This document shows positions 1-64,000 of a DNA stretch of 64,000 bases, piece by piece. Below the pieces are notes generated by a model. The model ran no database searches. It was not told the origin of the DNA and saw nothing but the letters and a program-made list of their open reading frames with translations. The translations under genes and the position numbers were made by a program. The stretch is from an uncultured Chloroflexia bacterium. GTDB lineage: Bacteria; Chloroflexota; Dehalococcoidia; UBA2979. Within the stretch, counting starts at the first letter, position 1; each line of letters starts with the position of its first letter. The stretch covers positions 128,001-192,000 of the forward strand of contig CAVSIV010000002.1 of NCBI GenBank assembly GCA_963728205.1. The letters run 5' to 3'.

Positions 1-485
1 CGCTGGGGGATCGCCTGGGTCCCGTGCTGCTGCAGCTCCCGCCGACGCTCGGCTACGAGCCGGATCGACTGCGCGCGACGCTCGACGCGATGCCCCCGGG
101 CGTGCGCGTCGCGGTCGAGTTCCGGCACGACGCGTGGTTTCGCGACGAGACCTACGGGCTGCTGCGCGAACACGACGCCGCACTCTGCCTGGCCGACCGC
201 GGGTCGCGCCCCGTCACCCCGCTCGAGCGCACCGCGTCGTGGGGCTACGTGCGCTTCCACGCCGGCCGCGCCAGCCCCGAGCCGTGCTACGGCCGCACGG
301 CCGTCGACAGCTGGGCCGCGCGCATCGCGGCGCGGTGGAGCGCGCGCGCCGACGTCTATGCGTTCTTCAACAACGACACGCGTGCCTGCGCCCTCCGCGA
401 CGCCCACCGCTTCGCGCTCGCCGCGCGGCGCCACGGCCTGCACCCCACACGCGTCCCGTCAGCGGGCGCCGTGACGGTCCGGTGA
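1..485 (+). CDS. DUF72 (YecE-like) protein, 5' end truncated by the window
   Basis: Frame is open from the window edge (LGDRLGPVLLQLPP). Motifs AVEFRH..W, YVRFH and YAFFNND are typical of DUF72. Confidence 0.85.
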   Translation, partial: LGDRLGPVLLQLPPTLGYEPDRLRATLDAMPPGVRVAVEFRHDAWFRDETYGLLREHDAALCLADRGSRPVTPLERTASWGYVRFHAGRASPEPCYGRTAVDSWAARIAARWSARADVYAFFNNDTRACALRDAHRFALAARRHGLHPTRVPSAGAVTVR

Positions 486-511
486 GGGACAGCGGCGAGC
501 GCCGCCGCCAC

Positions 512-1504
512 CTACCCCTCGCGCCGCACCTCGCGCGCGTCCTTGTCGCGCCGCGTCCCGAGGAACGCCGGGTGCCGCAGCCGGCCGTCGCGCGTCCACT
601 CCGTGAACCGCACCTCGGCGACCACCTCGGGCCGCACCCAGTGCACCCCGCGCTCGCCGTCGAACTCCGCGAACGGCGACGCCTCGCGCTCCAGCGACTC
701 CAGCCGCTCGCCGAGCCGCGCGAGCGTCGCGTCGTCGAACCCCGTGCCGACCTTCCCCGCGTACACGAGGTCGTCGCCGTCGTAGTACCCGAGCAGCAGC
801 GCGCCGAATCCCGTGCGCGTGCCGCGCGGCTCCGTAAAGCCGCCCACGACGAACTCCTGCCCGTGCTGGCACTTGAACTTCAGCCAGTCCCGCGAGCGCG
901 TGTGCACGTACGGGGCGTCGGCGCGCTTCGCGATCAGCCCCTCCCATCGCTTCTCGCAGGCCTCCACGAGGTAGGCCTCGCCGTCGCGGTTGCGATGCGG
1001 TGTGAGACGCAGGGGGGCCTCGAACGCGAACGCCGCGCGCAGCAGCCGCTTGCGATCGCGCAGGGGCAGGTTGCAGGTGTCGTGGCCGGCAAGGTAGAGG
1101 ACGTCGAACACGTAGTAGAAGACCGCGACGGTACGCCGCTCGCCCGGCTGCGGCCGGTTGTGCATGCGCTGCTGCAGCCGCGCGAAGCTCGTGACCTTGC
1201 CGTCGAACGCGACCATCTCGCCGTCGACGATGAAGTCGTCGACGCCCAGCCCGCCGAGCGCGTCGGCAATCTCCGGGTACTCGGCGTTGAGCGTCTTCCT
1301 GTTGCGGGACAGCAGGCGCACCTCGCCCCCATCGCGCGAGGCGAGCACGCGTTCGCCGTCGAGCTTGCGCTCGTAAATCCACGCCTCGTCGCTGAACGCG
1401 TCGTGCGTGAGCGTCGCGAGCATCGGCGCCATCCACGGCGGGTGCGCGCGCGTGCGCAGGCGGGCGCGCGCACCCGCCGAGAGCGGCGCGAACGGATCGT
1501 CCAC
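512..1504 (-). CDS. ligD: ATP-dependent DNA ligase, stand-alone LigD ligase + OB domain
   Basis: Motifs YERKLDGER (motif I), DGEM, YVFDVLY, WEGLIAKR, WLKFK and LRHPAFLG. GTG start at 1504, just after the stop of the PE-domain gene. Confidence 0.85.
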   Translation of the reverse strand: MDDPFAPLSAGARARLRTRAHPPWMAPMLATLTHDAFSDEAWIYERKLDGERVLASRDGGEVRLLSRNRKTLNAEYPEIADALGGLGVDDFIVDGEMVAFDGKVTSFARLQQRMHNRPQPGERRTVAVFYYVFDVLYLAGHDTCNLPLRDRKRLLRAAFAFEAPLRLTPHRNRDGEAYLVEACEKRWEGLIAKRADAPYVHTRSRDWLKFKCQHGQEFVVGGFTEPRGTRTGFGALLLGYYDGDDLVYAGKVGTGFDDATLARLGERLESLEREASPFAEFDGERGVHWVRPEVVAEVRFTEWTRDGRLRHPAFLGTRRDKDAREVRREG

Positions 1505-1506
1505 CG

Positions 1507-2214
1507 TCAGTCGCGACCGGCGGACCTGCGGCCGCGCCCGCCGCGCCCGCTGCCGCCGCTGCCACGTGACGAGCCACTGTCGGCGTCGTCCCCCGTGGCT
1601 TCCGCCGCGATCTCCTCGATCGTCCGGTCGGAGAGCACGGAGCGCGGCTCGGTGCTGACGGGGTTGCGTCGCGCGTCGGCCTCGTCGTCGTCCATCTTCA
1701 CGAGGATCCAGTGCTCCTGGCCGCGCCGCCGCCGGGTCTGCGTCAGCGCGTAGCCGCCCGTGAGCTTCTCGCCCTCGAGCCACACCGTGATGTGGCCGCC
1801 CGCGAGCTGCTCGGAGAGCGGCACCATCGCGCCCTCCGCGTCCTCGTCCACGTCGCGGCGCTTCGTGTTGCGGAACGGCCCGGTGTCCCAGACGAGCACC
1901 GCCCCGCCGCCGTACTCGCCCTCGGGGATCGTGCCCTCGAAGTCGGCGTACTCCAGCGGGTGGTCCTCCGTGCGGATCGCGAGGCGGCGCTCGCGCGGGT
2001 CCGTGGACGGCCCCTTCGGCACCGCCCACGACGCCAGCGCGCCGTCGATCTCCAGGCGGAAGTCGTAGTGCAGCGACGTGGCATCGTGCTTCTGGATCAC
2101 GAAGAGCGGGCGGCTTCGCGTGCGGTGCGCGCTGCCCCGCGGCTCCGACGTGCGACGGAAGTCGCGGCGCGCGTGATACGTGCGAAGCGTGCCATCAGTG
2201 CGTCGAGGCGGCAT
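1507..2214 (-). CDS. Stand-alone LigD 3'-phosphoesterase (PE) domain protein
   Basis: FVIQKHDATSLHYDFRLE, SWAVPKGPS, TEDHPLEY and YGGGAVLVWD are LigD PE motifs. Confidence 0.9.
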   Translation of the reverse strand: MPPRRTDGTLRTYHARRDFRRTSEPRGSAHRTRSRPLFVIQKHDATSLHYDFRLEIDGALASWAVPKGPSTDPRERRLAIRTEDHPLEYADFEGTIPEGEYGGGAVLVWDTGPFRNTKRRDVDEDAEGAMVPLSEQLAGGHITVWLEGEKLTGGYALTQTRRRRGQEHWILVKMDDDEADARRNPVSTEPRSVLSDRTIEEIAAEATGDDADSGSSRGSGGSGRGGRGRRSAGRD

Positions 2215-2342
2215 GGTGCACCTCCTCGATCCACGCTACCAGCCCCGGTCACGGCATCTCGCGCGTCGTGGTCCCGGGACTACCGGGGCGACCGCGTTTG
2301 TGATGTGATGGCCGTGCTCGCGACTGCGAGGGGAGGCCATCA

Positions 2343-3260
2343 ATGACGACGCCCGACGGACCGGACCCCGCTTACCGGATCCCGGTGAGCTACATCGACA
2401 AGTCGCGCGAGTACTACCTCGCGCAGGGCTATGGGAACCCGTACCGCTGGGCTTACTACGCGGACGTGCCGTTCACGCCGCTCGCGAAGCCGCTGGCGCA
2501 GTCGCGCGTCGCGCTGATCACGACCGCCTCGCTGATCCCCGGCGGCGCGGACCACGACCCCGACCCCGAGTCCATGCCGGTGCCCTCCGCGTACGTCGCG
2601 CCGAGCGACCCCGCGCCGAAGCGCCTCTACACACAGCACCGCTTCTGGGACAAGGACGCGACGCACACCGACGACCTCGACTCCTTCTTCCCGATCCACC
2701 GTCTCTGCGAGTACGAGGCGGAGGGCCGCATCGGCGAGCTCTCGCCGCGCTTCTACGGCATGCCGACCGACTACAGCCAGCGCCGCACCATCGAGCAGGA
2801 CGCGCCGCAGGTGCTGGAGTGGTGTCGCGAGGACGGCGTCGACGTCGCGCTGCTCGTCCCGCTCTGACCGGTCTGCCACCAGACCGTGAGCCTGGTATCC
2901 CGGCACCTCGAAGCGAACGGCATCCCGACGGTCATCCTCGGCTCCGCGCGCGACATCGTGGAGCAGTGCGGCGTGGCGCGGCTGGTCTTCACGGACTTCC
3001 CGCTCGGCAACCCCACGGGAAAGCCGTACGACGCCGCCATGCAGCGCGCGATCGTCGGCTTCGGGCTCGACCTGCTGGAGAGCGCGCGGGCACCCCGCAC
3101 CACCGTGCAGACGCCGTTCCAGTGGGATGAGTCGGGCGAGTGGCGCGCGAACTTCATGCGTGTCGACGACTCGACGCGCGCGGTGCTGCGCCGCGCGGGC
3201 GAGATGCGCCGACGCCAGCAGGAGCGGCGCAAGCAGGAGGGCCGGGCACGCGCGACATAA
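2343..3260 (+). CDS. GrdB/PrdB-like (glycine/sarcosine/betaine/proline reductase selenoprotein B family) protein with Sec at UGA 2865-2867
   Basis: ORFs 2343-2867 and 2886-3260 share a frame and are joined by a single TGA: DVALLVPL-U-PVCHQTVSLVSRHLEANGIPTV (UxxC motif). A hairpin follows the UGA, and there is an SD (GGAGG) before ATG 2343. Confidence 0.85.
2868..2897 (+). promoter_or_regulatory. Putative bacterial SECIS element
   Basis: ACCAG(2878-82)/CTGGT(2892-96) stem with a CGUGA loop, placing GU about 18 nt after the UGA. An alternative fold is CGGTCTG-CCAC-CAGACCG. Confidence 0.55.
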
Positions 3261-3291
3261 GCGCGCAGCTCGGCGCAGCGGCCGAGTCCGC

Positions 3292-5118
<1,827 letters not shown>

Positions 5119-5379
5119 CGATGCTCCTCGGCGTGGTCGCGCCGGCTGTGGGTGCGAGGTGGGCGTGGCGAGGGGCGCTCGTGATGTGGAGCGGCGCCGT
5201 GTGCATCGAGTGTACGGCGGCTGCCGGCTACGCGCGCCGGCACGCGATCCCGGCGCGGTTCCGCAGAGCCGACGCGCGTTCCCCGCGTGCGCGCCACTGC
5301 CGCGACGCCGCTGCGTTCGGTGTGAGGCGCCCGGTGCCGGGGTTCCGACCGGCGGCGCACGGCGCACCGGAGCGCGAGC

Positions 5380-5820
5380 TCACTCCGATTCCTCCACGGA
5401 TGCGGCGTCGGCGGCGCATCCGTCCGCCACGGGGCGAAACACGGCCCGGTCGGCGACGACGAAATTCACGACCGCGGCGGCCACGATCCCCAGCGCGGAC
5501 GCCGCCAGGTCGGGCAGGACCACGACGGTCGCGGCGAACACGCCGACGTTGAGCAGGGCGGTGCCGGCGATCGCGGAGTGAAACCCCAGCCAGCGCGCGA
5601 CGATCGCCGCCCGCGGGTTGCGGTCACGCCACGTGAAGACGCAGCTCAGCGCGAAGTTGACCTGCGCCGAGACCAGGAACGCGACGGCGTCGGCGGGCAC
5701 GCTCCACATGCCCGCGACCAGGAGCAGCCGCAGCAGCGCGAGCTGGACGACGGCGGCCGTCGCGCCCACCAGCGCAAAGCGAGCGGGTCGCAGGGCGACG
5801 AGCCGACGGGCGTATCGCAT
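5380..5820 (-). CDS. GtrA family membrane protein
   Basis: Four hydrophobic segments; motifs RFALVG, NFALS..FTW and VNFV...VF. Confidence 0.8.
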
Positions 5821-5914
5821 GCTCTCCCGATCCTCGTCGCTCGTCGCCCGGATCGCAGGTCACGCCCTGGGAGGCGAATGGGTAACGAGGCGATCGCTTC
5901 TCGCCCCGGCGCAC

Positions 5915-5940
5915 AAAAAAGAGGCCCCGGTCGGGGCCTC
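5915..5940 (-). terminator. Intrinsic terminator after tRNA-Met
   Basis: On the minus strand: GAGGCCCCG-AC-CGGGGCCTC followed by TTTTTT. Confidence 0.85.
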
Positions 5941-5954
5941 AACAGGTTGGGAAC

Positions 5955-6029
5955 TGGTAGCAGGGGGGAGATTTGAACTCCCGACCAAGGGCTTATGAGT
6001 CCCCTGCTCTACCACTGAGCTACCCTGCC
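5955..6029 (-). tRNA. tRNA-Met(CAT), probably elongator
   Basis: GGCAGGGTAGCTCAGTGGTAGAGCAGGGGACTCATAAGCCCTTGGTCGGGAGTTCAAATCTCCCCCCTGCTACCA folds as a cloverleaf with encoded CCA. No C1 mismatch, so not the initiator; Ile2 cannot be fully excluded. Confidence 0.9.
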
Positions 6030-6203
6030 ACGGATTTCCCAGTCTAGGTTCTGACGCCGTTCCGGTCACCCCGTGGCGCACCCGGCCGCGCCCCCGCGCG
6101 CCGCTCATCCGCGGGCCGGCCGGGGTGGGCGGCCTCCGTAGCATGGGATCAGGGGAGAACGCGGCGTGCTCGTCGCGGATGTCCCGCAACCGAGGAGGAT
6201 GCG

Positions 6204-6632
6204 ATGCGCGTGCCCGCCATCGGTCGCGTCCGTCCGTGGCTCTGGATTCCGCTCGCCGTGTTCGCCTGCGCGGCGCTGGTCACCGCGTGCAGCCACGGCA
6301 ACGCTACCCCAACCGCGAGCCCACCCCTTCAGACGTTCACGGTGACCGTGAACGCGGACGGACTCAGCCCCAGCCAGGTGAAGATGCGCGTACCCGACAA
6401 GGCGCGCCTCATCGTCCAGAACGACACGTCGGACGACTGCGTCTTCTCGTTCGGGCCGTACGTGCAGCGCATGAATGTCCCGCCGCACGACAAGTCGACC
6501 ATGGCCTTCACCGCGATTGCGACGCAGGACCTGCCGCCCAACCTCGCCGTCGAGGGCCCGATCACGATGGGCTGCGAAGGCGGCCAGCGCACCGGGACGA
6601 TCCAGTTGCTCACTTCGACGTCGACACACTGA
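6204..6632 (+). CDS. Lipoprotein with cupredoxin-like fold
   Basis: Lipobox LVTAC. The beta-strand pattern FTVTV..GLSPSQVKM....ARLIVQN...GTIQL resembles cupredoxin/EfeO N-domains. SD GAGGAGG. Confidence 0.6.
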   Translation: MRVPAIGRVRPWLWIPLAVFACAALVTACSHGNATPTASPPLQTFTVTVNADGLSPSQVKMRVPDKARLIVQNDTSDDCVFSFGPYVQRMNVPPHDKSTMAFTAIATQDLPPNLAVEGPITMGCEGGQRTGTIQLLTSTSTH

Positions 6633-6740
6633 CGCCGCGCACCACCGCCCGGCGGCGCGTCCCGCTCCCCGTCGCGCCCGTGCCGGGGTACCGTCCCCGC
6701 TGACTTCCCGCGGACGGTTCGGCGCGAGACGGAGGGTGCG

Positions 6741-7682
6741 ATGACGGCAGCTTCGCGAGCGGACGGCCGCGGCGGCGCGCGCCGCCCACCGGGCGAAGAG
6801 CCGCGGGACACGCGCGCAGCGGTCAACGGGGTCGACCTCTGCGTGTTCGACTGGCCCGGCGACGGCCCGCCCCTTCTCTTCGCGCACGCGACGGGCTTCC
6901 ACGCGCGCTGCTGGGACGAGGTGATCCGCCGCCTCCCCGGCCGTCGCGCGCTCGCGGTCGACATGCGCGGCCACGGCCGCAGCGACCGGCCTACGCCGCC
7001 CTACGAGTGGTCGCAGATGGGCGAAGACGTCACCGCGCTCGTCGGCGCGCTCGACCTGCACGGCATCGTCGCCGTCGGGCACTCGATGGGCGGCCACTCC
7101 GTGACCTACGCGGCCGGGCACGCGCCCGATCGCTTCGGAGCGCTCCTGCTCGTCGACCCCGTCATTCGCTCGCCGGAGGGCTACCGCGCCGCGGCGGCGG
7201 AGCAGCAGCGTGAGGACGCGGGCGGCTCGTCGTTCGTGGCGCGGCGGCGCAACCAGTGGGCGTCGGTCGAGGAGATGGTCGAGCGCTTTGCCGGCGGGCC
7301 CCCGTTCGGGGCGTGGGACCCGCAGGTGCTGCGCGACTACTGTCGCTACGGCCTGCTGCCGGCGCCCGGAGGCGACGGCTTCGTGCTCGCGTGCCCGCCC
7401 GCGATTGAGGCCGACATCTACGCCCACGCAGCCCTGACCGACGTCGACGACGCCGTCGCGCGCATCGCGATCCCCGTGCGCGTGCTGCGCGCGCCGCCCG
7501 CGTCGCCGGGCGCCGGCGCGTTCTCGGGGTCGCCGACAGACCCCGGCCTCGCGAGCCGCTTCGCCCACGGCGAGGATGTGCTGCTCCCCGGCGCTTCGCA
7601 CTACATCCCCATGGAGTCGCCGGCGCTCGTCGCACGGCATGTCGCGGAGATGGCGACGCTCGCGGACGCCCCGCGCGACTGA
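6741..7682 (+). CDS. Alpha/beta fold hydrolase
   Basis: HATGF, DMRGHGRS, the GHSMGG nucleophile elbow and the C-terminal SHYIPME. Confidence 0.9.
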   Translation: MTAASRADGRGGARRPPGEEPRDTRAAVNGVDLCVFDWPGDGPPLLFAHATGFHARCWDEVIRRLPGRRALAVDMRGHGRSDRPTPPYEWSQMGEDVTALVGALDLHGIVAVGHSMGGHSVTYAAGHAPDRFGALLLVDPVIRSPEGYRAAAAEQQREDAGGSSFVARRRNQWASVEEMVERFAGGPPFGAWDPQVLRDYCRYGLLPAPGGDGFVLACPPAIEADIYAHAALTDVDDAVARIAIPVRVLRAPPASPGAGAFSGSPTDPGLASRFAHGEDVLLPGASHYIPMESPALVARHVAEMATLADAPRD

Positions 7683-7772
7683 GCCCGCGTGGTCCCTCAC
7701 GCGCGACGTTGCTAGGCTCCGCGTGCGCGCCGCAGCGGGGGCGCCGGACGCGCGCCGCCGGAGGTCCGCTCG

Positions 7773-8980
7773 ATGTCACGCGCCCCGTGGGTGCGCGCGA
7801 GCGCGCTGTCCCTCGCCCTGCTCACCGCGGCGACGCTCGCCACCGCCTGTCACGGCGCGCGCGGCGCGACGCCCGATGCGCCGGCCGACACGCGCGCCAT
7901 CACCGTGGCGGCCGGCAATCCGATCCGCATCGGCATCTCCTCCATCCTGGACGGCAGCCTCCGCGCGCTCGGCATCCCGCTCGCGCGGGCCGCCGAGCTC
8001 GGCGGGCGCGGCGTGACCGTCGACGGCCACCCGCTCGACTTCGAGCGCTCCGACGACGCCTGCACCGCGGACGGCGGCGTGGCCGCCGCCCGCACGCTGA
8101 TCGCGAGCGGCGTCGTCGCCGTGATCGGGCCGGTCTGCTCGGCGTCGGTGCAGGCCGCGCAGCCCATCTACGCGGCCGCCGGCGTTCCCGTGCTGTCGCC
8201 GGCCTCGACCGCGATCGGCGACACGGTGCCCGTAAGCGGCACGGCGTACGCCGGGTTCTTCCGCCTCGCCTACGACGACGCGATCCAGGCGCAGGCGCTT
8301 GCGCGCTTCGCGACCGAGCGCCTGCACGCGAGCACGGCCTACATCGTCGCGTTCGACGATTTGTTCGGCGCGCAGTACCGCGACGCCTTCGCGGCTGCGT
8401 ACGCCGGGCGCGTCGTGGGCGCCGCGTCGTTCCCGGCCGGCGCCACTGCGTTCCCCTCGGCGGTCCGCGGATCCAGGACTCGCATGCGCAGGTGGTGCTG
8501 TTCTTCGGCTACTCCGCCGAGGCCGCCCCGTTCGCCCGCGCGCTTCAGGCCGCCGGGGTGCGCGTCCCGCTGCTCACGCCCGACACCGTGCACGACTCCC
8601 AGTTCCCGGCGCAGGCGGGCAGCGCGGCGGAGGGCGTCTACGTCGCCCTCCCCGACCCCACTCCGTCCGGCGCCGCCTACGAGCGTTTCAGCGCCGCCTA
8701 CGTTGCCGCGTACGGCGCCTCCGCCGCGGCCGCCCCGTTCACCCCGCAGGCGTTCGACGCCACCGCCGTCCTGGCCGACGCGCTGCGACGCGTCGCGCGG
8801 CCCGCCGGCTCCGCCCTCACGATCGACCTCACCGCGCTGCGCGCCGCGGTCGCGCGGACCGATCTCACGGGCGCGTCGGGGCGGGTGCGCTTCGATGCGC
8901 TGGGCGACAACGTCGGAACGGCGACGCCCGTGCGCATCCTCGTGGTGCGGGAAAGCACGTTCGTCGACACGGGGTTCTAG
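7773..8980 (+). CDS. Branched-chain amino acid ABC transporter substrate-binding lipoprotein (LivJ/K family); frameshift near 8468
   Basis: Lipobox LATAC, DDAC, VIGPVCS and FFRLAYDDAIQ in the 7773 frame. The C-terminal half (VVLFFGY...GASGRVRFDALGD) is in the 7709-8980 frame. Confidence 0.8.
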
Positions 8981-9077
8981 CGTGGACGAGGTTGCGGGGC
9001 GCCTGCTGCGCGAATGATCTACCCTGAACGAACGGGGACGGCGGCGAGCAGAAGCGTCCCCTGGGAACGAGGGCACC

Positions 9078-9698
9078 ATGCCGAACGACACCGAGCGCAC
9101 CGACGGAGCCACGCCCGAGATCCGCTTCACGGACGACGCGGCGGAGAAGCTTGCCGAGGTGATCGGGAACCACCCGAATCCGGTCGCCGGCCTGCGGCTC
9201 CAGATCCTCGGCCGTGCCGAGGGCCAGTTCCAGCACGTCCTCAGCCTCGTCGAGGACGGCGCGCAGATCGAAGACGACATCGTCGTCGAGACCGACGACG
9301 GTATCCGTGTCTTCGTCGAGCGCATGAACGCGAAGTACCTCGACGGCGTAGAGATCAACTACGCCGACAAGGGGCCGGGTCGGACCGGCCTCGAGTTCTC
9401 GAACCCCAACCCGCTCTGGATGGACGAGCGCGAAGAGCTGGTTCAGCGCATCTTCGACGAGCAGGTCAACCCCGCGATTGCCGCACACGGCGGCATCGTG
9501 AACCTGCTCGCGGTCGACGGCGACACCGCCTACGTCCAGTTTGGCGGCGGCTGCCAGGGCTGCGGCATGGTCAACGTCACGCTCCAGCAGGGCGTCGAGG
9601 TGGCCGTCAAGGAGCTGGTGCCGAGCATCGAGCACATCGTCGACGCCACGGACCACCAGTCGGGCACGAACCCCTACTACCAGCCCGCGAAGAAGTGA
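9078..9698 (+). CDS. nfuA: Fe-S biogenesis protein NfuA (degenerate A-type domain + NifU C-terminal domain)
   Basis: GLEFSNPN, VNPAIAAHGG, FGGGCQGCGM and DATDHQSGTNPYY. Confidence 0.92.
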   Translation: MPNDTERTDGATPEIRFTDDAAEKLAEVIGNHPNPVAGLRLQILGRAEGQFQHVLSLVEDGAQIEDDIVVETDDGIRVFVERMNAKYLDGVEINYADKGPGRTGLEFSNPNPLWMDEREELVQRIFDEQVNPAIAAHGGIVNLLAVDGDTAYVQFGGGCQGCGMVNVTLQQGVEVAVKELVPSIEHIVDATDHQSGTNPYYQPAKK

Positions 9699-11167
9699 TG
9701 CCGCCGGGCATGCCCGGCCGCGCGCCAGGCGCGCCGCTCCGCGTCCTGCTCGTCTCCACCTACGAGATGGGCCACCAGCCACTGGGCCTCGCGGCCCCGG
9801 CCGCCGCGCTGCGCGGAGCCGGCCACGACGTCCGGACCCTGGATCTCGCCGTCGAGTCCCCGGAGCTCGAGCGCTTCGACGACGTCGACCTCGTCGCGAT
9901 CTCAATCCCGATGCACACGGCGGCGCGGCTCGGGATCGACCTCGCCGGCCGCCTGCGCCGCCTGCGGCCGGCGCTGCGCATCGCGTTCTACGGCCTCTAC
10001 GCGACGCCGCTCGCCGACCGCCTCGCGCGCGACGGCCTCGCCGACGCCGTGATCGGCGGCGAGTACGAGCCCGGACTCCTCGCGCTCGCCGCGCGCCTCG
10101 CCGGCGCGCCGGCCGACCCGCTCGCGCTCGCGGGCGTCGGCCCGCAGCCCGCGTTCGCGCGGCAGGCGTACCCCGTCCCGGATCGCACGGGATTGCCGCC
10201 GCTCGACGCCTACGCACGCCTCCAGCTCGGCGACGAGCAGCGGCTCGCGGGCTACGTCGAGACGACCCGCGGCTGCGCCCACCACTGCACGCACTGCCCG
10301 CTGACGCCCGTCTACGGTGGGCGCCTGCGCGTCGTGCAGGCCGAGACGGTGCTCGCGGACATCGATCAGCTCGTCGCGGCCGGCGCGCGCCACATCACCT
10401 TCGGCGACCCTGACTTCTTTAACGCCCTGCCCCATGCGCGCGCCGTCGTCGACGCCATGCGCGTCCGCCACCCGGACCTCACGTTCGACGCGACCATCAA
10501 GGTCGAGCACCTGCTCGAGCACGCCGACGCCCTCGCCTGGCTGCGCGGGCGGGGCTGTCTCTTCGTCACCTCCGCGTTCGAGTCGACGAACGACGCCACG
10601 CTTCGCCTGCTCGACAAGGGCCACACGCGCGACGACATGGATCGCGCGGTGGCGGCGGCCGAGGCCGCCGGGCTGCCCGTGCGGCCGACGTGGGTGGCGT
10701 TCACGCCGTGGACGGCACCGGCGGACCTCCTGGACATGCTCGCGTTCATCGAGTCGCGCGGGCTCGTCGAGCACGTGCAGCCGGTGCAGTACGGCATCCG
10801 GCTGCTGCTGCCGCCCGGCTCGCCGCTCGTCGACCGGCTGCGCGACGAGGGCCGGCTCGGCCCGTTCGACGACGACGCCCTCACCTATACGTGGGCGAGC
10901 GCCGACCCGCGCATGGACGCGCTGCAGCGCGAGCTGGCCGGGATCGTGGAGTCGGCGGCGTGCGCGAGCTGCGACGCGGAGCCCGCCGTGGAGACGTTCC
11001 GCCGCGTGAAGCAGGCGACCGTCGCGGCGCTCGCGGGCGACGCGGCGCCGGTGGCGGTAGCCGCACAGCCCCGGCGGGTGGTGCCGGGGCTGACCGAGTC
11101 GTGGTTCTGCTGAGCGGAGCCGACGGGGGCGCAGTTGGCGCCCCTCGACCGCGCGCTCGGGCTGTGA
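9698..11167 (+). CDS. CUAEP-tail radical SAM selenoprotein with an N-terminal B12-binding-like domain; Sec at UGA 11111-11113
   Basis: ATG overlaps the nfuA stop (TGATG). N-terminus LLVSTYEMGHQPLGLA; TRGCAHHCTHC (CxxxCxxC, 10274-10297). C-terminus LTESWFC-U-AEPTGAQLAPLDRALGL, with the next stop at 11165-11167. Confidence 0.9.
11121..11147 (+). promoter_or_regulatory. Putative bacterial SECIS element
   Basis: GGGGCGC(11126-32)-AGUUG-GCGCCCC(11138-44) hairpin extended by CGA/TCG. The loop GU lies about 20 nt after the UGA. Confidence 0.65.
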
Positions 11168-11183
11168 CCCCGGCCGCCTCGCG

Positions 11184-11579
11184 CTAGACGACCGTCACCG
11201 GGATCCGCTGGGTCTCCTCCTGGAGTTCCTCGGCGACGCTTCCGTCGATCAGGTCGCGGAACGCGCTGTGCTCATGCGACGCGATCACGATGCGATCGAC
11301 GTGCTCGTCGCGCGCGACCTCGAGGATCCCGCGCACCGGGTCGCCCGCGAGCCGCACCTCCTCCTGGACGTGCAGACCCGGGTCGAGGCGCTCACGGACC
11401 TTCCGCAGCCGCTTCTCGAGCACCGAGTGCGTCTCCTTCGCGTGCTGTGACACCTCGGGCAGTTCGCCCACGCTGACGAGGACGAGCTCGAAATCGCGCT
11501 CGCCGCGGCCCAATTCGAGGGCCTTCGGCAGCGCGTGCTCGGAAAACTCCGTCTCGTCGATCGGAACGAGGATCTTCAC
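11184..11579 (-). CDS. Universal stress protein (UspA family)
   Basis: KILVPID.TEFSEHAL, GDP..GIL..A....VDRIVIASH and GSVAE...IPVTVV. GTG start with SD GGAGGGAG. Confidence 0.88.
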   Translation of the reverse strand: MKILVPIDETEFSEHALPKALELGRGERDFELVLVSVGELPEVSQHAKETHSVLEKRLRKVRERLDPGLHVQEEVRLAGDPVRGILEVARDEHVDRIVIASHEHSAFRDLIDGSVAEELQEETQRIPVTVV

Positions 11580-11758
11580 CGCGTACTCCCTCCAGGGGGG
11601 CGTGGATGGCCCTCCTTCGAGTCTACGAGGGCCGCGCGACCATCCCGGCGCAACGGTCGCCGTCCGTCGACAGCGGGCGCACCAACTCAGCGGCGCCGGA
11701 GAGGGCGCCGATCTGGTGGGCGGCGCGAGCCGCCCCCTCCCTTTCCCCGCCTCTGCCG

Positions 11759-12994
11759 TCAGTCGATGTCGAACGTCAGACGGCCGTGCGCCGCGCGCAG
11801 CGCCGCTTCGACCGCTTCCGGCGTCTCCCCGCGGGCGAAGATGAACCCCAGGTACTCGCTGCCCTCGGGCAGCGGCACGACCTCGCTGCCGGGGTGAATC
11901 GAAATCGTGACCGATTCGATCAGCGGCACGCGCTCCGCCTCCGCGATGCCATGCACGGCGCGCAGCGTGCCTCCCCGCGGGATCGGGATCATCATCACAC
12001 CGGCTGCCGCCGACTGCCGCTCGTAGGACGGCACCTCTGCGCCGATCGCGTGGCGCAGGAGCAACTCCTCGAGCGACATGCCCGTGCCGAAGCTCAGCGT
12101 CCGCGAGCACAGGCCACCGATCGACCGCGCCGCGATGTCGACCGGGTAGACGCCGTCGTCGTTGATCCGCAGCTCCGCGTGCACCGGCCCGTCGAAGAGC
12201 GCCAGCGCGGCACACGCCTGCTCGGTGGCCGCGATCGCCGCCTTCTGCCGTGCCTCGGGCAGCCGCGACGGCGTCACGTAGATCGTCTCTTCGAAGTACG
12301 GGCCCTCCAGCGGGTCGGGCTTGTCGAAGACCGCGAGCACCCGCAGCCTTCCATGATCGAGCAGCCCCTCCAGCGAGACCTCGATGCCGGGGATGTAGCC
12401 CTCCACGAGCAGGCGGTCCACGAGCTCGTGGCCGCACTCGTCGCGCGCGTCGGGTGACTCGAGAATGCGTCGCACGCGCCCGAAAGCCGCGACGAATGCG
12501 TCGGCGTCGTCGGCGCGGATCACGCCCTTGCTCGCGGAAAGCGCGAGCGGCTTCAGCACGACGGGGTACGTCAGGTCCGCGGCGGCCGCGCGGGGATCGT
12601 CGAGCAGCGACACCGCGCGGAACGCGGGCGACGCGATGCCGGCGGCGGCCAGCCGCTCGCGCAGCAGCAGCTTGTTCCGCGTCGCCTCCACGGCCGCGAC
12701 GGGGTTGTAGGGCAGCTCGAGCCGGCGCGCCGCGCGCGCTGCCACCAGCGCACCGCCGTCATCCACCGCCACGATCGTGTCGAGCGGGTGCCGCCCCGCG
12801 AACGCCTCGATCTCGCCGGCGCCGATGTCGGGCTCGGTGAAGTTCAGCCCGAGCGTCCGCCCCTCGGACAGCGATTCCAGCGGACTGCTCGCGTCGGAGC
12901 CGACGACCACCTCGACGCCGAGCTTCGCCGCAGCCTCCATGAAGTCGGGCGCGCGGTAGGAGCGGGTGGGGATCAGGAGCATCACTCGCGGCAC
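11759..12994 (-). CDS. ATP-grasp domain protein (amino-acid-ligase-like)
   Basis: RNKLLLR, YPVVLKPLALSASKGVIR, LVEGYIPGIEVSLE, DKPDPLEGPYFEE, HAELR and DIAARSIGG. Confidence 0.9.
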   Translation of the reverse strand: MPRVMLLIPTRSYRAPDFMEAAAKLGVEVVVGSDASSPLESLSEGRTLGLNFTEPDIGAGEIEAFAGRHPLDTIVAVDDGGALVAARAARRLELPYNPVAAVEATRNKLLLRERLAAAGIASPAFRAVSLLDDPRAAAADLTYPVVLKPLALSASKGVIRADDADAFVAAFGRVRRILESPDARDECGHELVDRLLVEGYIPGIEVSLEGLLDHGRLRVLAVFDKPDPLEGPYFEETIYVTPSRLPEARQKAAIAATEQACAALALFDGPVHAELRINDDGVYPVDIAARSIGGLCSRTLSFGTGMSLEELLLRHAIGAEVPSYERQSAAAGVMMIPIPRGGTLRAVHGIAEAERVPLIESVTISIHPGSEVVPLPEGSEYLGFIFARGETPEAVEAALRAAHGRLTFDID

Positions 12995-13108
12995 AGCGCA
13001 CCTCCCGGTCGGGTTCGGGGCGTGAACGCAAAGCAGCCGGCCCGGGGGCCGGCTGCGATCGTATGCGCATCCGCGCGCCGGCCGCCTCGCGGCCGGCGCA
13101 AAGCGTGG

Positions 13109-13444
13109 CTAGTGGCCGCCGCAGCCGCAGCTGCCGCCGCCGAGCGCCGCCGCGTTCGGCGCCTCGATGGCGAAGCCGGACTGCATCACGTCGTCCACGT
13201 AGTCGATCGACGCGCCCTCGAGCACCGGCGCGGACGCGGAGTCGACGATGAAGGTCAGCGTGCCGACCCGGATCACGGAGTCCTGGTCCGACGCGCTGTC
13301 GAGGCCCATGCCGAACTGCGGCCCGCTGCACGCGCACCCGCCCGACTGGGCGAAGATGCGAATCGCGTGGTCCGGGGTCTCCTCGCGGTCGGCAAGGAGC
13401 GCGCTCAGGCGCTGCTGGGCCAGGTCGGTCACGGTCAGGTTCAT
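13109..13444 (-). CDS. A-type Fe-S carrier (IscA/SufA/ErpA, HesB family)
   Basis: GGCACSG, IDYVDD...GF.I.APN and a C-terminal SCGCG. Confidence 0.9.
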   Translation of the reverse strand: MNLTVTDLAQQRLSALLADREETPDHAIRIFAQSGGCACSGPQFGMGLDSASDQDSVIRVGTLTFIVDSASAPVLEGASIDYVDDVMQSGFAIEAPNAAALGGGSCGCGGH

Positions 13445-13556
13445 GTGGGATTCCCATCGGGTAGCGCGCCCGAAAGCGCAGCGACAGCTTCGCTAATCAC
13501 GTCCCATGATGACGGACCGGGGGAAGGCCTGCAAGGAGCGAGCCTCGCGGCGCCCG

Positions 13557-15725
13557 TCACGCGCCCGCGATCACCGTCAGCAGCTCTTCGCCGAACCGGC
13601 CGACGCGCGCCTCCCCGAGCCCCCATACCTCGAGCAGCGCCGCGTGCGAGGCCGGCCGCGCCGCGACGAGCTCGCGCATCGTGCGATCCGAGAACAGCGT
13701 GTACGCCGGCACGCCTTCCGCTCGCGCGCGCTCCGAGCGCCACCTCCGCAACGCCTCGAACAGCGGGTCGCCGCGCACCGCCTCGATGCCGGGATCCCGC
13801 GAGCCTTCGCCGCCGCCCGCGCTCGCGCTCGACCGGCGCGTCGGCGCAGCTGCCGCCGGCGGCGGCGGCGGCGCCTCCGGGTGCGCCGCGCTCCACTCCG
13901 CGACCACCGCGAGCAGCTCGCGCCCGAACCAGTCGGCGCGCTTCTCGCGGATGCCCCAGACCGTGAGCAGGGCGTCGCGGTCCCGCGGCCGCCGGATCGC
14001 GACCTCGCGCGCCGTCCGCAGCTCGAACACGCGCGACGGGTCGAGCCCGCTGCGCCGCGCGATCTGCTCGCGCACCTCGAGGATCGCGTCGTACAGCTCG
14101 CGGGGGTACTCGATGCGCACGGCCGTGCCCTCGCCCCGGCAGTTGTCGCAGCGGTCGCACCGGTCCGCCGGCGTCTCGCCGAAGTAGCGCAGGATCACCG
14201 CGCGCCGGCAGGTGTCGGTCTCCGCGTACTCCGTCATCTCGCGCAGCCGGCCCTCGGCGTACGCGCGGTGCCGGGTGATCGACGACACGTCGATCGGCGC
14301 GGCCGGGTCGAGCGTCGTCAGCCGCAGCTCCGACGCCTCGAGCAGCCCGCTGTCGCGCAGGGCAGCCACCGTGATCGCGAAGCGGTCGATGTCGTCGTCG
14401 CCGGCGCCGGGAGGTAGCCGCCCGCCGTGCTGCGCGGCGAGCACGACCCAGTGCCGCCACGTGCGGCGCACGGTCGCCTCGTCCGGGTGCGCCTCCTCGA
14501 TCATGCGCTGTGCCAGCCGCCGGTCGCGCTCCGCGTAGAGCAGCACGCACTCGGCCGGGTCGCCGTCGCGGCCGGCGCGCCCGGCCTCCTGGTAGTACGA
14601 CTCGAGGCGGGCGGGCATGTTGTGGTGGATGACATAACGGACATCGGGCTTGTCCACGCCCATGCCGAACGCCGTGGTCGCGACGATTACGGGCAGCTCC
14701 CCGAGCGTGAACCGGCGCTGCACGCTCGAGCGCTCGTTGCGCGGCAGCCCGGCGTGGTAGGCGGCCGCGCCGACGCCGGCCTCGCGCAGCGCCTCGGCGA
14801 CCTCCTCGACGCGCCGCCGCGACCGCGCGTAGACGATGCCGGCCTGCCCGGGGTGGGCGAGCGCGTACTCGACGATCCAGCGCAGCCGCTCCTCGGGCCG
14901 GCTGATCGGCCGCACGACGAAGCTGAGGTTCGGTCGGTCGACGGTGGTGATCACCTCCACCGCGCGGCCGGTAAGGCCGAGCCGTTCGAGGATGTCGCGC
15001 CGCACCTGCGGGTTCGCCGTCGCGGTCAGCGCCAGCGTGCGCGGGGAGCCGAGGCGCTCCCGCACCGAGCCCAGCTGCAGGTAGTCGGGCCGGAAGTTGT
15101 GCCCCCACTCCGAGATGCAGTGCGCCTCGTCGACGGCGAGCAGGTTGACGCCGGCGCGCCGCAGCCCCTCCGTGAAACGCTGGTTCGCGAACCGCTCGGG
15201 CGCGACGTACAGCAGCGAGGTGCGCCCCGCGATGAAGTCCGCGTACCGCCGGTTCTGCTCTTCGCGCCCGAGGTTCGAGTTGATGAACGTCGCTGCGACG
15301 CCGGCTGCCTGCAGCGACTCCACCTGGTCCTGCATCAGCGCGATCAGCGGGGACACGACGACCGTGCGGCCGACCTCGAGCGCCGGCAGCACGTAGCAGA
15401 GGCTCTTGCCGCTGCCGGTGGGCATCACCGCCAGGACGTCGCCGGCGGCGAGCCGCGCGAGCACGTCGGCCTGGCCGTCGCGGAAGTCGGGGTACCCGAA
15501 GGTCTCGCGCAACCGCTGACGATAGCGGTACAGCTCGGCGGGCAGGCGGACGCGCGGAGCGCCGGGAGCGGCGGCCGGCCGGGGAAGGGGGTGTGGCTGC
15601 GGCGCAGCCGCGAGCGCCTCCGCCGGGTGCGGCGGCGCGTCGCCCGCCGGCCGTCCGCAGGCGGGACAAAACGCCGCCGCGGGCGGGACGGCATCGCCGC
15701 ATCCGGGGCACTGAATCGAGATGAT
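13557..15725 (-). CDS. recQ: RecQ family DNA helicase with two HRDC domains and a probable N-terminal zinc ribbon (start uncertain: ATC 15725 or TTG 15512)
   Basis: MPTGSGKS, DEAHC, WGHNFRPDY, FGMGVDK, YYQEAGRAGRDG and CRR...CDRCDNC. The frame stays open upstream through CPGC-x9-CPAC. Confidence 0.9.
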   Translation of the reverse strand: MISIQCPGCGDAVPPAAAFCPACGRPAGDAPPHPAEALAAAPQPHPLPRPAAAPGAPRVRLPAELYRYRQRLRETFGYPDFRDGQADVLARLAAGDVLAVMPTGSGKSLCYVLPALEVGRTVVVSPLIALMQDQVESLQAAGVAATFINSNLGREEQNRRYADFIAGRTSLLYVAPERFANQRFTEGLRRAGVNLLAVDEAHCISEWGHNFRPDYLQLGSVRERLGSPRTLALTATANPQVRRDILERLGLTGRAVEVITTVDRPNLSFVVRPISRPEERLRWIVEYALAHPGQAGIVYARSRRRVEEVAEALREAGVGAAAYHAGLPRNERSSVQRRFTLGELPVIVATTAFGMGVDKPDVRYVIHHNMPARLESYYQEAGRAGRDGDPAECVLLYAERDRRLAQRMIEEAHPDEATVRRTWRHWVVLAAQHGGRLPPGAGDDDIDRFAITVAALRDSGLLEASELRLTTLDPAAPIDVSSITRHRAYAEGRLREMTEYAETDTCRRAVILRYFGETPADRCDRCDNCRGEGTAVRIEYPRELYDAILEVREQIARRSGLDPSRVFELRTAREVAIRRPRDRDALLTVWGIREKRADWFGRELLAVVAEWSAAHPEAPPPPPAAAAPTRRSSASAGGGEGSRDPGIEAVRGDPLFEALRRWRSERARAEGVPAYTLFSDRTMRELVAARPASHAALLEVWGLGEARVGRFGEELLTVIAGA

Positions 15726-15809
15726 CGGTACGGGTCCCCTCGCCTGCAGCCGAGATTCTACCCCGGCGCCGCGGTGCGGGCCCCCGTCGGTTCACGGGCG
15801 GGCGGCGCC

Positions 15810-16616
15810 TCAGGCGGCCTCGGCGAAGATCCCGCGGTACCAGTCGACCTTCTTCTCCAGGCCGTCCGTCCCGCCGAGCGAATCGACGATCGCGAAGTCA
15901 TCGCCGTCTTCGTCGAGCGCCTCCGGCTTCGGACCGCGGACGAGCCCGTCACCGATGCCGAGCAGCTGCGAGATGCGCCGGCCGTTGTACGTCACCCAGG
16001 CGAGCGCCGAGCCCTCGCCGTCATGGTGGCCGGCGATGCCCTCGATGATCCCCTCGGGAAAATTCCAGGCCGTCGCGACCTCGACGCCCCACTCCACGTG
16101 GTCGTAGCCGAACACCGCCCGCTCCGCGTCGCACGGCTCATCGGCGTTTGCCACGCGCGCGACGACCTCGCGGTAGCGCTCGGGCTCCTGCGCGGCCATC
16201 GCGAGCCGGCCGACGTCGTGCAGCAGGCCCGTCGTGAACGACTCCGTGCGCGGTCCGCCGGGCCACGCCGATGCGTCCGACAGCATCGCGGTGGCGAGCA
16301 GGTGCCGCCACATCTCGTCGGTGTCGAGCCCGGCGCGGTCGAGGTCGCGGAACGTCTGGCCGAGCGTCGCGCCGGCGATGATGCGGCGCGTCGACATCAG
16401 GCCGATGCGGACGATGGCGTCGCTCGCCGTCCCGATGCGGCGGACCGCCGTCTGCGCGGCGGCGTTCGCTGCGCGCAGGACGGCCACGGTCAGCGCCGGG
16501 TCGCTCTCGATGACGGCGGCGACGTCGGTGATTGTCGCGTCGTGGCGCGACATCAGCGAGATCGCGCGGGCATGCGTGGCCGGCAGGGTGGGGAGCTTGC
16601 TGGTATTCGCGGTCAC
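15810..16616 (-). CDS. HDOD domain protein
   Basis: LPTLP, IESDPALT..VLR.AN, AIVRIG, GLLHDVGRL, E...FGYDH and W.FP..I...I..HH. Confidence 0.88.
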   Translation of the reverse strand: MTANTSKLPTLPATHARAISLMSRHDATITDVAAVIESDPALTVAVLRAANAAAQTAVRRIGTASDAIVRIGLMSTRRIIAGATLGQTFRDLDRAGLDTDEMWRHLLATAMLSDASAWPGGPRTESFTTGLLHDVGRLAMAAQEPERYREVVARVANADEPCDAERAVFGYDHVEWGVEVATAWNFPEGIIEGIAGHHDGEGSALAWVTYNGRRISQLLGIGDGLVRGPKPEALDEDGDDFAIVDSLGGTDGLEKKVDWYRGIFAEAA

Positions 16617-16803
16617 GGGGCAGTCCCTCGGGGGTGCGTGAGCGCTCCGCCCCCGGGGCGGAGGCATGCGGTCCGATACCGCGATCATCGGTGTCGGCGT
16701 TGATCTCCACAGGTCGCGCCGACCGCGACCTGGCGCGAGCGCGCGCGTTGACCCCCGCGCGCGCCGCCCGGAACATGGACCGGCGGGGATGGATGGAGGC
16801 GGT

Positions 16804-17372
16804 TTGAGTCTGCGCCGCTCGCTGCTGCGTTCGACCGTCGCCCTGGCCCTCGCACTCGCGATCGCCGGCTCCGCCGCCGCCTGTCGCGGCGGCGGCAACG
16901 CCACCCCGTCGCCGACCGCCACCGCCGCTCCGCCGGCGACCCCGACGGCCAGCGCGACCACGGTCGCCGTCACCTCGCTCCACGACGTGAACTTCGAGGA
17001 CCCCGCCCTCGCCGGCCCGCTCATCAACCGCGCCGGCGGCGGCGAGGTGCACGAGAACCGCGTGCGGTTCGCCGACCTGATCGGGGGTGACGGCGTCGAC
17101 GAGGCGGTCGTGATCGTGGACTGGGCGGCACGGCGGGGGAGATCGGTGCGGGCGTCTTCCGGCTCGAGGGCGGACGCCCCGCGTTCGTCCAGTTCCTGCG
17201 CTACCAGGGCAGGCTCGACATTCGCCAGGACCTGGTCGTGACGCTCGAGGGCGTCTACGCGCCGGGTGACCCGGAGTCCAGCCCTTCGCGGCTGCATGAG
17301 ATCGCGTACCGCTGGAACGGCTCGCAATTCGCCGTCTTCACGGACCAGGTGATCGCGAACCCGTCGCGCTGA
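16804..17372 (+). CDS. Secreted lipoprotein (LppP/LprE-like); frameshift near 17122
   Basis: SD GGAGG then TTG; lipobox SAAAC; FADLIGGDGVDEAVV. Adding one base continues the frame as GGTAGEIG...YAPGDPESSPSR...YRWNG, ending at TGA 17372. Confidence 0.65.
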
Positions 17373-17563
17373 CGGGCGCTTGCATCGCAACCGTCGCCTT
17401 GTCACGTTATCCCCGAGTTATCCACGACCTTTGACAAACACGTTTGTTGATGCCACGCCGCGGCGTGGCAGTGTGCGCGTGGTCGCCGCTTTGACAGCCC
17501 CCGCCGAGCGGGAGTGCAATGCGGTCGCGCTCCACAACGATCGGGTCCGGGAGGAGAGGGAGC

Positions 17564-18068
17564 ATGGCCGACTTCGATCTGCGGTCGTCGAGTTTCGTGG
17601 ACGGCGACTACTTCGAGCGCGACTACGTCCTCGCGGAGGAGTATGGCTTCGGCTGTGCGGGCGGGAACGCACTCGCCGCAACTGTCCTGGGGCGAGCCGC
17701 CGGCCGGCACGCAGAGCTTCGCGCTCACCCTGTACGACCCCGATGCGCCGACCGGCAGCGGCTTCTGGCACTGGGTTGTGGTGAACATCCCGGCGAACGT
17801 GCGCGAGCTGCCGCTGGACGCGGGCAACCCCGAGAGTGGCAAGCTGCCGGCGGGCGCGCTTCAGGTGCGCACCGACTTCGGGAAGCCCGGCTACGGCGGC
17901 CCCTGCCCGCCCGCGGGCGACCACCCGCATCGGTATATCTTCACGGTCCACGCGGTCGGGGTAGAACAGCTCTCGGTCACGGCGGACACGTCCGCGGCGG
18001 TGGTCGGCTTCCAGCTGCACTTCAACACGCTGGCCACGGCGGCCCTGATGGGCCTCTACAAGCATTAG
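17564..18068 (+). CDS. YbhB/YbcL family (PEBP/RKIP-like) protein; frameshift near 17669
   Basis: MADFDLRSSSF...GFGCAGGN, then in the other frame SPQLSW, YDPDAPTGSGFWHW and YGGPCPP..DHPHRY. Confidence 0.9.
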
Positions 18069-18084
18069 GGGACGAGGCCGGAGG

Positions 18085-18621
18085 TCAGGTGCCGCGCGAC
18101 CCCGCGTCCGCCTCGGCTTCGGCGGCGGCTTCCGCCTCGAGTTCCGCGAGCCGGCGCTCGAGCGCCAGCGCGCAGCGCGCCGGTTCCGCGATCGCGATCT
18201 CCGAGAGGAGCGCACGCACGGTCCCGCGGCCCCAGGCGCTCTCGTGCGTCTCGCCGAGCCGCTCCTCCAGGCTGCGCGCGAGCGACGCGAGCATGCGGCG
18301 GTCCTGGTCGAGCCGTGCCAGCAGCCCGGGAATCGACGGCGCGGCGTACAGCAGCGCCAGCACGACGCTCGGGTCTCGGTCCTGCCGTCCGCCCGGCGCC
18401 GTCGCGCCGGCGGCCACGCTGCCGAGTGTCGCGGCCACCAGCTCCATCTCCGTCGCGAGCGCCGCCGCGCGCCAGCGCGGCGATCGCCCGTCGCCGTCGG
18501 TGCGCTCCGCGCCGGCCTCGCCCATGCGGCGCAGCGCCGCCGCGATGCGGCGGTGCAGCTCGCCCGACGCCTCCTCGAGCGCGTCGAGCGGAAGCGCGTC
18601 GAAGGCGTTTGTCTGCGCCAT
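18085..18621 (-). CDS. Hypothetical helical protein (possibly DinB-like)
   Basis: SD AAAGGGA and genome-like codon usage; no recognisable catalytic motif. Confidence 0.55.
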   Translation of the reverse strand: MAQTNAFDALPLDALEEASGELHRRIAAALRRMGEAGAERTDGDGRSPRWRAAALATEMELVAATLGSVAAGATAPGGRQDRDPSVVLALLYAAPSIPGLLARLDQDRRMLASLARSLEERLGETHESAWGRGTVRALLSEIAIAEPARCALALERRLAELEAEAAAEAEADAGSRGT

Positions 18622-18698
18622 CGGGCGAGGTCCCTTTCCGCGGGCTCCGGGTCGGCCGCGGCTTCGCGCGGGACTCGTGCACTCGCTACGCTACGCGC

Positions 18699-18926
18699 AT
18701 GAAGCTGGGCCTCGGCGGACATCTTCTCGTGCTGGCCGCGCTCGTCGTCAACCTCTGGTTCGGTGGCGATCTCCTGCAGGCGTGGCTCGGGTGGGATGTG
18801 CGCCAGGTCTTCGAGTTCGCGCTCATCCTCGCGTACATGTGGCTCGTGCTCGGCATCCGCACGCCGCTCCCGTGGCAACGGCGGGACGAACGGGCCGGTC
18901 GCGATGAGGACGGGCGCGGCGCCTGA
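18699..18926 (+). CDS. Small membrane protein (2 TM), probably leaderless
   Basis: MKLGLGGHLLVLAALVVNLWF...FALILAYMWLVLGI. TACGCT lies 6 nt before the ATG. Confidence 0.65.
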   Translation: MKLGLGGHLLVLAALVVNLWFGGDLLQAWLGWDVRQVFEFALILAYMWLVLGIRTPLPWQRRDERAGRDEDGRGA

Positions 18927-18976
18927 CCCGTCGCCGTGGTCGGGCACTCGGAAGCAGCCGGCCGTGGGCCGGTCGT

Positions 18977-19053
18977 GGGCGATTAGCTCAGTTGGCCAGA
19001 GCGTTCGGTTTACACCCGGAAGGTCGGAGGTTCGAGCCCTCCATCGCCCACCA
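18977..19053 (+). tRNA. tRNA-Val(TAC)
   Basis: GGGCGATTAGCTCAG...TTCGGTTTACACCCGGA...GGTTCGAGCCCTCCATCGCCCACCA cloverleaf. Confidence 0.95.
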
Positions 19054-19278
19054 CACGCCCCCGCCACCCGGCGGCGCCGCACTCCCGCTTGTTCGCCCCG
19101 CCCATGCCGCCGAGCCGGCACGGACGACCCGTCGCCCGCCCGCCCGTCCGCGTCCGGGACACGCGTACTCTGTTGATCGTCCTCAGACCGCCCACCTACA
19201 CTCCGCGCGCCCTCGCACCCTGCGGGCCGCCTATCGCACGCACGTCGCACGCGGCGTGACGAGAACCGGGACAGTGCC

Positions 19279-20934
<1,656 letters not shown>

Positions 20935-21086
20935 GTCGGCATTCGCGCGCGGAGCAGCGAGCGGCCGGCCTCTGGCATCGCCGGTCACGGACGACGGACG
21001 CGACGGGCACGCCCGCAACCGGCGAGCAGCGAGCCGCCAGCCCGCTGGTGTCACCTGCCAGGAATGACTGCGTGCGGGAGGACCTC

Positions 21087-21566
21087 ATGCCCGACGTCAT
21101 CGACGACCTAATCCGGGGCGACGCCCAGGCGCGCGCCGAGCTGATGGAGGCGGTCGACGCCCTCACGGCCGAGCGGCGGCGCATCGGCTGGTTCGGCCCC
21201 GAGCAGTGGTCGGTCCACGACATCGTCGCGCACATCGTCGGGTGGCAGGACGGCTTCGCGGCGGCGCTCGAGGCGATGGCCCGCGGCGAGCGCCCGCAGA
21301 TCCCCGGCTTCGCCGGCGGCGATGACTTCGACGCGTTCAACGCCGCGTCGGTCGCGCAGCGCAGCGACCGCTCGTGGGAGCAGCTGATGAGTGAGGCGCG
21401 CGCCGCCCGCGAGCGCCACGAGGCGGCCGTCCGCGGCCTCCGCGGCGCCGTCGATGCCGACCGGATCGTCCCCGGACGCAGCGCCTACAACCTGGCCGAC
21501 ACCGCTGAGCACGATCGCGAGCATGCCAGCGACATCCTCGCGTGGCGTCGCGCGCAGGGCTTCTGA
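21087..21566 (+). CDS. DinB/ClbS-DfsB-like four-helix bundle protein
   Basis: WSVHDIVAHIVGW and EHDREH. SD GGAGG. Confidence 0.75.
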   Translation: MPDVIDDLIRGDAQARAELMEAVDALTAERRRIGWFGPEQWSVHDIVAHIVGWQDGFAAALEAMARGERPQIPGFAGGDDFDAFNAASVAQRSDRSWEQLMSEARAARERHEAAVRGLRGAVDADRIVPGRSAYNLADTAEHDREHASDILAWRRAQGF

Positions 21567-21610
21567 GCCCCACCCGCAGATGAGAGGCCGAGTGAGATGA
21601 GGAGCCCCCG

Positions 21611-22429
21611 ATGATCGATCGCGTCCACCACGTCGGCGTCGTCGTGCACGATGCCGATGCCGCCCTCGGCTTCTTCCGCGACGTCATGGGACTGCAGGTC
21701 ACCGAGGACCGCGTGATCGACGAGCAGGGCGTCCGCGGCGTGCTCCTCGCGCTCGGCGAGAACGAGATCGAGCTGCTCCAGCCGACCCGCGACGACACCG
21801 GCGTGGCGCGCTTCCTGGAGAGCCGCGGGCAGACGCTGCACCACATCTGCTTCAACACCGACGACGTCGCCGGCGAGCTCGCGCGTCTGACGGCGGCCGG
21901 CGTCGAGCTGATCGATGAGGCGCCGCGCGACGGCCTTGCCGGCCGCATCGCGTTCGCGCATCCGAAGTCGGTGCACGGCGTGCTCGTGGAGTTCGCGCAG
22001 CCACCGGCGGGCGCGCACACGTCGACGGCGAAGGGGTTCGACCACCTGGCGGTCACCGTCGCGGACTACGCGGCCGCGCAGGAGACCTGGAAGCGCGTCG
22101 CCGGCCTCACGGTCAGCGGCGAGATCCGGCCCGAGGGCCGCGGCATGGTGATCGGCCAGCTGCGCTGCGGGCAGTGCGTGATCGAGCTGCTCGCGCCAAC
22201 GTCGCCCGACTCGCCGATGGCGCAACGCGTCGCCGAGCAGGGGGAGCGCGCGGCGTCAATGGTCGCCATCGAGGTTTCCGATATCGCGGCCGAGATCGCC
22301 CGGTACCGCGCGCAGGGCTTCACGCTGCCCGACGCAGCGCCGGGTGCGCTCCCGAATTCGGTGACGTCGACGCTCTCGGCCGAGCAGGCGTTCGGCCTCG
22401 CAATCCAGCTGATTCAGTTCAACCCGTAG
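21611..22429 (+). CDS. mce: Methylmalonyl-CoA epimerase with a second, degenerate VOC domain
   Basis: HHVGVVV, IELLQP, LHHICF, AFAHPKSVHGVLVEF, followed by a second VOC repeat (FDHLAVTV...IELLAP). Confidence 0.85.
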   Translation: MIDRVHHVGVVVHDADAALGFFRDVMGLQVTEDRVIDEQGVRGVLLALGENEIELLQPTRDDTGVARFLESRGQTLHHICFNTDDVAGELARLTAAGVELIDEAPRDGLAGRIAFAHPKSVHGVLVEFAQPPAGAHTSTAKGFDHLAVTVADYAAAQETWKRVAGLTVSGEIRPEGRGMVIGQLRCGQCVIELLAPTSPDSPMAQRVAEQGERAASMVAIEVSDIAAEIARYRAQGFTLPDAAPGALPNSVTSTLSAEQAFGLAIQLIQFNP

Positions 22430-22575
22430 TCGTCGGGCAGATCGGTAGCCGGCGACGTGGCATGCTCGCCGCATCTCGCGCGCTCGCGGGCGTGCGGCGG
22501 GCGGCGTAAGCCGGCGCCGGGGCGGGCAGAGCAGGGCGCCCGGCGCCCGGGAGCGCGGAGAAAGGGAGACCCCAG

Positions 22576-22986
22576 ATGGCTGACGAGGAATCGCGCATTC
22601 GCGTGCTGATCGCGAAGCCGGGCCTGGACGGGCACGACCGCGGCGCGAAGGTCGTCGCTCGCGCCCTCCGCGACGCCGGCATGGAGGTGATCTACACGGG
22701 CATCCGCCAGACCCCGGCGATGATCGCCGAGGCGGCGCTGCAGGAAGACGCGCAGGTCGTCGGCCTGTCGATCCTCTCCGGCGCCCACCTCGAGCTCTTC
22801 CCGCGCGTCGTCGAAGAGCTGAAGCAGCGCGGCGTCGACGACGTCCTGCTCTTCTGCGGCGGCATCATCCCGCAGGAGGACATCCCGAAGATCCGCGAGA
22901 TCGGCTTCCAGGGCGTCTTCGGCCCCGGCACGGACACGAACGAGATCATCGACTTCGTGAAGAACCACGCCCCGGCGCGGGCATAG
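22576..22986 (+). CDS. Acyl-CoA mutase cobalamin-binding small subunit
   Basis: [12 protein letters not shown] (DxHxxG), SILSGAH, GGIIP and FGPGT. Confidence 0.95.
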
Positions 22987-22992
22987 GTGCGC

Positions 22993-23958
22993 ATGGAGGT
23001 CTCCGAGCTCGTCGACGGCGTGATCGCCGGGAATCGCCGCGCGCTGGCGCGTGCCATTTCGCACGTCGAGGCCGACTCGCCGTCCGGCCGCGCGGTGCAG
23101 GCGGCGCTCTACCCGCGCACCGGACGCGCCCAGATCGTCGGCTTCACCGGCTCCGCGGGCGCCGGCAAGTCCACGCTCGTCGGTGCCGTCACACGCGAGC
23201 AGCGCAAGCGCGGCCGCACCGTCGGCATCATCGCCATCGACCCGTCTTCCCCGTTCTCTCACGGCGCGATCCTCGGCGACCGCATCCGCATGCAGGACCT
23301 CACCGCCGACGGCGGCGTCTTCATGCGATCGATGGCCTCGCGCGGCAACCTGGGCGGCCTGTCGGAAAGCGCGACGGGCGTCGCCGACGTCATGGACGCC
23401 GCCGGCTTCGATGTCGTGATCATCGAGACCGTCGGCGCCGGCCAGGACGAGGTCGAGATCGCGACCGCCGCGCAGACCACGGTGCTGGTGACGAACCCCG
23501 GCGGCGGCGATGAGATCCAGTCGATGAAGGCCGGGCTGATGGAGATCGCCCAGGTGCTCGTCGTGAACAAGTCGGACCTCGCCGGCGCCGACACGGCCGT
23601 GACACAGCTCAAGGCGCTGCTCGCGATCGCGACGCTCGGCGCGTGGCGGCCGCCCATCCTCAAGGTCGTGGCGAAGACGAACGAGGGCGTCTCGGACCTG
23701 GTCGACGAGATCGACGCGCACAACGCCTTCATGCATTCGCGCGAGCACGCCGAGACCGAGCGCCGCGAGCTCGCGCGCAAGCAGATCGTCGCGCTCGCGC
23801 GCGCGGCGATGCATCGCGAGGCGCTCGCGACGGCGAGCCGCAGCGGCGCGCTGGCCGCGCTCATCGACGCCGTGGCGGACCGCCGCCGCGACCCTCGCTC
23901 GGCGGCGGAGGAGCTGCTGCTCGCGGTACGCCGCGAGTGGGGCGCGGCGGAGCGCTGA
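22993..23958 (+). CDS. meaB: Mutase-associated GTPase MeaB/ArgK
   Basis: GSAGAGKST, DPSSPFSHGAILGDRIRM, IETVGAGQ, KAGLME and VNKSD. Confidence 0.95.
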   Translation: MEVSELVDGVIAGNRRALARAISHVEADSPSGRAVQAALYPRTGRAQIVGFTGSAGAGKSTLVGAVTREQRKRGRTVGIIAIDPSSPFSHGAILGDRIRMQDLTADGGVFMRSMASRGNLGGLSESATGVADVMDAAGFDVVIIETVGAGQDEVEIATAAQTTVLVTNPGGGDEIQSMKAGLMEIAQVLVVNKSDLAGADTAVTQLKALLAIATLGAWRPPILKVVAKTNEGVSDLVDEIDAHNAFMHSREHAETERRELARKQIVALARAAMHREALATASRSGALAALIDAVADRRRDPRSAAEELLLAVRREWGAAER

Positions 23959-24016
23959 GCCGCGGCCGGCCCACGCCGGCGGCGCACGCGCGGCGCATCG
24001 ATATCATGGAGCCCGC

Positions 24017-24721
24017 ATGAGCCAGCGCCTGCGCGTCACGTTCTCCGCGACCGGCCCGGTCCAGTACGTCGCGCACCTCGACATGATGCGGACGTGGGAG
24101 CGGGCCATCCGTCGCGCCCGGCTGCCCCTCGCGTACACGCAGGGGTTCTCCCCGCATGCGCGGCTCTCGCTCGCGGCGCCGCTGCCCGTGGGCGTGCTCG
24201 GCGAGCGCGAGCTGCTCGACCTGTGGCTCGACCCGCCGGTGGCCCCCGACGCCGCTGGGCAACAGCTCGCCGCCGCGATGCCGCCGGGCATCGGCGTGAT
24301 CGCCGTCGAGGAGGTCTCCGACGCGCTCCCCTCGCTCCAGTCGTCGCTGCTCGCCGCGCGCTACGCGGTCGCGCTGCCGACGGACGTCGACGTCGGCGCG
24401 CTCCGGGCGCGCGTGGCGGCGCTGCTGGCGCGCGACACCCTCGACTGGACGGAGGAGCGCGGCGACAAGACGCGCCGCTACGACCTCCGCGCCGCGATCC
24501 TCGACCTCGCCGTCGTCGATGCCGTCTCGCCGGCAACGGGCGCCGTGCTGACGATGCGGCTCTCGCTCGGGGAGGGGCGCACCGGCCGGCCGTCGCAGGT
24601 GCTGCTCGCGCTCGCCCTCGACGGCGACGGGCTGCCGGTCACGCGCACGGAAGTCGAGCTGAGCGACGGCGCCCTCGTGGCGCGCGCCCCGGCGCCGCGC
24701 CGCGGGCACGTGGGGCCGTGA
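24017..24721 (+). CDS. TIGR03936-type radical SAM-associated protein (DUF2344)
   Basis: YVAHLD..R.WERAIRRA.LPLAYTQGFSPH.RLS.A.PLPVG. Confidence 0.85.
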   Translation: MSQRLRVTFSATGPVQYVAHLDMMRTWERAIRRARLPLAYTQGFSPHARLSLAAPLPVGVLGERELLDLWLDPPVAPDAAGQQLAAAMPPGIGVIAVEEVSDALPSLQSSLLAARYAVALPTDVDVGALRARVAALLARDTLDWTEERGDKTRRYDLRAAILDLAVVDAVSPATGAVLTMRLSLGEGRTGRPSQVLLALALDGDGLPVTRTEVELSDGALVARAPAPRRGHVGP

Positions 24722-25347
24722 CCGTCCGCCTGCTGCTCGTGCGGCACGGCGAGACGGACGAGAACCGCCTCGGCCGCTCGCAGGGGCGTCGCGACGTGCC
24801 GCTCAACGCGACCGGGCGCGCGCAGGCGGCCGCACGCGCCGAGTCGCTGCGGACGCACCCGCTGGCGGCGGTCATATCGAGCCCCGCCGCCCGCTGCCGC
24901 GACACGGCCGCCGCGATGGCGGCGCCGCACGGTCTCGACGTGCGGACCGACACCCGGCTGCAGGAGCTCGACCAGGGCGCGCTCGACGGGCTGACGGGCG
25001 CCGAGATGCGCGATCGCTATCCGGAGGTGCTGCGGCGCTGGGGTGCCGACGACCCGCGTGACGTGCGCATGCCCGGCGGCGAGACGCTCGGCGAGGCGCA
25101 GGCGCGCATGGTGGAGGCCGCGCGGGACCTCGCGCGCGAGTTCGCCGGCGCGGAGGTCGTCGTCGTCTCGCACAACCTCGCGATGAAGGCGCTGCTCTGC
25201 CACGCGCTGGGCGTGCCGCTCGGCGGGTTCCGACACCTGGTGCTTGACCCGGCGTCGCTCAGTGTCGTCGACGTCCGCCGCGACGCGCCGTGGACGGTGA
25301 TCGGCATGAACGAGCGGTGCGTGGTCGCCGGTCTGCCCGCCGGGTGA
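24718..25347 (+). CDS. Histidine phosphatase (PGM/CobC family)
   Basis: LLVRHGET, RC.DTA, LQELDQG, PGGET and VVSH. The GTG overlaps the upstream stop. Confidence 0.88.
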   Translation: MTVRLLLVRHGETDENRLGRSQGRRDVPLNATGRAQAAARAESLRTHPLAAVISSPAARCRDTAAAMAAPHGLDVRTDTRLQELDQGALDGLTGAEMRDRYPEVLRRWGADDPRDVRMPGGETLGEAQARMVEAARDLAREFAGAEVVVVSHNLAMKALLCHALGVPLGGFRHLVLDPASLSVVDVRRDAPWTVIGMNERCVVAGLPAG

Positions 25348-25407
25348 CCGCGAGCAGGCGCTCTGCTACCGTGAGCGCCGGCGGGGTGGGCAAGGATCCG
25401 CGTCAGC

Positions 25408-25782
25408 GTGCGGTCGTTCCGTCTCCCCACGTTCGGGCTCGCGCACATGGTGATGGCCGTCGCGCTGCTGCTCGTCGGGCTCTTCCTCTACGCCACCGTG
25501 CAGACTGCCGCGCAGAGCTACCGCCTGCACCGCGAGCAGAAGCAACTCGACCAGCAGGTGACGACCCTGCGGCGCCAGCGCGCCGAGCTACAGGGCCTGC
25601 TTACCTACCTGAACTCGGACGAGTACATCGAGGCGTTCGCGCGCCAGCAGTTCGGCCTCGTGCGTCCCGGTGAGACCGCCGTCGACGTCCGGGCCCCGTC
25701 GCAGTCGGCAGCGGTCGTGAAGCCGGGCGAGCGCTGGTGGGAGGTGCTCTTCGGCCTGGGCGACGCGACGCCGACCCCGTGA
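25408..25782 (+). CDS. Septum formation initiator (FtsB/DivIC family)
   Basis: One TM segment plus a coiled coil, and YIEAFARQQFGLVRPGE. Confidence 0.85.
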   Translation: MRSFRLPTFGLAHMVMAVALLLVGLFLYATVQTAAQSYRLHREQKQLDQQVTTLRRQRAELQGLLTYLNSDEYIEAFARQQFGLVRPGETAVDVRAPSQSAAVVKPGERWWEVLFGLGDATPTP

Positions 25783-25829
25783 CGGCCCGCGTGATCCGCT
25801 AGGCTCTACGCGCACCCGAGGGTCCGCCG

Positions 25830-26900
25830 ATGGCCGATGCCGCACGCCCGCACGCCGGCGCCGACGCGCTGCCGCGCAGCCGCGCGACGGCGGCGTTCGA
25901 GCGCCGTGTCGGCCGCGCGCTCGGCGTGTATGCGAGCGGCTCCGCGCCGCTCGTCGTCGCCGCATCCGGCGGCCCCGACTCCACCGCCGCGCTGGTCGCC
26001 ACCGCCCGGGTCGCCGCGGGCGAGGTCGTTGCGGCGTGCTTCGACCATCGCATGCGCGCGGCGGCGGAGACCGCCCGCGACCGTGCCTTCGTTCGCGACG
26101 TCGCGCGGGCGGTTGGAGCAGCAGTGCGCGTCGGGTCGGCGCGCGGCACGCCGCCCCGCAGCGAGAGCGCGGCGCGCGAGTTGCGCTATGGGTGGCTGGC
26201 GCGCGTGTGCGGTGCCGATGGTGCCACCGTCGCGGTCACAGGGCACACGCTCGACGACCAGGCGGAGACGGTGCTGCTGCGGCTGGCGCGTGGCACGGGG
26301 CTCGAGGGCGCCGGGGGGATGGCCGGCGTCGCCGCCTGGCCGCTGCCGCTGCAGGGGGGAGCGGAACGGGCGCTGCGAGTGGTGCGGCCGCTGCTCGATC
26401 TCTCACGGGGTGACGTCCTCGAGTACCTCGACGCGCTGGGTCTCGCACCGCGCGAGGACGAGACGAACGCGTTGCTGGCCTTCGACCGAAATCGCGTGCG
26501 GCATCGGGCGCTGCGGGACCTGCGACGCATCAACGGGCGTGCGACGGAGCACATCGCCGGCTTCGCTCGGCTCGCGCGCCGCGACGACGAGGCGCTTACC
26601 GCGTGGGCGCGGCGCGTGCTCGACGCAGAGGTAACGTTCGCTGCGGGCGCCGCCCGGGTGCCGCGCCGCCTGCTCGGGAACCTGCCGCCGGCGGTCGCGT
26701 CGCGAGTGCTGCGCCTGGCGGCAGCGGAGCTCGGCCTACGGTTCGAGGGGGCGCAGCTGGAGCTCCTGCTCGCGGGAGCGCGGTCGGGGGCGCGGATCGC
26801 GCTCTCCGGCGGCTCGGCGCGCGTCGAGGCGGAATGGGTGGAGATCGCGCCGGAGCCGCGATCGCGGGCGCTGCGACGCCCGGTCGCGGGCCGCGACTGA
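25830..26900 (+). CDS. tilS: tRNA(Ile)-lysidine synthetase
   Basis: SGGPDS PP-loop, AARELRY, GHTLDDQAET.LLRL.RG, RPLL, DETN and RNRVR. Confidence 0.9.
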   Translation: MADAARPHAGADALPRSRATAAFERRVGRALGVYASGSAPLVVAASGGPDSTAALVATARVAAGEVVAACFDHRMRAAAETARDRAFVRDVARAVGAAVRVGSARGTPPRSESAARELRYGWLARVCGADGATVAVTGHTLDDQAETVLLRLARGTGLEGAGGMAGVAAWPLPLQGGAERALRVVRPLLDLSRGDVLEYLDALGLAPREDETNALLAFDRNRVRHRALRDLRRINGRATEHIAGFARLARRDDEALTAWARRVLDAEVTFAAGAARVPRRLLGNLPPAVASRVLRLAAAELGLRFEGAQLELLLAGARSGARIALSGGSARVEAEWVEIAPEPRSRALRRPVAGRD

Positions 26901-26995
26901 GGCCGCCGCCGATTGCGGCTCGCGCGGCGGGCACGTATTCTGGGGTTCGTCCCGATCAACGGCATCGAACGGGTTCGGGTCGCTGCCGAGCGGCC

Positions 26996-27024
26996 TTGAC
27001 GCAGAATGCGTGGTTGGGTAGTCT
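26996..27024 (+). promoter_or_regulatory. rRNA operon sigma70-type promoter
   Basis: TTGACG-N17-TAGTCT, about 190 nt upstream of 16S. Confidence 0.75.
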
Positions 27025-27212
27025 CCTCGTTCGGCGCTCACGCGAGCGCCCCCGCACATTTACATCTGGATAGCAGACAGAAACCAAAACAGGATCCCCG
27101 TTAGCCGCGGGGGCCCGGGATACGGGCGTGCCTTCGGGCACGTGCGGATCATGGGTGCCTCGGCGGTGATTCCGACGAACCAAGCACCCGCTTCGGCGGA
27201 TGTGAGATTTCG

Positions 27213-28697
<1,485 letters not shown>

Positions 28698-28947
28698 CTA
28701 GGGAGTTGCACCGTCCGGACTCACATCGAAGCAACGGTGTTGCCTCGATGCCGGCGAAGCTCCTAGTCGATCGGCCCGTCGGCCTTGCGCGAGGGATGTT
28801 CGTCCTCCGCCGGCCGGGTCGTCAGCATCGAACCTCGCTGGGCCTGGCGAGGGCTTCTGTCTGCTATCCAGCTGTCGATGTGCGCCCGCTTCGGGGACGC
28901 GCCCGCTCTCACGGCGACGCGGAGGGTCCGGGGTGCTGTGCACCGGA

Positions 28948-29024
28948 GGGCCATTAGCTCAGCCGGTTAGAGCGCAGTCCTGATAAGACTGAGGTCCCTG
29001 GTTCGAGTCCAGGATGGCCCACCA
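28948..29024 (+). tRNA. tRNA-Ile(GAT)
   Basis: Cloverleaf in the ITS with anticodon arm CAGTC-CTGATAA-GACTG and a CCA end. Confidence 0.97.
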
Positions 29025-29070
29025 CCGCACGGTGTCGCGGGGTCGTCCGAATTGGACGTCGAGGCTCCAG

Positions 29071-29146
29071 GGGGCCGTAGCTCAGCTGGGAGAGCGCCGC
29101 CTTTGCAAGGCGGAGGTCGGGGGTTCGATCCCCCCCGGCTCCACCA
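29071..29146 (+). tRNA. tRNA-Ala(TGC)
   Basis: GGGGCCGTAGCTCAGCTGGGAGAGCG, anticodon loop TTTGCAA, G3-U70 pair and CCA. Confidence 0.97.
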
Positions 29147-29398
29147 GGTCACCGAGCGCACGACAGGCACCGATGCGAACCGCCCCGGCGGCGCGACCGC
29201 TTCGAGCATGGCTCGAGGTCGCGCGGCGCGGGGCGGCGTATTGACGCCGGCAGCATCGCGGGCCAGCGGCCCGCGGCGGCACGTTTAGAACAGAATACTG
29301 CTCAAGAATTTCCTGAACTGCGAGTAATCGTCGAGTGTCGGCGCAGCGTGTTCGCACGTCGCGCCGATCGCGAAGATCGCGGAGTGTGCTTGACGGAG

Positions 29399-32343
<2,945 letters not shown>

Positions 32344-32470
32344 TCCTTCAAGCATCCCCGTGATCTCTGGCGATGCTCGCAGTTCATGAGCGGTATTCTG
32401 TACGGGGCGAGCGACTGCGCTCGTCCCGCCGAAGAGCGCGGTCCACGTGTGCTACGCTGGATCGCAACGG

Positions 32471-32545
<75 letters not shown>

Positions 32546-32554
32546 GCGAACAAC

Positions 32555-32587
32555 AGGGCGGGGCCATTGGGCTCCGCCCTTTTTTTG
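32555..32587 (+). terminator. Intrinsic terminator between tRNA-fMet and 5S
   Basis: AGGGCGGGGCC-ATTG-GGCTCCGCCCT followed by a T-run. Confidence 0.85.
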
Positions 32588-32695
32588 TCTTCTGGTGTCG
32601 CACGTTCCCCTGCACTGGGAGGCGGGACCAGGAAAATGGGCACTTCGCCGACGATCGCAGTTGCTCATACGCCGGCGATCGCTGCATACTGTCGT

Positions 32696-32814
32696 TCCTG
32701 GTGGTTAGAGCGCGGCGGACCCACCCGTTCCCATTCCGAACACGGAAGTGAAACGTCGTAGCGCTGACGATACTCCCCGGGCAACTGGGTGTGGAAAATA
32801 GGCCACCGCCAGGA
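32696..32814 (+). rRNA. rrf: 5S rRNA
   Basis: TCCTGGTGG...CCCATTCCGAACACGGAAGTGAAAC...CCGCCAGGA, with paired ends. Confidence 0.96.
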
Positions 32815-32819
32815 TTTAT

Positions 32820-32853
32820 CGGGCCATTCTTCCCGTTGCGGAAGAATGGCCCG
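32820..32853 (+). terminator. Hairpin after 5S (likely terminator)
   Basis: CGGGCCATTCTTCC-CGTTGC-GGAAGAATGGCCCG perfect stem with a weak U-tail. Confidence 0.6.
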
Positions 32854-32981
32854 CTGTTCGCCGGGGCCCTTCTTCGATCTCGAGGACGGCTGGCGAATCG
32901 GGCGTGTTATGATGCGCCCCGCGTGTCCCGGTGCCCGCGGGCATCCGGCGCGCAAGAATCTCAACCGGAGGCAGATCAGTT

Positions 32982-34577
32982 TTGACGAACCAGACCACCC
33001 CCGACGCCCCCGAGGCGCCGAAGACGACGCTCACCGAGACCGAGGACATGGCGGCGCTGCTCGAAGAGAGCGATGTCGCCGAGCCCCGGCAGCTGCGACG
33101 CGGGGAGGTGGTCGAGGGCACGGTCATGTCCGTGGAGCGCGATCACGCGCTCGTCGACATCGGATTCAAGTCCGAGGGCGTCGTGCCGGTGCAGGAGATG
33201 CACTCGCTCGGCGCCGACCCGCTCTCCAACATCCACGCCGGTGAGCAGGTGCTCGTCTACGTTGTGCAACCCGAGACGGCTGAGGGCCAGGTCGCCCTCT
33301 CGATCGACCGCGCACGTGGTGAGCAGGGCTGGCGGATTCTGCAGCAGCGCTTCGAGAGCGGTGAGATCTTCGAGGCGGAGATCACCGGCTACAACAAGGG
33401 CGGACTGCTCGCGAACGTCGAGGGCGTGAACGCATTCATCCCGATGTCGCAGGTGGTGGGCGCAAAGCCGGGCACGGACGGGACTAACCCGCTCTCCGCC
33501 CAGGTCGGGCGGACGCTGCGGTTGAAGGTCATCGAGATCAACCGTCGCCGCAATCGCGTGATCCTCTCCGAGCGCGCCGCGCTGCAGGAGTGGCGTGCGG
33601 AGCAGAAGGAGCGCCTCCTCGAGGAGCTCAACGAGGGCGATATCCGTACCGGCACGGTCACGTCAATCCGCAACTTCGGCGTCTTCGTGGACATGGGCGG
33701 CGCCGACGGCCTCGTGCATCTCTCCGAGCTGTCGTGGGACCGTAACGCCTCGCCGGAGGACCTCTTCAAGGTCGGCGACGAGGTGAAGGTCTACGTCATG
33801 CGTGTCGACCGAGAGAGCAAGAAGATCGCCCTTTCGGTGCGCCGCGCCTCGCCCGAGGAGTGGGAGCAGCTCATCACCCGCTATGCGGTCGGGGATGTCG
33901 TCCCTGCCGTGATCACGAAGCTCGTCGCGTTCGGCGCCTTCGCACGGCTGCCCGGACCGGTCGAGGGCCTGGTGCACGTCTCCGAGCTCGTCGACCGGCG
34001 CATCGGCCACCCGGAAGAGGTCGTCGACGAGGGCGACGTGGTTCCGCTGAAGATCGTGCGCATCGAGCACGATCGGCATCGCCTGGGGCTCTCCCTGCGC
34101 GAAGCCCGGCGCGAGGCCGAGATGCGCGGCTGGCAGTTCGACGACGACGGCCGCGTGATCACGTCGCCCGAGGACGCGCAGCAGGCGTTCCCGGACGAGT
34201 ACGCGGCGATCGCGAAACGCTACGAGGACCGGCGGAAGTCCGCGGAGTCGCGCGCCGCCAGTAACGTCCAGCAGGCCGTCCAGGGTTCGGCCGACGAGGG
34301 CGACCGCGGCCGTCGCGACGAGGGCCCCGTGCTCACCGCCATGCAGGCGGCGATGCAGCAGGCGCAGGCGGAATTGCGTGCGCAGGAAGAGTCTGCATCC
34401 GGTGATGCGGCGGAGACGTCGCAGCCCGCGGACACGGCGGACACCGTTGCCGACGCGACCGATACAGCGGCGCCTGCTGCGGACGCGACCGAAGCGGCCG
34501 GCACGGCGGAGGTTGTGGGGACGGCGGAGACGACGCAGGAACCCGACAGCGGCTCCGAAGAGAAGACCGAGGGATGA
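32982..34577 (+). CDS. rpsA: 30S ribosomal protein S1 with an acidic C-terminal tail
   Basis: Four S1 repeats (VDIGFKSEG, NKGGL, FGVFVDMGGADGLVHLSELSW, FGAFARL..VEGLVHVSEL). TTG start after GGAGG. Confidence 0.93.
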   Translation: MTNQTTPDAPEAPKTTLTETEDMAALLEESDVAEPRQLRRGEVVEGTVMSVERDHALVDIGFKSEGVVPVQEMHSLGADPLSNIHAGEQVLVYVVQPETAEGQVALSIDRARGEQGWRILQQRFESGEIFEAEITGYNKGGLLANVEGVNAFIPMSQVVGAKPGTDGTNPLSAQVGRTLRLKVIEINRRRNRVILSERAALQEWRAEQKERLLEELNEGDIRTGTVTSIRNFGVFVDMGGADGLVHLSELSWDRNASPEDLFKVGDEVKVYVMRVDRESKKIALSVRRASPEEWEQLITRYAVGDVVPAVITKLVAFGAFARLPGPVEGLVHVSELVDRRIGHPEEVVDEGDVVPLKIVRIEHDRHRLGLSLREARREAEMRGWQFDDDGRVITSPEDAQQAFPDEYAAIAKRYEDRRKSAESRAASNVQQAVQGSADEGDRGRRDEGPVLTAMQAAMQQAQAELRAQEESASGDAAETSQPADTADTVADATDTAAPAADATEAAGTAEVVGTAETTQEPDSGSEEKTEG

Positions 34578-34610
34578 GCCACGGACTCCGCCCCCGTCCG
34601 GCACGATGAC

Positions 34611-34640
34611 GCGAAGCCCCGGCCCGTTCCGGGGCTTCGC
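34611..34640 (+). terminator. Hairpin terminator after rpsA
   Basis: GCGAAGCCCCGG-CCCGTT-CCGGGGCTTCGC. Confidence 0.65.
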
Positions 34641-34663
34641 CGCGTTGTCTGCTACGCTGTAAA

Positions 34664-34790
34664 TGCGGGTAGCCCCGCACTGACGGCACTCCACAACCTG
34701 AGCGATCATCCGTGATGGACCCCACGCCCGAGGCGCGGCGGTCACAGGTTCGGCCCCCTCTCGGAGCGTCTGTCCGCAAGGGGGCCCTGT
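34664..34790 (+). ncRNA. Candidate structured RNA between rpsA and clpC (family not recognised)
   Basis: Extended -10 TGcTACGCT at 34650-34658. Helices TGCGGG/CCCGCA and AACCTG/CAGGTT (enclosing two hairpins), plus a terminal GGCCCCCT/AGGGGGCC. Confidence 0.3.
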
Positions 34791-34828
34791 GATAGCCTTG
34801 ATCTCGGAGGGAGAGGGACGGACCCGAT

Positions 34829-37343
<2,515 letters not shown>

Positions 37344-37367
37344 CGTCCCCAGACGGGCTGCCAGGCT

Positions 37368-37399
37368 CAAAACGGGGCCGCATCTGCGGCCCCGTTTTT
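37368..37399. terminator. Bidirectional intrinsic terminator between clpC and rodA
   Basis: AAAACGGGGCCGCA-TC-TGCGGCCCCGTTTTT between convergent genes. Confidence 0.85.
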
Positions 37400-37415
37400 C
37401 GTGCCTTTGCTCGGC

Positions 37416-38558
37416 TCAGCGGCGCCGCTCGCCGGTCCACTGCTCGCGACCGATCGCCGGGCGGTGCGCGGCGATGCTCTCGAGCACCCCGAGCGCGGCG
37501 AACATGGCGACGAGCGCGGAGCCACCCTGCGAGACGAACGGCAGCGCGATGCCGGTCGCCGGGAAGAGCCGCAGGTTGACCGCGATGTGCATGAGCGCCT
37601 GCGCGGTGATGGTGGCGGTGAGGCCGACCGCGAGCAGCCGCCCGAAGGTGTCGGGCGCGGCAGCGGCCGCGCGCAGTCCGCGCCACGCCACGATCGCGAA
37701 CACCGCGATCACGAACAGCGCACCGACCATGCCGACGGCCTCGCCGAGCTGCGCGAAGGCGAAGTCGGAGGTCCGTGTGGCGAGACCCTCGAGCGCCGAG
37801 TGTGCCCCCTCGAGGAGCCCGTTCCCGAACAGGCCGCCGGAGCCGAATGCGACCTCGACCTGGCGCAGCGTGAAGCCGCTGCCGAACGGGTCGCGCCCGG
37901 GGTGCAAGAAGACGGCGAGGCGCTCCCGCTGGTAGTCGGGGACGCCCACGGTGAACAGCAGCGGCACGGCGGCGATCGCCGCCAGTGCCATCCCGCCGAG
38001 TACACGCCAGGGCAACCCCCACGCGACGACCATGGAGGCCCAGGCCGCGCCGATGACCAGCGCCGTCCCGAGGTCCGGCTCGAGCAGCACGAGGCCCGCA
38101 GGCACGCCGAGCACGACCAGCCACGCAAGGAGCGGCCGAGCGCCGGGCTGCCGGTCCGCCACCACCGCGGCACCGGCGATGACGATGGCGAGCTTCGCGA
38201 ATTCGGAGGGCTGCACCGTGATCGGCCCCAGGCCGATCCACCGTCGCGCGCCATACTGGCTCGAGCCGAGTCCGAGCACCACGACGAGCGCGAGAACGGC
38301 GCCCGCGTAGAGGAGCGGCGTGAGGCGGCGCAGCAACCGGTAGTCAACGTGAGCGAGCACGAACATCACCACGACGCCGACCACGATGTAGCCGCCCTGC
38401 CGCACGGTGGGGCCGGTGATGTGTGACGGCGGGAGCGACATATGCGCCGCGGTCGTGGCCTCGATGAGGAGCGCGCCCAGCGGGGCGAGCACGAGCATCG
38501 GCAGCAGCAGCCATCGATCCGCGACGCGGCCGGCGCGCGCGATCCCGAGCGCGCTCAC
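37416..38558 (-). CDS. rodA: SEDS peptidoglycan glycosyltransferase RodA
   Basis: GARRWI, QPSEFAK, EPDLGT, YQRER and TGIALPFVSQGGS; follows the PBP2 gene. Confidence 0.92.
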   Translation of the reverse strand: MSALGIARAGRVADRWLLLPMLVLAPLGALLIEATTAAHMSLPPSHITGPTVRQGGYIVVGVVVMFVLAHVDYRLLRRLTPLLYAGAVLALVVVLGLGSSQYGARRWIGLGPITVQPSEFAKLAIVIAGAAVVADRQPGARPLLAWLVVLGVPAGLVLLEPDLGTALVIGAAWASMVVAWGLPWRVLGGMALAAIAAVPLLFTVGVPDYQRERLAVFLHPGRDPFGSGFTLRQVEVAFGSGGLFGNGLLEGAHSALEGLATRTSDFAFAQLGEAVGMVGALFVIAVFAIVAWRGLRAAAAAPDTFGRLLAVGLTATITAQALMHIAVNLRLFPATGIALPFVSQGGSALVAMFAALGVLESIAAHRPAIGREQWTGERRR

Positions 38559-40450
38559 GGCGTCGCTGCTCGGGCGACCGGCGGCTGCGGGCGCGTCGCG
38601 AAGTACGCCTGGAATATCTGCCGCGCGACCGGAGCGGCGTCGACGCCACCGATCCCGTGTTCGAGGTAGACCGCGACCGCGATCTGAGGGTTGTCGAACG
38701 GGGCGAACCCGATGTACCAGGCGTGCGTGGGGAAGACGCCGTCGGGATTCCGATCGCCGAACTCCGCCGTCCCCGTCTTGCCGCCGATGTCGATCCCGAC
38801 CGGCTTGCCCAGCGCCGCCGTGTTGCCGTCCGACGCGGCGAGATGCATGCCGTCGCGCACCGTCTGGAGGTGCTCCGGGGAGACCGGCAGGCGCCGCTTC
38901 ACCTGCGCGGGGACGAGGTTGAGATAGCCGTCGTCCTCGATCCCGCGCACGACGTGTGGAACGAGCACGTCGCCACCGTTGGCGATGGCCGCGGCGAGCA
39001 CCCCCATCTGGAGCGGCGTCGCCGTGAGATAGCCCTGGCCGATGCCGTAGGTATACGTGTCACCGAGGTACCACGGATCCCCGACCGCGCGCTGCTTCCA
39101 GGCGGGATCGGGGACGAGGCCGTCGGTCTCGCCGGGCAAGTCGACCCCGGTGGGCGAGCCGAGGCCCGCGGCCCGGGCATACTCGGCGATGCGATCGGGG
39201 CCGAGGCCGGTGAAGAGTTGCTTTCCGCGCTCCGTGTAACCGCCCGCCAGGTAATAGAAATACACGTCCGACGAGCGGGCGATGCCCTGCTCGAGGTTCA
39301 TCGTGCCGTTCACGGTCCAGTCGTGGAACGTGTACGTCACGCCGGGGTCATAGACGTCCTGGACCGTGATGGCGCCCGTGCTCGTGATCGTGGTGCCGGG
39401 AGTCGCGATCCCCTCCTGCAACGCGGCCGCCGCGACGAGCGGCTTGAAGGTGGAGCCCGGCGCGTGCGCCTCCATGTACGAGCGGTCGACGAGCGGCCGG
39501 GCCGGGTCCTGCAGTACCGACGAGATGGTCTGGGCGCTCGCCGCGCCATTGAAGAGGTTGGCGTCATACGAAGGCAGCGACACCATCGCGAGGACTTCGC
39601 CCGTGTGGACGTCGAGCACGACGGCGGCGCCGGCCGCCAGCGGGTGCACACCCTGGTCGGGTTCGCGCAGTCCGCCGTCGATGCCGGACTTCAGCGCGGT
39701 CGCGACGGACCGCTGCAGGCCCGAGTCGACCGCCAGCTCGACGTTGTCTCCGGGGCGTGCCGGCTCGTCGCCGAGCGTCGTCAGCTCGCGGCCGTCCGGC
39801 GTGGAGAGCACGAGCCGCCGGCCCGGCTGACCGCGCAGTACATCCTGGTAGACGTGCTCGATGCCGTCACGTCCGACACTGGCGTTCAGCGGGTACCCCT
39901 TCGCGAGGTACGCGGTGACCTCGCCGGGCTCGATTGCGCCGACGTAACCGAGGATGTGCGCGAAGAGTGGCCCGCCCGCGTAGGTGCGACCCGGTGTCGC
40001 CCGCACGTCGACGCCGGACAGGCCCGCGGTTGCGGCGCGCATCATGATCGCCTGGTCGCTCGAGAGCCCGTCGAGCAAGGTGACGGGCGCCAGCGGGTCG
40101 ACCGAGGCGAGCCCGCGCACCACGTCCGCATGCAGCTGCGGGAGGGGGATCCCGCTCGCGCTCGCCGCGGCGATCAGGGCCGTCGCCTGTGCGTGAGGGT
40201 CGGCCGGGAAGTCGCCGGGGATCGCGACGAGCGAGAACGCCGGCACGTTCCGTGCGAGCACGTTTCCGGCGCGGTCGGTGATCAGGCCGCGCGGCGCCTC
40301 GGTCTCGACGACGCGCGGTGCGGCGCCGGCGTCGAAGCCCGGCTCGACCGCGGGATCCAGCCATTGCACGCGGACGAGCTGCCCGGCGAGGACCAGGAAG
40401 CCAATGGCGGCGATCGCCTGCAGGCCGAGCAGGCGACGGCGCACGGTCAC
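38555..40450 (-). CDS. mrdA: Penicillin-binding protein 2
   Basis: APRGLITDR, PGSTFK (SxxK), SSDVYFY, GIGQG and GKTGTAE. Confidence 0.92.
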   Translation of the reverse strand: MTVRRRLLGLQAIAAIGFLVLAGQLVRVQWLDPAVEPGFDAGAAPRVVETEAPRGLITDRAGNVLARNVPAFSLVAIPGDFPADPHAQATALIAAASASGIPLPQLHADVVRGLASVDPLAPVTLLDGLSSDQAIMMRAATAGLSGVDVRATPGRTYAGGPLFAHILGYVGAIEPGEVTAYLAKGYPLNASVGRDGIEHVYQDVLRGQPGRRLVLSTPDGRELTTLGDEPARPGDNVELAVDSGLQRSVATALKSGIDGGLREPDQGVHPLAAGAAVVLDVHTGEVLAMVSLPSYDANLFNGAASAQTISSVLQDPARPLVDRSYMEAHAPGSTFKPLVAAAALQEGIATPGTTITSTGAITVQDVYDPGVTYTFHDWTVNGTMNLEQGIARSSDVYFYYLAGGYTERGKQLFTGLGPDRIAEYARAAGLGSPTGVDLPGETDGLVPDPAWKQRAVGDPWYLGDTYTYGIGQGYLTATPLQMGVLAAAIANGGDVLVPHVVRGIEDDGYLNLVPAQVKRRLPVSPEHLQTVRDGMHLAASDGNTAALGKPVGIDIGGKTGTAEFGDRNPDGVFPTHAWYIGFAPFDNPQIAVAVYLEHGIGGVDAAPVARQIFQAYFATRPQPPVARAATP

Positions 40451-40950
40451 TCGAACAGCCCTCGAGGACGCGGCCGCCACGGCCAGACCGCGAGCGCGAC
40501 GGCGGTGGCGAGCGCCGCCGTCAGCGCGGCCGCGAGGATCATCCCGCCCGGATCGCCGATGAGCGCGCGCGGCCGCCCGGCGGCGAGCGCGAGCAGCACG
40601 CTGTAGCAGGCGGCGCCACCCGCCCCGGCGAGCGCGGCGGCGAGCATGCGGCGCGCGGAGCTCCCCACCGGGTCGCGATCGATGCGACGTGTCGCGGCGG
40701 CGAGCGCCGCCGCCGGCCAGCACGCCAGCACGAAGACGCCGACCGGCGCCTGCGATACCGCCCCCATCACCACAGGCGCGAGAAGCAGCGCCGGCGCGGT
40801 CTCTCCCGGTGCGCGCACCGCCGCCCACCCCGCCACGAGCGCCACCGGCAAGAGCGGGATCGCGAGCGGGTCGAGCGTCAGGAGCGACAACGGACCAACC
40901 TGCACGAGGGCCGCGAGGATGCTCAGCACCGTGATGATCGCGAGGCTCAC
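40447..40950 (-). CDS. mreD: Rod shape-determining protein MreD (divergent)
   Basis: Multi-TM protein between mreC and mrdA with overlapping start/stop codons; called mainly on synteny. Confidence 0.7.
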   Translation of the reverse strand: MSLAIITVLSILAALVQVGPLSLLTLDPLAIPLLPVALVAGWAAVRAPGETAPALLLAPVVMGAVSQAPVGVFVLACWPAAALAAATRRIDRDPVGSSARRMLAAALAGAGGAACYSVLLALAAGRPRALIGDPGGMILAAALTAALATAVALAVWPWRPRPRGLFE

Positions 40951-41858
40951 GGCGTGCCGGTCCCGGTGCCGCCGTCGGGTGCGGTGCCGCCGTCGGTCGC
41001 GCTGCCGGTGCCGGGGTCGAGCTGCGTGCCCGGGACGAACCCGGTCATCACGAGGACCTGCTCCAGCCGCAGGAAGTCGGCCAGCGGCTCCACTCGGACC
41101 TGCTGGAAGAGGTCCGCGGGGCGCGAGTGCACGGCACTGACGCGTCCGATCAATAGTCCGCCCGGCAGCCGCCCGCCGAGCGCCGAGGTCAGCACGAGAT
41201 CGCCGCTCGTCACGGACGCGCCCTGCTGCACGAAGTCGAGCCGTAGCCCGTCGCCGGTCCCCGAGGCATCGCCGGGCGTGCGGGAAGACTGCACAAGCGC
41301 CGCGACGGATGAGCCCGGGTCGATCAGCAGCCGCACCCGCGCGCGATGCGGTCCGACGTCGACGATGACCCCGGCGAGCGTCGCGCCTGAGGACAACACC
41401 GGCTGGCCGACGCGCACACCGTCGGTGCTGCCGCGGTTCAGCAGGGCGGTCTCACGCCCGGGCGCGGGGTCGCGGAGCACGACCGATGCAGTCAGGAAGT
41501 CCGCCGTGTCGGGCCCCACGGCGTCGAGCAGGGCCGACGCCTGCTGCGCCGCGGTCTGCTGCTCCCGCAGCGTGGCGAGATCCGCCTCCATGCGACCGAC
41601 TTCCTTGCGGAGATCGGCGTTCTCCGCGCTGAGCGCACGGATCTGCCCTGCGCGCAGCAGCACGTCGGCAGCGGGCCGGCTGGCGTCCCGCAGCCCGCCG
41701 GCGAGCGGGCCGACCACCGCCGCTGCGCGCGCCTCGATGCCGTCGGTGACGTGGAACGGCGAGAGGATCACGAGCGCGATGCCCGCGACGAGGACCGCCA
41801 TGAGCCACGCGGCGCTGTCCCCCCGCGGGAAGGACCGGCCACGCTCACCGAGTCGCAC
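40947..41858 (-). CDS. mreC: Rod shape-determining protein MreC
   Basis: TM plus coiled coil, NRGS.DGV..GQPV and GDLVLTS.LGG..P.GLLIG.V. Confidence 0.9.
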   Translation of the reverse strand: MRLGERGRSFPRGDSAAWLMAVLVAGIALVILSPFHVTDGIEARAAAVVGPLAGGLRDASRPAADVLLRAGQIRALSAENADLRKEVGRMEADLATLREQQTAAQQASALLDAVGPDTADFLTASVVLRDPAPGRETALLNRGSTDGVRVGQPVLSSGATLAGVIVDVGPHRARVRLLIDPGSSVAALVQSSRTPGDASGTGDGLRLDFVQQGASVTSGDLVLTSALGGRLPGGLLIGRVSAVHSRPADLFQQVRVEPLADFLRLEQVLVMTGFVPGTQLDPGTGSATDGGTAPDGGTGTGTP

Positions 41859-41872
41859 GCTGGCGCGTCAGC

Positions 41873-42934
41873 TCATCGGGGAGCGCGGCGCGCGGTGATG
41901 GCCGATTGCACCCTCTGGAGCGTCTCCGCCTCCTCGAGGGCCTCGCCGCAGCCGCGTACGACGGTGCGCAGCGGGTCGTCTGTGACGTAGACGGGGAACC
42001 GCGTCTCCGTGGCCACGCGCCGGTCCAGGCCGCGCAGCAGCGAGCCGCCGCCCGTCATCGCGATCCCGTGCAGCATGAGATCGGCGACGAGCTCCGGCGG
42101 CGTGGTCTCGATGGTGGCGCGGACCGTGCGGACAATCTCGTTGGTGACCGGCGAGAGCGCGTCGCGCAACTCGACGGTGGAGACCTCCACCGACTTCGGC
42201 AGGCCCGTCGCAAGGTCGCGGCCACGCAGGTCGATCGTCGCCTCCTCGTCGAGCGCGTAGGCCGAGCCGGCCTCAATCTTCACCTGTTCGGCGGTGCGCT
42301 CGCCGATCAGCATGTTGTGGACCTGGCGGGCGTAGTCGACGATTGCGAGGTCCATCGCGTCGCCGGCGGCGCGGACCGACATGGAGCGGACGATGCCGCC
42401 CAGCGCGATCACGGCGACCTCCGTGGTGCCGCCGCCGATGTCGACGATCATCGACCCGGCCGCGTTCATCACGGGCAACCCCGACCCGATCGCCGCCGCC
42501 ATCGGCTCCTCGATCAGGTAGGCGGCGCGCGCGCCGGCGGCGACCGATGCGTCGTGGACCGCGCGCTTCTCCACCTCGGTGGCGCCGGACGGGATGCCGA
42601 CGACGACGCGCGGCTTCGGGATGCCGAGGCCGAAGCGCTCATGCACCGAGCGGATGAAGTACTGCAGCATCTTCTCGGTGACGGCGAAGTCCGAGATCAC
42701 GCCGTCGCGCAGGGGGCGCACGGCGACGATCGTCGACGGCGTGCGCCCGACCATGCGCTTGGCCTCCGCGCCGATGGCGAGGATGCGCTTGGTGGTCTTG
42801 TCGATCGCGACGACGGACGGCTCGTCGATCACGATGCCGCGCCCGCGCACGCTCACGAGCGTGTTGGCGGTCCCGAGATCGATGCCGATGTCATGGGAAA
42901 ACATCCCCAGGAATGAGGAGAGCGGATTAATCAC
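41873..42934 (-). CDS. mreB: Rod shape-determining protein MreB
   Basis: IGIDLGTANT, EPSVVA, IEEPMAAAIG, DIGGGTTEVA and TGGGSLL. Confidence 0.96.
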   Translation of the reverse strand: MINPLSSFLGMFSHDIGIDLGTANTLVSVRGRGIVIDEPSVVAIDKTTKRILAIGAEAKRMVGRTPSTIVAVRPLRDGVISDFAVTEKMLQYFIRSVHERFGLGIPKPRVVVGIPSGATEVEKRAVHDASVAAGARAAYLIEEPMAAAIGSGLPVMNAAGSMIVDIGGGTTEVAVIALGGIVRSMSVRAAGDAMDLAIVDYARQVHNMLIGERTAEQVKIEAGSAYALDEEATIDLRGRDLATGLPKSVEVSTVELRDALSPVTNEIVRTVRATIETTPPELVADLMLHGIAMTGGGSLLRGLDRRVATETRFPVYVTDDPLRTVVRGCGEALEEAETLQRVQSAITARRAPR

Positions 42935-43069
42935 GTGAGCGATGAGCCCGTCTTGGGGAGACGATCGCTGGCTAGCCCTGGGGAGACTGGCTGGCGGCAG
43001 TATAGGGACGGCGGGACCGGCGCGACAAGGCACAGCGAGCGCGACGTGCGGCGTGCGCCCCGCCGCCCG

Positions 43070-47830
<4,761 letters not shown>

Positions 47831-47874
47831 CCCGGACGGTCGCCCCGAGCGGCCTCTCATCGGATACTGGTTTC

Positions 47875-48670
47875 ATGCTCACCAAGCGCATCATCCCGTG
47901 CTTCGACGTCGACAACGGACGCGTCGTGAAGGGCGTCTCGTTCGTCGAGCTGCGCGACGCCGGCGACCCGGTGGAGCTGGCGCGGCGCTACGACGCGGCC
48001 GGCGCCGACGAGCTCGTGTTCCTCGACATCACGGCCTCTTCGGAAGCGCGGCAGAGCGTCTACGATCTGGTGGCGCGGACGGCCGACCAGATCTTCATCC
48101 CGCTCACGGTCGGCGGGGGCATCCGCACGACCGACGACATGCGCCTGATGCTCGAGATGGGCGCCGACAAGGACGTCGGTCAACACGGCCGCCGTGCAGC
48201 GGCCGGAATTAGTCTCGGAGGGCGCGCACCGCTTCGGGGCCCAGTGCATCGTCGTCGCGATCGACGCGAAGCGGTCGGGGCCGGAGTCGTGGGAGGTCTA
48301 CACCCACGGCGGGCGGACGCCTGCCGGGCGCGACGCGGTCGCGTGGGCGCGCGAGGCGGCGGAGCGTGGCGCGGGCGAGCTGCTCGTGACGTCGATGGAC
48401 ACCGACGGACACCAGCGCGGCTACGACATCGCGCTGCTGCGCGCGATCAGCGATGCGGTCGAGGTGCCGGTGGTCGCGTCGGGCGGCGCGGGCGAGCCCG
48501 CGCACCTCTATGAGGCGCTCACCGAGGGCGGCGCCGACGCCGTGCTCGCGGCCTCGATCTTCCACTTCGGCACGTATACGGTGGCGGACCTCAAGGAGTA
48601 CCTCGCGGCGCGCGGCGTGCCGGTGCGACCGGTGTCCGCCCCCGCGGAGGAAGCGCAGGTGCAGGCATGA
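47875..48670 (+). CDS. hisF: IGP synthase cyclase subunit; frameshift near 48171
   Basis: [24 protein letters not shown]; removing one G gives [12 protein letters not shown] and continues to ASGGAG...LAASIFH. Confidence 0.95.
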
Positions 48671-49053
48671 GCGACCAGGCGACGACGGCGGGCGAGGTGC
48701 GGATCGACCCCGCGGCGCTGAAGTACGACGACCGCGGGCTGATCCCGGCGATCGTGCAGGACGCCGGCACCCATGAGGTCATCATGCTCGGCTGGATGAA
48801 CGAGGCGACGCTGCGCCAGACGATCGAGATCGGCCAGGCGGTCTTCTGGTCGCGCTCTCGCCAGGAGGTCTGGCACAAGGGCGCCACCTCCGGCGACTTC
48901 GTGAACGTGCGCGGTATCACGACCGACTGCGACCGTGACGTGGTCCTGCTCCAGGCGGAGCTCGTCGGCGGGGGCATCTGCCACACCGGTGCGCACTCCT
49001 GCTTCGTCGCGGCCGATGACGAGACGCCGCAGGTCGTCACGCTCGACGCCTGA
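48667..49053 (+). CDS. hisI: Phosphoribosyl-AMP cyclohydrolase
   Basis: [19 protein letters not shown] and CHTGAHSCF. Confidence 0.95.
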
Positions 49054-49068
49054 CGGCCGGCGCCACCC

Positions 49069-49775
49069 ATGCTCCCCGCCGAGGTCGTGCTGCCGCTCCG
49101 CGTCAGCCACGTGGTGTTCGACGTCGACGGCACGCTCGTCGACTTCGACGCCGCCCTGCGCGTCGCGCTCGACGCCGTGGCGGCGCGTGCTGCGGCGTTC
49201 GCCGGTGCACCGATCGCGCGCGAGTCCCTGCTGGCAGCGCGCGAGACGGTGCGCGTCGAGGCGGCCGCGGGCGGCGTCGCGCGCACGCTGCGCGAGATCC
49301 GCGACGAGTCGTTCCGCGGGTGCTGCGGAGCGCGGGCGTCTCGAGCGACGCCGCTGCCGCGGACCTGAGCCTCCTCCACTACGAAACGCGCGACGCCGCG
49401 TTGCGCGCCTTCGCCGACGTGGAGGATGCGTTGCTGCGGCTCGAGGCGCGCGGCTTCACGTTGATCGCGGCGAGCAACGGGAACGCAGCCCTGGACCGCC
49501 TGCCGATTGTCGCGCGGTTCGCGCACCGCCACTTCGCCGAGGTCGCCGGCATGTCGAAGCCGGACCCGCGCTTCTTCGCGCTCGCGCTGGAGGCGACCGG
49601 CGGGCAGCCGGAGACGGCGGTGTCGGTCGGCGATCGGCTCGAGAACGACTACCTGCCGGCGCGATCGCTCGGGATGCACGCGGTGCTGGTCGACCGCGCC
49701 GGAACTGCCGAGGCGCGCGGCGTGCTGCGGATCGCGTCGCTCGCGGAGCTGCCGGGGATGCTCGAGCCGGTCTAG
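49069..49775 (+). CDS. HAD family hydrolase; frameshift near 49318
   Basis: FDVDGTL in the first frame; ASNG, KPDP and VGD..ENDY in the second frame. Confidence 0.85.
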
Positions 49776-49813
49776 CCCGCGGCGCGCGGGGCGAGCCCTG
49801 CACGCGCCGCGGG

Positions 49814-50431
49814 TCAGCGCGTGACGAAGTGCTTCGCGAGGTCGGGCTCCGGGCGGTCAAACGGGACATAATCCGCAGCGGGGTGACCGAGCGCGATCAG
49901 TGCCTGCGGCTCCCAGGCGGGGTCGAGCGCGAGGGCCCCGCGCGCCGCTTCGCCGGCGTAGAGGGGGGCCGAGATCCAGAACGCGCCCAGCCCGCGCGCC
50001 GCCGCCGCCAGCAGGATGTTCTGCATGGCCGCGCCGAACGAGTGCTGCGCGAGGCCCCACTCGGCGCGCGCGCGACGCTCGTCGGCGTAGGTGCGCAGGC
50101 CGTCGGCGACGAGGCAGCCGAGCAGCAGCGTCGGCGCGCCCTCCACCTGTCGACGTGAGCGGGTCAGCGCGCGCTCCTGCTGCGCGGCGGGGACGCCGTC
50201 GCGCTCGAGGTCGGCCCGCCAGGCGGCGCCCATCGCGTCGGCGAGGGCGGCGCGGCGCGCGGGGGACACCGCCACGAACCGCCACGGCTGCGTGTGATGC
50301 GGCGCGGGCGCGGTCACCGCGAGCGCGACCAGCGCGCGCACGTCGGCATCCGACAGGGGCGCGCCCTCGAGGCCGCGGATCGACCGGCGCGCGCGGATGG
50401 CGTCGTCGACGAGGCGGGCGTGGTCGTTCAT
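49814..50431 (-). CDS. Nitroreductase family protein (FbiB C-terminal / FbiE-like)
   Basis: RRSIR, APAPHHTQPWRF, GAAMQNILLAA...GLG..W and the AW..DL..DG insert seen in the FbiB C-domain. Confidence 0.85.
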   Translation of the reverse strand: MNDHARLVDDAIRARRSIRGLEGAPLSDADVRALVALAVTAPAPHHTQPWRFVAVSPARRAALADAMGAAWRADLERDGVPAAQQERALTRSRRQVEGAPTLLLGCLVADGLRTYADERRARAEWGLAQHSFGAAMQNILLAAAARGLGAFWISAPLYAGEAARGALALDPAWEPQALIALGHPAADYVPFDRPEPDLAKHFVTR

Positions 50432-51121
50432 CGGGCCCCCTGCGCCGCCGCGTGCCACGCGGCGGGCAGGTGCGCGAACACCTTGCGGGTCGCGGGGCCG
50501 ACGCGATCTCGCACCGCCATGAGGTCGGCCGGCGTGTCGATGTCGACGGCGAGCGACGGCGGGTGGAGCTCGTGCAGCGGCAGGCCGGCCGCGCGCGCGG
50601 CGTCGCGATGCGCGGCGGCGGAGCCGGGGCCGAAGGCCGGCGCGAGCGCGCCGGGTGGCCGCAGCCCGAGCGCAGACGTCCCGCCGTCGGCGGACGGGAC
50701 GAGCACGGCGCCGGCGGTGCTGTCCGCCGCCGCGTCGCGGGACAGCGCGGCGAGGACGTCCGCGACGTCGTCGCCGCGGAGCTGCGGGAGATTCGGCGGG
50801 CAGTACGAGCACAGAGCCCGCCTGCGCGAGCGCCGGTCCCGCCAGCGCGGAGCGGACGGCAGCGTTGAAGCCGTCACCGTCGTCGACGACGAGGCGCGCG
50901 CTGTGCCGCTCGGCGATCGACCCGTAGTCGGGATCCGGGGTCACGACGTAGAGCGGGCCGGCGTGGCCCGCGCGTGCGGCGGCGAGCACATCGTCGAGCA
51001 TCGCGCGGACGAGGTCGCGTCGCAGCGCGAGCGGCAGGGCGCCCGCGAGACGGCTCTTCGCCTGGTCCGCGCGGCGCACGGCGACGAGGATCGCGGTCTC
51101 GGGCGAGGAGGCGTGCGTCAC
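50428..51121 (-). CDS. cofC: 2-phospholactate/PEP guanylyltransferase CofC/FbiD; frameshift near 50792
   Basis: AKSRL, AMLDDVL, LPADLP (after removing one base), DGGTSAL, FGPGS...H and DIDTPADL. Confidence 0.88.
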
Positions 51122-52068
51122 GGACGGGTCGCGGGCGCGGCGAGCGCGGCCGCTGCATCGAGCACGGCGGCGGCGACGCGCCGCCGGCCGTCATGGCCGC
51201 GCATCATCGTGTCGCACACGGCGGCGCGCATGCCGAGCGCCTCGACGGCCGGCGCGAGCGGCGCGTCCACCGCGTCGAGGACGAACAGGTCGACGAGCCC
51301 GGCGTAGAGGCGCGCGACGCCGAGCGCGGAGACCTCGTGGCCGAGCGAGCGCAGCATGGCGGCGGCGGGCCCCTTGATCGCCTCGCCGCCGACGATCGGC
51401 GACACGGCGACGCGCCGGGCATGCGAGGCCGCAAGCGCGTCGCGCACGCCGGCGACCTCCCATAGCGGGCCGATCGAGACGAACGGGTTGCTCGGGGCGA
51501 TCACGACGAGGTCCGCGATTGCGAGCGCCTCGAGGACGCCGGGGGCCGGTCGCGCCGCCGCGGCGCCGGGGAAGCGGAAGCCGAGGACTTGGTCCTGCGC
51601 GCGCCGGCGCACGAAGTACTCCTGGAAGGGGAGCTCGCCGTCCGGTGTGCGCACGATCGTGGGGTGCGGGTCGTTCGTCACCGGGAGCACATGGCTGCGC
51701 ACGCCAAGCCCCGTCGCGACGGCCGCGGTGGCCTCGGCGAGGGTGCGGCCGGTGCCGAGCAGCGCACTGCGGCGGAGATGCGTGGCGAGGTCGCGGTCGC
51801 CGATGCGGAACCAGGCGTCGCCGCCGAGGGCGCCCAGCGCGTCGAGCGCGTGGGTCGTGTCGCCGCGGATGCCCCAGCCCTCGTCGCCTTCGACGCCGGC
51901 GAGCGTGTAGAGGACGGTGTCGATGTCCGGGGAGACGTGGAGGCCGTGCCACGCGAGGTCGTCGCCGACGTTGCACACGGCGGTGATGTCGGCCGGGTCG
52001 ACGCACGCGGCGAGTCCCGCGAGGAATCGCGCGGCGCCGACGCCTCCGGCCAGGACGGTGATCCGCAC
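51118..52068 (-). CDS. cofD: 2-phospho-L-lactate transferase CofD/FbiA
   Basis: LAGGVGAARFL, NVGDD, SPDIDT, WFRIGDRD, FQEYFV, PSNPFVSI and KGPA. Confidence 0.95.
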   Translation of the reverse strand: MRITVLAGGVGAARFLAGLAACVDPADITAVCNVGDDLAWHGLHVSPDIDTVLYTLAGVEGDEGWGIRGDTTHALDALGALGGDAWFRIGDRDLATHLRRSALLGTGRTLAEATAAVATGLGVRSHVLPVTNDPHPTIVRTPDGELPFQEYFVRRRAQDQVLGFRFPGAAAARPAPGVLEALAIADLVVIAPSNPFVSIGPLWEVAGVRDALAASHARRVAVSPIVGGEAIKGPAAAMLRSLGHEVSALGVARLYAGLVDLFVLDAVDAPLAPAVEALGMRAAVCDTMMRGHDGRRRVAAAVLDAAAALAAPATRP

Positions 52069-52154
52069 GTTCCCCCCCGCAACCCGCGGCACAGCCAGGT
52101 ACGCAACGATCCTACAGGCTCGGGGGCTACGCGGCGCGAACGCCCGCGCGGACG

Positions 52155-52646
52155 TCAGCCGGCGACGGACTCGCTCCCGATCGCGTAGCCGCCCTCCATC
52201 GCCGGCTCGCGGCCCTCGATCTGTGCGAGCAGCACCGCCGCCGGCGCGAAGCCGCGGTTGATGGTGACGAGGGCACCGGCACGATCGTAGACGGCCGTCG
52301 TGGGGACGGAGAGCACGCCGTATTCGCTCGCGAGGGCGGGCTCGGCGACGGCGTCGTAGCGCTCGAGGCGCAACTCGGGGACGTGGTGGCGCAGGCGCTC
52401 GAGGGCCGGCTCCTGCTGGGCGCGGCAGACGACGCAGGTCTGCGTGGTGAAGTACACGATGCGGGGCGGGGCGGCCGGGGTGATTCCCGCTTCCGCGACG
52501 GTGTCGGCACGCGGCATGCCGGCTGCGTGCGCGCGGAGGCGGGCGAGGATGCGGGCGTCGCGACGGCGCACCCAGGCCCGCACACCCTGAAGGGCCAGCA
52601 TGATGACGCCGATGATGGCGACCGCGACGAGGAGGCGAACGATCAT
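52155..52646 (-). CDS. Membrane-anchored thioredoxin family protein (CVVC)
   Basis: N-terminal TM, FTTQTCVVCR and cis-Pro motif LSVPT; overlaps the DUF4395 stop. Confidence 0.85.
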   Translation of the reverse strand: MIVRLLVAVAIIGVIMLALQGVRAWVRRRDARILARLRAHAAGMPRADTVAEAGITPAAPPRIVYFTTQTCVVCRAQQEPALERLRHHVPELRLERYDAVAEPALASEYGVLSVPTTAVYDRAGALVTINRGFAPAAVLLAQIEGREPAMEGGYAIGSESVAG

Positions 52647-53113
52647 CGCGCGGCGCGACTCGCGGCGATGGATCGCGGCAGCATGCCGACGCGGTCGAGC
52701 TGGTAGTAGAGAAAGCATCCTGCGCAGAACTGCACGGTCAGGTTGACGAAGGCGAGCGCCGTGACGATCCAGCTCAGGATCCAGCCGACGAGCGTCGCTC
52801 CGCCGATGAGCGCCACGAAGGCGAGCAGCAGGAAGACCGAGCCGAACGCCTGGGCGAACTGGTGGGGCATCGGATCTTCGGCGCGGACGTCCGAACCGAG
52901 GATCCCGGCCGGCTTGAGGACGCGTCGGTGCACCTGCTTGAAGAGTGCGAATGCCGGGTGCAGCGTGCCGAGCGCCATCACGAGGCCGGTGAACAACACG
53001 ATCCATTGCCCGGCGGGGAGACCGACCACGAACGCGAGCACGGTGAGCAGGACGATGCACGCCTGATTCGTACGCAGGGTGTTGCGATCCACCCGGAGAT
53101 TTGGCGATGTCAT
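52643..53113 (-). CDS. DUF4395 membrane protein
   Basis: VD....R.NQ, P.QFAQ..G and FCAGCFLY. Confidence 0.85.
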   Translation of the reverse strand: MTSPNLRVDRNTLRTNQACIVLLTVLAFVVGLPAGQWIVLFTGLVMALGTLHPAFALFKQVHRRVLKPAGILGSDVRAEDPMPHQFAQAFGSVFLLLAFVALIGGATLVGWILSWIVTALAFVNLTVQFCAGCFLYYQLDRVGMLPRSIAASRAAR

Positions 53114-53145
53114 GACGGCAGACCCCCGCTCCGCGGTCTCCTGAT

Positions 53146-53170
53146 GTAGTCGAGTAACTTAGTCATGATT
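53146..53170 (-). promoter_or_regulatory. Putative Rrf2-family (IscR type-1-like) operator overlapping a TACAAT -10 box
   Basis: Minus strand AATCATGACTAAGTTACTCGACTAC, an AT-rich GACT-N5-ACTC dyad in a GC-rich background. Confidence 0.5.
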
Positions 53171-53278
53171 GTATACCGGGAGCGACTCGTGATCACGCGG
53201 GTGGGAGCGGTGAGTGGGGGAGGTGCGATTGGGCAGCGGAGCGCGCTGACCCGGGGCCGTTCGCCGTGAGAGGGCCTG

Positions 53279-54169
53279 TCAGGCGTCGGCCAGTGCGGCT
53301 TCCTCGGCGAGGGCGCGTTCCATGGCGTTGATGGCGACCTGGATCTGCTCGTCGTCCGGGTAGCGCGTGGTCAGCTTCTGCAGCGCGATGTTCCCCGCGA
53401 AGAGCAGCCGCACGAGCGGCACGCGCGTGTGCGCACCGCCGAAGCGGATCACCTCGTAGGAGAGGCCGGCGACTACCGGGATGAGCACGAGCCGCGAGAG
53501 GAAGCGCCACCACAGCGGAGAGGTCCCGGCGAAGACGAACACGACGACCGAGATGACCGCGACCGTGAGCAGGAACGACGTCCCGCAGCGCGGGTGCTCC
53601 TTCTCGTAGCGTCGCACTGCGGCGACGCGGAGCTCGCGACCGTCCTCGTAGGCGCGGATGGTCATGTGCTCGGCGCCGTGGTACTGGAAGACGCGCGCGA
53701 TCTCGCCGGAGCGGCCGATGGCCCAGATATAGCCGATGAGCAGCGCGAGCCGGATCACGCCTTCGATCAGCGTGATCACCCACTGGTGCCCGATCCAGCG
53801 ATCGAGCCAGGTGGTCGCGAGCGCCGGGCCGGCGAAGAAGAACGCCATCGCGAGCGCCAGCACGACGGCCATCCCGGCCCATGCCACCGCGCCCATCGGC
53901 TTCGTCTCGCCGTGCTCGTCGAGGTCGTCAGTGGCGATGGCCGACGACCATGTCAGGGCGCGGAAGCCGAGCGCCATGGTCTCCCAGAGCACGGCCACGC
54001 CGCGCAGCAGGGGGACGCGGCGAACGGCGCCGGTGTAGATACCGCCGAGCCGCTCGGTGCGGCCGACGATCGAGCCGTCCGGCGCGCGCACGGCGACGGA
54101 CATGACGCGCGGTCCGCGGATCATGACGCCCTCGATGATCGCCTGGCCGCCGTAGCTCGCTGCGCTCAT
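53279..54169 (-). CDS. DUF1385 membrane protein
   Basis: GGQAIIEGVM, FQYHGAEH, HPRCGTSF and LQKLTT; downstream of rpmE. Confidence 0.92.
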   Translation of the reverse strand: MSAASYGGQAIIEGVMIRGPRVMSVAVRAPDGSIVGRTERLGGIYTGAVRRVPLLRGVAVLWETMALGFRALTWSSAIATDDLDEHGETKPMGAVAWAGMAVVLALAMAFFFAGPALATTWLDRWIGHQWVITLIEGVIRLALLIGYIWAIGRSGEIARVFQYHGAEHMTIRAYEDGRELRVAAVRRYEKEHPRCGTSFLLTVAVISVVVFVFAGTSPLWWRFLSRLVLIPVVAGLSYEVIRFGGAHTRVPLVRLLFAGNIALQKLTTRYPDDEQIQVAINAMERALAEEAALADA

Positions 54170-54219
54170 AGCGTCACACGATACCCGGGACCGCGGGCGC
54201 GGACGAGGCGGGTCGCAAC

Positions 54220-54258
54220 ACGAAGCCGGGCGGCCCGCGATGGGCCGCCCGGCTTCGT
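54220..54258 (-). terminator. Hairpin after rpmE
   Basis: ACGAAGCCGGGCGGCCC-GCGAT-GGGCCGCCCGGCTTCGT perfect 17-bp stem. Confidence 0.65.
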
Positions 54259-54290
54259 CTGTGAACGGGCGACGCGGTGCGTCGCGCCGA

Positions 54291-54515
54291 CTACTGGCCG
54301 GACTGCTGTCCCTGGTTCGCCTTCTGGTAGCGGCGCCGGAAGCGCTCGACGCGACCGGCGGTGTCGACGATGCGCTGCTCGCCCGTGAAGAACGGGTGGC
54401 ACTGCGAGCAGACGTCGACGTGCATCTGCTCCTGCGTGGAGCGCGTGACCCAGCTGTTGCCACAGGCGCACGTGATCGTCGCCTGCTTGTACTCGGGATG
54501 AATGCTGGCCTTCAT
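54291..54515 (-). CDS. rpmE: 50S ribosomal protein L31 (Zn-binding type)
   Basis: [20 protein letters not shown] and GRVERF. Confidence 0.97.
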
Positions 54516-54557
54516 GGAATGATTGCTCCTGACCGGGCGCCGCGCGCCGGTCGCGAC

Positions 54558-54821
54558 CTAGTCCGCGCTGGGAACGATCGAGACCTGCTTGCGTCGGCCC
54601 TTGGCGTACGGCGTGTAGCGGACGGTGCCCTCGACCCGCGCCCAGAGCGTGAAGTCGCGACCGACGCCGACGTTCTCGCCGGCGTGGAAGCGCGTGCCGC
54701 GCTGGCGGACGAGGATCGACCCGGCGGTGACGACCTGGCCGTCGTGACGCTTGAGCCCGAGGCGCTGCGACTGCGAATCGCGGCCGTTCTTGCTCGAGCC
54801 GCCGGACTTCTTGTGAGCCAT
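54558..54821 (-). CDS. rpmA: 50S ribosomal protein L27
   Basis: [19 protein letters not shown] and [10 protein letters not shown]. Confidence 0.98.
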
Positions 54822-54839
54822 GGCGTGTGCCCCTGTGTG

Positions 54840-55154
54840 CTAGCCGGCCGAGATCGCCGTGATCTCGAGCCGGGTGAGCGGCTGCCGGTGCCCGCGCAGC
54901 TTGCGATGGCGGGTCTTGTTCTTGTAGTTGTAAACGAGCACTTTGTCGGCGCGGACCTGCTCTGCGACGCGCGCGCTGACCGAGGCGCCCTCGACGAGCG
55001 GCGTGCCGACCTGTGGGTCGCCATCGCCCTCGACCATGAGGACCTCAGAGAGCGTCACCTCGTCGCCGGCGGCGGCTTCGAGCCGCTCGACGTCGATCCG
55101 GTCGCCCTCGCGCACGCGGTATTGCTTCCCGCCGGTGCGGATGACTGCGTACAT
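54840..55154 (-). CDS. rplU: 50S ribosomal protein L21
   Basis: MYAVIRTGGKQYRV and GHRQ. Confidence 0.98.
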   Translation of the reverse strand: MYAVIRTGGKQYRVREGDRIDVERLEAAAGDEVTLSEVLMVEGDGDPQVGTPLVEGASVSARVAEQVRADKVLVYNYKNKTRHRKLRGHRQPLTRLEITAISAG

Positions 55155-55245
55155 ACCGCCTCTTCCGAAACTTGGGTAGATTGAGTCTAGGGAGCGTCCG
55201 GCGCCAGCGTCAACGCGCGACGGGGAGGGGAAGCTGCTGCACCCG

Positions 55246-55935
55246 GTGCTTCACCTCCTCGGTCTCCCGGTGCAGCTGCTCGGTTGGCTGACGGACTGGC
55301 TCTTTCTCACCATTCGGGCGCTGTTCGACCAGTTCGGCGTGCCCATCGTCTTCCTTTCCGGCCTGGCGGAGGCCACCTTCGGCGTCGGCATCGTGTTTCC
55401 CGGCGTGATCATCATGTTCCTCGGCGGTGCGCAGTCGGCAGGCGACGCGGGGCGGCTGCTCCTCGTGTTCGTCGCCGCCGTCGCGGGCACGACCCTGGGG
55501 GACGTCGTTTCCTACGCGCTCGGGCGCTGGGGAGCGCACTACCTCATCCGCTCACGCTTCGCGTCGTCCGTCCGGCTCGGGGCCGCGCTGCTCGACGGTC
55601 GCGCGCGCTGGTTCATCCCGCTCTACCACCTCTACAGCGTGACGCGCGCCGTCGGGCCGTTCGGGGCGGGTGCGGTGCGCATGCCGGTCGCCGCCTGGCT
55701 GCCGCTGGATCTCCTCGGCGCAGCCGTCGCGAACGCCGTGTGGGTCGCGGGCGGTGCCCTCCTGGGAACTGCCGTGCTCACCGACGACGGCCGCCTCCAG
55801 ACGCACCCCGCGCTCCGGATCGGCCTGGTCGCGGCCGGCGTGCTCTGGTTCCTGCTCTTCCGACACGTTGTGCAGCGGCGCTTGCATGAACTGGCGAACG
55901 TGCCGCCGCCGGTCCCCCCCGCCTCCTCCCCGTAG
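55246..55935 (+). CDS. DedA/VTT family membrane protein
   Basis: AE...GVGIVFPG, LGDVVSYALGR and R.V.PF.AG...M. Confidence 0.85.
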   Translation: MLHLLGLPVQLLGWLTDWLFLTIRALFDQFGVPIVFLSGLAEATFGVGIVFPGVIIMFLGGAQSAGDAGRLLLVFVAAVAGTTLGDVVSYALGRWGAHYLIRSRFASSVRLGAALLDGRARWFIPLYHLYSVTRAVGPFGAGAVRMPVAAWLPLDLLGAAVANAVWVAGGALLGTAVLTDDGRLQTHPALRIGLVAAGVLWFLLFRHVVQRRLHELANVPPPVPPASSP

Positions 55936-56012
55936 GAACGCGGCGACGGGAGGCACCCGCGGATGAACGCCGGCGCCCGCCGGCGCGCTCAGGGCGTCCA
56001 CCGGCCGCAGGC

Positions 56013-56045
56013 GCGAATGGGGCCGGCATTGCCGGCCCCATTCGC
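56013..56045. terminator. Hairpin between convergent dedA and ftsH
   Basis: GCGAATGGGGCCGGCA-T-TGCCGGCCCCATTCGC inverted repeat. Confidence 0.65.
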
Positions 56046-56067
56046 TGCATCACCAGGTCCGCGGCCG

Positions 56068-58071
<2,004 letters not shown>

Positions 58072-58342
58072 GAGTGCACCTGCGTTCTGCTGGGCCTGGA
58101 GGAGATGGGCAGACGGTTGATCATCAGAAGGGCGTAACCCCCGGATCATCCGGGATTGCTGAGGACCCGACCGGACGCCGCCCGTGCGTTCAGTGTAGCA
58201 CCCAGGCCGGATTCAGCCGCGGCCCGATCGGACCGGGCGTGACATGACGATCGTCGGCATCGCGGCCCCCGGTCGATACCCGCGGGGAGTGGCGGCCGGG
58301 CCTCCGCACGGGCGAGACCCCCGGGACCGCCGGATAAGGAGC

Positions 58343-58552
58343 CTAGTCGTCTTCCTCGTCGTCGTCCTCCTGGTCGACGTAGAGCTTCCCATTGGAGGCC
58401 CAGTCCTCGACGGAGTACTCGCTGAACAGAATGGTCGTGGCTTCCGGGGTGGTGTGAGCGATGTTGCAGATCGCGTCCGTGATGACCCGTGCGAGCTCGC
58501 GCTTCTGGGCGACCGAGCGGCCGGGCAACATCTCGATGCGCACGATGGGCAT
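58343..58552 (-). CDS. 4-oxalocrotonate tautomerase family protein
   Basis: Catalytic Pro1 (MPIVRIEM), GRS..QK and W..NG. SD AAGGAG. Confidence 0.9.
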   Translation of the reverse strand: MPIVRIEMLPGRSVAQKRELARVITDAICNIAHTTPEATTILFSEYSVEDWASNGKLYVDQEDDDEEDD

Positions 58553-58663
58553 GCGAGGCTCCTTTCGCGTCGGGCGCATCATACGGTTCGCGACGCCGGC
58601 TTCCGGACCGAGGCAGGCATCCGATCAGTTGCCTGCACGAAATCTCGGTGCCTAGGATCCACC

Positions 58664-59332
58664 ATGCGTCGTGACCCGCTGAACGCGCCCGTCCGGCCGA
58701 CCTGGCGTACCGAGAAGCAGCTGTGGCGCCTCGGCGCGACGCGCGTGGCCGGGGTCGACGAGGTGGGCCGCGGACCGCTCGCGGGGCCGGTCGTAGCGGC
58801 TGCGGTCGTGATCCCTCGAACTAGGTCCGGCTGGAACTCTCGCGCGCACTGGATTGGGCGGCTGCGCGACTCCAAGCAGCTCGGCGCGGCCGAGCGCGAG
58901 GAGTTGGCGGTCGTGATCCGCGAGCGCACCGAGTGGGGGATCGCCGCCGTGTCGGCTCAGGTCGTCGATCAGATCAACATTCTGCGCGCGACGCGACTGG
59001 CGATGGCTCGCGCGCTCGCGCAGTTGCCGGCCGCGCCGGACGCGGTGATCGTCGACGGGCGCGAGGTGATCGACGGAGTCGCTCGGCAGCAGGCGGTGAT
59101 CGACGGCGACGCGCTGTGCGTGTCAGTGGCGGCCGCGAGCATCATCGCGAAGGTGTACCGGGACGCGCTGATGACGCGGCTCGAGGCGCACTTCCCGGGA
59201 TACGGGTTTGCGGAGAACAAGGGGTACGCGACGGCGGAGCACCGGGCGGCGCTGCGAAGACTGGGATACAGCAACGTGCACCGGCTCTCGTTCGAGCCGG
59301 TGCGTGCGGCACTGGGGGCAATGACGCGATGA
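58664..59332 (+). CDS. rnhB: Ribonuclease HII
   Basis: GVDEVGRGPLAGPV, DSKQL, AASIIAKV.RD, KGY.T..H and HRLSF. Confidence 0.96.
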   Translation: MRRDPLNAPVRPTWRTEKQLWRLGATRVAGVDEVGRGPLAGPVVAAAVVIPRTRSGWNSRAHWIGRLRDSKQLGAAEREELAVVIRERTEWGIAAVSAQVVDQINILRATRLAMARALAQLPAAPDAVIVDGREVIDGVARQQAVIDGDALCVSVAAASIIAKVYRDALMTRLEAHFPGYGFAENKGYATAEHRAALRRLGYSNVHRLSFEPVRAALGAMTR

Positions 59333-59697
59333 ACGACCCGCGACGGCGCATGGGCGACGCCGGTGAGCGGCTCGCCGCGGATTACCTGACGCGGCAGGGC
59401 TACGAGATCGTCGATCGCAACGTGCGGCGGCGCGAAGGGGAGATTGACCTCGTCGCGGTGGACGACGGCACGCTCGTGTTCGTCGAGGTCAAGCTGCGGC
59501 GCTCCGGCCGCGCCGGCTCCGCGGTGCAGCAGATCTCGCCCGCGAAGCACGCCCGGTTGCGGGAGCTGGCGACCGCGTACGCGGCGGAGCATCCGAACCT
59601 TCCGAGCAACCTCCGCATCGACGTGGTGGCGATCGACCTCACGGTGAGCGGCGAGGTGGGCAAGCTGAACCACGTGCGGAGCGCCGTCGAGGACTGA
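59329..59697 (+). CDS. YraN family (UPF0102) endonuclease-like protein
   Basis: G..GE..A..YL...GY, GEIDLV, LVFVEVK.R and RIDVV. Confidence 0.93.
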   Translation: MNDPRRRMGDAGERLAADYLTRQGYEIVDRNVRRREGEIDLVAVDDGTLVFVEVKLRRSGRAGSAVQQISPAKHARLRELATAYAAEHPNLPSNLRIDVVAIDLTVSGEVGKLNHVRSAVED

Positions 59698-59745
59698 GCC
59701 CGTCCCGCCCGCGCCTGCCGCTCGGACGCTAGACTCGGATCCGTT

Positions 59746-60168
59746 ATGCCGATCTACCAGTACGACTGCGCCGGTTGCACGCGCCGCGTCGACATCTTCT
59801 TCCGCTCGGTCAGCAAGGTCGGGACGCCGGTGTGTCCCGAGTGCGGCAGCAAGCGGCTGAAGCGTGTGGTGTCGCAGGTCGCGCGGGCGCGTTCCGACCG
59901 CGAACGGCTCGACGCCATCGACATGCAACAGGAGATGGGGCGGCTGGAGTCGGGAGACGTCGGCGGATTCGCGCGCTGGGCGCGTCAGATGGGCGAGCAG
60001 TACGACGGCACGCTCGGCTCCGAGTTCAGCGAGATGGCCGACAAGGCGGAGGCCGGTGAGGACCCGATCGAGCGCGTGGACCCGGCCTTCACGTTGAAGT
60101 CGCGCGTGGAGCGCCGGCGGTCCGAGCTCGAAGCCGCGTCCGACGGCGGCGCGACGGGCGACGCCTGA
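59746..60168 (+). CDS. FmdB family zinc-ribbon protein
   Basis: MPIYQYDCAGC...CPECGS. Confidence 0.85.
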   Translation: MPIYQYDCAGCTRRVDIFFRSVSKVGTPVCPECGSKRLKRVVSQVARARSDRERLDAIDMQQEMGRLESGDVGGFARWARQMGEQYDGTLGSEFSEMADKAEAGEDPIERVDPAFTLKSRVERRRSELEAASDGGATGDA

Positions 60169-60515
60169 TGCCGATCTATGAGTACCGCTGCGACGACTGC
60201 CGTGGCGTGACGAGCGTGTTCGTGCGCTCGACACGCGCGACGGTGGACGCCCGGTGCGAGCACTGCGAGTCGGCGCGGATGACGCGGATCATGTCGCGCG
60301 TGAACCGCGTGAAGACCGAGCAGGACGTGCTCGACGAGCTGGGTGCGCCGGGCGCGGGGGCCCGCCCGGAGGACTCGTATCGCGACCCGCGCCAGATCGG
60401 GCACTGGGTGGAGCGCCGGTTCGAGGAATACGGCATGGACGTGCCCGACGAGACGCGACAGATGATCGACGCCGCGCGCGAGGGCGAGCTCCCGGACCCG
60501 ATCAAGGATCTGTAG
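60168..60515 (+). CDS. FmdB family zinc-ribbon protein (second paralog)
   Basis: MPIYEYRCDDC...CEHCES; TGATG overlap with the upstream gene. Confidence 0.85.
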   Translation: MPIYEYRCDDCRGVTSVFVRSTRATVDARCEHCESARMTRIMSRVNRVKTEQDVLDELGAPGAGARPEDSYRDPRQIGHWVERRFEEYGMDVPDETRQMIDAAREGELPDPIKDL

Positions 60516-60725
60516 CCGCACCGACGACCGTGCGCGCACGCGCGCCGGAACCGGCGGTCGGGCGCCTCTCGCTCACCGCCGGCGCACGCGGGCACGCCGC
60601 CCCGGTCCCGTCTCGCGATCCCCCTGCGCACGACCGTGCCCGTACGCGCGCGCGATGTTACGCTCCCGCGCGGCCCGCGGCCGCCTACCCGGTTTCAGGG
60701 TCGCCCAGGGGAGGGACCACCAGGG

Positions 60726-62797
60726 ATGAACAGTCTGATCATCGCGCTCGTCGCAGGGGTACTTGCCCTGCTCTTCGCGCTCATCACCGCCCGCCGGGTG
60801 ATCGCCGAGGACGAGGGCAACGACACGATGCGGGCGATCGCGAAGGCGATCCAGGAGGGAGCGGCCGCGTTCCTGCGGCGCGAATACACCTTCCTCGCGT
60901 TCTTCGTCGTCGTGGTCTTTATCGTGCTCGCCGTCTTCATCGACTACGACATCCTGAACCGCTTCCCCGACCTGCAGGGCAACTTCACCGGGCTGCCGCG
61001 CACGGCCATCTCATACCTGATCGGCGCGATCTCATCCGCCGGCGCCGGGTACGTCGGCATGTTCGTCGCGGTGCGCGCCAACGTGCGCACGGCGAACAAG
61101 GCGCGCGAGGGGCTGAACCCGGCGCTGCGCGTCGCGTTCTCCTCCGGCTCCGTCATGGGCATGACGGTGGTGGGTCTCTCGCTCTTCTTCATCACGCTGC
61201 TCTACCTGATCTGGCAGGACGTGCAGCCGCTCACCGGCTTCGCCTTCGGCGCGTCGTCGATCGCGCTGTTCGCGCGCGTCGGCGGCGGCATCTACACGAA
61301 GGCGGCCGACGTCGGCGCCGACCTGGTCGGCAAGGTCGAGGCCGGCATCCCGGAGGACGACCCGCGCAACCCGGCGACGATCGCCGACAACGTCGGCGAC
61401 AACGTCGGCGACGTGGCCGGCATGGGCGCCGACCTGTTCGAGTCGTACACGGGGTCGATCGTGGCGGCGATGTCGCTGGCGACGCTGGCGATCATCAGCG
61501 CCGGGCAGAACGCGGTGTTCGCGAACTCCGCCATCGAGAAATACACGTCGAACGCGTTTACGCTCCCGCTGCTCGTGATGGGCATCGGCATCATCGCGTC
61601 GATCATCGGGTCGCTCCTCGTGCGCACCGGCGAGGACGCGATCGATGGGGCGTCTGCTGTGGGCGCTGCGCATCGGCATCTTCTCCGCCGGCGGCCTGAT
61701 CCTGGTCGGGACCGCCGCGGCGATCCTGATGCTCAACCTCGACTTCAAGCTCTTCTGGGCGGTGGTGGTCGGCCTCGTCTGCGGCCAGGTCATCGGCACG
61801 GTGACCGAGTACTACACGGCCTACGAGTACGCGCCGACCCGCAAGCTCGCCGACCAGGCACAGACCGGCGCCGGCACGCTCGTGATCGGCGGCCTCGGGC
61901 TCGGCATGCTGTCGACCGCGATCCCCGTCGATCGTGATCGTGGCCGCGATCTATTTCACCTACCAGCTGGCCGGCCTCTACGGCATCGCCCTCGCGGCGG
62001 TCGGCATGCTGTCGAGCCTGGGCGTGACGCTGGCAACCGACGCGTACGGCCCGGTCGCCGACAACGCCGGCGGCATCGCCGAGCAGGCGCACCTGCCGGC
62101 CGAGGTGCGCGAGCGCACCGACGCGCTCGACTCGCTCGGCAACACGACGGCCGCGACCGGCAAGGGCTTCGCCATCGGCTCCGCAGTGCTGACGGCCCTC
62201 GCGCTGGCCGTCACCTACTCGCACGTCGTGCACATCCAGGTGTTCAACCTGTTGCAGGTCGAGGTCCTCATCGGGCTGCTGCTGGGCGCGCTGATGCCGT
62301 TCATCTTCGCCGCGCTGACCATGGGCGCCGTGGGGCGTGCCGCGATGGCGATGGTGAACGAGGTGCGCCGCCAGTTCCGCGAGCACCCGGGCATCATGGA
62401 CGGCTCGGAGCAGCCCGATCCGGCGGGCGCGGTCGCCATCGCGACCGACGGCGCCATCCGCGAGATGGTGCTGCCCGGCCTGCTCGCCGTGGTGATCCCG
62501 ATCGCGGTGGGCGCGTTCCTCGGCGCCGAGGCGCTGGGCGGCCTGCTCATCGGCTCGGTGGGCTCCGGCTCGCTCCTCGCGCTGATGATGGCGAACGCCG
62601 GCGGCGCCTGGGACAACGCGAAGAAGTTCATCGAGACCGGCCAGTTCGGCGGCAAGGGCTCCGACGCGCACAAGGCGGCGGTCGTGGGTGACACCGTCGG
62701 CGATCCGTTCAAGGACACCGCCGGTCCCGCCATGAACATCCTGCTGAAGCTGATGGCGATCGTCGCCGTCGTGTTCGGTCCGCTCTTCCTGCGCTAG
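60726..62797 (+). CDS. hppA: Membrane-bound K+-stimulated (probably Na+-translocating) pyrophosphatase; frameshifts near 61641 and 61929
   Basis: [68 protein letters not shown] and [11 protein letters not shown], spread over three frames. Confidence 0.95.
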
Positions 62798-62820
62798 TGC
62801 GGCCGCGCAGGCTGAACGTC

Positions 62821-62848
62821 GAACGGGCACCCGAGAGGGTGCCCGTTC
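62821..62848. terminator. Hairpin terminator after hppA
   Basis: GAACGGGCACCC-GAGA-GGGTGCCCGTTC between convergent genes. Confidence 0.75.
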
Positions 62849-62873
62849 TGCGATCCGGGCGGTGCGCGGCCGG

Positions 62874-63554
62874 CTAGTCGTCCGGGTCGAAGCCGAGCGT
62901 GGCGCGCGTGCTCACGAGGAACGGGTTGTGTTGCCGCTCCTCGCCGACGGTGGTCGCGGTGCCGTGGCCCGGGTAGACGCGCGTGTCGTCGGGTAGCGTC
63001 AGCAGGTGGTCGCGGATCGAGCGGATCAGCGCGCGGCCGTCGGAGCCCGGGAAGTCGAAGCGGCCGATCGAGCCCTGGAAGAGCACGTCGCCGGTGAAGA
63101 CCGCGCCGGGCTCGCCGCCCGCGGCGGGCGTGGCGATGCAGATGCTGCCGGGGGTGTGCCCGGGGCAGTGCAGCACGCGAAGCTCGAGCGCCCCGACCGT
63201 GAAGCTGTCTCCGTGCGCGACTAAGCGGTCGGGGGTGCGCGGCGGCGTCACGGGGTGGCCGTACCAGGCCGGTGCCGACGGGGCCGACTCCGCGATCAGC
63301 GGGTAGTCGACCGCGTGCATCAGGAACGCGGCACCCGGGAGGCCCTCGAGCAGGTCGTGCAGGCCGCCCGTGTGGTCGAGGTGGTGGTGCGTCGCCAGGA
63401 CGGTGGTGACCCGCAGATCGCGCTCCCGGAACTGCTCCAGCAGGGCGGCGGCCTGGTCGCCGGGGTCGATGACGGCGACCTCGCGGGTGGCCTCGTCGCC
63501 GACGACGAAGCAGTTGGCCTGCAGGCGTCCAACGACGAACGCGTGGAGCAGCAT
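62874..63554 (-). CDS. MBL-fold metallo-hydrolase (YcbL/glyoxalase II-like)
   Basis: IDPG, THHHLDH, PGHTPG, TGDVLF..SIGR.D, PGHG and NPFL. Confidence 0.92.
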   Translation of the reverse strand: MLLHAFVVGRLQANCFVVGDEATREVAVIDPGDQAAALLEQFRERDLRVTTVLATHHHLDHTGGLHDLLEGLPGAAFLMHAVDYPLIAESAPSAPAWYGHPVTPPRTPDRLVAHGDSFTVGALELRVLHCPGHTPGSICIATPAAGGEPGAVFTGDVLFQGSIGRFDFPGSDGRALIRSIRDHLLTLPDDTRVYPGHGTATTVGEERQHNPFLVSTRATLGFDPDD

Positions 63555-63764
63555 GGGCGCCTCTCGTTGTGGTCGGGGGGTGCGCGGGGATTCTCCGGGC
63601 GGTCCCGGGCGCGCGCAACCACGTGCTCCGACACGCCGCCGGGCGCGGCGCCTCCAGAATCTCGCGGAGCATGCCGAAGATCCCTGAAGCGGGCCTGCTC
63701 CACGGAGGGGGCGGCGTCGGTGATCCGGCGCAGCGGCCGCGGCGATCGAGGCGGAGGCGGCGCG

Positions 63765-64000
63765 ATGGCGAACGGGTGGGGCGCGACAGCGACGGCGGCC
63801 GACGGGATCCTGCGCGCCGCGTTCCGCGGCGCCACGGCGACGGCCGGCGTGGTCCTCGAGCCGGCGCGGCGCATCGAGCTGCTCGCGCACTTCAGCGGCG
63901 CCTTCGACCTGGGCGAGTCGCAGCCGGTGGGCCATGCCGCGCGCGTTGCGCACCTGGCGTTCCGCATCGCCGGCGAGCTGCACCTGCCGGCGGCGACGCG
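63765..64000 (+). CDS. HD-GYP/HD domain protein, 3' end truncated (absent from the ORF track)
   Basis: SD GGAGG, ATG at 63765; reads ...ELLAHFSGAFDLGESQPVGHAARVAHLAFRIAGEL, like the N-terminus of HD-GYP proteins. Confidence 0.7.
   Translation, partial: MANGWGATATAADGILRAAFRGATATAGVVLEPARRIELLAHFSGAFDLGESQPVGHAARVAHLAFRIAGELHLPAAT

What the first reader, a model, noticed from the sequence alone, without database searches (positions are those of the whole stretch)
9078..13444. Convergent Fe-S/selenium module: nfuA + Sec-tailed radical SAM facing usp, ATP-grasp ligase and A-type carrier
Seen: two convergent arms, each headed by an Fe-S carrier. nfuA is translationally coupled (TGATG) to the CUAEP radical SAM gene. 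An IscA-like gene precedes an amino-acid-ligase-like ATP-grasp gene and a Usp. Known: NfuA and A-type carriers deliver or regenerate 4Fe-4S clusters for radical SAM enzymes (e.g. NfuA for LipA), and ATP-grasp enzymes form amide bonds. Inference: the radical SAM and ATP-grasp enzymes form one uncharacterised pathway, making or modifying a small molecule, cofactor or protein, possibly with S/Se insertion or methyl transfer, served by dedicated cluster supply. No precursor peptide is visible, so a RiPP is not supported. This is the best candidate for an undescribed system in the window.
Basis: partly seen in the sequence, partly recalled or inferred. Interest (0 to 1): 0.88.

Follow-up and report, generated by a model that had tools for sequence, protein, structure and literature searches.

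The report
Selenoprotein radical SAM, ligase, iron-donor module
A radical SAM enzyme with a selenocysteine in its tail, an amino-acid-ligase-like enzyme and a small iron or iron-sulfur donor protein travel together in many bacterial phyla, which points to an undescribed pathway, while the stress-protein and IscA genes next to them here are local passengers.

Summary
The in-frame TGA in the radical SAM gene is a real selenocysteine codon. Translation continues as CUAEP, and 17 of 80 homologues have Cys there. A covarying hairpin follows the TGA. The genome has selA and selD.

Three genes form a conserved module. Of 46 homologous loci with at least 3 kb on both sides, 34 carry this ATP-grasp and 38 carry Nfu or YggX. 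There are 16 different arrangements with at least one partner gene. In two phylum samples, 62 of 65 genomes with the radical SAM gene also have the ATP-grasp. All 40 Chloroflexota-like genomes with both genes have either the NfuA-like protein or a full-length YggX, never both.

Usp (0 of 80 loci) and IscA (same genus only) are not part of the module.

The function is unknown in print. The nearest characterised enzyme is ArsL. My best guess, at about 0.4, is ArsL-like transfer of SAM's aminocarboxypropyl group to an atom held by the Cys-Sec tail, then ligation by the ATP-grasp, with NfuA or YggX maintaining the cluster. A near-equal rival is that the ligase works on or with the iron donor.

The parts
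9078..9698 (+). NfuA-like Fe-S carrier, 206 aa. It has a Cys-free A-type N-domain, an NPNP linker, an Nfu domain with a GGCQGC motif, and the tail NPYYQPAKK.
   Evidence: Pfam Fe-S_biosyn plus NifU. TIGR03341 NfuA scores 105 bits, below its 269-bit cut-off. Alignment A3 shows C159, C162 and K205 invariant. It is the only Nfu-domain gene found in the genome. A homologue is present in 42 of 80 loci.
9696..9700 (+). TGATG: the nfuA stop codon overlaps the radical SAM start codon.
   Evidence: Read directly from the sequence. A GTG at 9695 is an alternative start.
9698..11167 (+). CUAEP-tail radical SAM selenoprotein. It has a B12-binding-like N-domain, a CX3CX2C radical SAM core, and a C-terminal Cys-Sec tail.
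   Evidence: NF040546 scores 585.2 bits against a 500-bit cut-off. ArsL (NF040542) is second at 285.8 bits, and the next family scores 62.5. Pfam finds B12-binding plus Radical_SAM. C194, C198, C201 and C472 are invariant. The AF2 model has pLDDT 87.9, and AprD4, OxsB and TsrM are the nearest folds.
11111..11113 (+). In-frame TGA read as selenocysteine (residue 472 counted from the ATG).
   Evidence: At this position 62 loci have TGA, 17 have Cys and 1 has the swapped U-C order, out of 80. selA and selD are in the genome.
11126..11144 (+). SECIS-like hairpin. Stem 11126-11132 pairs with 11138-11144, and the loop is AGUUG.
   Evidence: In the window all 7 pairs are Watson-Crick. Six of the 7 pairs show changes on both sides across 63 sequences. 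No shuffle out of 500 reaches the observed pairing or covariation, and the controls with the 3' partner columns slid by 1 to 3 positions score lower. The 17 Cys-type loci lack this hairpin.
11759..12994 (-). L-amino-acid-ligase-type ATP-grasp, 411 aa, with a GTG start behind a GGGAGG.
   Evidence: Pfam finds ATPgrasp_N, ATP-grasp_4 and LAL_C2. The best solved relative is 3VOT, the L-amino acid ligase BL00235, at E 7.6e-38, followed by BacD. Orthologues at 42-80% identity are present in 45 of 80 loci. The start codon was read.
11184..11579 (-). Universal stress protein. It lies inside the finding's span but is not part of the conserved module.
   Evidence: Pfam Usp at E 4.4e-17. GTG start. Found in 0 of 80 loci. 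No hit in three same-genus loci.
13109..13444 (-). A-type carrier (IscA/HesB). It is a genus-level neighbour and not part of the conserved module.
   Evidence: TIGR00049 scores 75.5 bits against a 58.8-bit cut-off. It is one of three stand-alone paralogues in the genome. It lies beside the ATP-grasp in 3 of 3 same-genus genomes, but the IscA match lies apart from the ATP-grasp match in the family-level genomes that matched. It is not found as a separate gene in the 80 loci.

Best explanation
The conserved unit is three genes, not five: the CUAEP-tail radical SAM selenoprotein, an L-amino-acid-ligase-type ATP-grasp, and a small iron or iron-sulfur donor. The donor is an NfuA-like protein here and a YggX-type Fe(II) protein in other lineages.

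Proposed mechanism. All steps are inferred unless marked as shown.

1. The radical SAM enzyme is the sister family of ArsL (homology shown). I propose it cleaves SAM as ArsL does, at the C-gamma-S bond, to give a 3-amino-3-carboxypropyl radical plus methylthioadenosine.
2. That radical is captured by a soft atom (S, Se or a metalloid) bound to, or carried on, the mobile C-terminal Cys-Sec pair. This pair occupies the place of ArsL's arsenite-binding RCCLKC tail. The product would be a methionine-like 2-amino-4-X-butanoate.
3. The ATP-grasp activates a carboxylate as an acyl phosphate and forms an amide, giving a dipeptide-like product. The nearest solved ligase, BL00235, does this with methionine.
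4. NfuA or YggX re-supplies the cluster, or its labile fourth iron, in oxygen-exposed cells. Dph3 does this for the other known aminocarboxypropyl-radical enzyme, Dph1-Dph2.

Usp and IscA are local additions.

My odds: about 0.9 that the three genes are one functional unit, about 0.4 for ArsL-type chemistry, and about 0.35 that the ligase acts on the radical SAM product.
For: Linkage
- Among 46 loci with at least 3 kb on both flanks, the ATP-grasp is present in 34 (31 of them within 2 kb), Nfu in 32, Nfu or YggX in 38, and at least one of ATP-grasp, Nfu, YggX or DUF169 in 42.
- Sixteen different orders and orientations with at least one partner gene occur among the 80 loci. The locus titles name at least eight phyla.

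Co-occurrence
- First phylum sample, 201 genomes: radical SAM in 42, ATP-grasp in 51, both in 40, neither in 148.
- Second phylum sample, 151 genomes: 23, 27, 22 and 123.
- Of 5 genomes whose radical SAM locus lacks the ligase, 3 carry an orthologue elsewhere.

Donor
- All 40 genomes with both enzymes have the NfuA-like protein (13) or a full-length YggX (27), and none has both.
- YggX lies beside the radical SAM gene or beside the ligase even when those two are far apart.

Chemistry lead
- The ArsL model matches over positions 1-414 of 423 at 285.8 bits, while the next family scores 62.5.
- ArsL makes an aminocarboxypropyl radical, and its C-terminal Cys motif binds the acceptor, arsenite. 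I read the whole text of 10.1101/2024.02.01.577332 and passages of 10.64898/2026.04.29.721666.

Ligase
- It has the Lal three-domain set. 3VOT (BL00235) is the best solved relative.
- BL00235 makes Met-Gly and Met-Met, according to a table passage in PMC6920838.
- In one genome without the radical SAM gene, a Cys/Met-family PLP enzyme sits in an operon with Nfu and the ligase (L093).

Dph3 as an iron donor: I saw only the title and the start of the abstract of PMC8251694.
Against: - No assay exists. ArsL-type rather than 5'-deoxyadenosyl chemistry rests on homology alone, and the sequence features that decide between them are not known.
- The protein fails ArsL's cut-off, at 285.8 against 450 bits, and lacks its three-Cys tail.
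- No ars genes or methyltransferases appear among the neighbour clusters shared by 4 or more loci.
- The ligase occurs without the radical SAM gene in 11 of 51 and 5 of 27 ligase-positive genomes. In all 11 loci checked it sits beside NfuA, and 5 of 5 of those genomes have no radical SAM homologue.
- The radical SAM gene occurs without the ligase in G138 (97% complete, one contig), G104, G239 and two further genomes.
- In this window the two enzymes are convergent and separated by usp, so they are not co-transcribed.
- The PLP-enzyme operon was found at one locus. A second locus has such a gene 4 kb away.
- selD is common in the phylum (145 of 201 genomes). It is present in 37 of 42 radical SAM-positive genomes, and four Cys-type genomes lack it. 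A seleno-metabolite is therefore not indicated.
Confidence: 0.4

Rival explanations
1. The ATP-grasp works on or with the iron donor, not on the radical SAM product. It would bind NfuA or YggX and either ligate something to its Lys-ending C-terminal tail or make a small ligand for its iron or cluster. Together they would form an ATP-dependent cluster supply or repair unit. The radical SAM enzyme would be its most dependent client.
For: - In 11 of 11 loci from genomes that have the ligase but no radical SAM gene, NfuA is the immediate neighbour. Five of 5 of those genomes have no radical SAM homologue at E <= 1e-8.
- No ligase-positive genome in the first sample lacks both partners.
- When the two enzymes are unlinked, YggX lies beside the ligase in L109, L112 and L113.
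- All 55 Nfu proteins read at module or ligase loci end in a Lys tail, most often NPYYxP[AS]KK or ...SK, and K205 is invariant. The two full-length NfuA-like proteins from genomes without the ligase end in ...NPYYQHGH and ...NPYYHQGH. Both are from one genus, and ligase-positive genomes in the same family keep the ...AKK ending.
- The co-fold of ligase with NfuA gave weak support. ipSAE was 0.57, 0.57 and 0.60, and the best of 3 controls was 0.01. The partner's pLDDT was at least 81, and the runs share at least 93% of contacts. In the tool's calibration the mark was reached by 58 of 80 solved complexes and 2 of 110 mismatched pairs, but at 0.60 or under by only 7 of the 80 and by both passing mismatches. 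No interface was given, and my own alignments were used.
Against: - I know of no Lal-type enzyme that modifies a protein C-terminus or an Fe-S carrier. This is recalled, not searched, apart from 0 papers holding both 'ATP-grasp' and 'NfuA'.
- The ligase has only one invariant Cys, so it is not itself an Fe-S client.
- The tail contrast rests on two related genomes.
- Full-length YggX proteins end in Lys-rich tails as a family trait. E. coli's tail is recalled, not checked here. The short YggX-like proteins outside the module are a truncated subfamily and are not a clean control.
- This reading does not explain why 62 of 65 radical SAM-positive genomes keep the ligase, unless the client strictly needs a modified donor.
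Confidence: 0.3
2. The radical SAM enzyme does conventional 5'-deoxyadenosyl-radical or cobalamin-dependent chemistry, such as C-methylation, dehydration or thiolation, on an unknown small molecule or protein. The Cys-Sec tail would serve as a redox shuttle or hydrogen-atom donor. This role resembles the Gly-Cys-Sec-Gly tail of mammalian thioredoxin reductase, which is recalled rather than checked.
For: - There is a Pfam B12-binding hit (42.6 bits against a 32.1-bit cut-off) and a canonical CX3CX2C motif.
- The nearest solved folds are AprD4, OxsB, TsrM, MgmA, TokK, CysS and MiaB.
- Only two chalcogen ligands sit in the tail, compared with three in ArsL.
- A vicinal Cys-Sec pair can form a selenenylsulfide (established chemistry).
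Against: - Every class B family scores far below ArsL, at 62.5 bits or less against 285.8.
- ArsL has the same architecture and canonical SAM binding, yet cleaves the other C-S bond.
- No cobalamin-related gene appears among the shared neighbour clusters, and no cobalamin riboswitch was found.
Confidence: 0.2
3. It is a true arsenic or antimony enzyme: an ArsL isofunctional variant that makes an organo-metalloid amino acid, which the ligase then turns into a peptide.
For: It is homologous to ArsL over the full length. The CU motif is otherwise seen mostly in proteins of organometallic or mercury chemistry, according to a passage in 10.1101/2022.07.06.499078. In a Nitrospina locus a DUF169 gene lies near an hgcA-like gene and merR, according to a figure legend in 10.1101/648329. 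DUF169 neighbours the radical SAM gene in 15 of 80 loci.
Against: - No ars, acr3 or arsM-like genes appear among the neighbour clusters shared by 4 or more loci.
- The score is below the ArsL cut-off, and the tail has a different ligand set.
- The family is very widespread, with at least 579 matching stretches in the one-genome-per-species collection. It is tied to housekeeping-type iron donors rather than to resistance islands.
Confidence: 0.05
4. There is no functional link, and the neighbourhood in this window is chance.
For: In this window the two enzymes are convergent, a usp gene lies between them, and the NfuA-like gene is the genome's only Nfu gene.
Against: Linkage and co-occurrence hold across phyla. 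The three genes stay together through 16 different arrangements with at least one partner gene.
Confidence: 0.02

Closest known systems
ArsL, the arsinothricin-biosynthesis radical SAM enzyme (NF040542, RCCLKC tail)
   Same: Homology runs over the whole length, with model positions 1-414 of 423 matched at 285.8 bits and E 7e-85. Both have a B12-binding-like N-domain plus a CX3CX2C core. Both carry a Cys-rich motif in a C-terminal tail, and in ArsL that motif holds the acceptor atom.
   Different: The score is below ArsL's 450-bit cut-off. The tail is C-U/C-A-E-P with two chalcogens, not CCxxC with three. About 50 extra residues precede the tail. The family is predominantly a selenoprotein (62 of 80 loci). 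The partners are a ligase and an iron donor, not ArsM and ArsQ. The acceptor and the SAM cleavage mode have not been tested.
Diphthamide pathway logic: Dph1-Dph2, Dph3 and Dph6
   Same: It works like this only under my best reading. An aminocarboxypropyl-radical enzyme, a small iron-donating helper that keeps its cluster complete in air (PMC8251694; title and start of abstract only), and an ATP-dependent amide-forming step. The role of Dph6 is recalled.
   Different: There is no sequence relationship. Dph2 is not in the radical SAM superfamily, Dph3 is a zinc-ribbon protein, and Dph6 is not an ATP-grasp (both recalled). The target here is unknown and is more likely a small molecule.
L-amino acid ligases: BL00235 (3VOT), BacD, DdaF, RizA, TabS
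   Same: It has the same three Pfam domains. Best matches among solved structures are 3VOT at E 7.6e-38 over residues 13-401 and BacD at 4e-15. BL00235 uses Met as its first substrate.
   Different: No curated ligase family reaches its cut-off. None of the known ligases is linked to a radical SAM enzyme or an Fe-S carrier, as far as I recall. The substrates are unknown.
NfuA serving radical SAM enzymes such as LipA and MiaB in E. coli; YggX protecting Fe-S clusters
   Same: It has the two-domain NfuA architecture, with a Cys-free N-domain and a CxxC Nfu domain.
   Different: It scores 105 bits against a 269-bit cut-off for the NfuA equivalog. It carries an extra ...PAKK tail. It is genomically tied to one client and one ligase. 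It is replaced by YggX in 27 of 40 genomes.

Membership tests
CUAEP/CCAEP-tail radical SAM (seleno)protein, NF040546 | Whole-protein score at or above the curated cut-off of 500 bits | tested here: met
   585.2 bits. 578.9 bits on the genome scan.
CUAEP/CCAEP-tail radical SAM (seleno)protein, NF040546 | C-terminal C-(U/C)-A-E-P motif | tested here: met
   ...SWFC-U-AEPT.... The same tail is present in 80 of 80 loci, with one locus in U-C order.
CUAEP/CCAEP-tail radical SAM (seleno)protein, NF040546 | CX3CX2C cluster motif of the radical SAM superfamily | tested here: met
   C194, C198 and C201 are invariant in 29 sequences. Pfam Radical_SAM scores 46.4 bits against a 29.5-bit cut-off.
Bacterial selenoprotein | A SECIS hairpin just downstream of the UGA, and Sec machinery in the genome | tested here: met
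   Hairpin covariation. selA and selD are present. selB and tRNA-Sec were not searched genome-wide, and no tRNA-Sec lies in the window.
ArsL, NF040542 | Score at or above 450 bits, and an RCCLKC (CCxxC) tail | tested here: not met
   285.8 bits. The tail is CUAEP.
ArsL, NF040542 | Cleaves SAM to methylthioadenosine plus an aminocarboxypropyl radical, with arsenite as acceptor | not testable with these tools
   This is known for ArsL. It needs an enzyme assay here.
ArsL, NF040542 | ars operon context (arsM, arsQ) | tested here: not met
   No such cluster appears among the 30 largest neighbour clusters within 7 kb, each shared by 4 or more of the 80 loci. Rarer neighbours were not inspected.
NfuA, TIGR03341 / NF008392 | Score at or above the equivalog cut-off (269 / 268 bits) | tested here: not met
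   105.2 and 81.3 bits.
NfuA, TIGR03341 / NF008392 | A-type-like N-domain fused to an Nfu domain with CxxC | tested here: met
   Pfam Fe-S_biosyn at residues 14-112 and NifU at 122-187. C159 and C162 are invariant, and the N-domain has no Cys.
L-amino acid ligase (ATP-grasp) | ATPgrasp_N, ATP-grasp_4 and LAL_C2 domains, and similarity to solved ligases | tested here: met
L-amino acid ligase (ATP-grasp) | ATP-dependent dipeptide formation from free L-amino acids | not testable with these tools
   Needs an assay. No curated ligase equivalog reaches its cut-off.
A-type carrier (IscA/HesB) as part of the module | Conserved linkage to the radical SAM gene or the ligase | tested here: not met
   Four of 80 loci gave hits, and all four are the NfuA N-domain. 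A separate IscA lies beside the ligase only in the same genus.
Cobalamin-dependent (class B) radical SAM methyltransferase | B12-binding domain present, and cobalamin actually bound and used | tested here: inconclusive
   The domain hit passes at 42.6 against 32.1 bits. The nearest fold, AprD4, and the nearest family, ArsL, are not known to use cobalamin (recalled; cobalamin gets one mention). Binding cannot be tested here.
RiPP cluster | A precursor peptide gene beside the modifying enzymes | tested here: not met
   Gaps between module genes are mostly 36-125 nt. No short conserved gene appears among the neighbour clusters of 70 aa or more. ORFs under 70 aa were not clustered.

The most novel reading that the evidence does not exclude
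A widespread bacterial pathway, with at least 579 matching stretches in a one-genome-per-species collection, in which a selenoprotein cousin of ArsL forges a carbon-sulfur or carbon-selenium bond. It would do so by handing SAM's aminocarboxypropyl radical to a chalcogen carried on its own Cys-Sec tail. The resulting methionine-like amino acid would be joined by a dedicated ligase into a dipeptide that serves as a new low-molecular-weight thiol or selenol, or as an iron-cluster ligand. That role would explain why the ligase is always found with NfuA or YggX.
Probability: 0.15. Interest if true: 0.88.

Novelty: new variant of a known kind. Interest (0 to 1): 0.7.

Why it matters
[quoted passage not shown] Its much larger sister family has no known function. 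That family is mostly a selenoprotein and is spread over soil, groundwater and marine phyla.

This work gives the family a defined genetic context for the first time, as far as my searches show. It has an obligate-looking partner ligase and an interchangeable iron donor.

That turns an annotation label into concrete experiments:
- which C-S bond of SAM is cut;
- what the Cys-Sec tail holds;
- what the ligase joins;
- whether NfuA or YggX is a helper or a substrate.

Either main reading would be new. One is radical C-heteroatom amino-acid synthesis coupled to a ligase. The other is an ATP-grasp acting on an Fe-S carrier.

Tried and rejected
- Five-gene 'two-arm' unit: rejected. Usp was found in 0 of 80 loci. 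IscA appears only as the NfuA N-domain in 4 of 80, or as a same-genus neighbour.
- ArsL membership: rejected.
- RiPP: no room for a precursor and none seen.
- Selenium metabolite: selD is too common in the phylum to discriminate (145 of 201). Four Cys-type genomes with the module lack it. Five of 5 other Cys-type genomes have it.
- Folding energy of the region after the TGA: not informative by itself. The z-score is -0.84. Sec-type and Cys-type loci have similar mean energies. Only the covariation count was decisive.
- Riboswitches: none in the window beyond rRNA and tRNA. Fourteen module loci gave one unrelated TPP element and one tRNA.
- PLP Cys/Met enzyme as a regular neighbour: found in only 2 of about 110 loci.
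- Fusions of the ligase are inconsistent. There are sulfotransferase fusions (P0124 and P0126, with 4 and 3 member sequences). There are singleton fusions to sulfite reductase, FIST and DUF429. Three singleton radical SAM-ligase fusions have truncated domains and may be frame artefacts. None of the extra domains occurs in my loci. I do not count them as evidence.
[quoted passage not shown] No ArsL structure appeared among the sequence matches or the listed fold matches.
- Protein Atlas: only unnamed ATP-grasp/Lal clusters.
- YggX tails as a control for the tail idea: not clean, because the non-module proteins are a truncated subfamily.
- Literature: 'CUAEP' and 'CCAEP' appear in one relevant preprint, which calls the family uncharacterised. 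No paper holds both 'ATP-grasp' and 'NfuA'. A search for '3-amino-3-carboxypropyl', 'radical SAM' and 'selenocysteine' found nothing relevant. DUF169 gave only two weak context mentions.
- Supplements are closed, so the ArsL alignments and family lists (Figures S7 and S9 of 10.1101/2024.02.01.577332) could not be seen and might mention this sister family.

Full report
**What is in the window**

The ORF list and the family scans confirm the five genes.

- An NfuA-like gene lies at 9078-9698 (+). Its product has a Cys-free A-type N-domain and an Nfu domain with a CxxC motif.
- Its TGA stop overlaps the ATG of the next gene, giving TGATG at 9696-9700.
- That next gene is a radical SAM gene. Read with TGA as U it runs to 11167 and ends ...SWFC-U-AEPTGAQLAPLDRALGL. 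It passes the curated cut-off of NF040546, the CUAEP/CCAEP-tail radical SAM (seleno)protein, at 585.2 against 500 bits.
- Its second-best family by far is ArsL (NF040542) at 285.8 bits over model positions 1-414 of 423. The third family scores 62.5 bits.
- On the other strand lie Usp (11184-11579, GTG start), an ATP-grasp with the three domains of L-amino acid ligases (11759-12994), and an A-type carrier (13109-13444). RecQ and an HDOD gene follow.

**The selenocysteine is real**

- In 80 homologous loci from public genomes, the position after the tail Cys is TGA in 62, Cys in 17, and in one locus the order is U-C. The peptide AEPT..Q continues in frame in all of them.
- In 63 Sec-type sequences a 7-bp stem with an AGUU-containing loop begins 15 nt after the TGA.
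- Six of its 7 pairs change on both sides. Across the stem, 82.1% of cells pair against 68.7% in shuffles, and 0 of 500 shuffles reach the observed value. The covariation score is 0.44, against 0.10-0.22 when the 3' partner columns are slid by 1 to 3 positions.
- The Cys-type loci lack this hairpin.
- The genome has selA and a Sec-containing selD.
- Folding energy alone was not informative.

**Which genes belong together**

tblastn of the window's proteins against the 80 loci found the ATP-grasp in 45, an Nfu protein in 42, Usp in 0, RecQ in 1, and IscA in 4. All four IscA hits were the N-domain of NfuA.

Many of the 80 loci are short. Among the 46 with at least 3 kb on both sides of the radical SAM gene:

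- the ligase is present in 34, and within 2 kb in 31;
- Nfu is present in 32;
- both are present in 30;
- neither is present in 10.

De novo clustering of neighbouring ORFs added further neighbours among the 80 loci: a YggX-type Fe(II)-trafficking protein (13 loci), DUF169 (15), a DsrE-like protein (7, all Cys-type actinobacterial loci) and an Atg22-like MFS transporter (7). Counting YggX, 38 of the 46 informative loci carry an iron donor. Only 4 carry none of the ligase, Nfu, YggX or DUF169.

Among the 80 loci, 51 carry the ligase, Nfu or both near the radical SAM gene, in 16 different orders and orientations. The other 29, many of them short contigs, carry neither. The locus titles name Chloroflexota, Acidobacteriota, Actinomycetota, Gemmatimonadota-type, Planctomycetota, Rokubacteria/Methylomirabilota, Latescibacterota and Gammaproteobacteria.

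**Co-occurrence beyond adjacency**

In 201 genomes sampled from the window's phylum:

- the radical SAM family is present in 42, and the ligase orthologue (42-57% identity) in 51;
- both are present in 40, and neither in 148;
- G104 (a partial gene at a contig end) and G138 have the radical SAM gene only;
- 11 genomes have the ligase only.

In several families the two genes lie on different contigs or hundreds of kb apart, yet still co-occur.

In 151 genomes of a second phylum, centred on an acidobacterial locus, the counts are 23, 27, 22 and 123.

Five genomes whose radical SAM locus lacks the ligase were also searched. Three have an orthologue elsewhere. Two (a Nonomuraea and a Pyrinomonadaceae MAG) have only a 30%-identical paralogue.

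Related genomes are not independent, so I give the counts and make no claim from the Fisher values printed.

**The donor is interchangeable**

- The NfuA-like protein was found in 28 of the 201 genomes, 24 of them ligase-positive.
- A high-scoring, full-length YggX was found in 29 genomes, 28 of them radical SAM-positive.
- All 40 genomes with both enzymes have exactly one of the two donors: 13 have NfuA, 27 have YggX, and none has both or neither.
- YggX lies beside the radical SAM gene or beside the ligase even when those two are unlinked.
- In this genome the NfuA-like gene is the only Nfu-domain gene found. It is the organism's general Nfu, placed next to this client, and not an additional dedicated copy.

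**An observation that cuts against a simple pathway**

- All 11 ligase-only loci have NfuA as the immediate, mostly divergent, neighbour.
- Five of 5 of those genomes have no radical SAM homologue at E <= 1e-8.
- All 55 Nfu proteins read at these loci end in a Lys tail, most often NPYYxP[AS]KK or ...SK, and K205 is invariant.
- The two full-length NfuA-like proteins from genomes without the ligase end in ...NPYYQHGH and ...NPYYHQGH. Both are from one genus, and ligase-positive relatives in the same family keep ...AKK.
- Module YggX proteins also end in Pro/Gly/Lys-rich tails. That may be a YggX family trait, and the non-module YggX-like proteins are a truncated subfamily, so they are not a clean control.
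- A co-fold of ligase and NfuA gave weak support. ipSAE was 0.57, 0.57 and 0.60 against 0.01 for the best of three controls. Partner pLDDT was at least 81, and at least 93% of contacts were shared between runs.
- By the tool's calibration the mark was reached by 58 of 80 solved complexes and 2 of 110 mismatched pairs. Scores of 0.60 or under were seen for only 7 of the 80 and for both passing mismatches. No interface was reported.

**What is known**

- The only paper in the searched library that names the family calls it uncharacterised. It also notes that CU motifs are rare and otherwise seen in organometallic or mercury-handling proteins. I read a passage of 10.1101/2022.07.06.499078.
- ArsL cleaves SAM to methylthioadenosine and an aminocarboxypropyl radical. 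It transfers that radical to arsenite bound by its C-terminal CCxxC motif. A tail-less enzyme still cleaves SAM but makes only 2-aminobutyrate. I read the whole text of 10.1101/2024.02.01.577332 and passages of 10.64898/2026.04.29.721666.
- The second paper reports an Fe-C bonded intermediate and a canonical SAM binding mode. No sequence signature is therefore available to predict the cleavage mode.
- The model of the window's enzyme is confident (pLDDT 87.9). It is closest to AprD4, OxsB, TsrM, MgmA and MiaB. No ArsL structure appeared among the sequence or listed fold matches.
- The ligase's best solved relative is BL00235, which makes Met-Gly and Met-Met according to a table passage in PMC6920838.
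- Dph3 donates an iron atom to rebuild the cluster of Dph1-Dph2 in air. I saw only the title and the start of the abstract of PMC8251694.

**Mechanism**

Shown:
- homology to ArsL;
- a Cys-Sec pair where ArsL has its acceptor-binding tail;
- a ligase of the amino-acid-ligase type;
- an iron or iron-sulfur donor that is always present with the two enzymes.

Inferred best reading:
- aminocarboxypropyl-radical transfer to a soft atom on the tail;
- ligation of the resulting methionine-like amino acid;
- cluster or iron re-supply by NfuA or YggX.

One locus fits this reading. In a ligase-only genome, a Cys/Met-family PLP enzyme (359.6 bits) sits in an operon with Nfu and the ligase. By established knowledge this enzyme class makes the same 2-amino-4-X-butanoates by a polar route. 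This is a single case.

The rival reading is that the ligase acts on or with the donor. It explains the ligase-only genomes, the tail pattern and the weak co-fold result better, but it has no precedent. I put the two readings at about 0.35-0.4 and 0.3.

A selenium-metabolite pathway is not indicated. Nothing in the shared neighbour clusters points to arsenic. No riboswitch gives a hint.

**Local features**

- In the three same-genus genomes, NfuA-radical SAM and ATP-grasp-IscA(-RecQ) are syntenic with the window. The slot between the convergent genes is variable and holds no Usp homologue.
- At family level the ligase stays near the radical SAM gene in G362 and G363. In G359 the two lie on different contigs, and there NfuA sits beside the ligase. 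IscA lies elsewhere in all three.

**Verdict**

The real unit is a three-part, cross-phylum module of unknown function whose nearest characterised relative is ArsL. I rate it a new variant of a known kind, with interest 0.7.

Noticed in passing
window 7709-9017 (+): A periplasmic binding protein gene (Peripla_BP_6) is split over two reading frames. Model positions 1-184 lie in the frame that starts at 7773, and positions 185-324 in the frame that starts at 7709. This is a frameshift or an assembly indel near 8470.
   Followed up: partly
G000:C2:332097-333424 (own genome, outside the window): The selA match comes in two overlapping pieces, model positions 117-454 and 1-128. This may be a second frameshift or indel. 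If it is real it would bear on Sec decoding. If it is an artefact it suggests indel errors in this assembly.
   Followed up: no
window 27212-32814 (+): An rRNA operon with tRNA-Ile and tRNA-Ala in the 16S-23S spacer and a tRNA-Met (CAT) between the 23S and 5S genes. GC content drops to 0.58-0.65 there.
   Followed up: no
55 Nfu loci and 24 YggX loci among L008-L115; L122, L123: Two unrelated donor families that replace each other in the module both end in Pro/Lys tails: NPYYxP[AS]KK, and ...PPQ[AS]K. or ...APARKK. The two NfuA-like proteins from ligase-free genomes end in ...QHGH or ...HQGH instead. In L034 the Nfu protein carries a long repeated tail rich in Gly and Cys.
   Followed up: partly
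L080:2654-2700: One Chloroflexi locus has the tail order swapped: W-Y-U-C-A-E-P instead of C-U-A-E-P.
   Followed up: no
L115 (G202:C1:3809143-3811176): This genome has a second, N-terminally truncated copy of the radical SAM gene (290 bits, model positions 218-467, with its TGA). It lies directly upstream of the ligase and YggX. The full copy sits 2 Mb away beside DUF169.
   Followed up: partly
L091:7386-7991 (G128): The NfuA-like gene beside the ligase has one in-frame TAG.
   Followed up: no
P0123-P0130: Longer proteins contain this ligase. Sulfotransferase-ligase fusions have several member sequences (P0124, P0126). There is a singleton ligase-RicT-like-sulfite reductase protein (P0123), a FIST fusion (P0128), and three singleton radical SAM-ligase fusions with truncated domains.
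   Followed up: partly
L019, L023, L027, L038, L041, L049, L064: A DsrE-like gene lies 104 nt from the radical SAM gene in six of these seven related actinobacterial loci, and 2 kb away in L064. All seven are the Cys (CCAEP) type.
   Followed up: no
L093:6132-9212 (G028): An operon of a Cys/Met-metabolism PLP enzyme, a short Nfu and the ligase, with 3-nt gaps, in a genome where no radical SAM match was found at E <= 1e-60.
   Followed up: partly
G000:C4:142904-143206 and G000:C6:1837190-1837489: The genome has two further stand-alone A-type carrier genes. One of them lies about 12 kb from selD.
   Followed up: no

Follow-up and report, generated by a model that had tools for sequence, protein, structure and literature searches.

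Gene content of the locus

The whole stretch of DNA analysed here, which we call the window, is 64,000 nt long and carries a radical SAM gene flanked by genes for Fe-S carriers and an ATP-grasp enzyme (Table 1). The ATG of the radical SAM gene at 9698 overlaps the stop codon of the upstream NfuA-like gene (ATGA), whose product scores 105 bits against TIGR03341, under the cut-off of that model. The open reading frame of the radical SAM gene (9698–11113) has the terminal sequence ...ESWFC followed by TGA, after which the same frame continues with AEPTGAQLAPLDRALGL to a TGA at 11165–11167. Gene callers end the product at 11113, giving 471 residues, and the database copy of the same product is also 471 residues long; in the 489-residue read-through protein, the TGC-TGA at 11108–11113 corresponds to Cys471 and a UGA codon that would place Sec at position 472. 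The initial annotation had drawn attention to this TGA, to the frame running on to 11167 and to a 7-bp GC hairpin about 12 nt downstream, and all three features are present at these positions.

Beyond the radical SAM gene, the ATP-grasp gene has weak NCBIfam matches to BacD and DdaF. The universal stress protein (Usp) match covers the C-terminal 130 residues of an ORF at 11184–12437, and this gene is a local insertion that stands outside the conserved gene set. No ars genes (arsM, arsQ or MFS, ArsR, ArsN) were found among the window genes scanned (2304–20931), and no mercury or organometal genes occur near the radical SAM gene.

Table 1 Features of the radical SAM locus, in window coordinates.
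Feature	Position	Strand	Basis
NfuA-like Fe-S carrier gene (A-type and Nfu domains)	9078..9698	+	Pfam Fe-S_biosyn and NifU
Radical SAM selenoprotein CDS, 489 codons plus stop	9698..11167	+	Translation with TGA = U
B12-binding-like (Rossmann) N-terminal domain, residues 17–120	9746..10057	+	Pfam PF02310, 42.7 bits
CxxxCxxC radical SAM cluster motif (C193, C197, C200)	10274..10297	+	Invariant in 77/77 aligned sequences
CASC motif, residues 422–425, in a variable loop	10961..10972	+	CxxC in the window gene and four close relatives
Cys471-Sec472-Ala-Glu-Pro tail motif	11108..11122	+	Motif found in homologous loci
UGA selenocysteine codon	11111..11113	+	Column of TGA or Cys codons in homologues
SECIS-type hairpin, 7-bp stem, loop AGUUG	11126..11144	+	Fold and covariation
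Gene with a universal stress protein domain, located between those for the radical SAM and ATP-grasp enzymes	11187..11576	-	Pfam Usp, 59.9 bits
Gene for an L-amino-acid-ligase-like ATP-grasp enzyme, convergent with the radical SAM gene	11759..12994	-	Pfam ATP-grasp_4, LAL_C2 and ATPgrasp_N
IscA/HesB-type gene for an A-type Fe-S carrier, upstream of the ATP-grasp gene	13109..13444	-	TIGR00049, 75.5 bits (cut-off 58.8); Pfam Fe-S_biosyn

Decoding of the in-frame UGA

The read-through protein scores 585.3 bits against NCBIfam NF040546 (cut-off 500), a curated family of radical SAM (seleno)proteins with a CUAEP/CCAEP tail; residues 16–481 align to positions 1–467 of the 468-position profile, and the alignment spans the Sec position. 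A search of the organism's own genome with this profile returned one copy of the gene, with one TGA read through (578.9 bits). Among the loci of relatives, the UGA column holds TGA in 17 of 27 and Cys in the remaining 10, with the motif present in all 27. In a wider set of 80 loci taken from genome contigs, 77 carry the motif and were aligned, with TGA in 51 and a Cys codon in 26 (TGC in 18, TGT in 8); the in-frame peptide past the TGA is likewise conserved in 77 of the 80 loci, from many phyla. C471, U/C472, E474 and P475 are invariant in the 77 aligned sequences, AEP-T-x-x-Q is kept in the tail across homologues, and at least nine switches between Sec and Cys can be placed on a tree of these sequences. 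The proposal in the initial annotation that Cys would stand in for the UGA in homologues, next to a conserved AEP, is thus borne out in both sets.

The predicted SECIS-type hairpin is formed by GGGGCGC (11126–11132) pairing with GCGCCCC (11138–11144) around the loop AGTTG (11133–11137), and the stem begins 12 nt after the UGA. Taken alone, the hairpin is unremarkable in DNA of 71% G+C (z = -0.84; 40 of 200 shuffles fold equally well), and an Rfam scan of 10900–11300 at E <= 10 gave two chance-level matches and no SECIS family. Across the 51 TGA-form homologues, pairing in these seven base pairs stands at 89.7%, with 58 double-change (compensatory) cells, a level that none of 500 shuffles reaches, and in the 26 Cys-codon homologues the same positions are 53.8% paired. 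The loop follows the same division: CAG-TT is kept in Sec forms, and the Cys forms have the consensus CAG-CT, with G27 and T28 not conserved. The hairpin covaries in Sec forms only.

Support from public sequencing data came from Logan contigs (not raw reads), of which small shares served as the DNA sources for the comparison. One independent 151-nt contig is identical across 11097–11247, TGA included, and no alternative letter was seen at 11111–11113 in the contigs of the four runs compared. The other public-run pieces that align to the window come from relatives or other organisms, and none of the runs listed as carrying the sequence is of RNA.

We also surveyed the Sec machinery of the genome, whose assembly comprises 6 contigs and is 89% complete with 5.6% contamination. 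tRNA-Sec (RF01852, 73.8 bits; called tRNA-SeC(tca) by ARAGORN), selB (309.9 bits, cut-off 242) and selD (363.6 bits, cut-off 125, with its own in-frame TGA) are present. The gene selA also scores above its cut-off (408.5 bits), but its match is split across two frames in this assembly (C2:332097–333424), so that of the four sel genes that the initial annotation had named as a check, three were recovered outright and the fourth in frameshifted form. In all three same-genus genomes selA runs without interruption, and 16 of the 17 related genomes whose enzyme gene has the TGA form carry it. A second TGA-containing gene, itself intact, is present in the window. Where the machinery is functional, SelB and tRNA-Sec would decode the UGA, guided by the hairpin with its conserved G-U-U in the loop.

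The frameshift in selA may be real or may have arisen in assembly, and because of it the Sec codon may currently be undecoded in this strain. Were read-through lost in this way, there would be no Sec-tRNA and the protein would end in ...WFC, inactive or partly active. We consider this highly improbable: the two-frame selA match, set against the uninterrupted gene of the three same-genus genomes, speaks for it, but the Sec codon, the SECIS hairpin, the in-frame TGA of selD and the second TGA-containing gene of the window are all intact, which points to something that happened recently or, as the simpler account, to a single-base mistake in the assembly. That the TGA at 11111 is an ordinary stop, with the hairpin and open frame present by chance or as a terminator, is barely credible, since the unexceptional single-sequence fold and the lack of an Rfam family match are outweighed by a column that holds nothing but TGA or Cys codons across the 77 loci, a downstream peptide conserved in frame across phyla, and a hairpin that covaries only where TGA is present; a terminator is ruled out, as no T-run follows the hairpin and the site was not called terminator-like. 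We regard it as almost certain that the gene at 9698–11167 encodes a 489-residue NF040546 radical SAM enzyme in which the UGA at 11111–11113 is decoded as selenocysteine. The initial annotation had described just such a selenoenzyme of the CUAEP/CCAEP family with Sec472, and the family score, the covarying SECIS hairpin and the presence of Sec machinery uphold it.

Family architecture and the Cys-Sec tail

The gene is a typical representative of a family already on record and is not new. It has the architecture of NF040546, a B12-binding-like domain with a radical SAM domain (PF04055, residues 187–331, 46.5 bits), together with the C-U/C-A-E-P tail and the alternation of Sec and Cys, and nothing substantial sets it apart; its particular traits are a tail that runs 17 residues past Sec and, in a variable loop, a lineage-specific CASC. 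Cys-form homologues already carry the CUAEP/CCAEP name at NCBI. The initial annotation held the reaction of the family to be unknown, in keeping with the available part of a 2022 preprint by Haft, which calls the family uncharacterised.

The only invariant cysteine positions in the 77 aligned sequences are C193, C197, C200, C471 and U/C472. Because no cysteines are conserved besides the triad of the cluster and the pair in the tail, an auxiliary cluster site in the enzyme is unlikely. The initial annotation had also remarked on a CASC motif near the C-terminus; the motif does lie there, but it is not a family feature, as CxxC occurs at this site in just 5 of the 77 sequences, and this rules it out as a metal or cluster site of the family. 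Six other sequences have a different Cys-rich insert, the region has a pLDDT of 79 in the AlphaFold2 model, and the start of the ArsL RCCLKC tail falls opposite CASC in a pairwise BLAST alignment.

The Cys-Sec pair itself sits inside a conserved block of about 17 residues, P-x-L-T/S-E-x-W-F-C-U-A-E-P-T-x-x-Q, which has a pLDDT of 82–89 in the same model and is followed by 10–20 more residues. In thioredoxin reductase the C-terminal GCUG places a Cys-Sec redox motif in penultimate position on a flexible end. The enzyme described here resembles it in having a vicinal Cys-Sec dipeptide near the C-terminus, but its pair belongs to a conserved block modelled as structured, with 17 residues past Sec472, and the suggestion of a flexible tail of the thioredoxin reductase type in the initial annotation does not hold. 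The pair may still serve in one of the roles proposed there (redox arm, ligand or carrier). According to the available part of the Haft preprint, other selenoproteins with 'CU' are HgcA, SAO-locus proteins and some MerT, and Cys-Sec is read there as a heavy-metal-binding signature. These proteins have the rare dipeptide in common with the enzyme here, but their folds and contexts are unrelated.

Structural comparison gave AprD4 (PDB 6fd2) as the best fold match (Foldseek E 1.5e-18), with TsrM, OxsB and MgmA next, at TM values of about 0.67–0.71 and sequence identities of 14–21%. All four resemble the enzyme in combining an N-terminal Rossmann-like domain with a radical SAM barrel, but are without its Cys-Sec tail; MiaB and RimO were also among the fold matches. 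To our knowledge, AprD4 lacks cobalamin.

Relation to ArsL

The second-best family was ArsL (NF040542), which scored 285.9 bits against a cut-off of 450 over residues 16–420, the alignment ending before the tail. The protein is 35% identical (E 1e-86) over residues 14–425 to a Priestia protein with an RCCLKC tail, which itself scores 699 bits as ArsL, and the CUAEP family has 59 invariant columns, of which 36 are identical in all six RCCLKC/ArsL proteins compared. By sequence, ArsL is the closest characterised relative and represents a sister family. As described in the available parts of two preprints, ArsL cleaves SAM to MTA and an ACP radical, its C-terminal cysteines binding arsenite (10.1101/2024.02.01.577332; 10.64898/2026.04.29.721666), and its binding of As(III) needs the three tail cysteines (10.64898/2026.04.29.721666). 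The available text of the former preprint reports unchanged iron and sulfur content in ArsL without its tail and has no mention of B12 or cobalamin (10.1101/2024.02.01.577332).

Vicinal chalcogen residues stand near the C-terminus of both enzymes, and an LAL-like ATP-grasp gene often lies near the gene for either. The ArsL tail, however, comprises three cysteines (R-C-C-L-K-C), whereas the enzyme here has two ligands (Cys-Sec), with Pro475 in the third position and about 45 extra residues between core and tail. The neighbours also differ, being Fe-S carriers here and ArsM, ArsR, aquaporin or ArsN at ArsL.

Arsenic genes are present in the ArsL-family plasmid islands that we inspected, and five of six such islands contain an LAL-like ATP-grasp gene. 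When the ligases of these islands were searched against this genome by tblastn, four of five had the window's ATP-grasp ligase as their sole match and the fifth had none. Ligases on Streptomyces and Pantoea plasmids are nearer to the window's ligase (28–32% identity, E 1e-18 to 1e-22) than those of ArsL-type islands are (about 22–25%). Because the reverse search found these closer plasmid relatives and one ligase gave a blank, we dropped the idea that the radical SAM and ATP-grasp pair was inherited from a common ArsL/CUAEP ancestor, and treat the parallel in ATP-grasp partners between the two families as an analogy only.

Conserved gene neighbourhood

Of 28 related genomes that encode the radical SAM enzyme, 27 also have the ATP-grasp gene (on a separate contig in 11), against none of 33 genomes without the enzyme; this profile overstates the number of events, as these kin are not independent. 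In close relatives the ATP-grasp ORF begins 51–360 nt past the called stop of the radical SAM gene. More broadly, of the 53 loci having at least 1.5 kb on both sides, 25 have the ATP-grasp gene no more than 3 kb away, and the ATP-grasp neighbour is absent from all 11 Planctomycetota loci. A gene for an Fe-S or iron carrier (NfuA-like, IscA or YggX) lies no further than 3 kb away in 38 of 81 loci; among the 53 with enough flank the figure is 30. These cases span several phyla and differing gene orders, and an NfuA-like gene is that close in 29 of the 81. No reductase partner is conserved near the radical SAM gene in the neighbourhoods of related loci.

Possible chemistry of the enzyme

Our tentative best guess at the chemistry draws on the analogy with ArsL and consists in the transfer of a 3-amino-3-carboxypropyl (ACP) moiety, with the Cys-Sec pair holding the acceptor. 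Here the CxxxCxxC [4Fe-4S] cluster would cleave S-adenosylmethionine at the C-gamma-S bond to give methylthioadenosine and the ACP fragment, and the Cys-Sec pair, in the role of the three-cysteine tail of ArsL, would hold a soft acceptor atom at the active site, or itself serve there as nucleophile or carrier, so that a carbon-heteroatom bond could form. The resulting unusual amino acid would then pass to the co-inherited L-amino-acid-ligase-like ATP-grasp enzyme, probably to give an amide (dipeptide-type) product, while NfuA-, IscA- or YggX-type neighbours would keep the oxygen-sensitive cluster loaded. Since the enzyme has two chalcogen ligands against three in ArsL, and no arsenic genes lie close by, the acceptor is probably not arsenite treated as it is by ArsL. 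Taken as a whole, the identity of the enzyme together with an ArsL-like mechanism is the best explanation of the locus, and we judge it to fall just short of probable.

One may postulate an alternative in which the enzyme follows canonical radical SAM chemistry, a 5'-deoxyadenosyl radical abstracting hydrogen and the Cys-Sec pair quenching the product radical or cycling as a selenenylsulfide. Selenols are very fast hydrogen-atom donors, and C-terminal redox pairs operate in thioredoxin reductase and class I ribonucleotide reductase, vicinal Cys-Sec being a known redox motif; moreover, the CxxxCxxC motif and class-B-like fold are those of canonical enzymes, AprD4 as the best structural match is a 5'-dA-type dehydratase, and the repeated Sec/Cys switches fit a catalytic redox residue that Cys can replace. 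We nevertheless find canonical chemistry unlikely, given that the nearest characterised homologue is the non-canonical ArsL, with so many of the invariant columns in common, that the Cys-Sec pair stands not at the extreme C-terminus but in a conserved, confidently modelled block, and that the neighbourhood lacks a conserved reductase.

Sulfur or selenium insertion, in which Cys-Sec would ligate an extra Fe-S species or a carrier-delivered chalcogen destined for the product, appears improbable. NfuA rebuilds the cluster of lipoyl synthase after turnover, and the NfuA/IscA-type carriers would on this reading rebuild the donor after every turnover, in line with the frequency of carriers near the gene, the overlap of the upstream NfuA-like gene with the start codon here, and the presence of MiaB and RimO among the fold matches. 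Two conserved extra chalcogen ligands do not, however, suffice for a standard auxiliary [4Fe-4S] site, the carriers may merely serve cluster repair in aerobes, and the unchanged iron and sulfur content of tail-less ArsL, as given in the available part of the preprint, also tells against insertion (10.1101/2024.02.01.577332).

Implications for the family

In the annotation, this gene should have 489 codons instead of 471, and residue 472 should be given as Sec. The family is systematically mis-called, as the UGA-cut homologues show: 89 of the best 120 database homologues end at the same UGA. The family is also a large one: among 8000 proteins scored, at least 7909 database proteins match at E <= 1e-10, and it spans many phyla, including the cultured aerobes Thermogemmatispora and Thermomicrobium roseum. 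The wider significance of these observations accordingly belongs to the family and none of it is specific to this window.

The sole studied relative of the family, ArsL, performs very unusual carbon-arsenic chemistry. On an ArsL-like reading, the CUAEP enzyme, the ATP-grasp ligase and the Fe-S carrier could form a widespread pathway, occurring in Chloroflexota, Acidobacteriota, Methylomirabilota/Rokubacteria and other phyla, in which the ACP group of SAM is placed on a soft heteroatom held by Cys-Sec, possibly with formation of a C-Se, C-S or C-metalloid bond, leading through an undescribed amino acid to a dipeptide-type metabolite; we consider this extended pathway doubtful at present. Once known, the product of the Cys-Sec enzyme and its ligase would extend radical SAM chemistry by a new reaction and probably bring a new metabolite to light.

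A UGA-containing radical SAM gene of the CUAEP/CCAEP-tail family

Translation past window 11108-11113 (TGC-TGA) yielded 17 further in-frame codons, AEPTGAQLAPLDRALGL, before TGA 11165-11167, in agreement with the initial annotation, which had carried the frame past TGA 11111-11113 to a stop at 11167. The frame is open from 9014, and its likely start is ATG 9698, which shares an ATGA overlap with the preceding gene's stop; counted from there the gene has 489 codons, the in-frame UGA being codon 472. Its own called product in the protein collection searched is the 471-aa form, shortened at the UGA. Against the NCBIfam model for CUAEP/CCAEP-tail radical SAM (seleno)proteins, NF040546, the read-through protein scored 585.3 bits (cut-off 500), and as its residues 16-481 cover profile positions 1-467 of 468, the match spans the Sec position. 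Both the proposed 489-aa product with Sec472 and its assignment to an already named family are supported. The Pfam domains are B12-binding and Radical_SAM, and the source genome holds one copy of the gene. The collection search returned E ≤ 1e-10 for 7909 of 8000 scored proteins; among the best 120 homologues, 89 end in C at the UGA position and 31 have CCAEP.

Features of the window and source genome discussed here
Feature	Position	Strand	Remarks
Two same-frame ORFs	2304-2867, 2868-3260	+	parted only by TGA 2865-2867
Perfect 6-bp hairpin	2871-2886	+	beside TGA 2865-2867
NfuA-like carrier gene	9078-9698	+	
Radical SAM gene	9698-11167	+	Sec472 codon TGA 11111-11113
CASC motif	10961-10972	+	residues 422-425; variable loop between shared core and tail
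Hairpin	stem 11126-11132 with 11138-11144	+	SECIS-type; loop AGUUG; begins 12 nt 3′ of UGA
Usp domain gene	11187-11576	-	wedged between radical SAM gene and ligase
ATP-grasp ligase gene	11759-12994	-	
Terminator-like hairpin with T-run	13033-13056	-	between IscA/HesB gene and ligase
IscA/HesB gene	13109-13444	-	
selD	G000:C4:155115-156053 (source genome)	-	363.6 bits; in-frame TGA; outside window
selA	G000:C2:332097-333424 (source genome)	-	408.5 bits; match split over two reading frames; outside window

Evidence for selenocysteine at codon 472

We compared the Sec codon in a close set of 27 loci with a full match, from 61 related genomes, and in a wide set of 80 loci from a scan using one genome per species. 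The motif W-F/Y-C-[C/U]-A-E-P-T was present at 27/27 loci of the close set (TGA in 17, TGC or TGT in 10) and the tail motif at 77/80 of the wide set (TGA 51, TGC 18, TGT 8). It was not found in L088, L090 and L130 of the wide set; the matches in the first two break off at a contig end, at query residues 403 and 377, ahead of the tail. The anticipated homologues with cysteine at the UGA and a conserved AEP therefore exist, with Cys codons in 10/27 and 26/77, and A-E-P-T-x-x-Q is kept in frame after the Sec/Cys codon across Chloroflexota, Acidobacteriota, Planctomycetota, Methylomirabilota/Rokubacteria, Nitrospirota, Ignavibacteriota, Myxococcota, Actinomycetota and Poribacteria. On a FastTree phylogeny of the 77 sequences, built without tail columns, at least 9 Sec/Cys switches are needed (shuffled mean 22.1), and the nearest neighbours of the window protein are two Cys forms.

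The Sec machinery that the initial annotation had looked to is largely in place: the source genome encodes tRNA-Sec (73.8 bits; tRNA-SeC with anticodon tca in ARAGORN), selB (309.9 bits) and selD, itself likely a selenoprotein gene, and selA is matched, but in two frames. This split might mean that read-through has been lost in the source strain, which we regard as very improbable: the interruption resembles a one-base indel, which we read as a probable assembly error. In all three same-genus genomes selA is uninterrupted. Among relatives, selA occurs in 16/17 genomes with the TGA form and 11/11 with the Cys form. A 151-nt public contig is identical to window 11097-11247, and in none of four public runs, compared as assembled contigs and not raw reads, does TGA 11111-11113 show another letter. 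The reading of this codon as an ordinary stop is almost certainly wrong.

Folding of the downstream sequence was also considered. The hairpin previously placed about 12 nt 3′ of the UGA was confirmed, with its 7-bp stem. Folded singly it is unremarkable (z = -0.84; 40/200 shuffles equally good), as expected in DNA of 71% G+C. When 51 TGA forms (the window and 50 loci, L117 being omitted at a contig end) were aligned without gaps over 45 nt, the seven stem pairs were 89.7% paired, with 58 cells in which both sides had changed, a result reached by 0/500 shuffles; slid registers all scored far below the true one, and the identical columns in 26 Cys forms were 53.8% paired. Sec forms keep C-A-G-U-U at the stem top and loop; in Cys forms loop G27 and T28 are not conserved, and the consensus is CAG-CT. 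Shuffle z-scores of a 60-nt segment averaged -1.11 in Sec versus -0.05 in Cys forms (Mann-Whitney p = 1.5e-5), with no difference in raw energies (p = 0.74). A role as terminator was rejected, the hairpin not being terminator-like.

A second candidate lies in the same window, where the TGA between two ORFs sits in the context LVPL-U-PVCH, a UxxC motif, and the N-terminal part of 2304-3260 matches Pfam GRDB (glycine/sarcosine/betaine reductase selenoprotein B family). From these sequence features, 2304-3260 is probably a second selenoprotein gene split by gene calling.

Conserved residues and modelled structure

The only invariant cysteine positions in the 77-sequence alignment are the radical SAM triad (C193, C197, C200), C471 and U/C472. 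We conclude that the gene encodes a Sec-containing NF040546 member that has a single radical SAM cluster site and a single conserved Cys-Sec pair. This pair lies within a conserved block (P463, L465, E467, W469, F470, C471, U472, A473, E474, P475, T476, Q479), and an AlphaFold2 model built on the alignment (mean pLDDT 93.5, pTM 0.92) has pLDDT of 89 for residues 461-470 and 82 for 471-480, with 79 for the variable loop 421-430. Given the block and these values, the modelled pair seems to be docked rather than to sit on a floppy end, at odds with the flexible tail first suggested. The best solved-structure matches were AprD4, then TsrM, OxsB, MgmA and MiaB.

The CASC motif, also remarked on initially, is present near the C-terminus, but we rejected it as a family feature, CxxC occurring at this site in only 5/77 sequences (the window and four close relatives). 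Another Cys-rich insert occurs in the variable loop of six further sequences, and any cysteine there in 21/77. Such inserts are lineage-specific (same columns in L053-L056, L067, L069, L071, L073, L074 and L076), with CxxC in the window's clade and C-D-C plus one more C in a Cys-form clade. Separately, one 77%-complete bin among the related genomes, G013, holds two full-length family matches (contigs C2 and C52), which may reflect duplication or mixed strains.

Gene neighbourhood and a partner ligase

In the window, genes for a periplasmic binding protein and an NfuA-like Fe-S carrier precede the radical SAM gene, whose start the carrier's stop overlaps; Usp, ligase and IscA/HesB genes lie on the opposite strand. 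The ligase, with ATP-grasp_4 and LAL_C2 domains and weak BacD and DdaF matches, is L-amino-acid-ligase-like, and in close relatives lies 51-360 nt from the radical SAM gene. We clustered ORFs of the window and 80 further loci (81 in all), of which 53 had a flank of 1.5 kb or more at each end. Within 3 kb, the ligase was found at 33/81 loci (25/53 well-flanked), an NfuA-like gene at 29/81 (24/53), and any of NfuA-like, IscA or YggX at 38/81 (30/53). By taxon groups lumped from record titles, Dehalococcoidia-type loci have the carrier upstream and the ligase convergent; the radical SAM, carrier and ligase genes follow one another in that order on one strand in Methylomirabilota and Rokubacteria and at one of two Ignavibacteriales loci; and Ktedonobacteria have YggX upstream. 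No ligase was near the radical SAM gene at any of 11 Planctomycetota loci, and at six of them (L104, L105, L106, L114, L118, L127) a DUF169 gene follows it; at five of these six it also adjoins ORF clusters, among which are a LysA-like PLP decarboxylase and an FGE-sulfatase/EgtB-like gene.

Among the 61 related genomes, the radical SAM enzyme is strongly matched (E ≤ 1e-100) in 28, and 27 of these have the ligase (E ≤ 1e-80), the sole exception being the 93%-complete G010; the ligase is in 0/33 genomes without the enzyme, where one weak 30%-identity match was seen. The two genes lie on separate contigs in 11/27 genomes. This co-occurrence, across genomes that are non-independent kin, supports a putative functional pair.

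Relation to ArsL and possible chemistry

ArsL (NF040542, RCCLKC tail) is the closest CHARACTERISED relative of the window protein and its second-best NCBIfam model (285.9 bits, below the cut-off of 450). A Priestia plasmid protein scoring 699 bits as ArsL shares 35% identity over residues 14-425 (E 1e-86), and 36 of 59 invariant CUAEP-family columns hold the same residue in each of the six added RCCLKC/ArsL proteins. In the combined alignment, their vicinal CC lines up with C471-U472 and the third cysteine with Pro475; pairwise BLAST instead places the RCCLKC tail opposite the CASC loop, so the correspondence of the tails is alignment-dependent.

An ATP-grasp gene occurs in five of six RCCLKC/ArsL plasmid islands inspected (Priestia, Bacillus cereus, Alicyclobacillus, Pantoea, Klebsiella); the Pseudomonas arsQ-arsL-arsM island (L137) has no ATP-grasp ligase. 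The islands hold varying subsets of ArsM, MFS transporter, CobW-like GTPase, aquaporin/MIP channel, GNAT/ArsN-type acetyltransferase and ArsR. Arsenic islands on Bacillota/Enterobacterales plasmids (L134, L135, L136, L138, L139) combine the RCCLKC radical SAM with a LAL-like ATP-grasp and CobW-like GTPase, and several add ArsM, an MFS transporter and a further small protein; in the one island scanned, the latter is an ArsD-related vicinal-cysteine protein. ArsL-island ligases share 21-25% identity with the window ligase (pairwise alignments of at least 188 residues); for four of five it is the sole tblastn match in the source genome, and the fifth has no match there. Searched in the other direction, the window ligase had closer relatives on Streptomyces and Pantoea plasmids, so a module co-inherited with ArsL was dropped and the ArsL-island ligase is only a parallel. 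We found no report in the literature searched that ties an ATP-grasp enzyme to arsinothricin clusters.

According to two preprints (10.1101/2024.02.01.577332; 10.64898/2026.04.29.721666), ArsL splits SAM into MTA plus a 3-amino-3-carboxypropyl radical; without its tail it still cleaves SAM and yields 2-aminobutyrate only; the tail binds no extra cluster, and all three of its cysteines bind arsenic. By analogy, we tentatively suggest that the window enzyme would cleave SAM in the ArsL manner and transfer the 3-amino-3-carboxypropyl group to an acceptor that the Cys-Sec pair holds or itself forms; the ligase would then use the amino-acid product, and the carriers would keep the radical SAM cluster loaded. 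Canonical 5′-dA chemistry, in which the pair would donate hydrogen or act as a redox couple, is a rather unlikely alternative beside this ArsL-like transfer, and chalcogen insertion from a carrier-supplied cluster is quite improbable.

The initial annotation took the family's reaction to be unknown, and a passage of 10.1101/2022.07.06.499078 likewise terms NF040546 uncharacterised; no other relevant account was found in the literature searched. A CCAEP-form member is annotated on the Thermomicrobium roseum DSM 5159 megaplasmid (L133; NC_011961, 796591-798027; 45% identity), beside genes for a PLP aminotransferase, an MFS transporter and a large GNAT acetyltransferase. This cultured aerobic thermophile and Thermogemmatispora (L112, L126) are convenient organisms for experiments. 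Curation already covers the family and its selenoprotein status; the window gene adds one more member, and its extended reading is useful for annotation.
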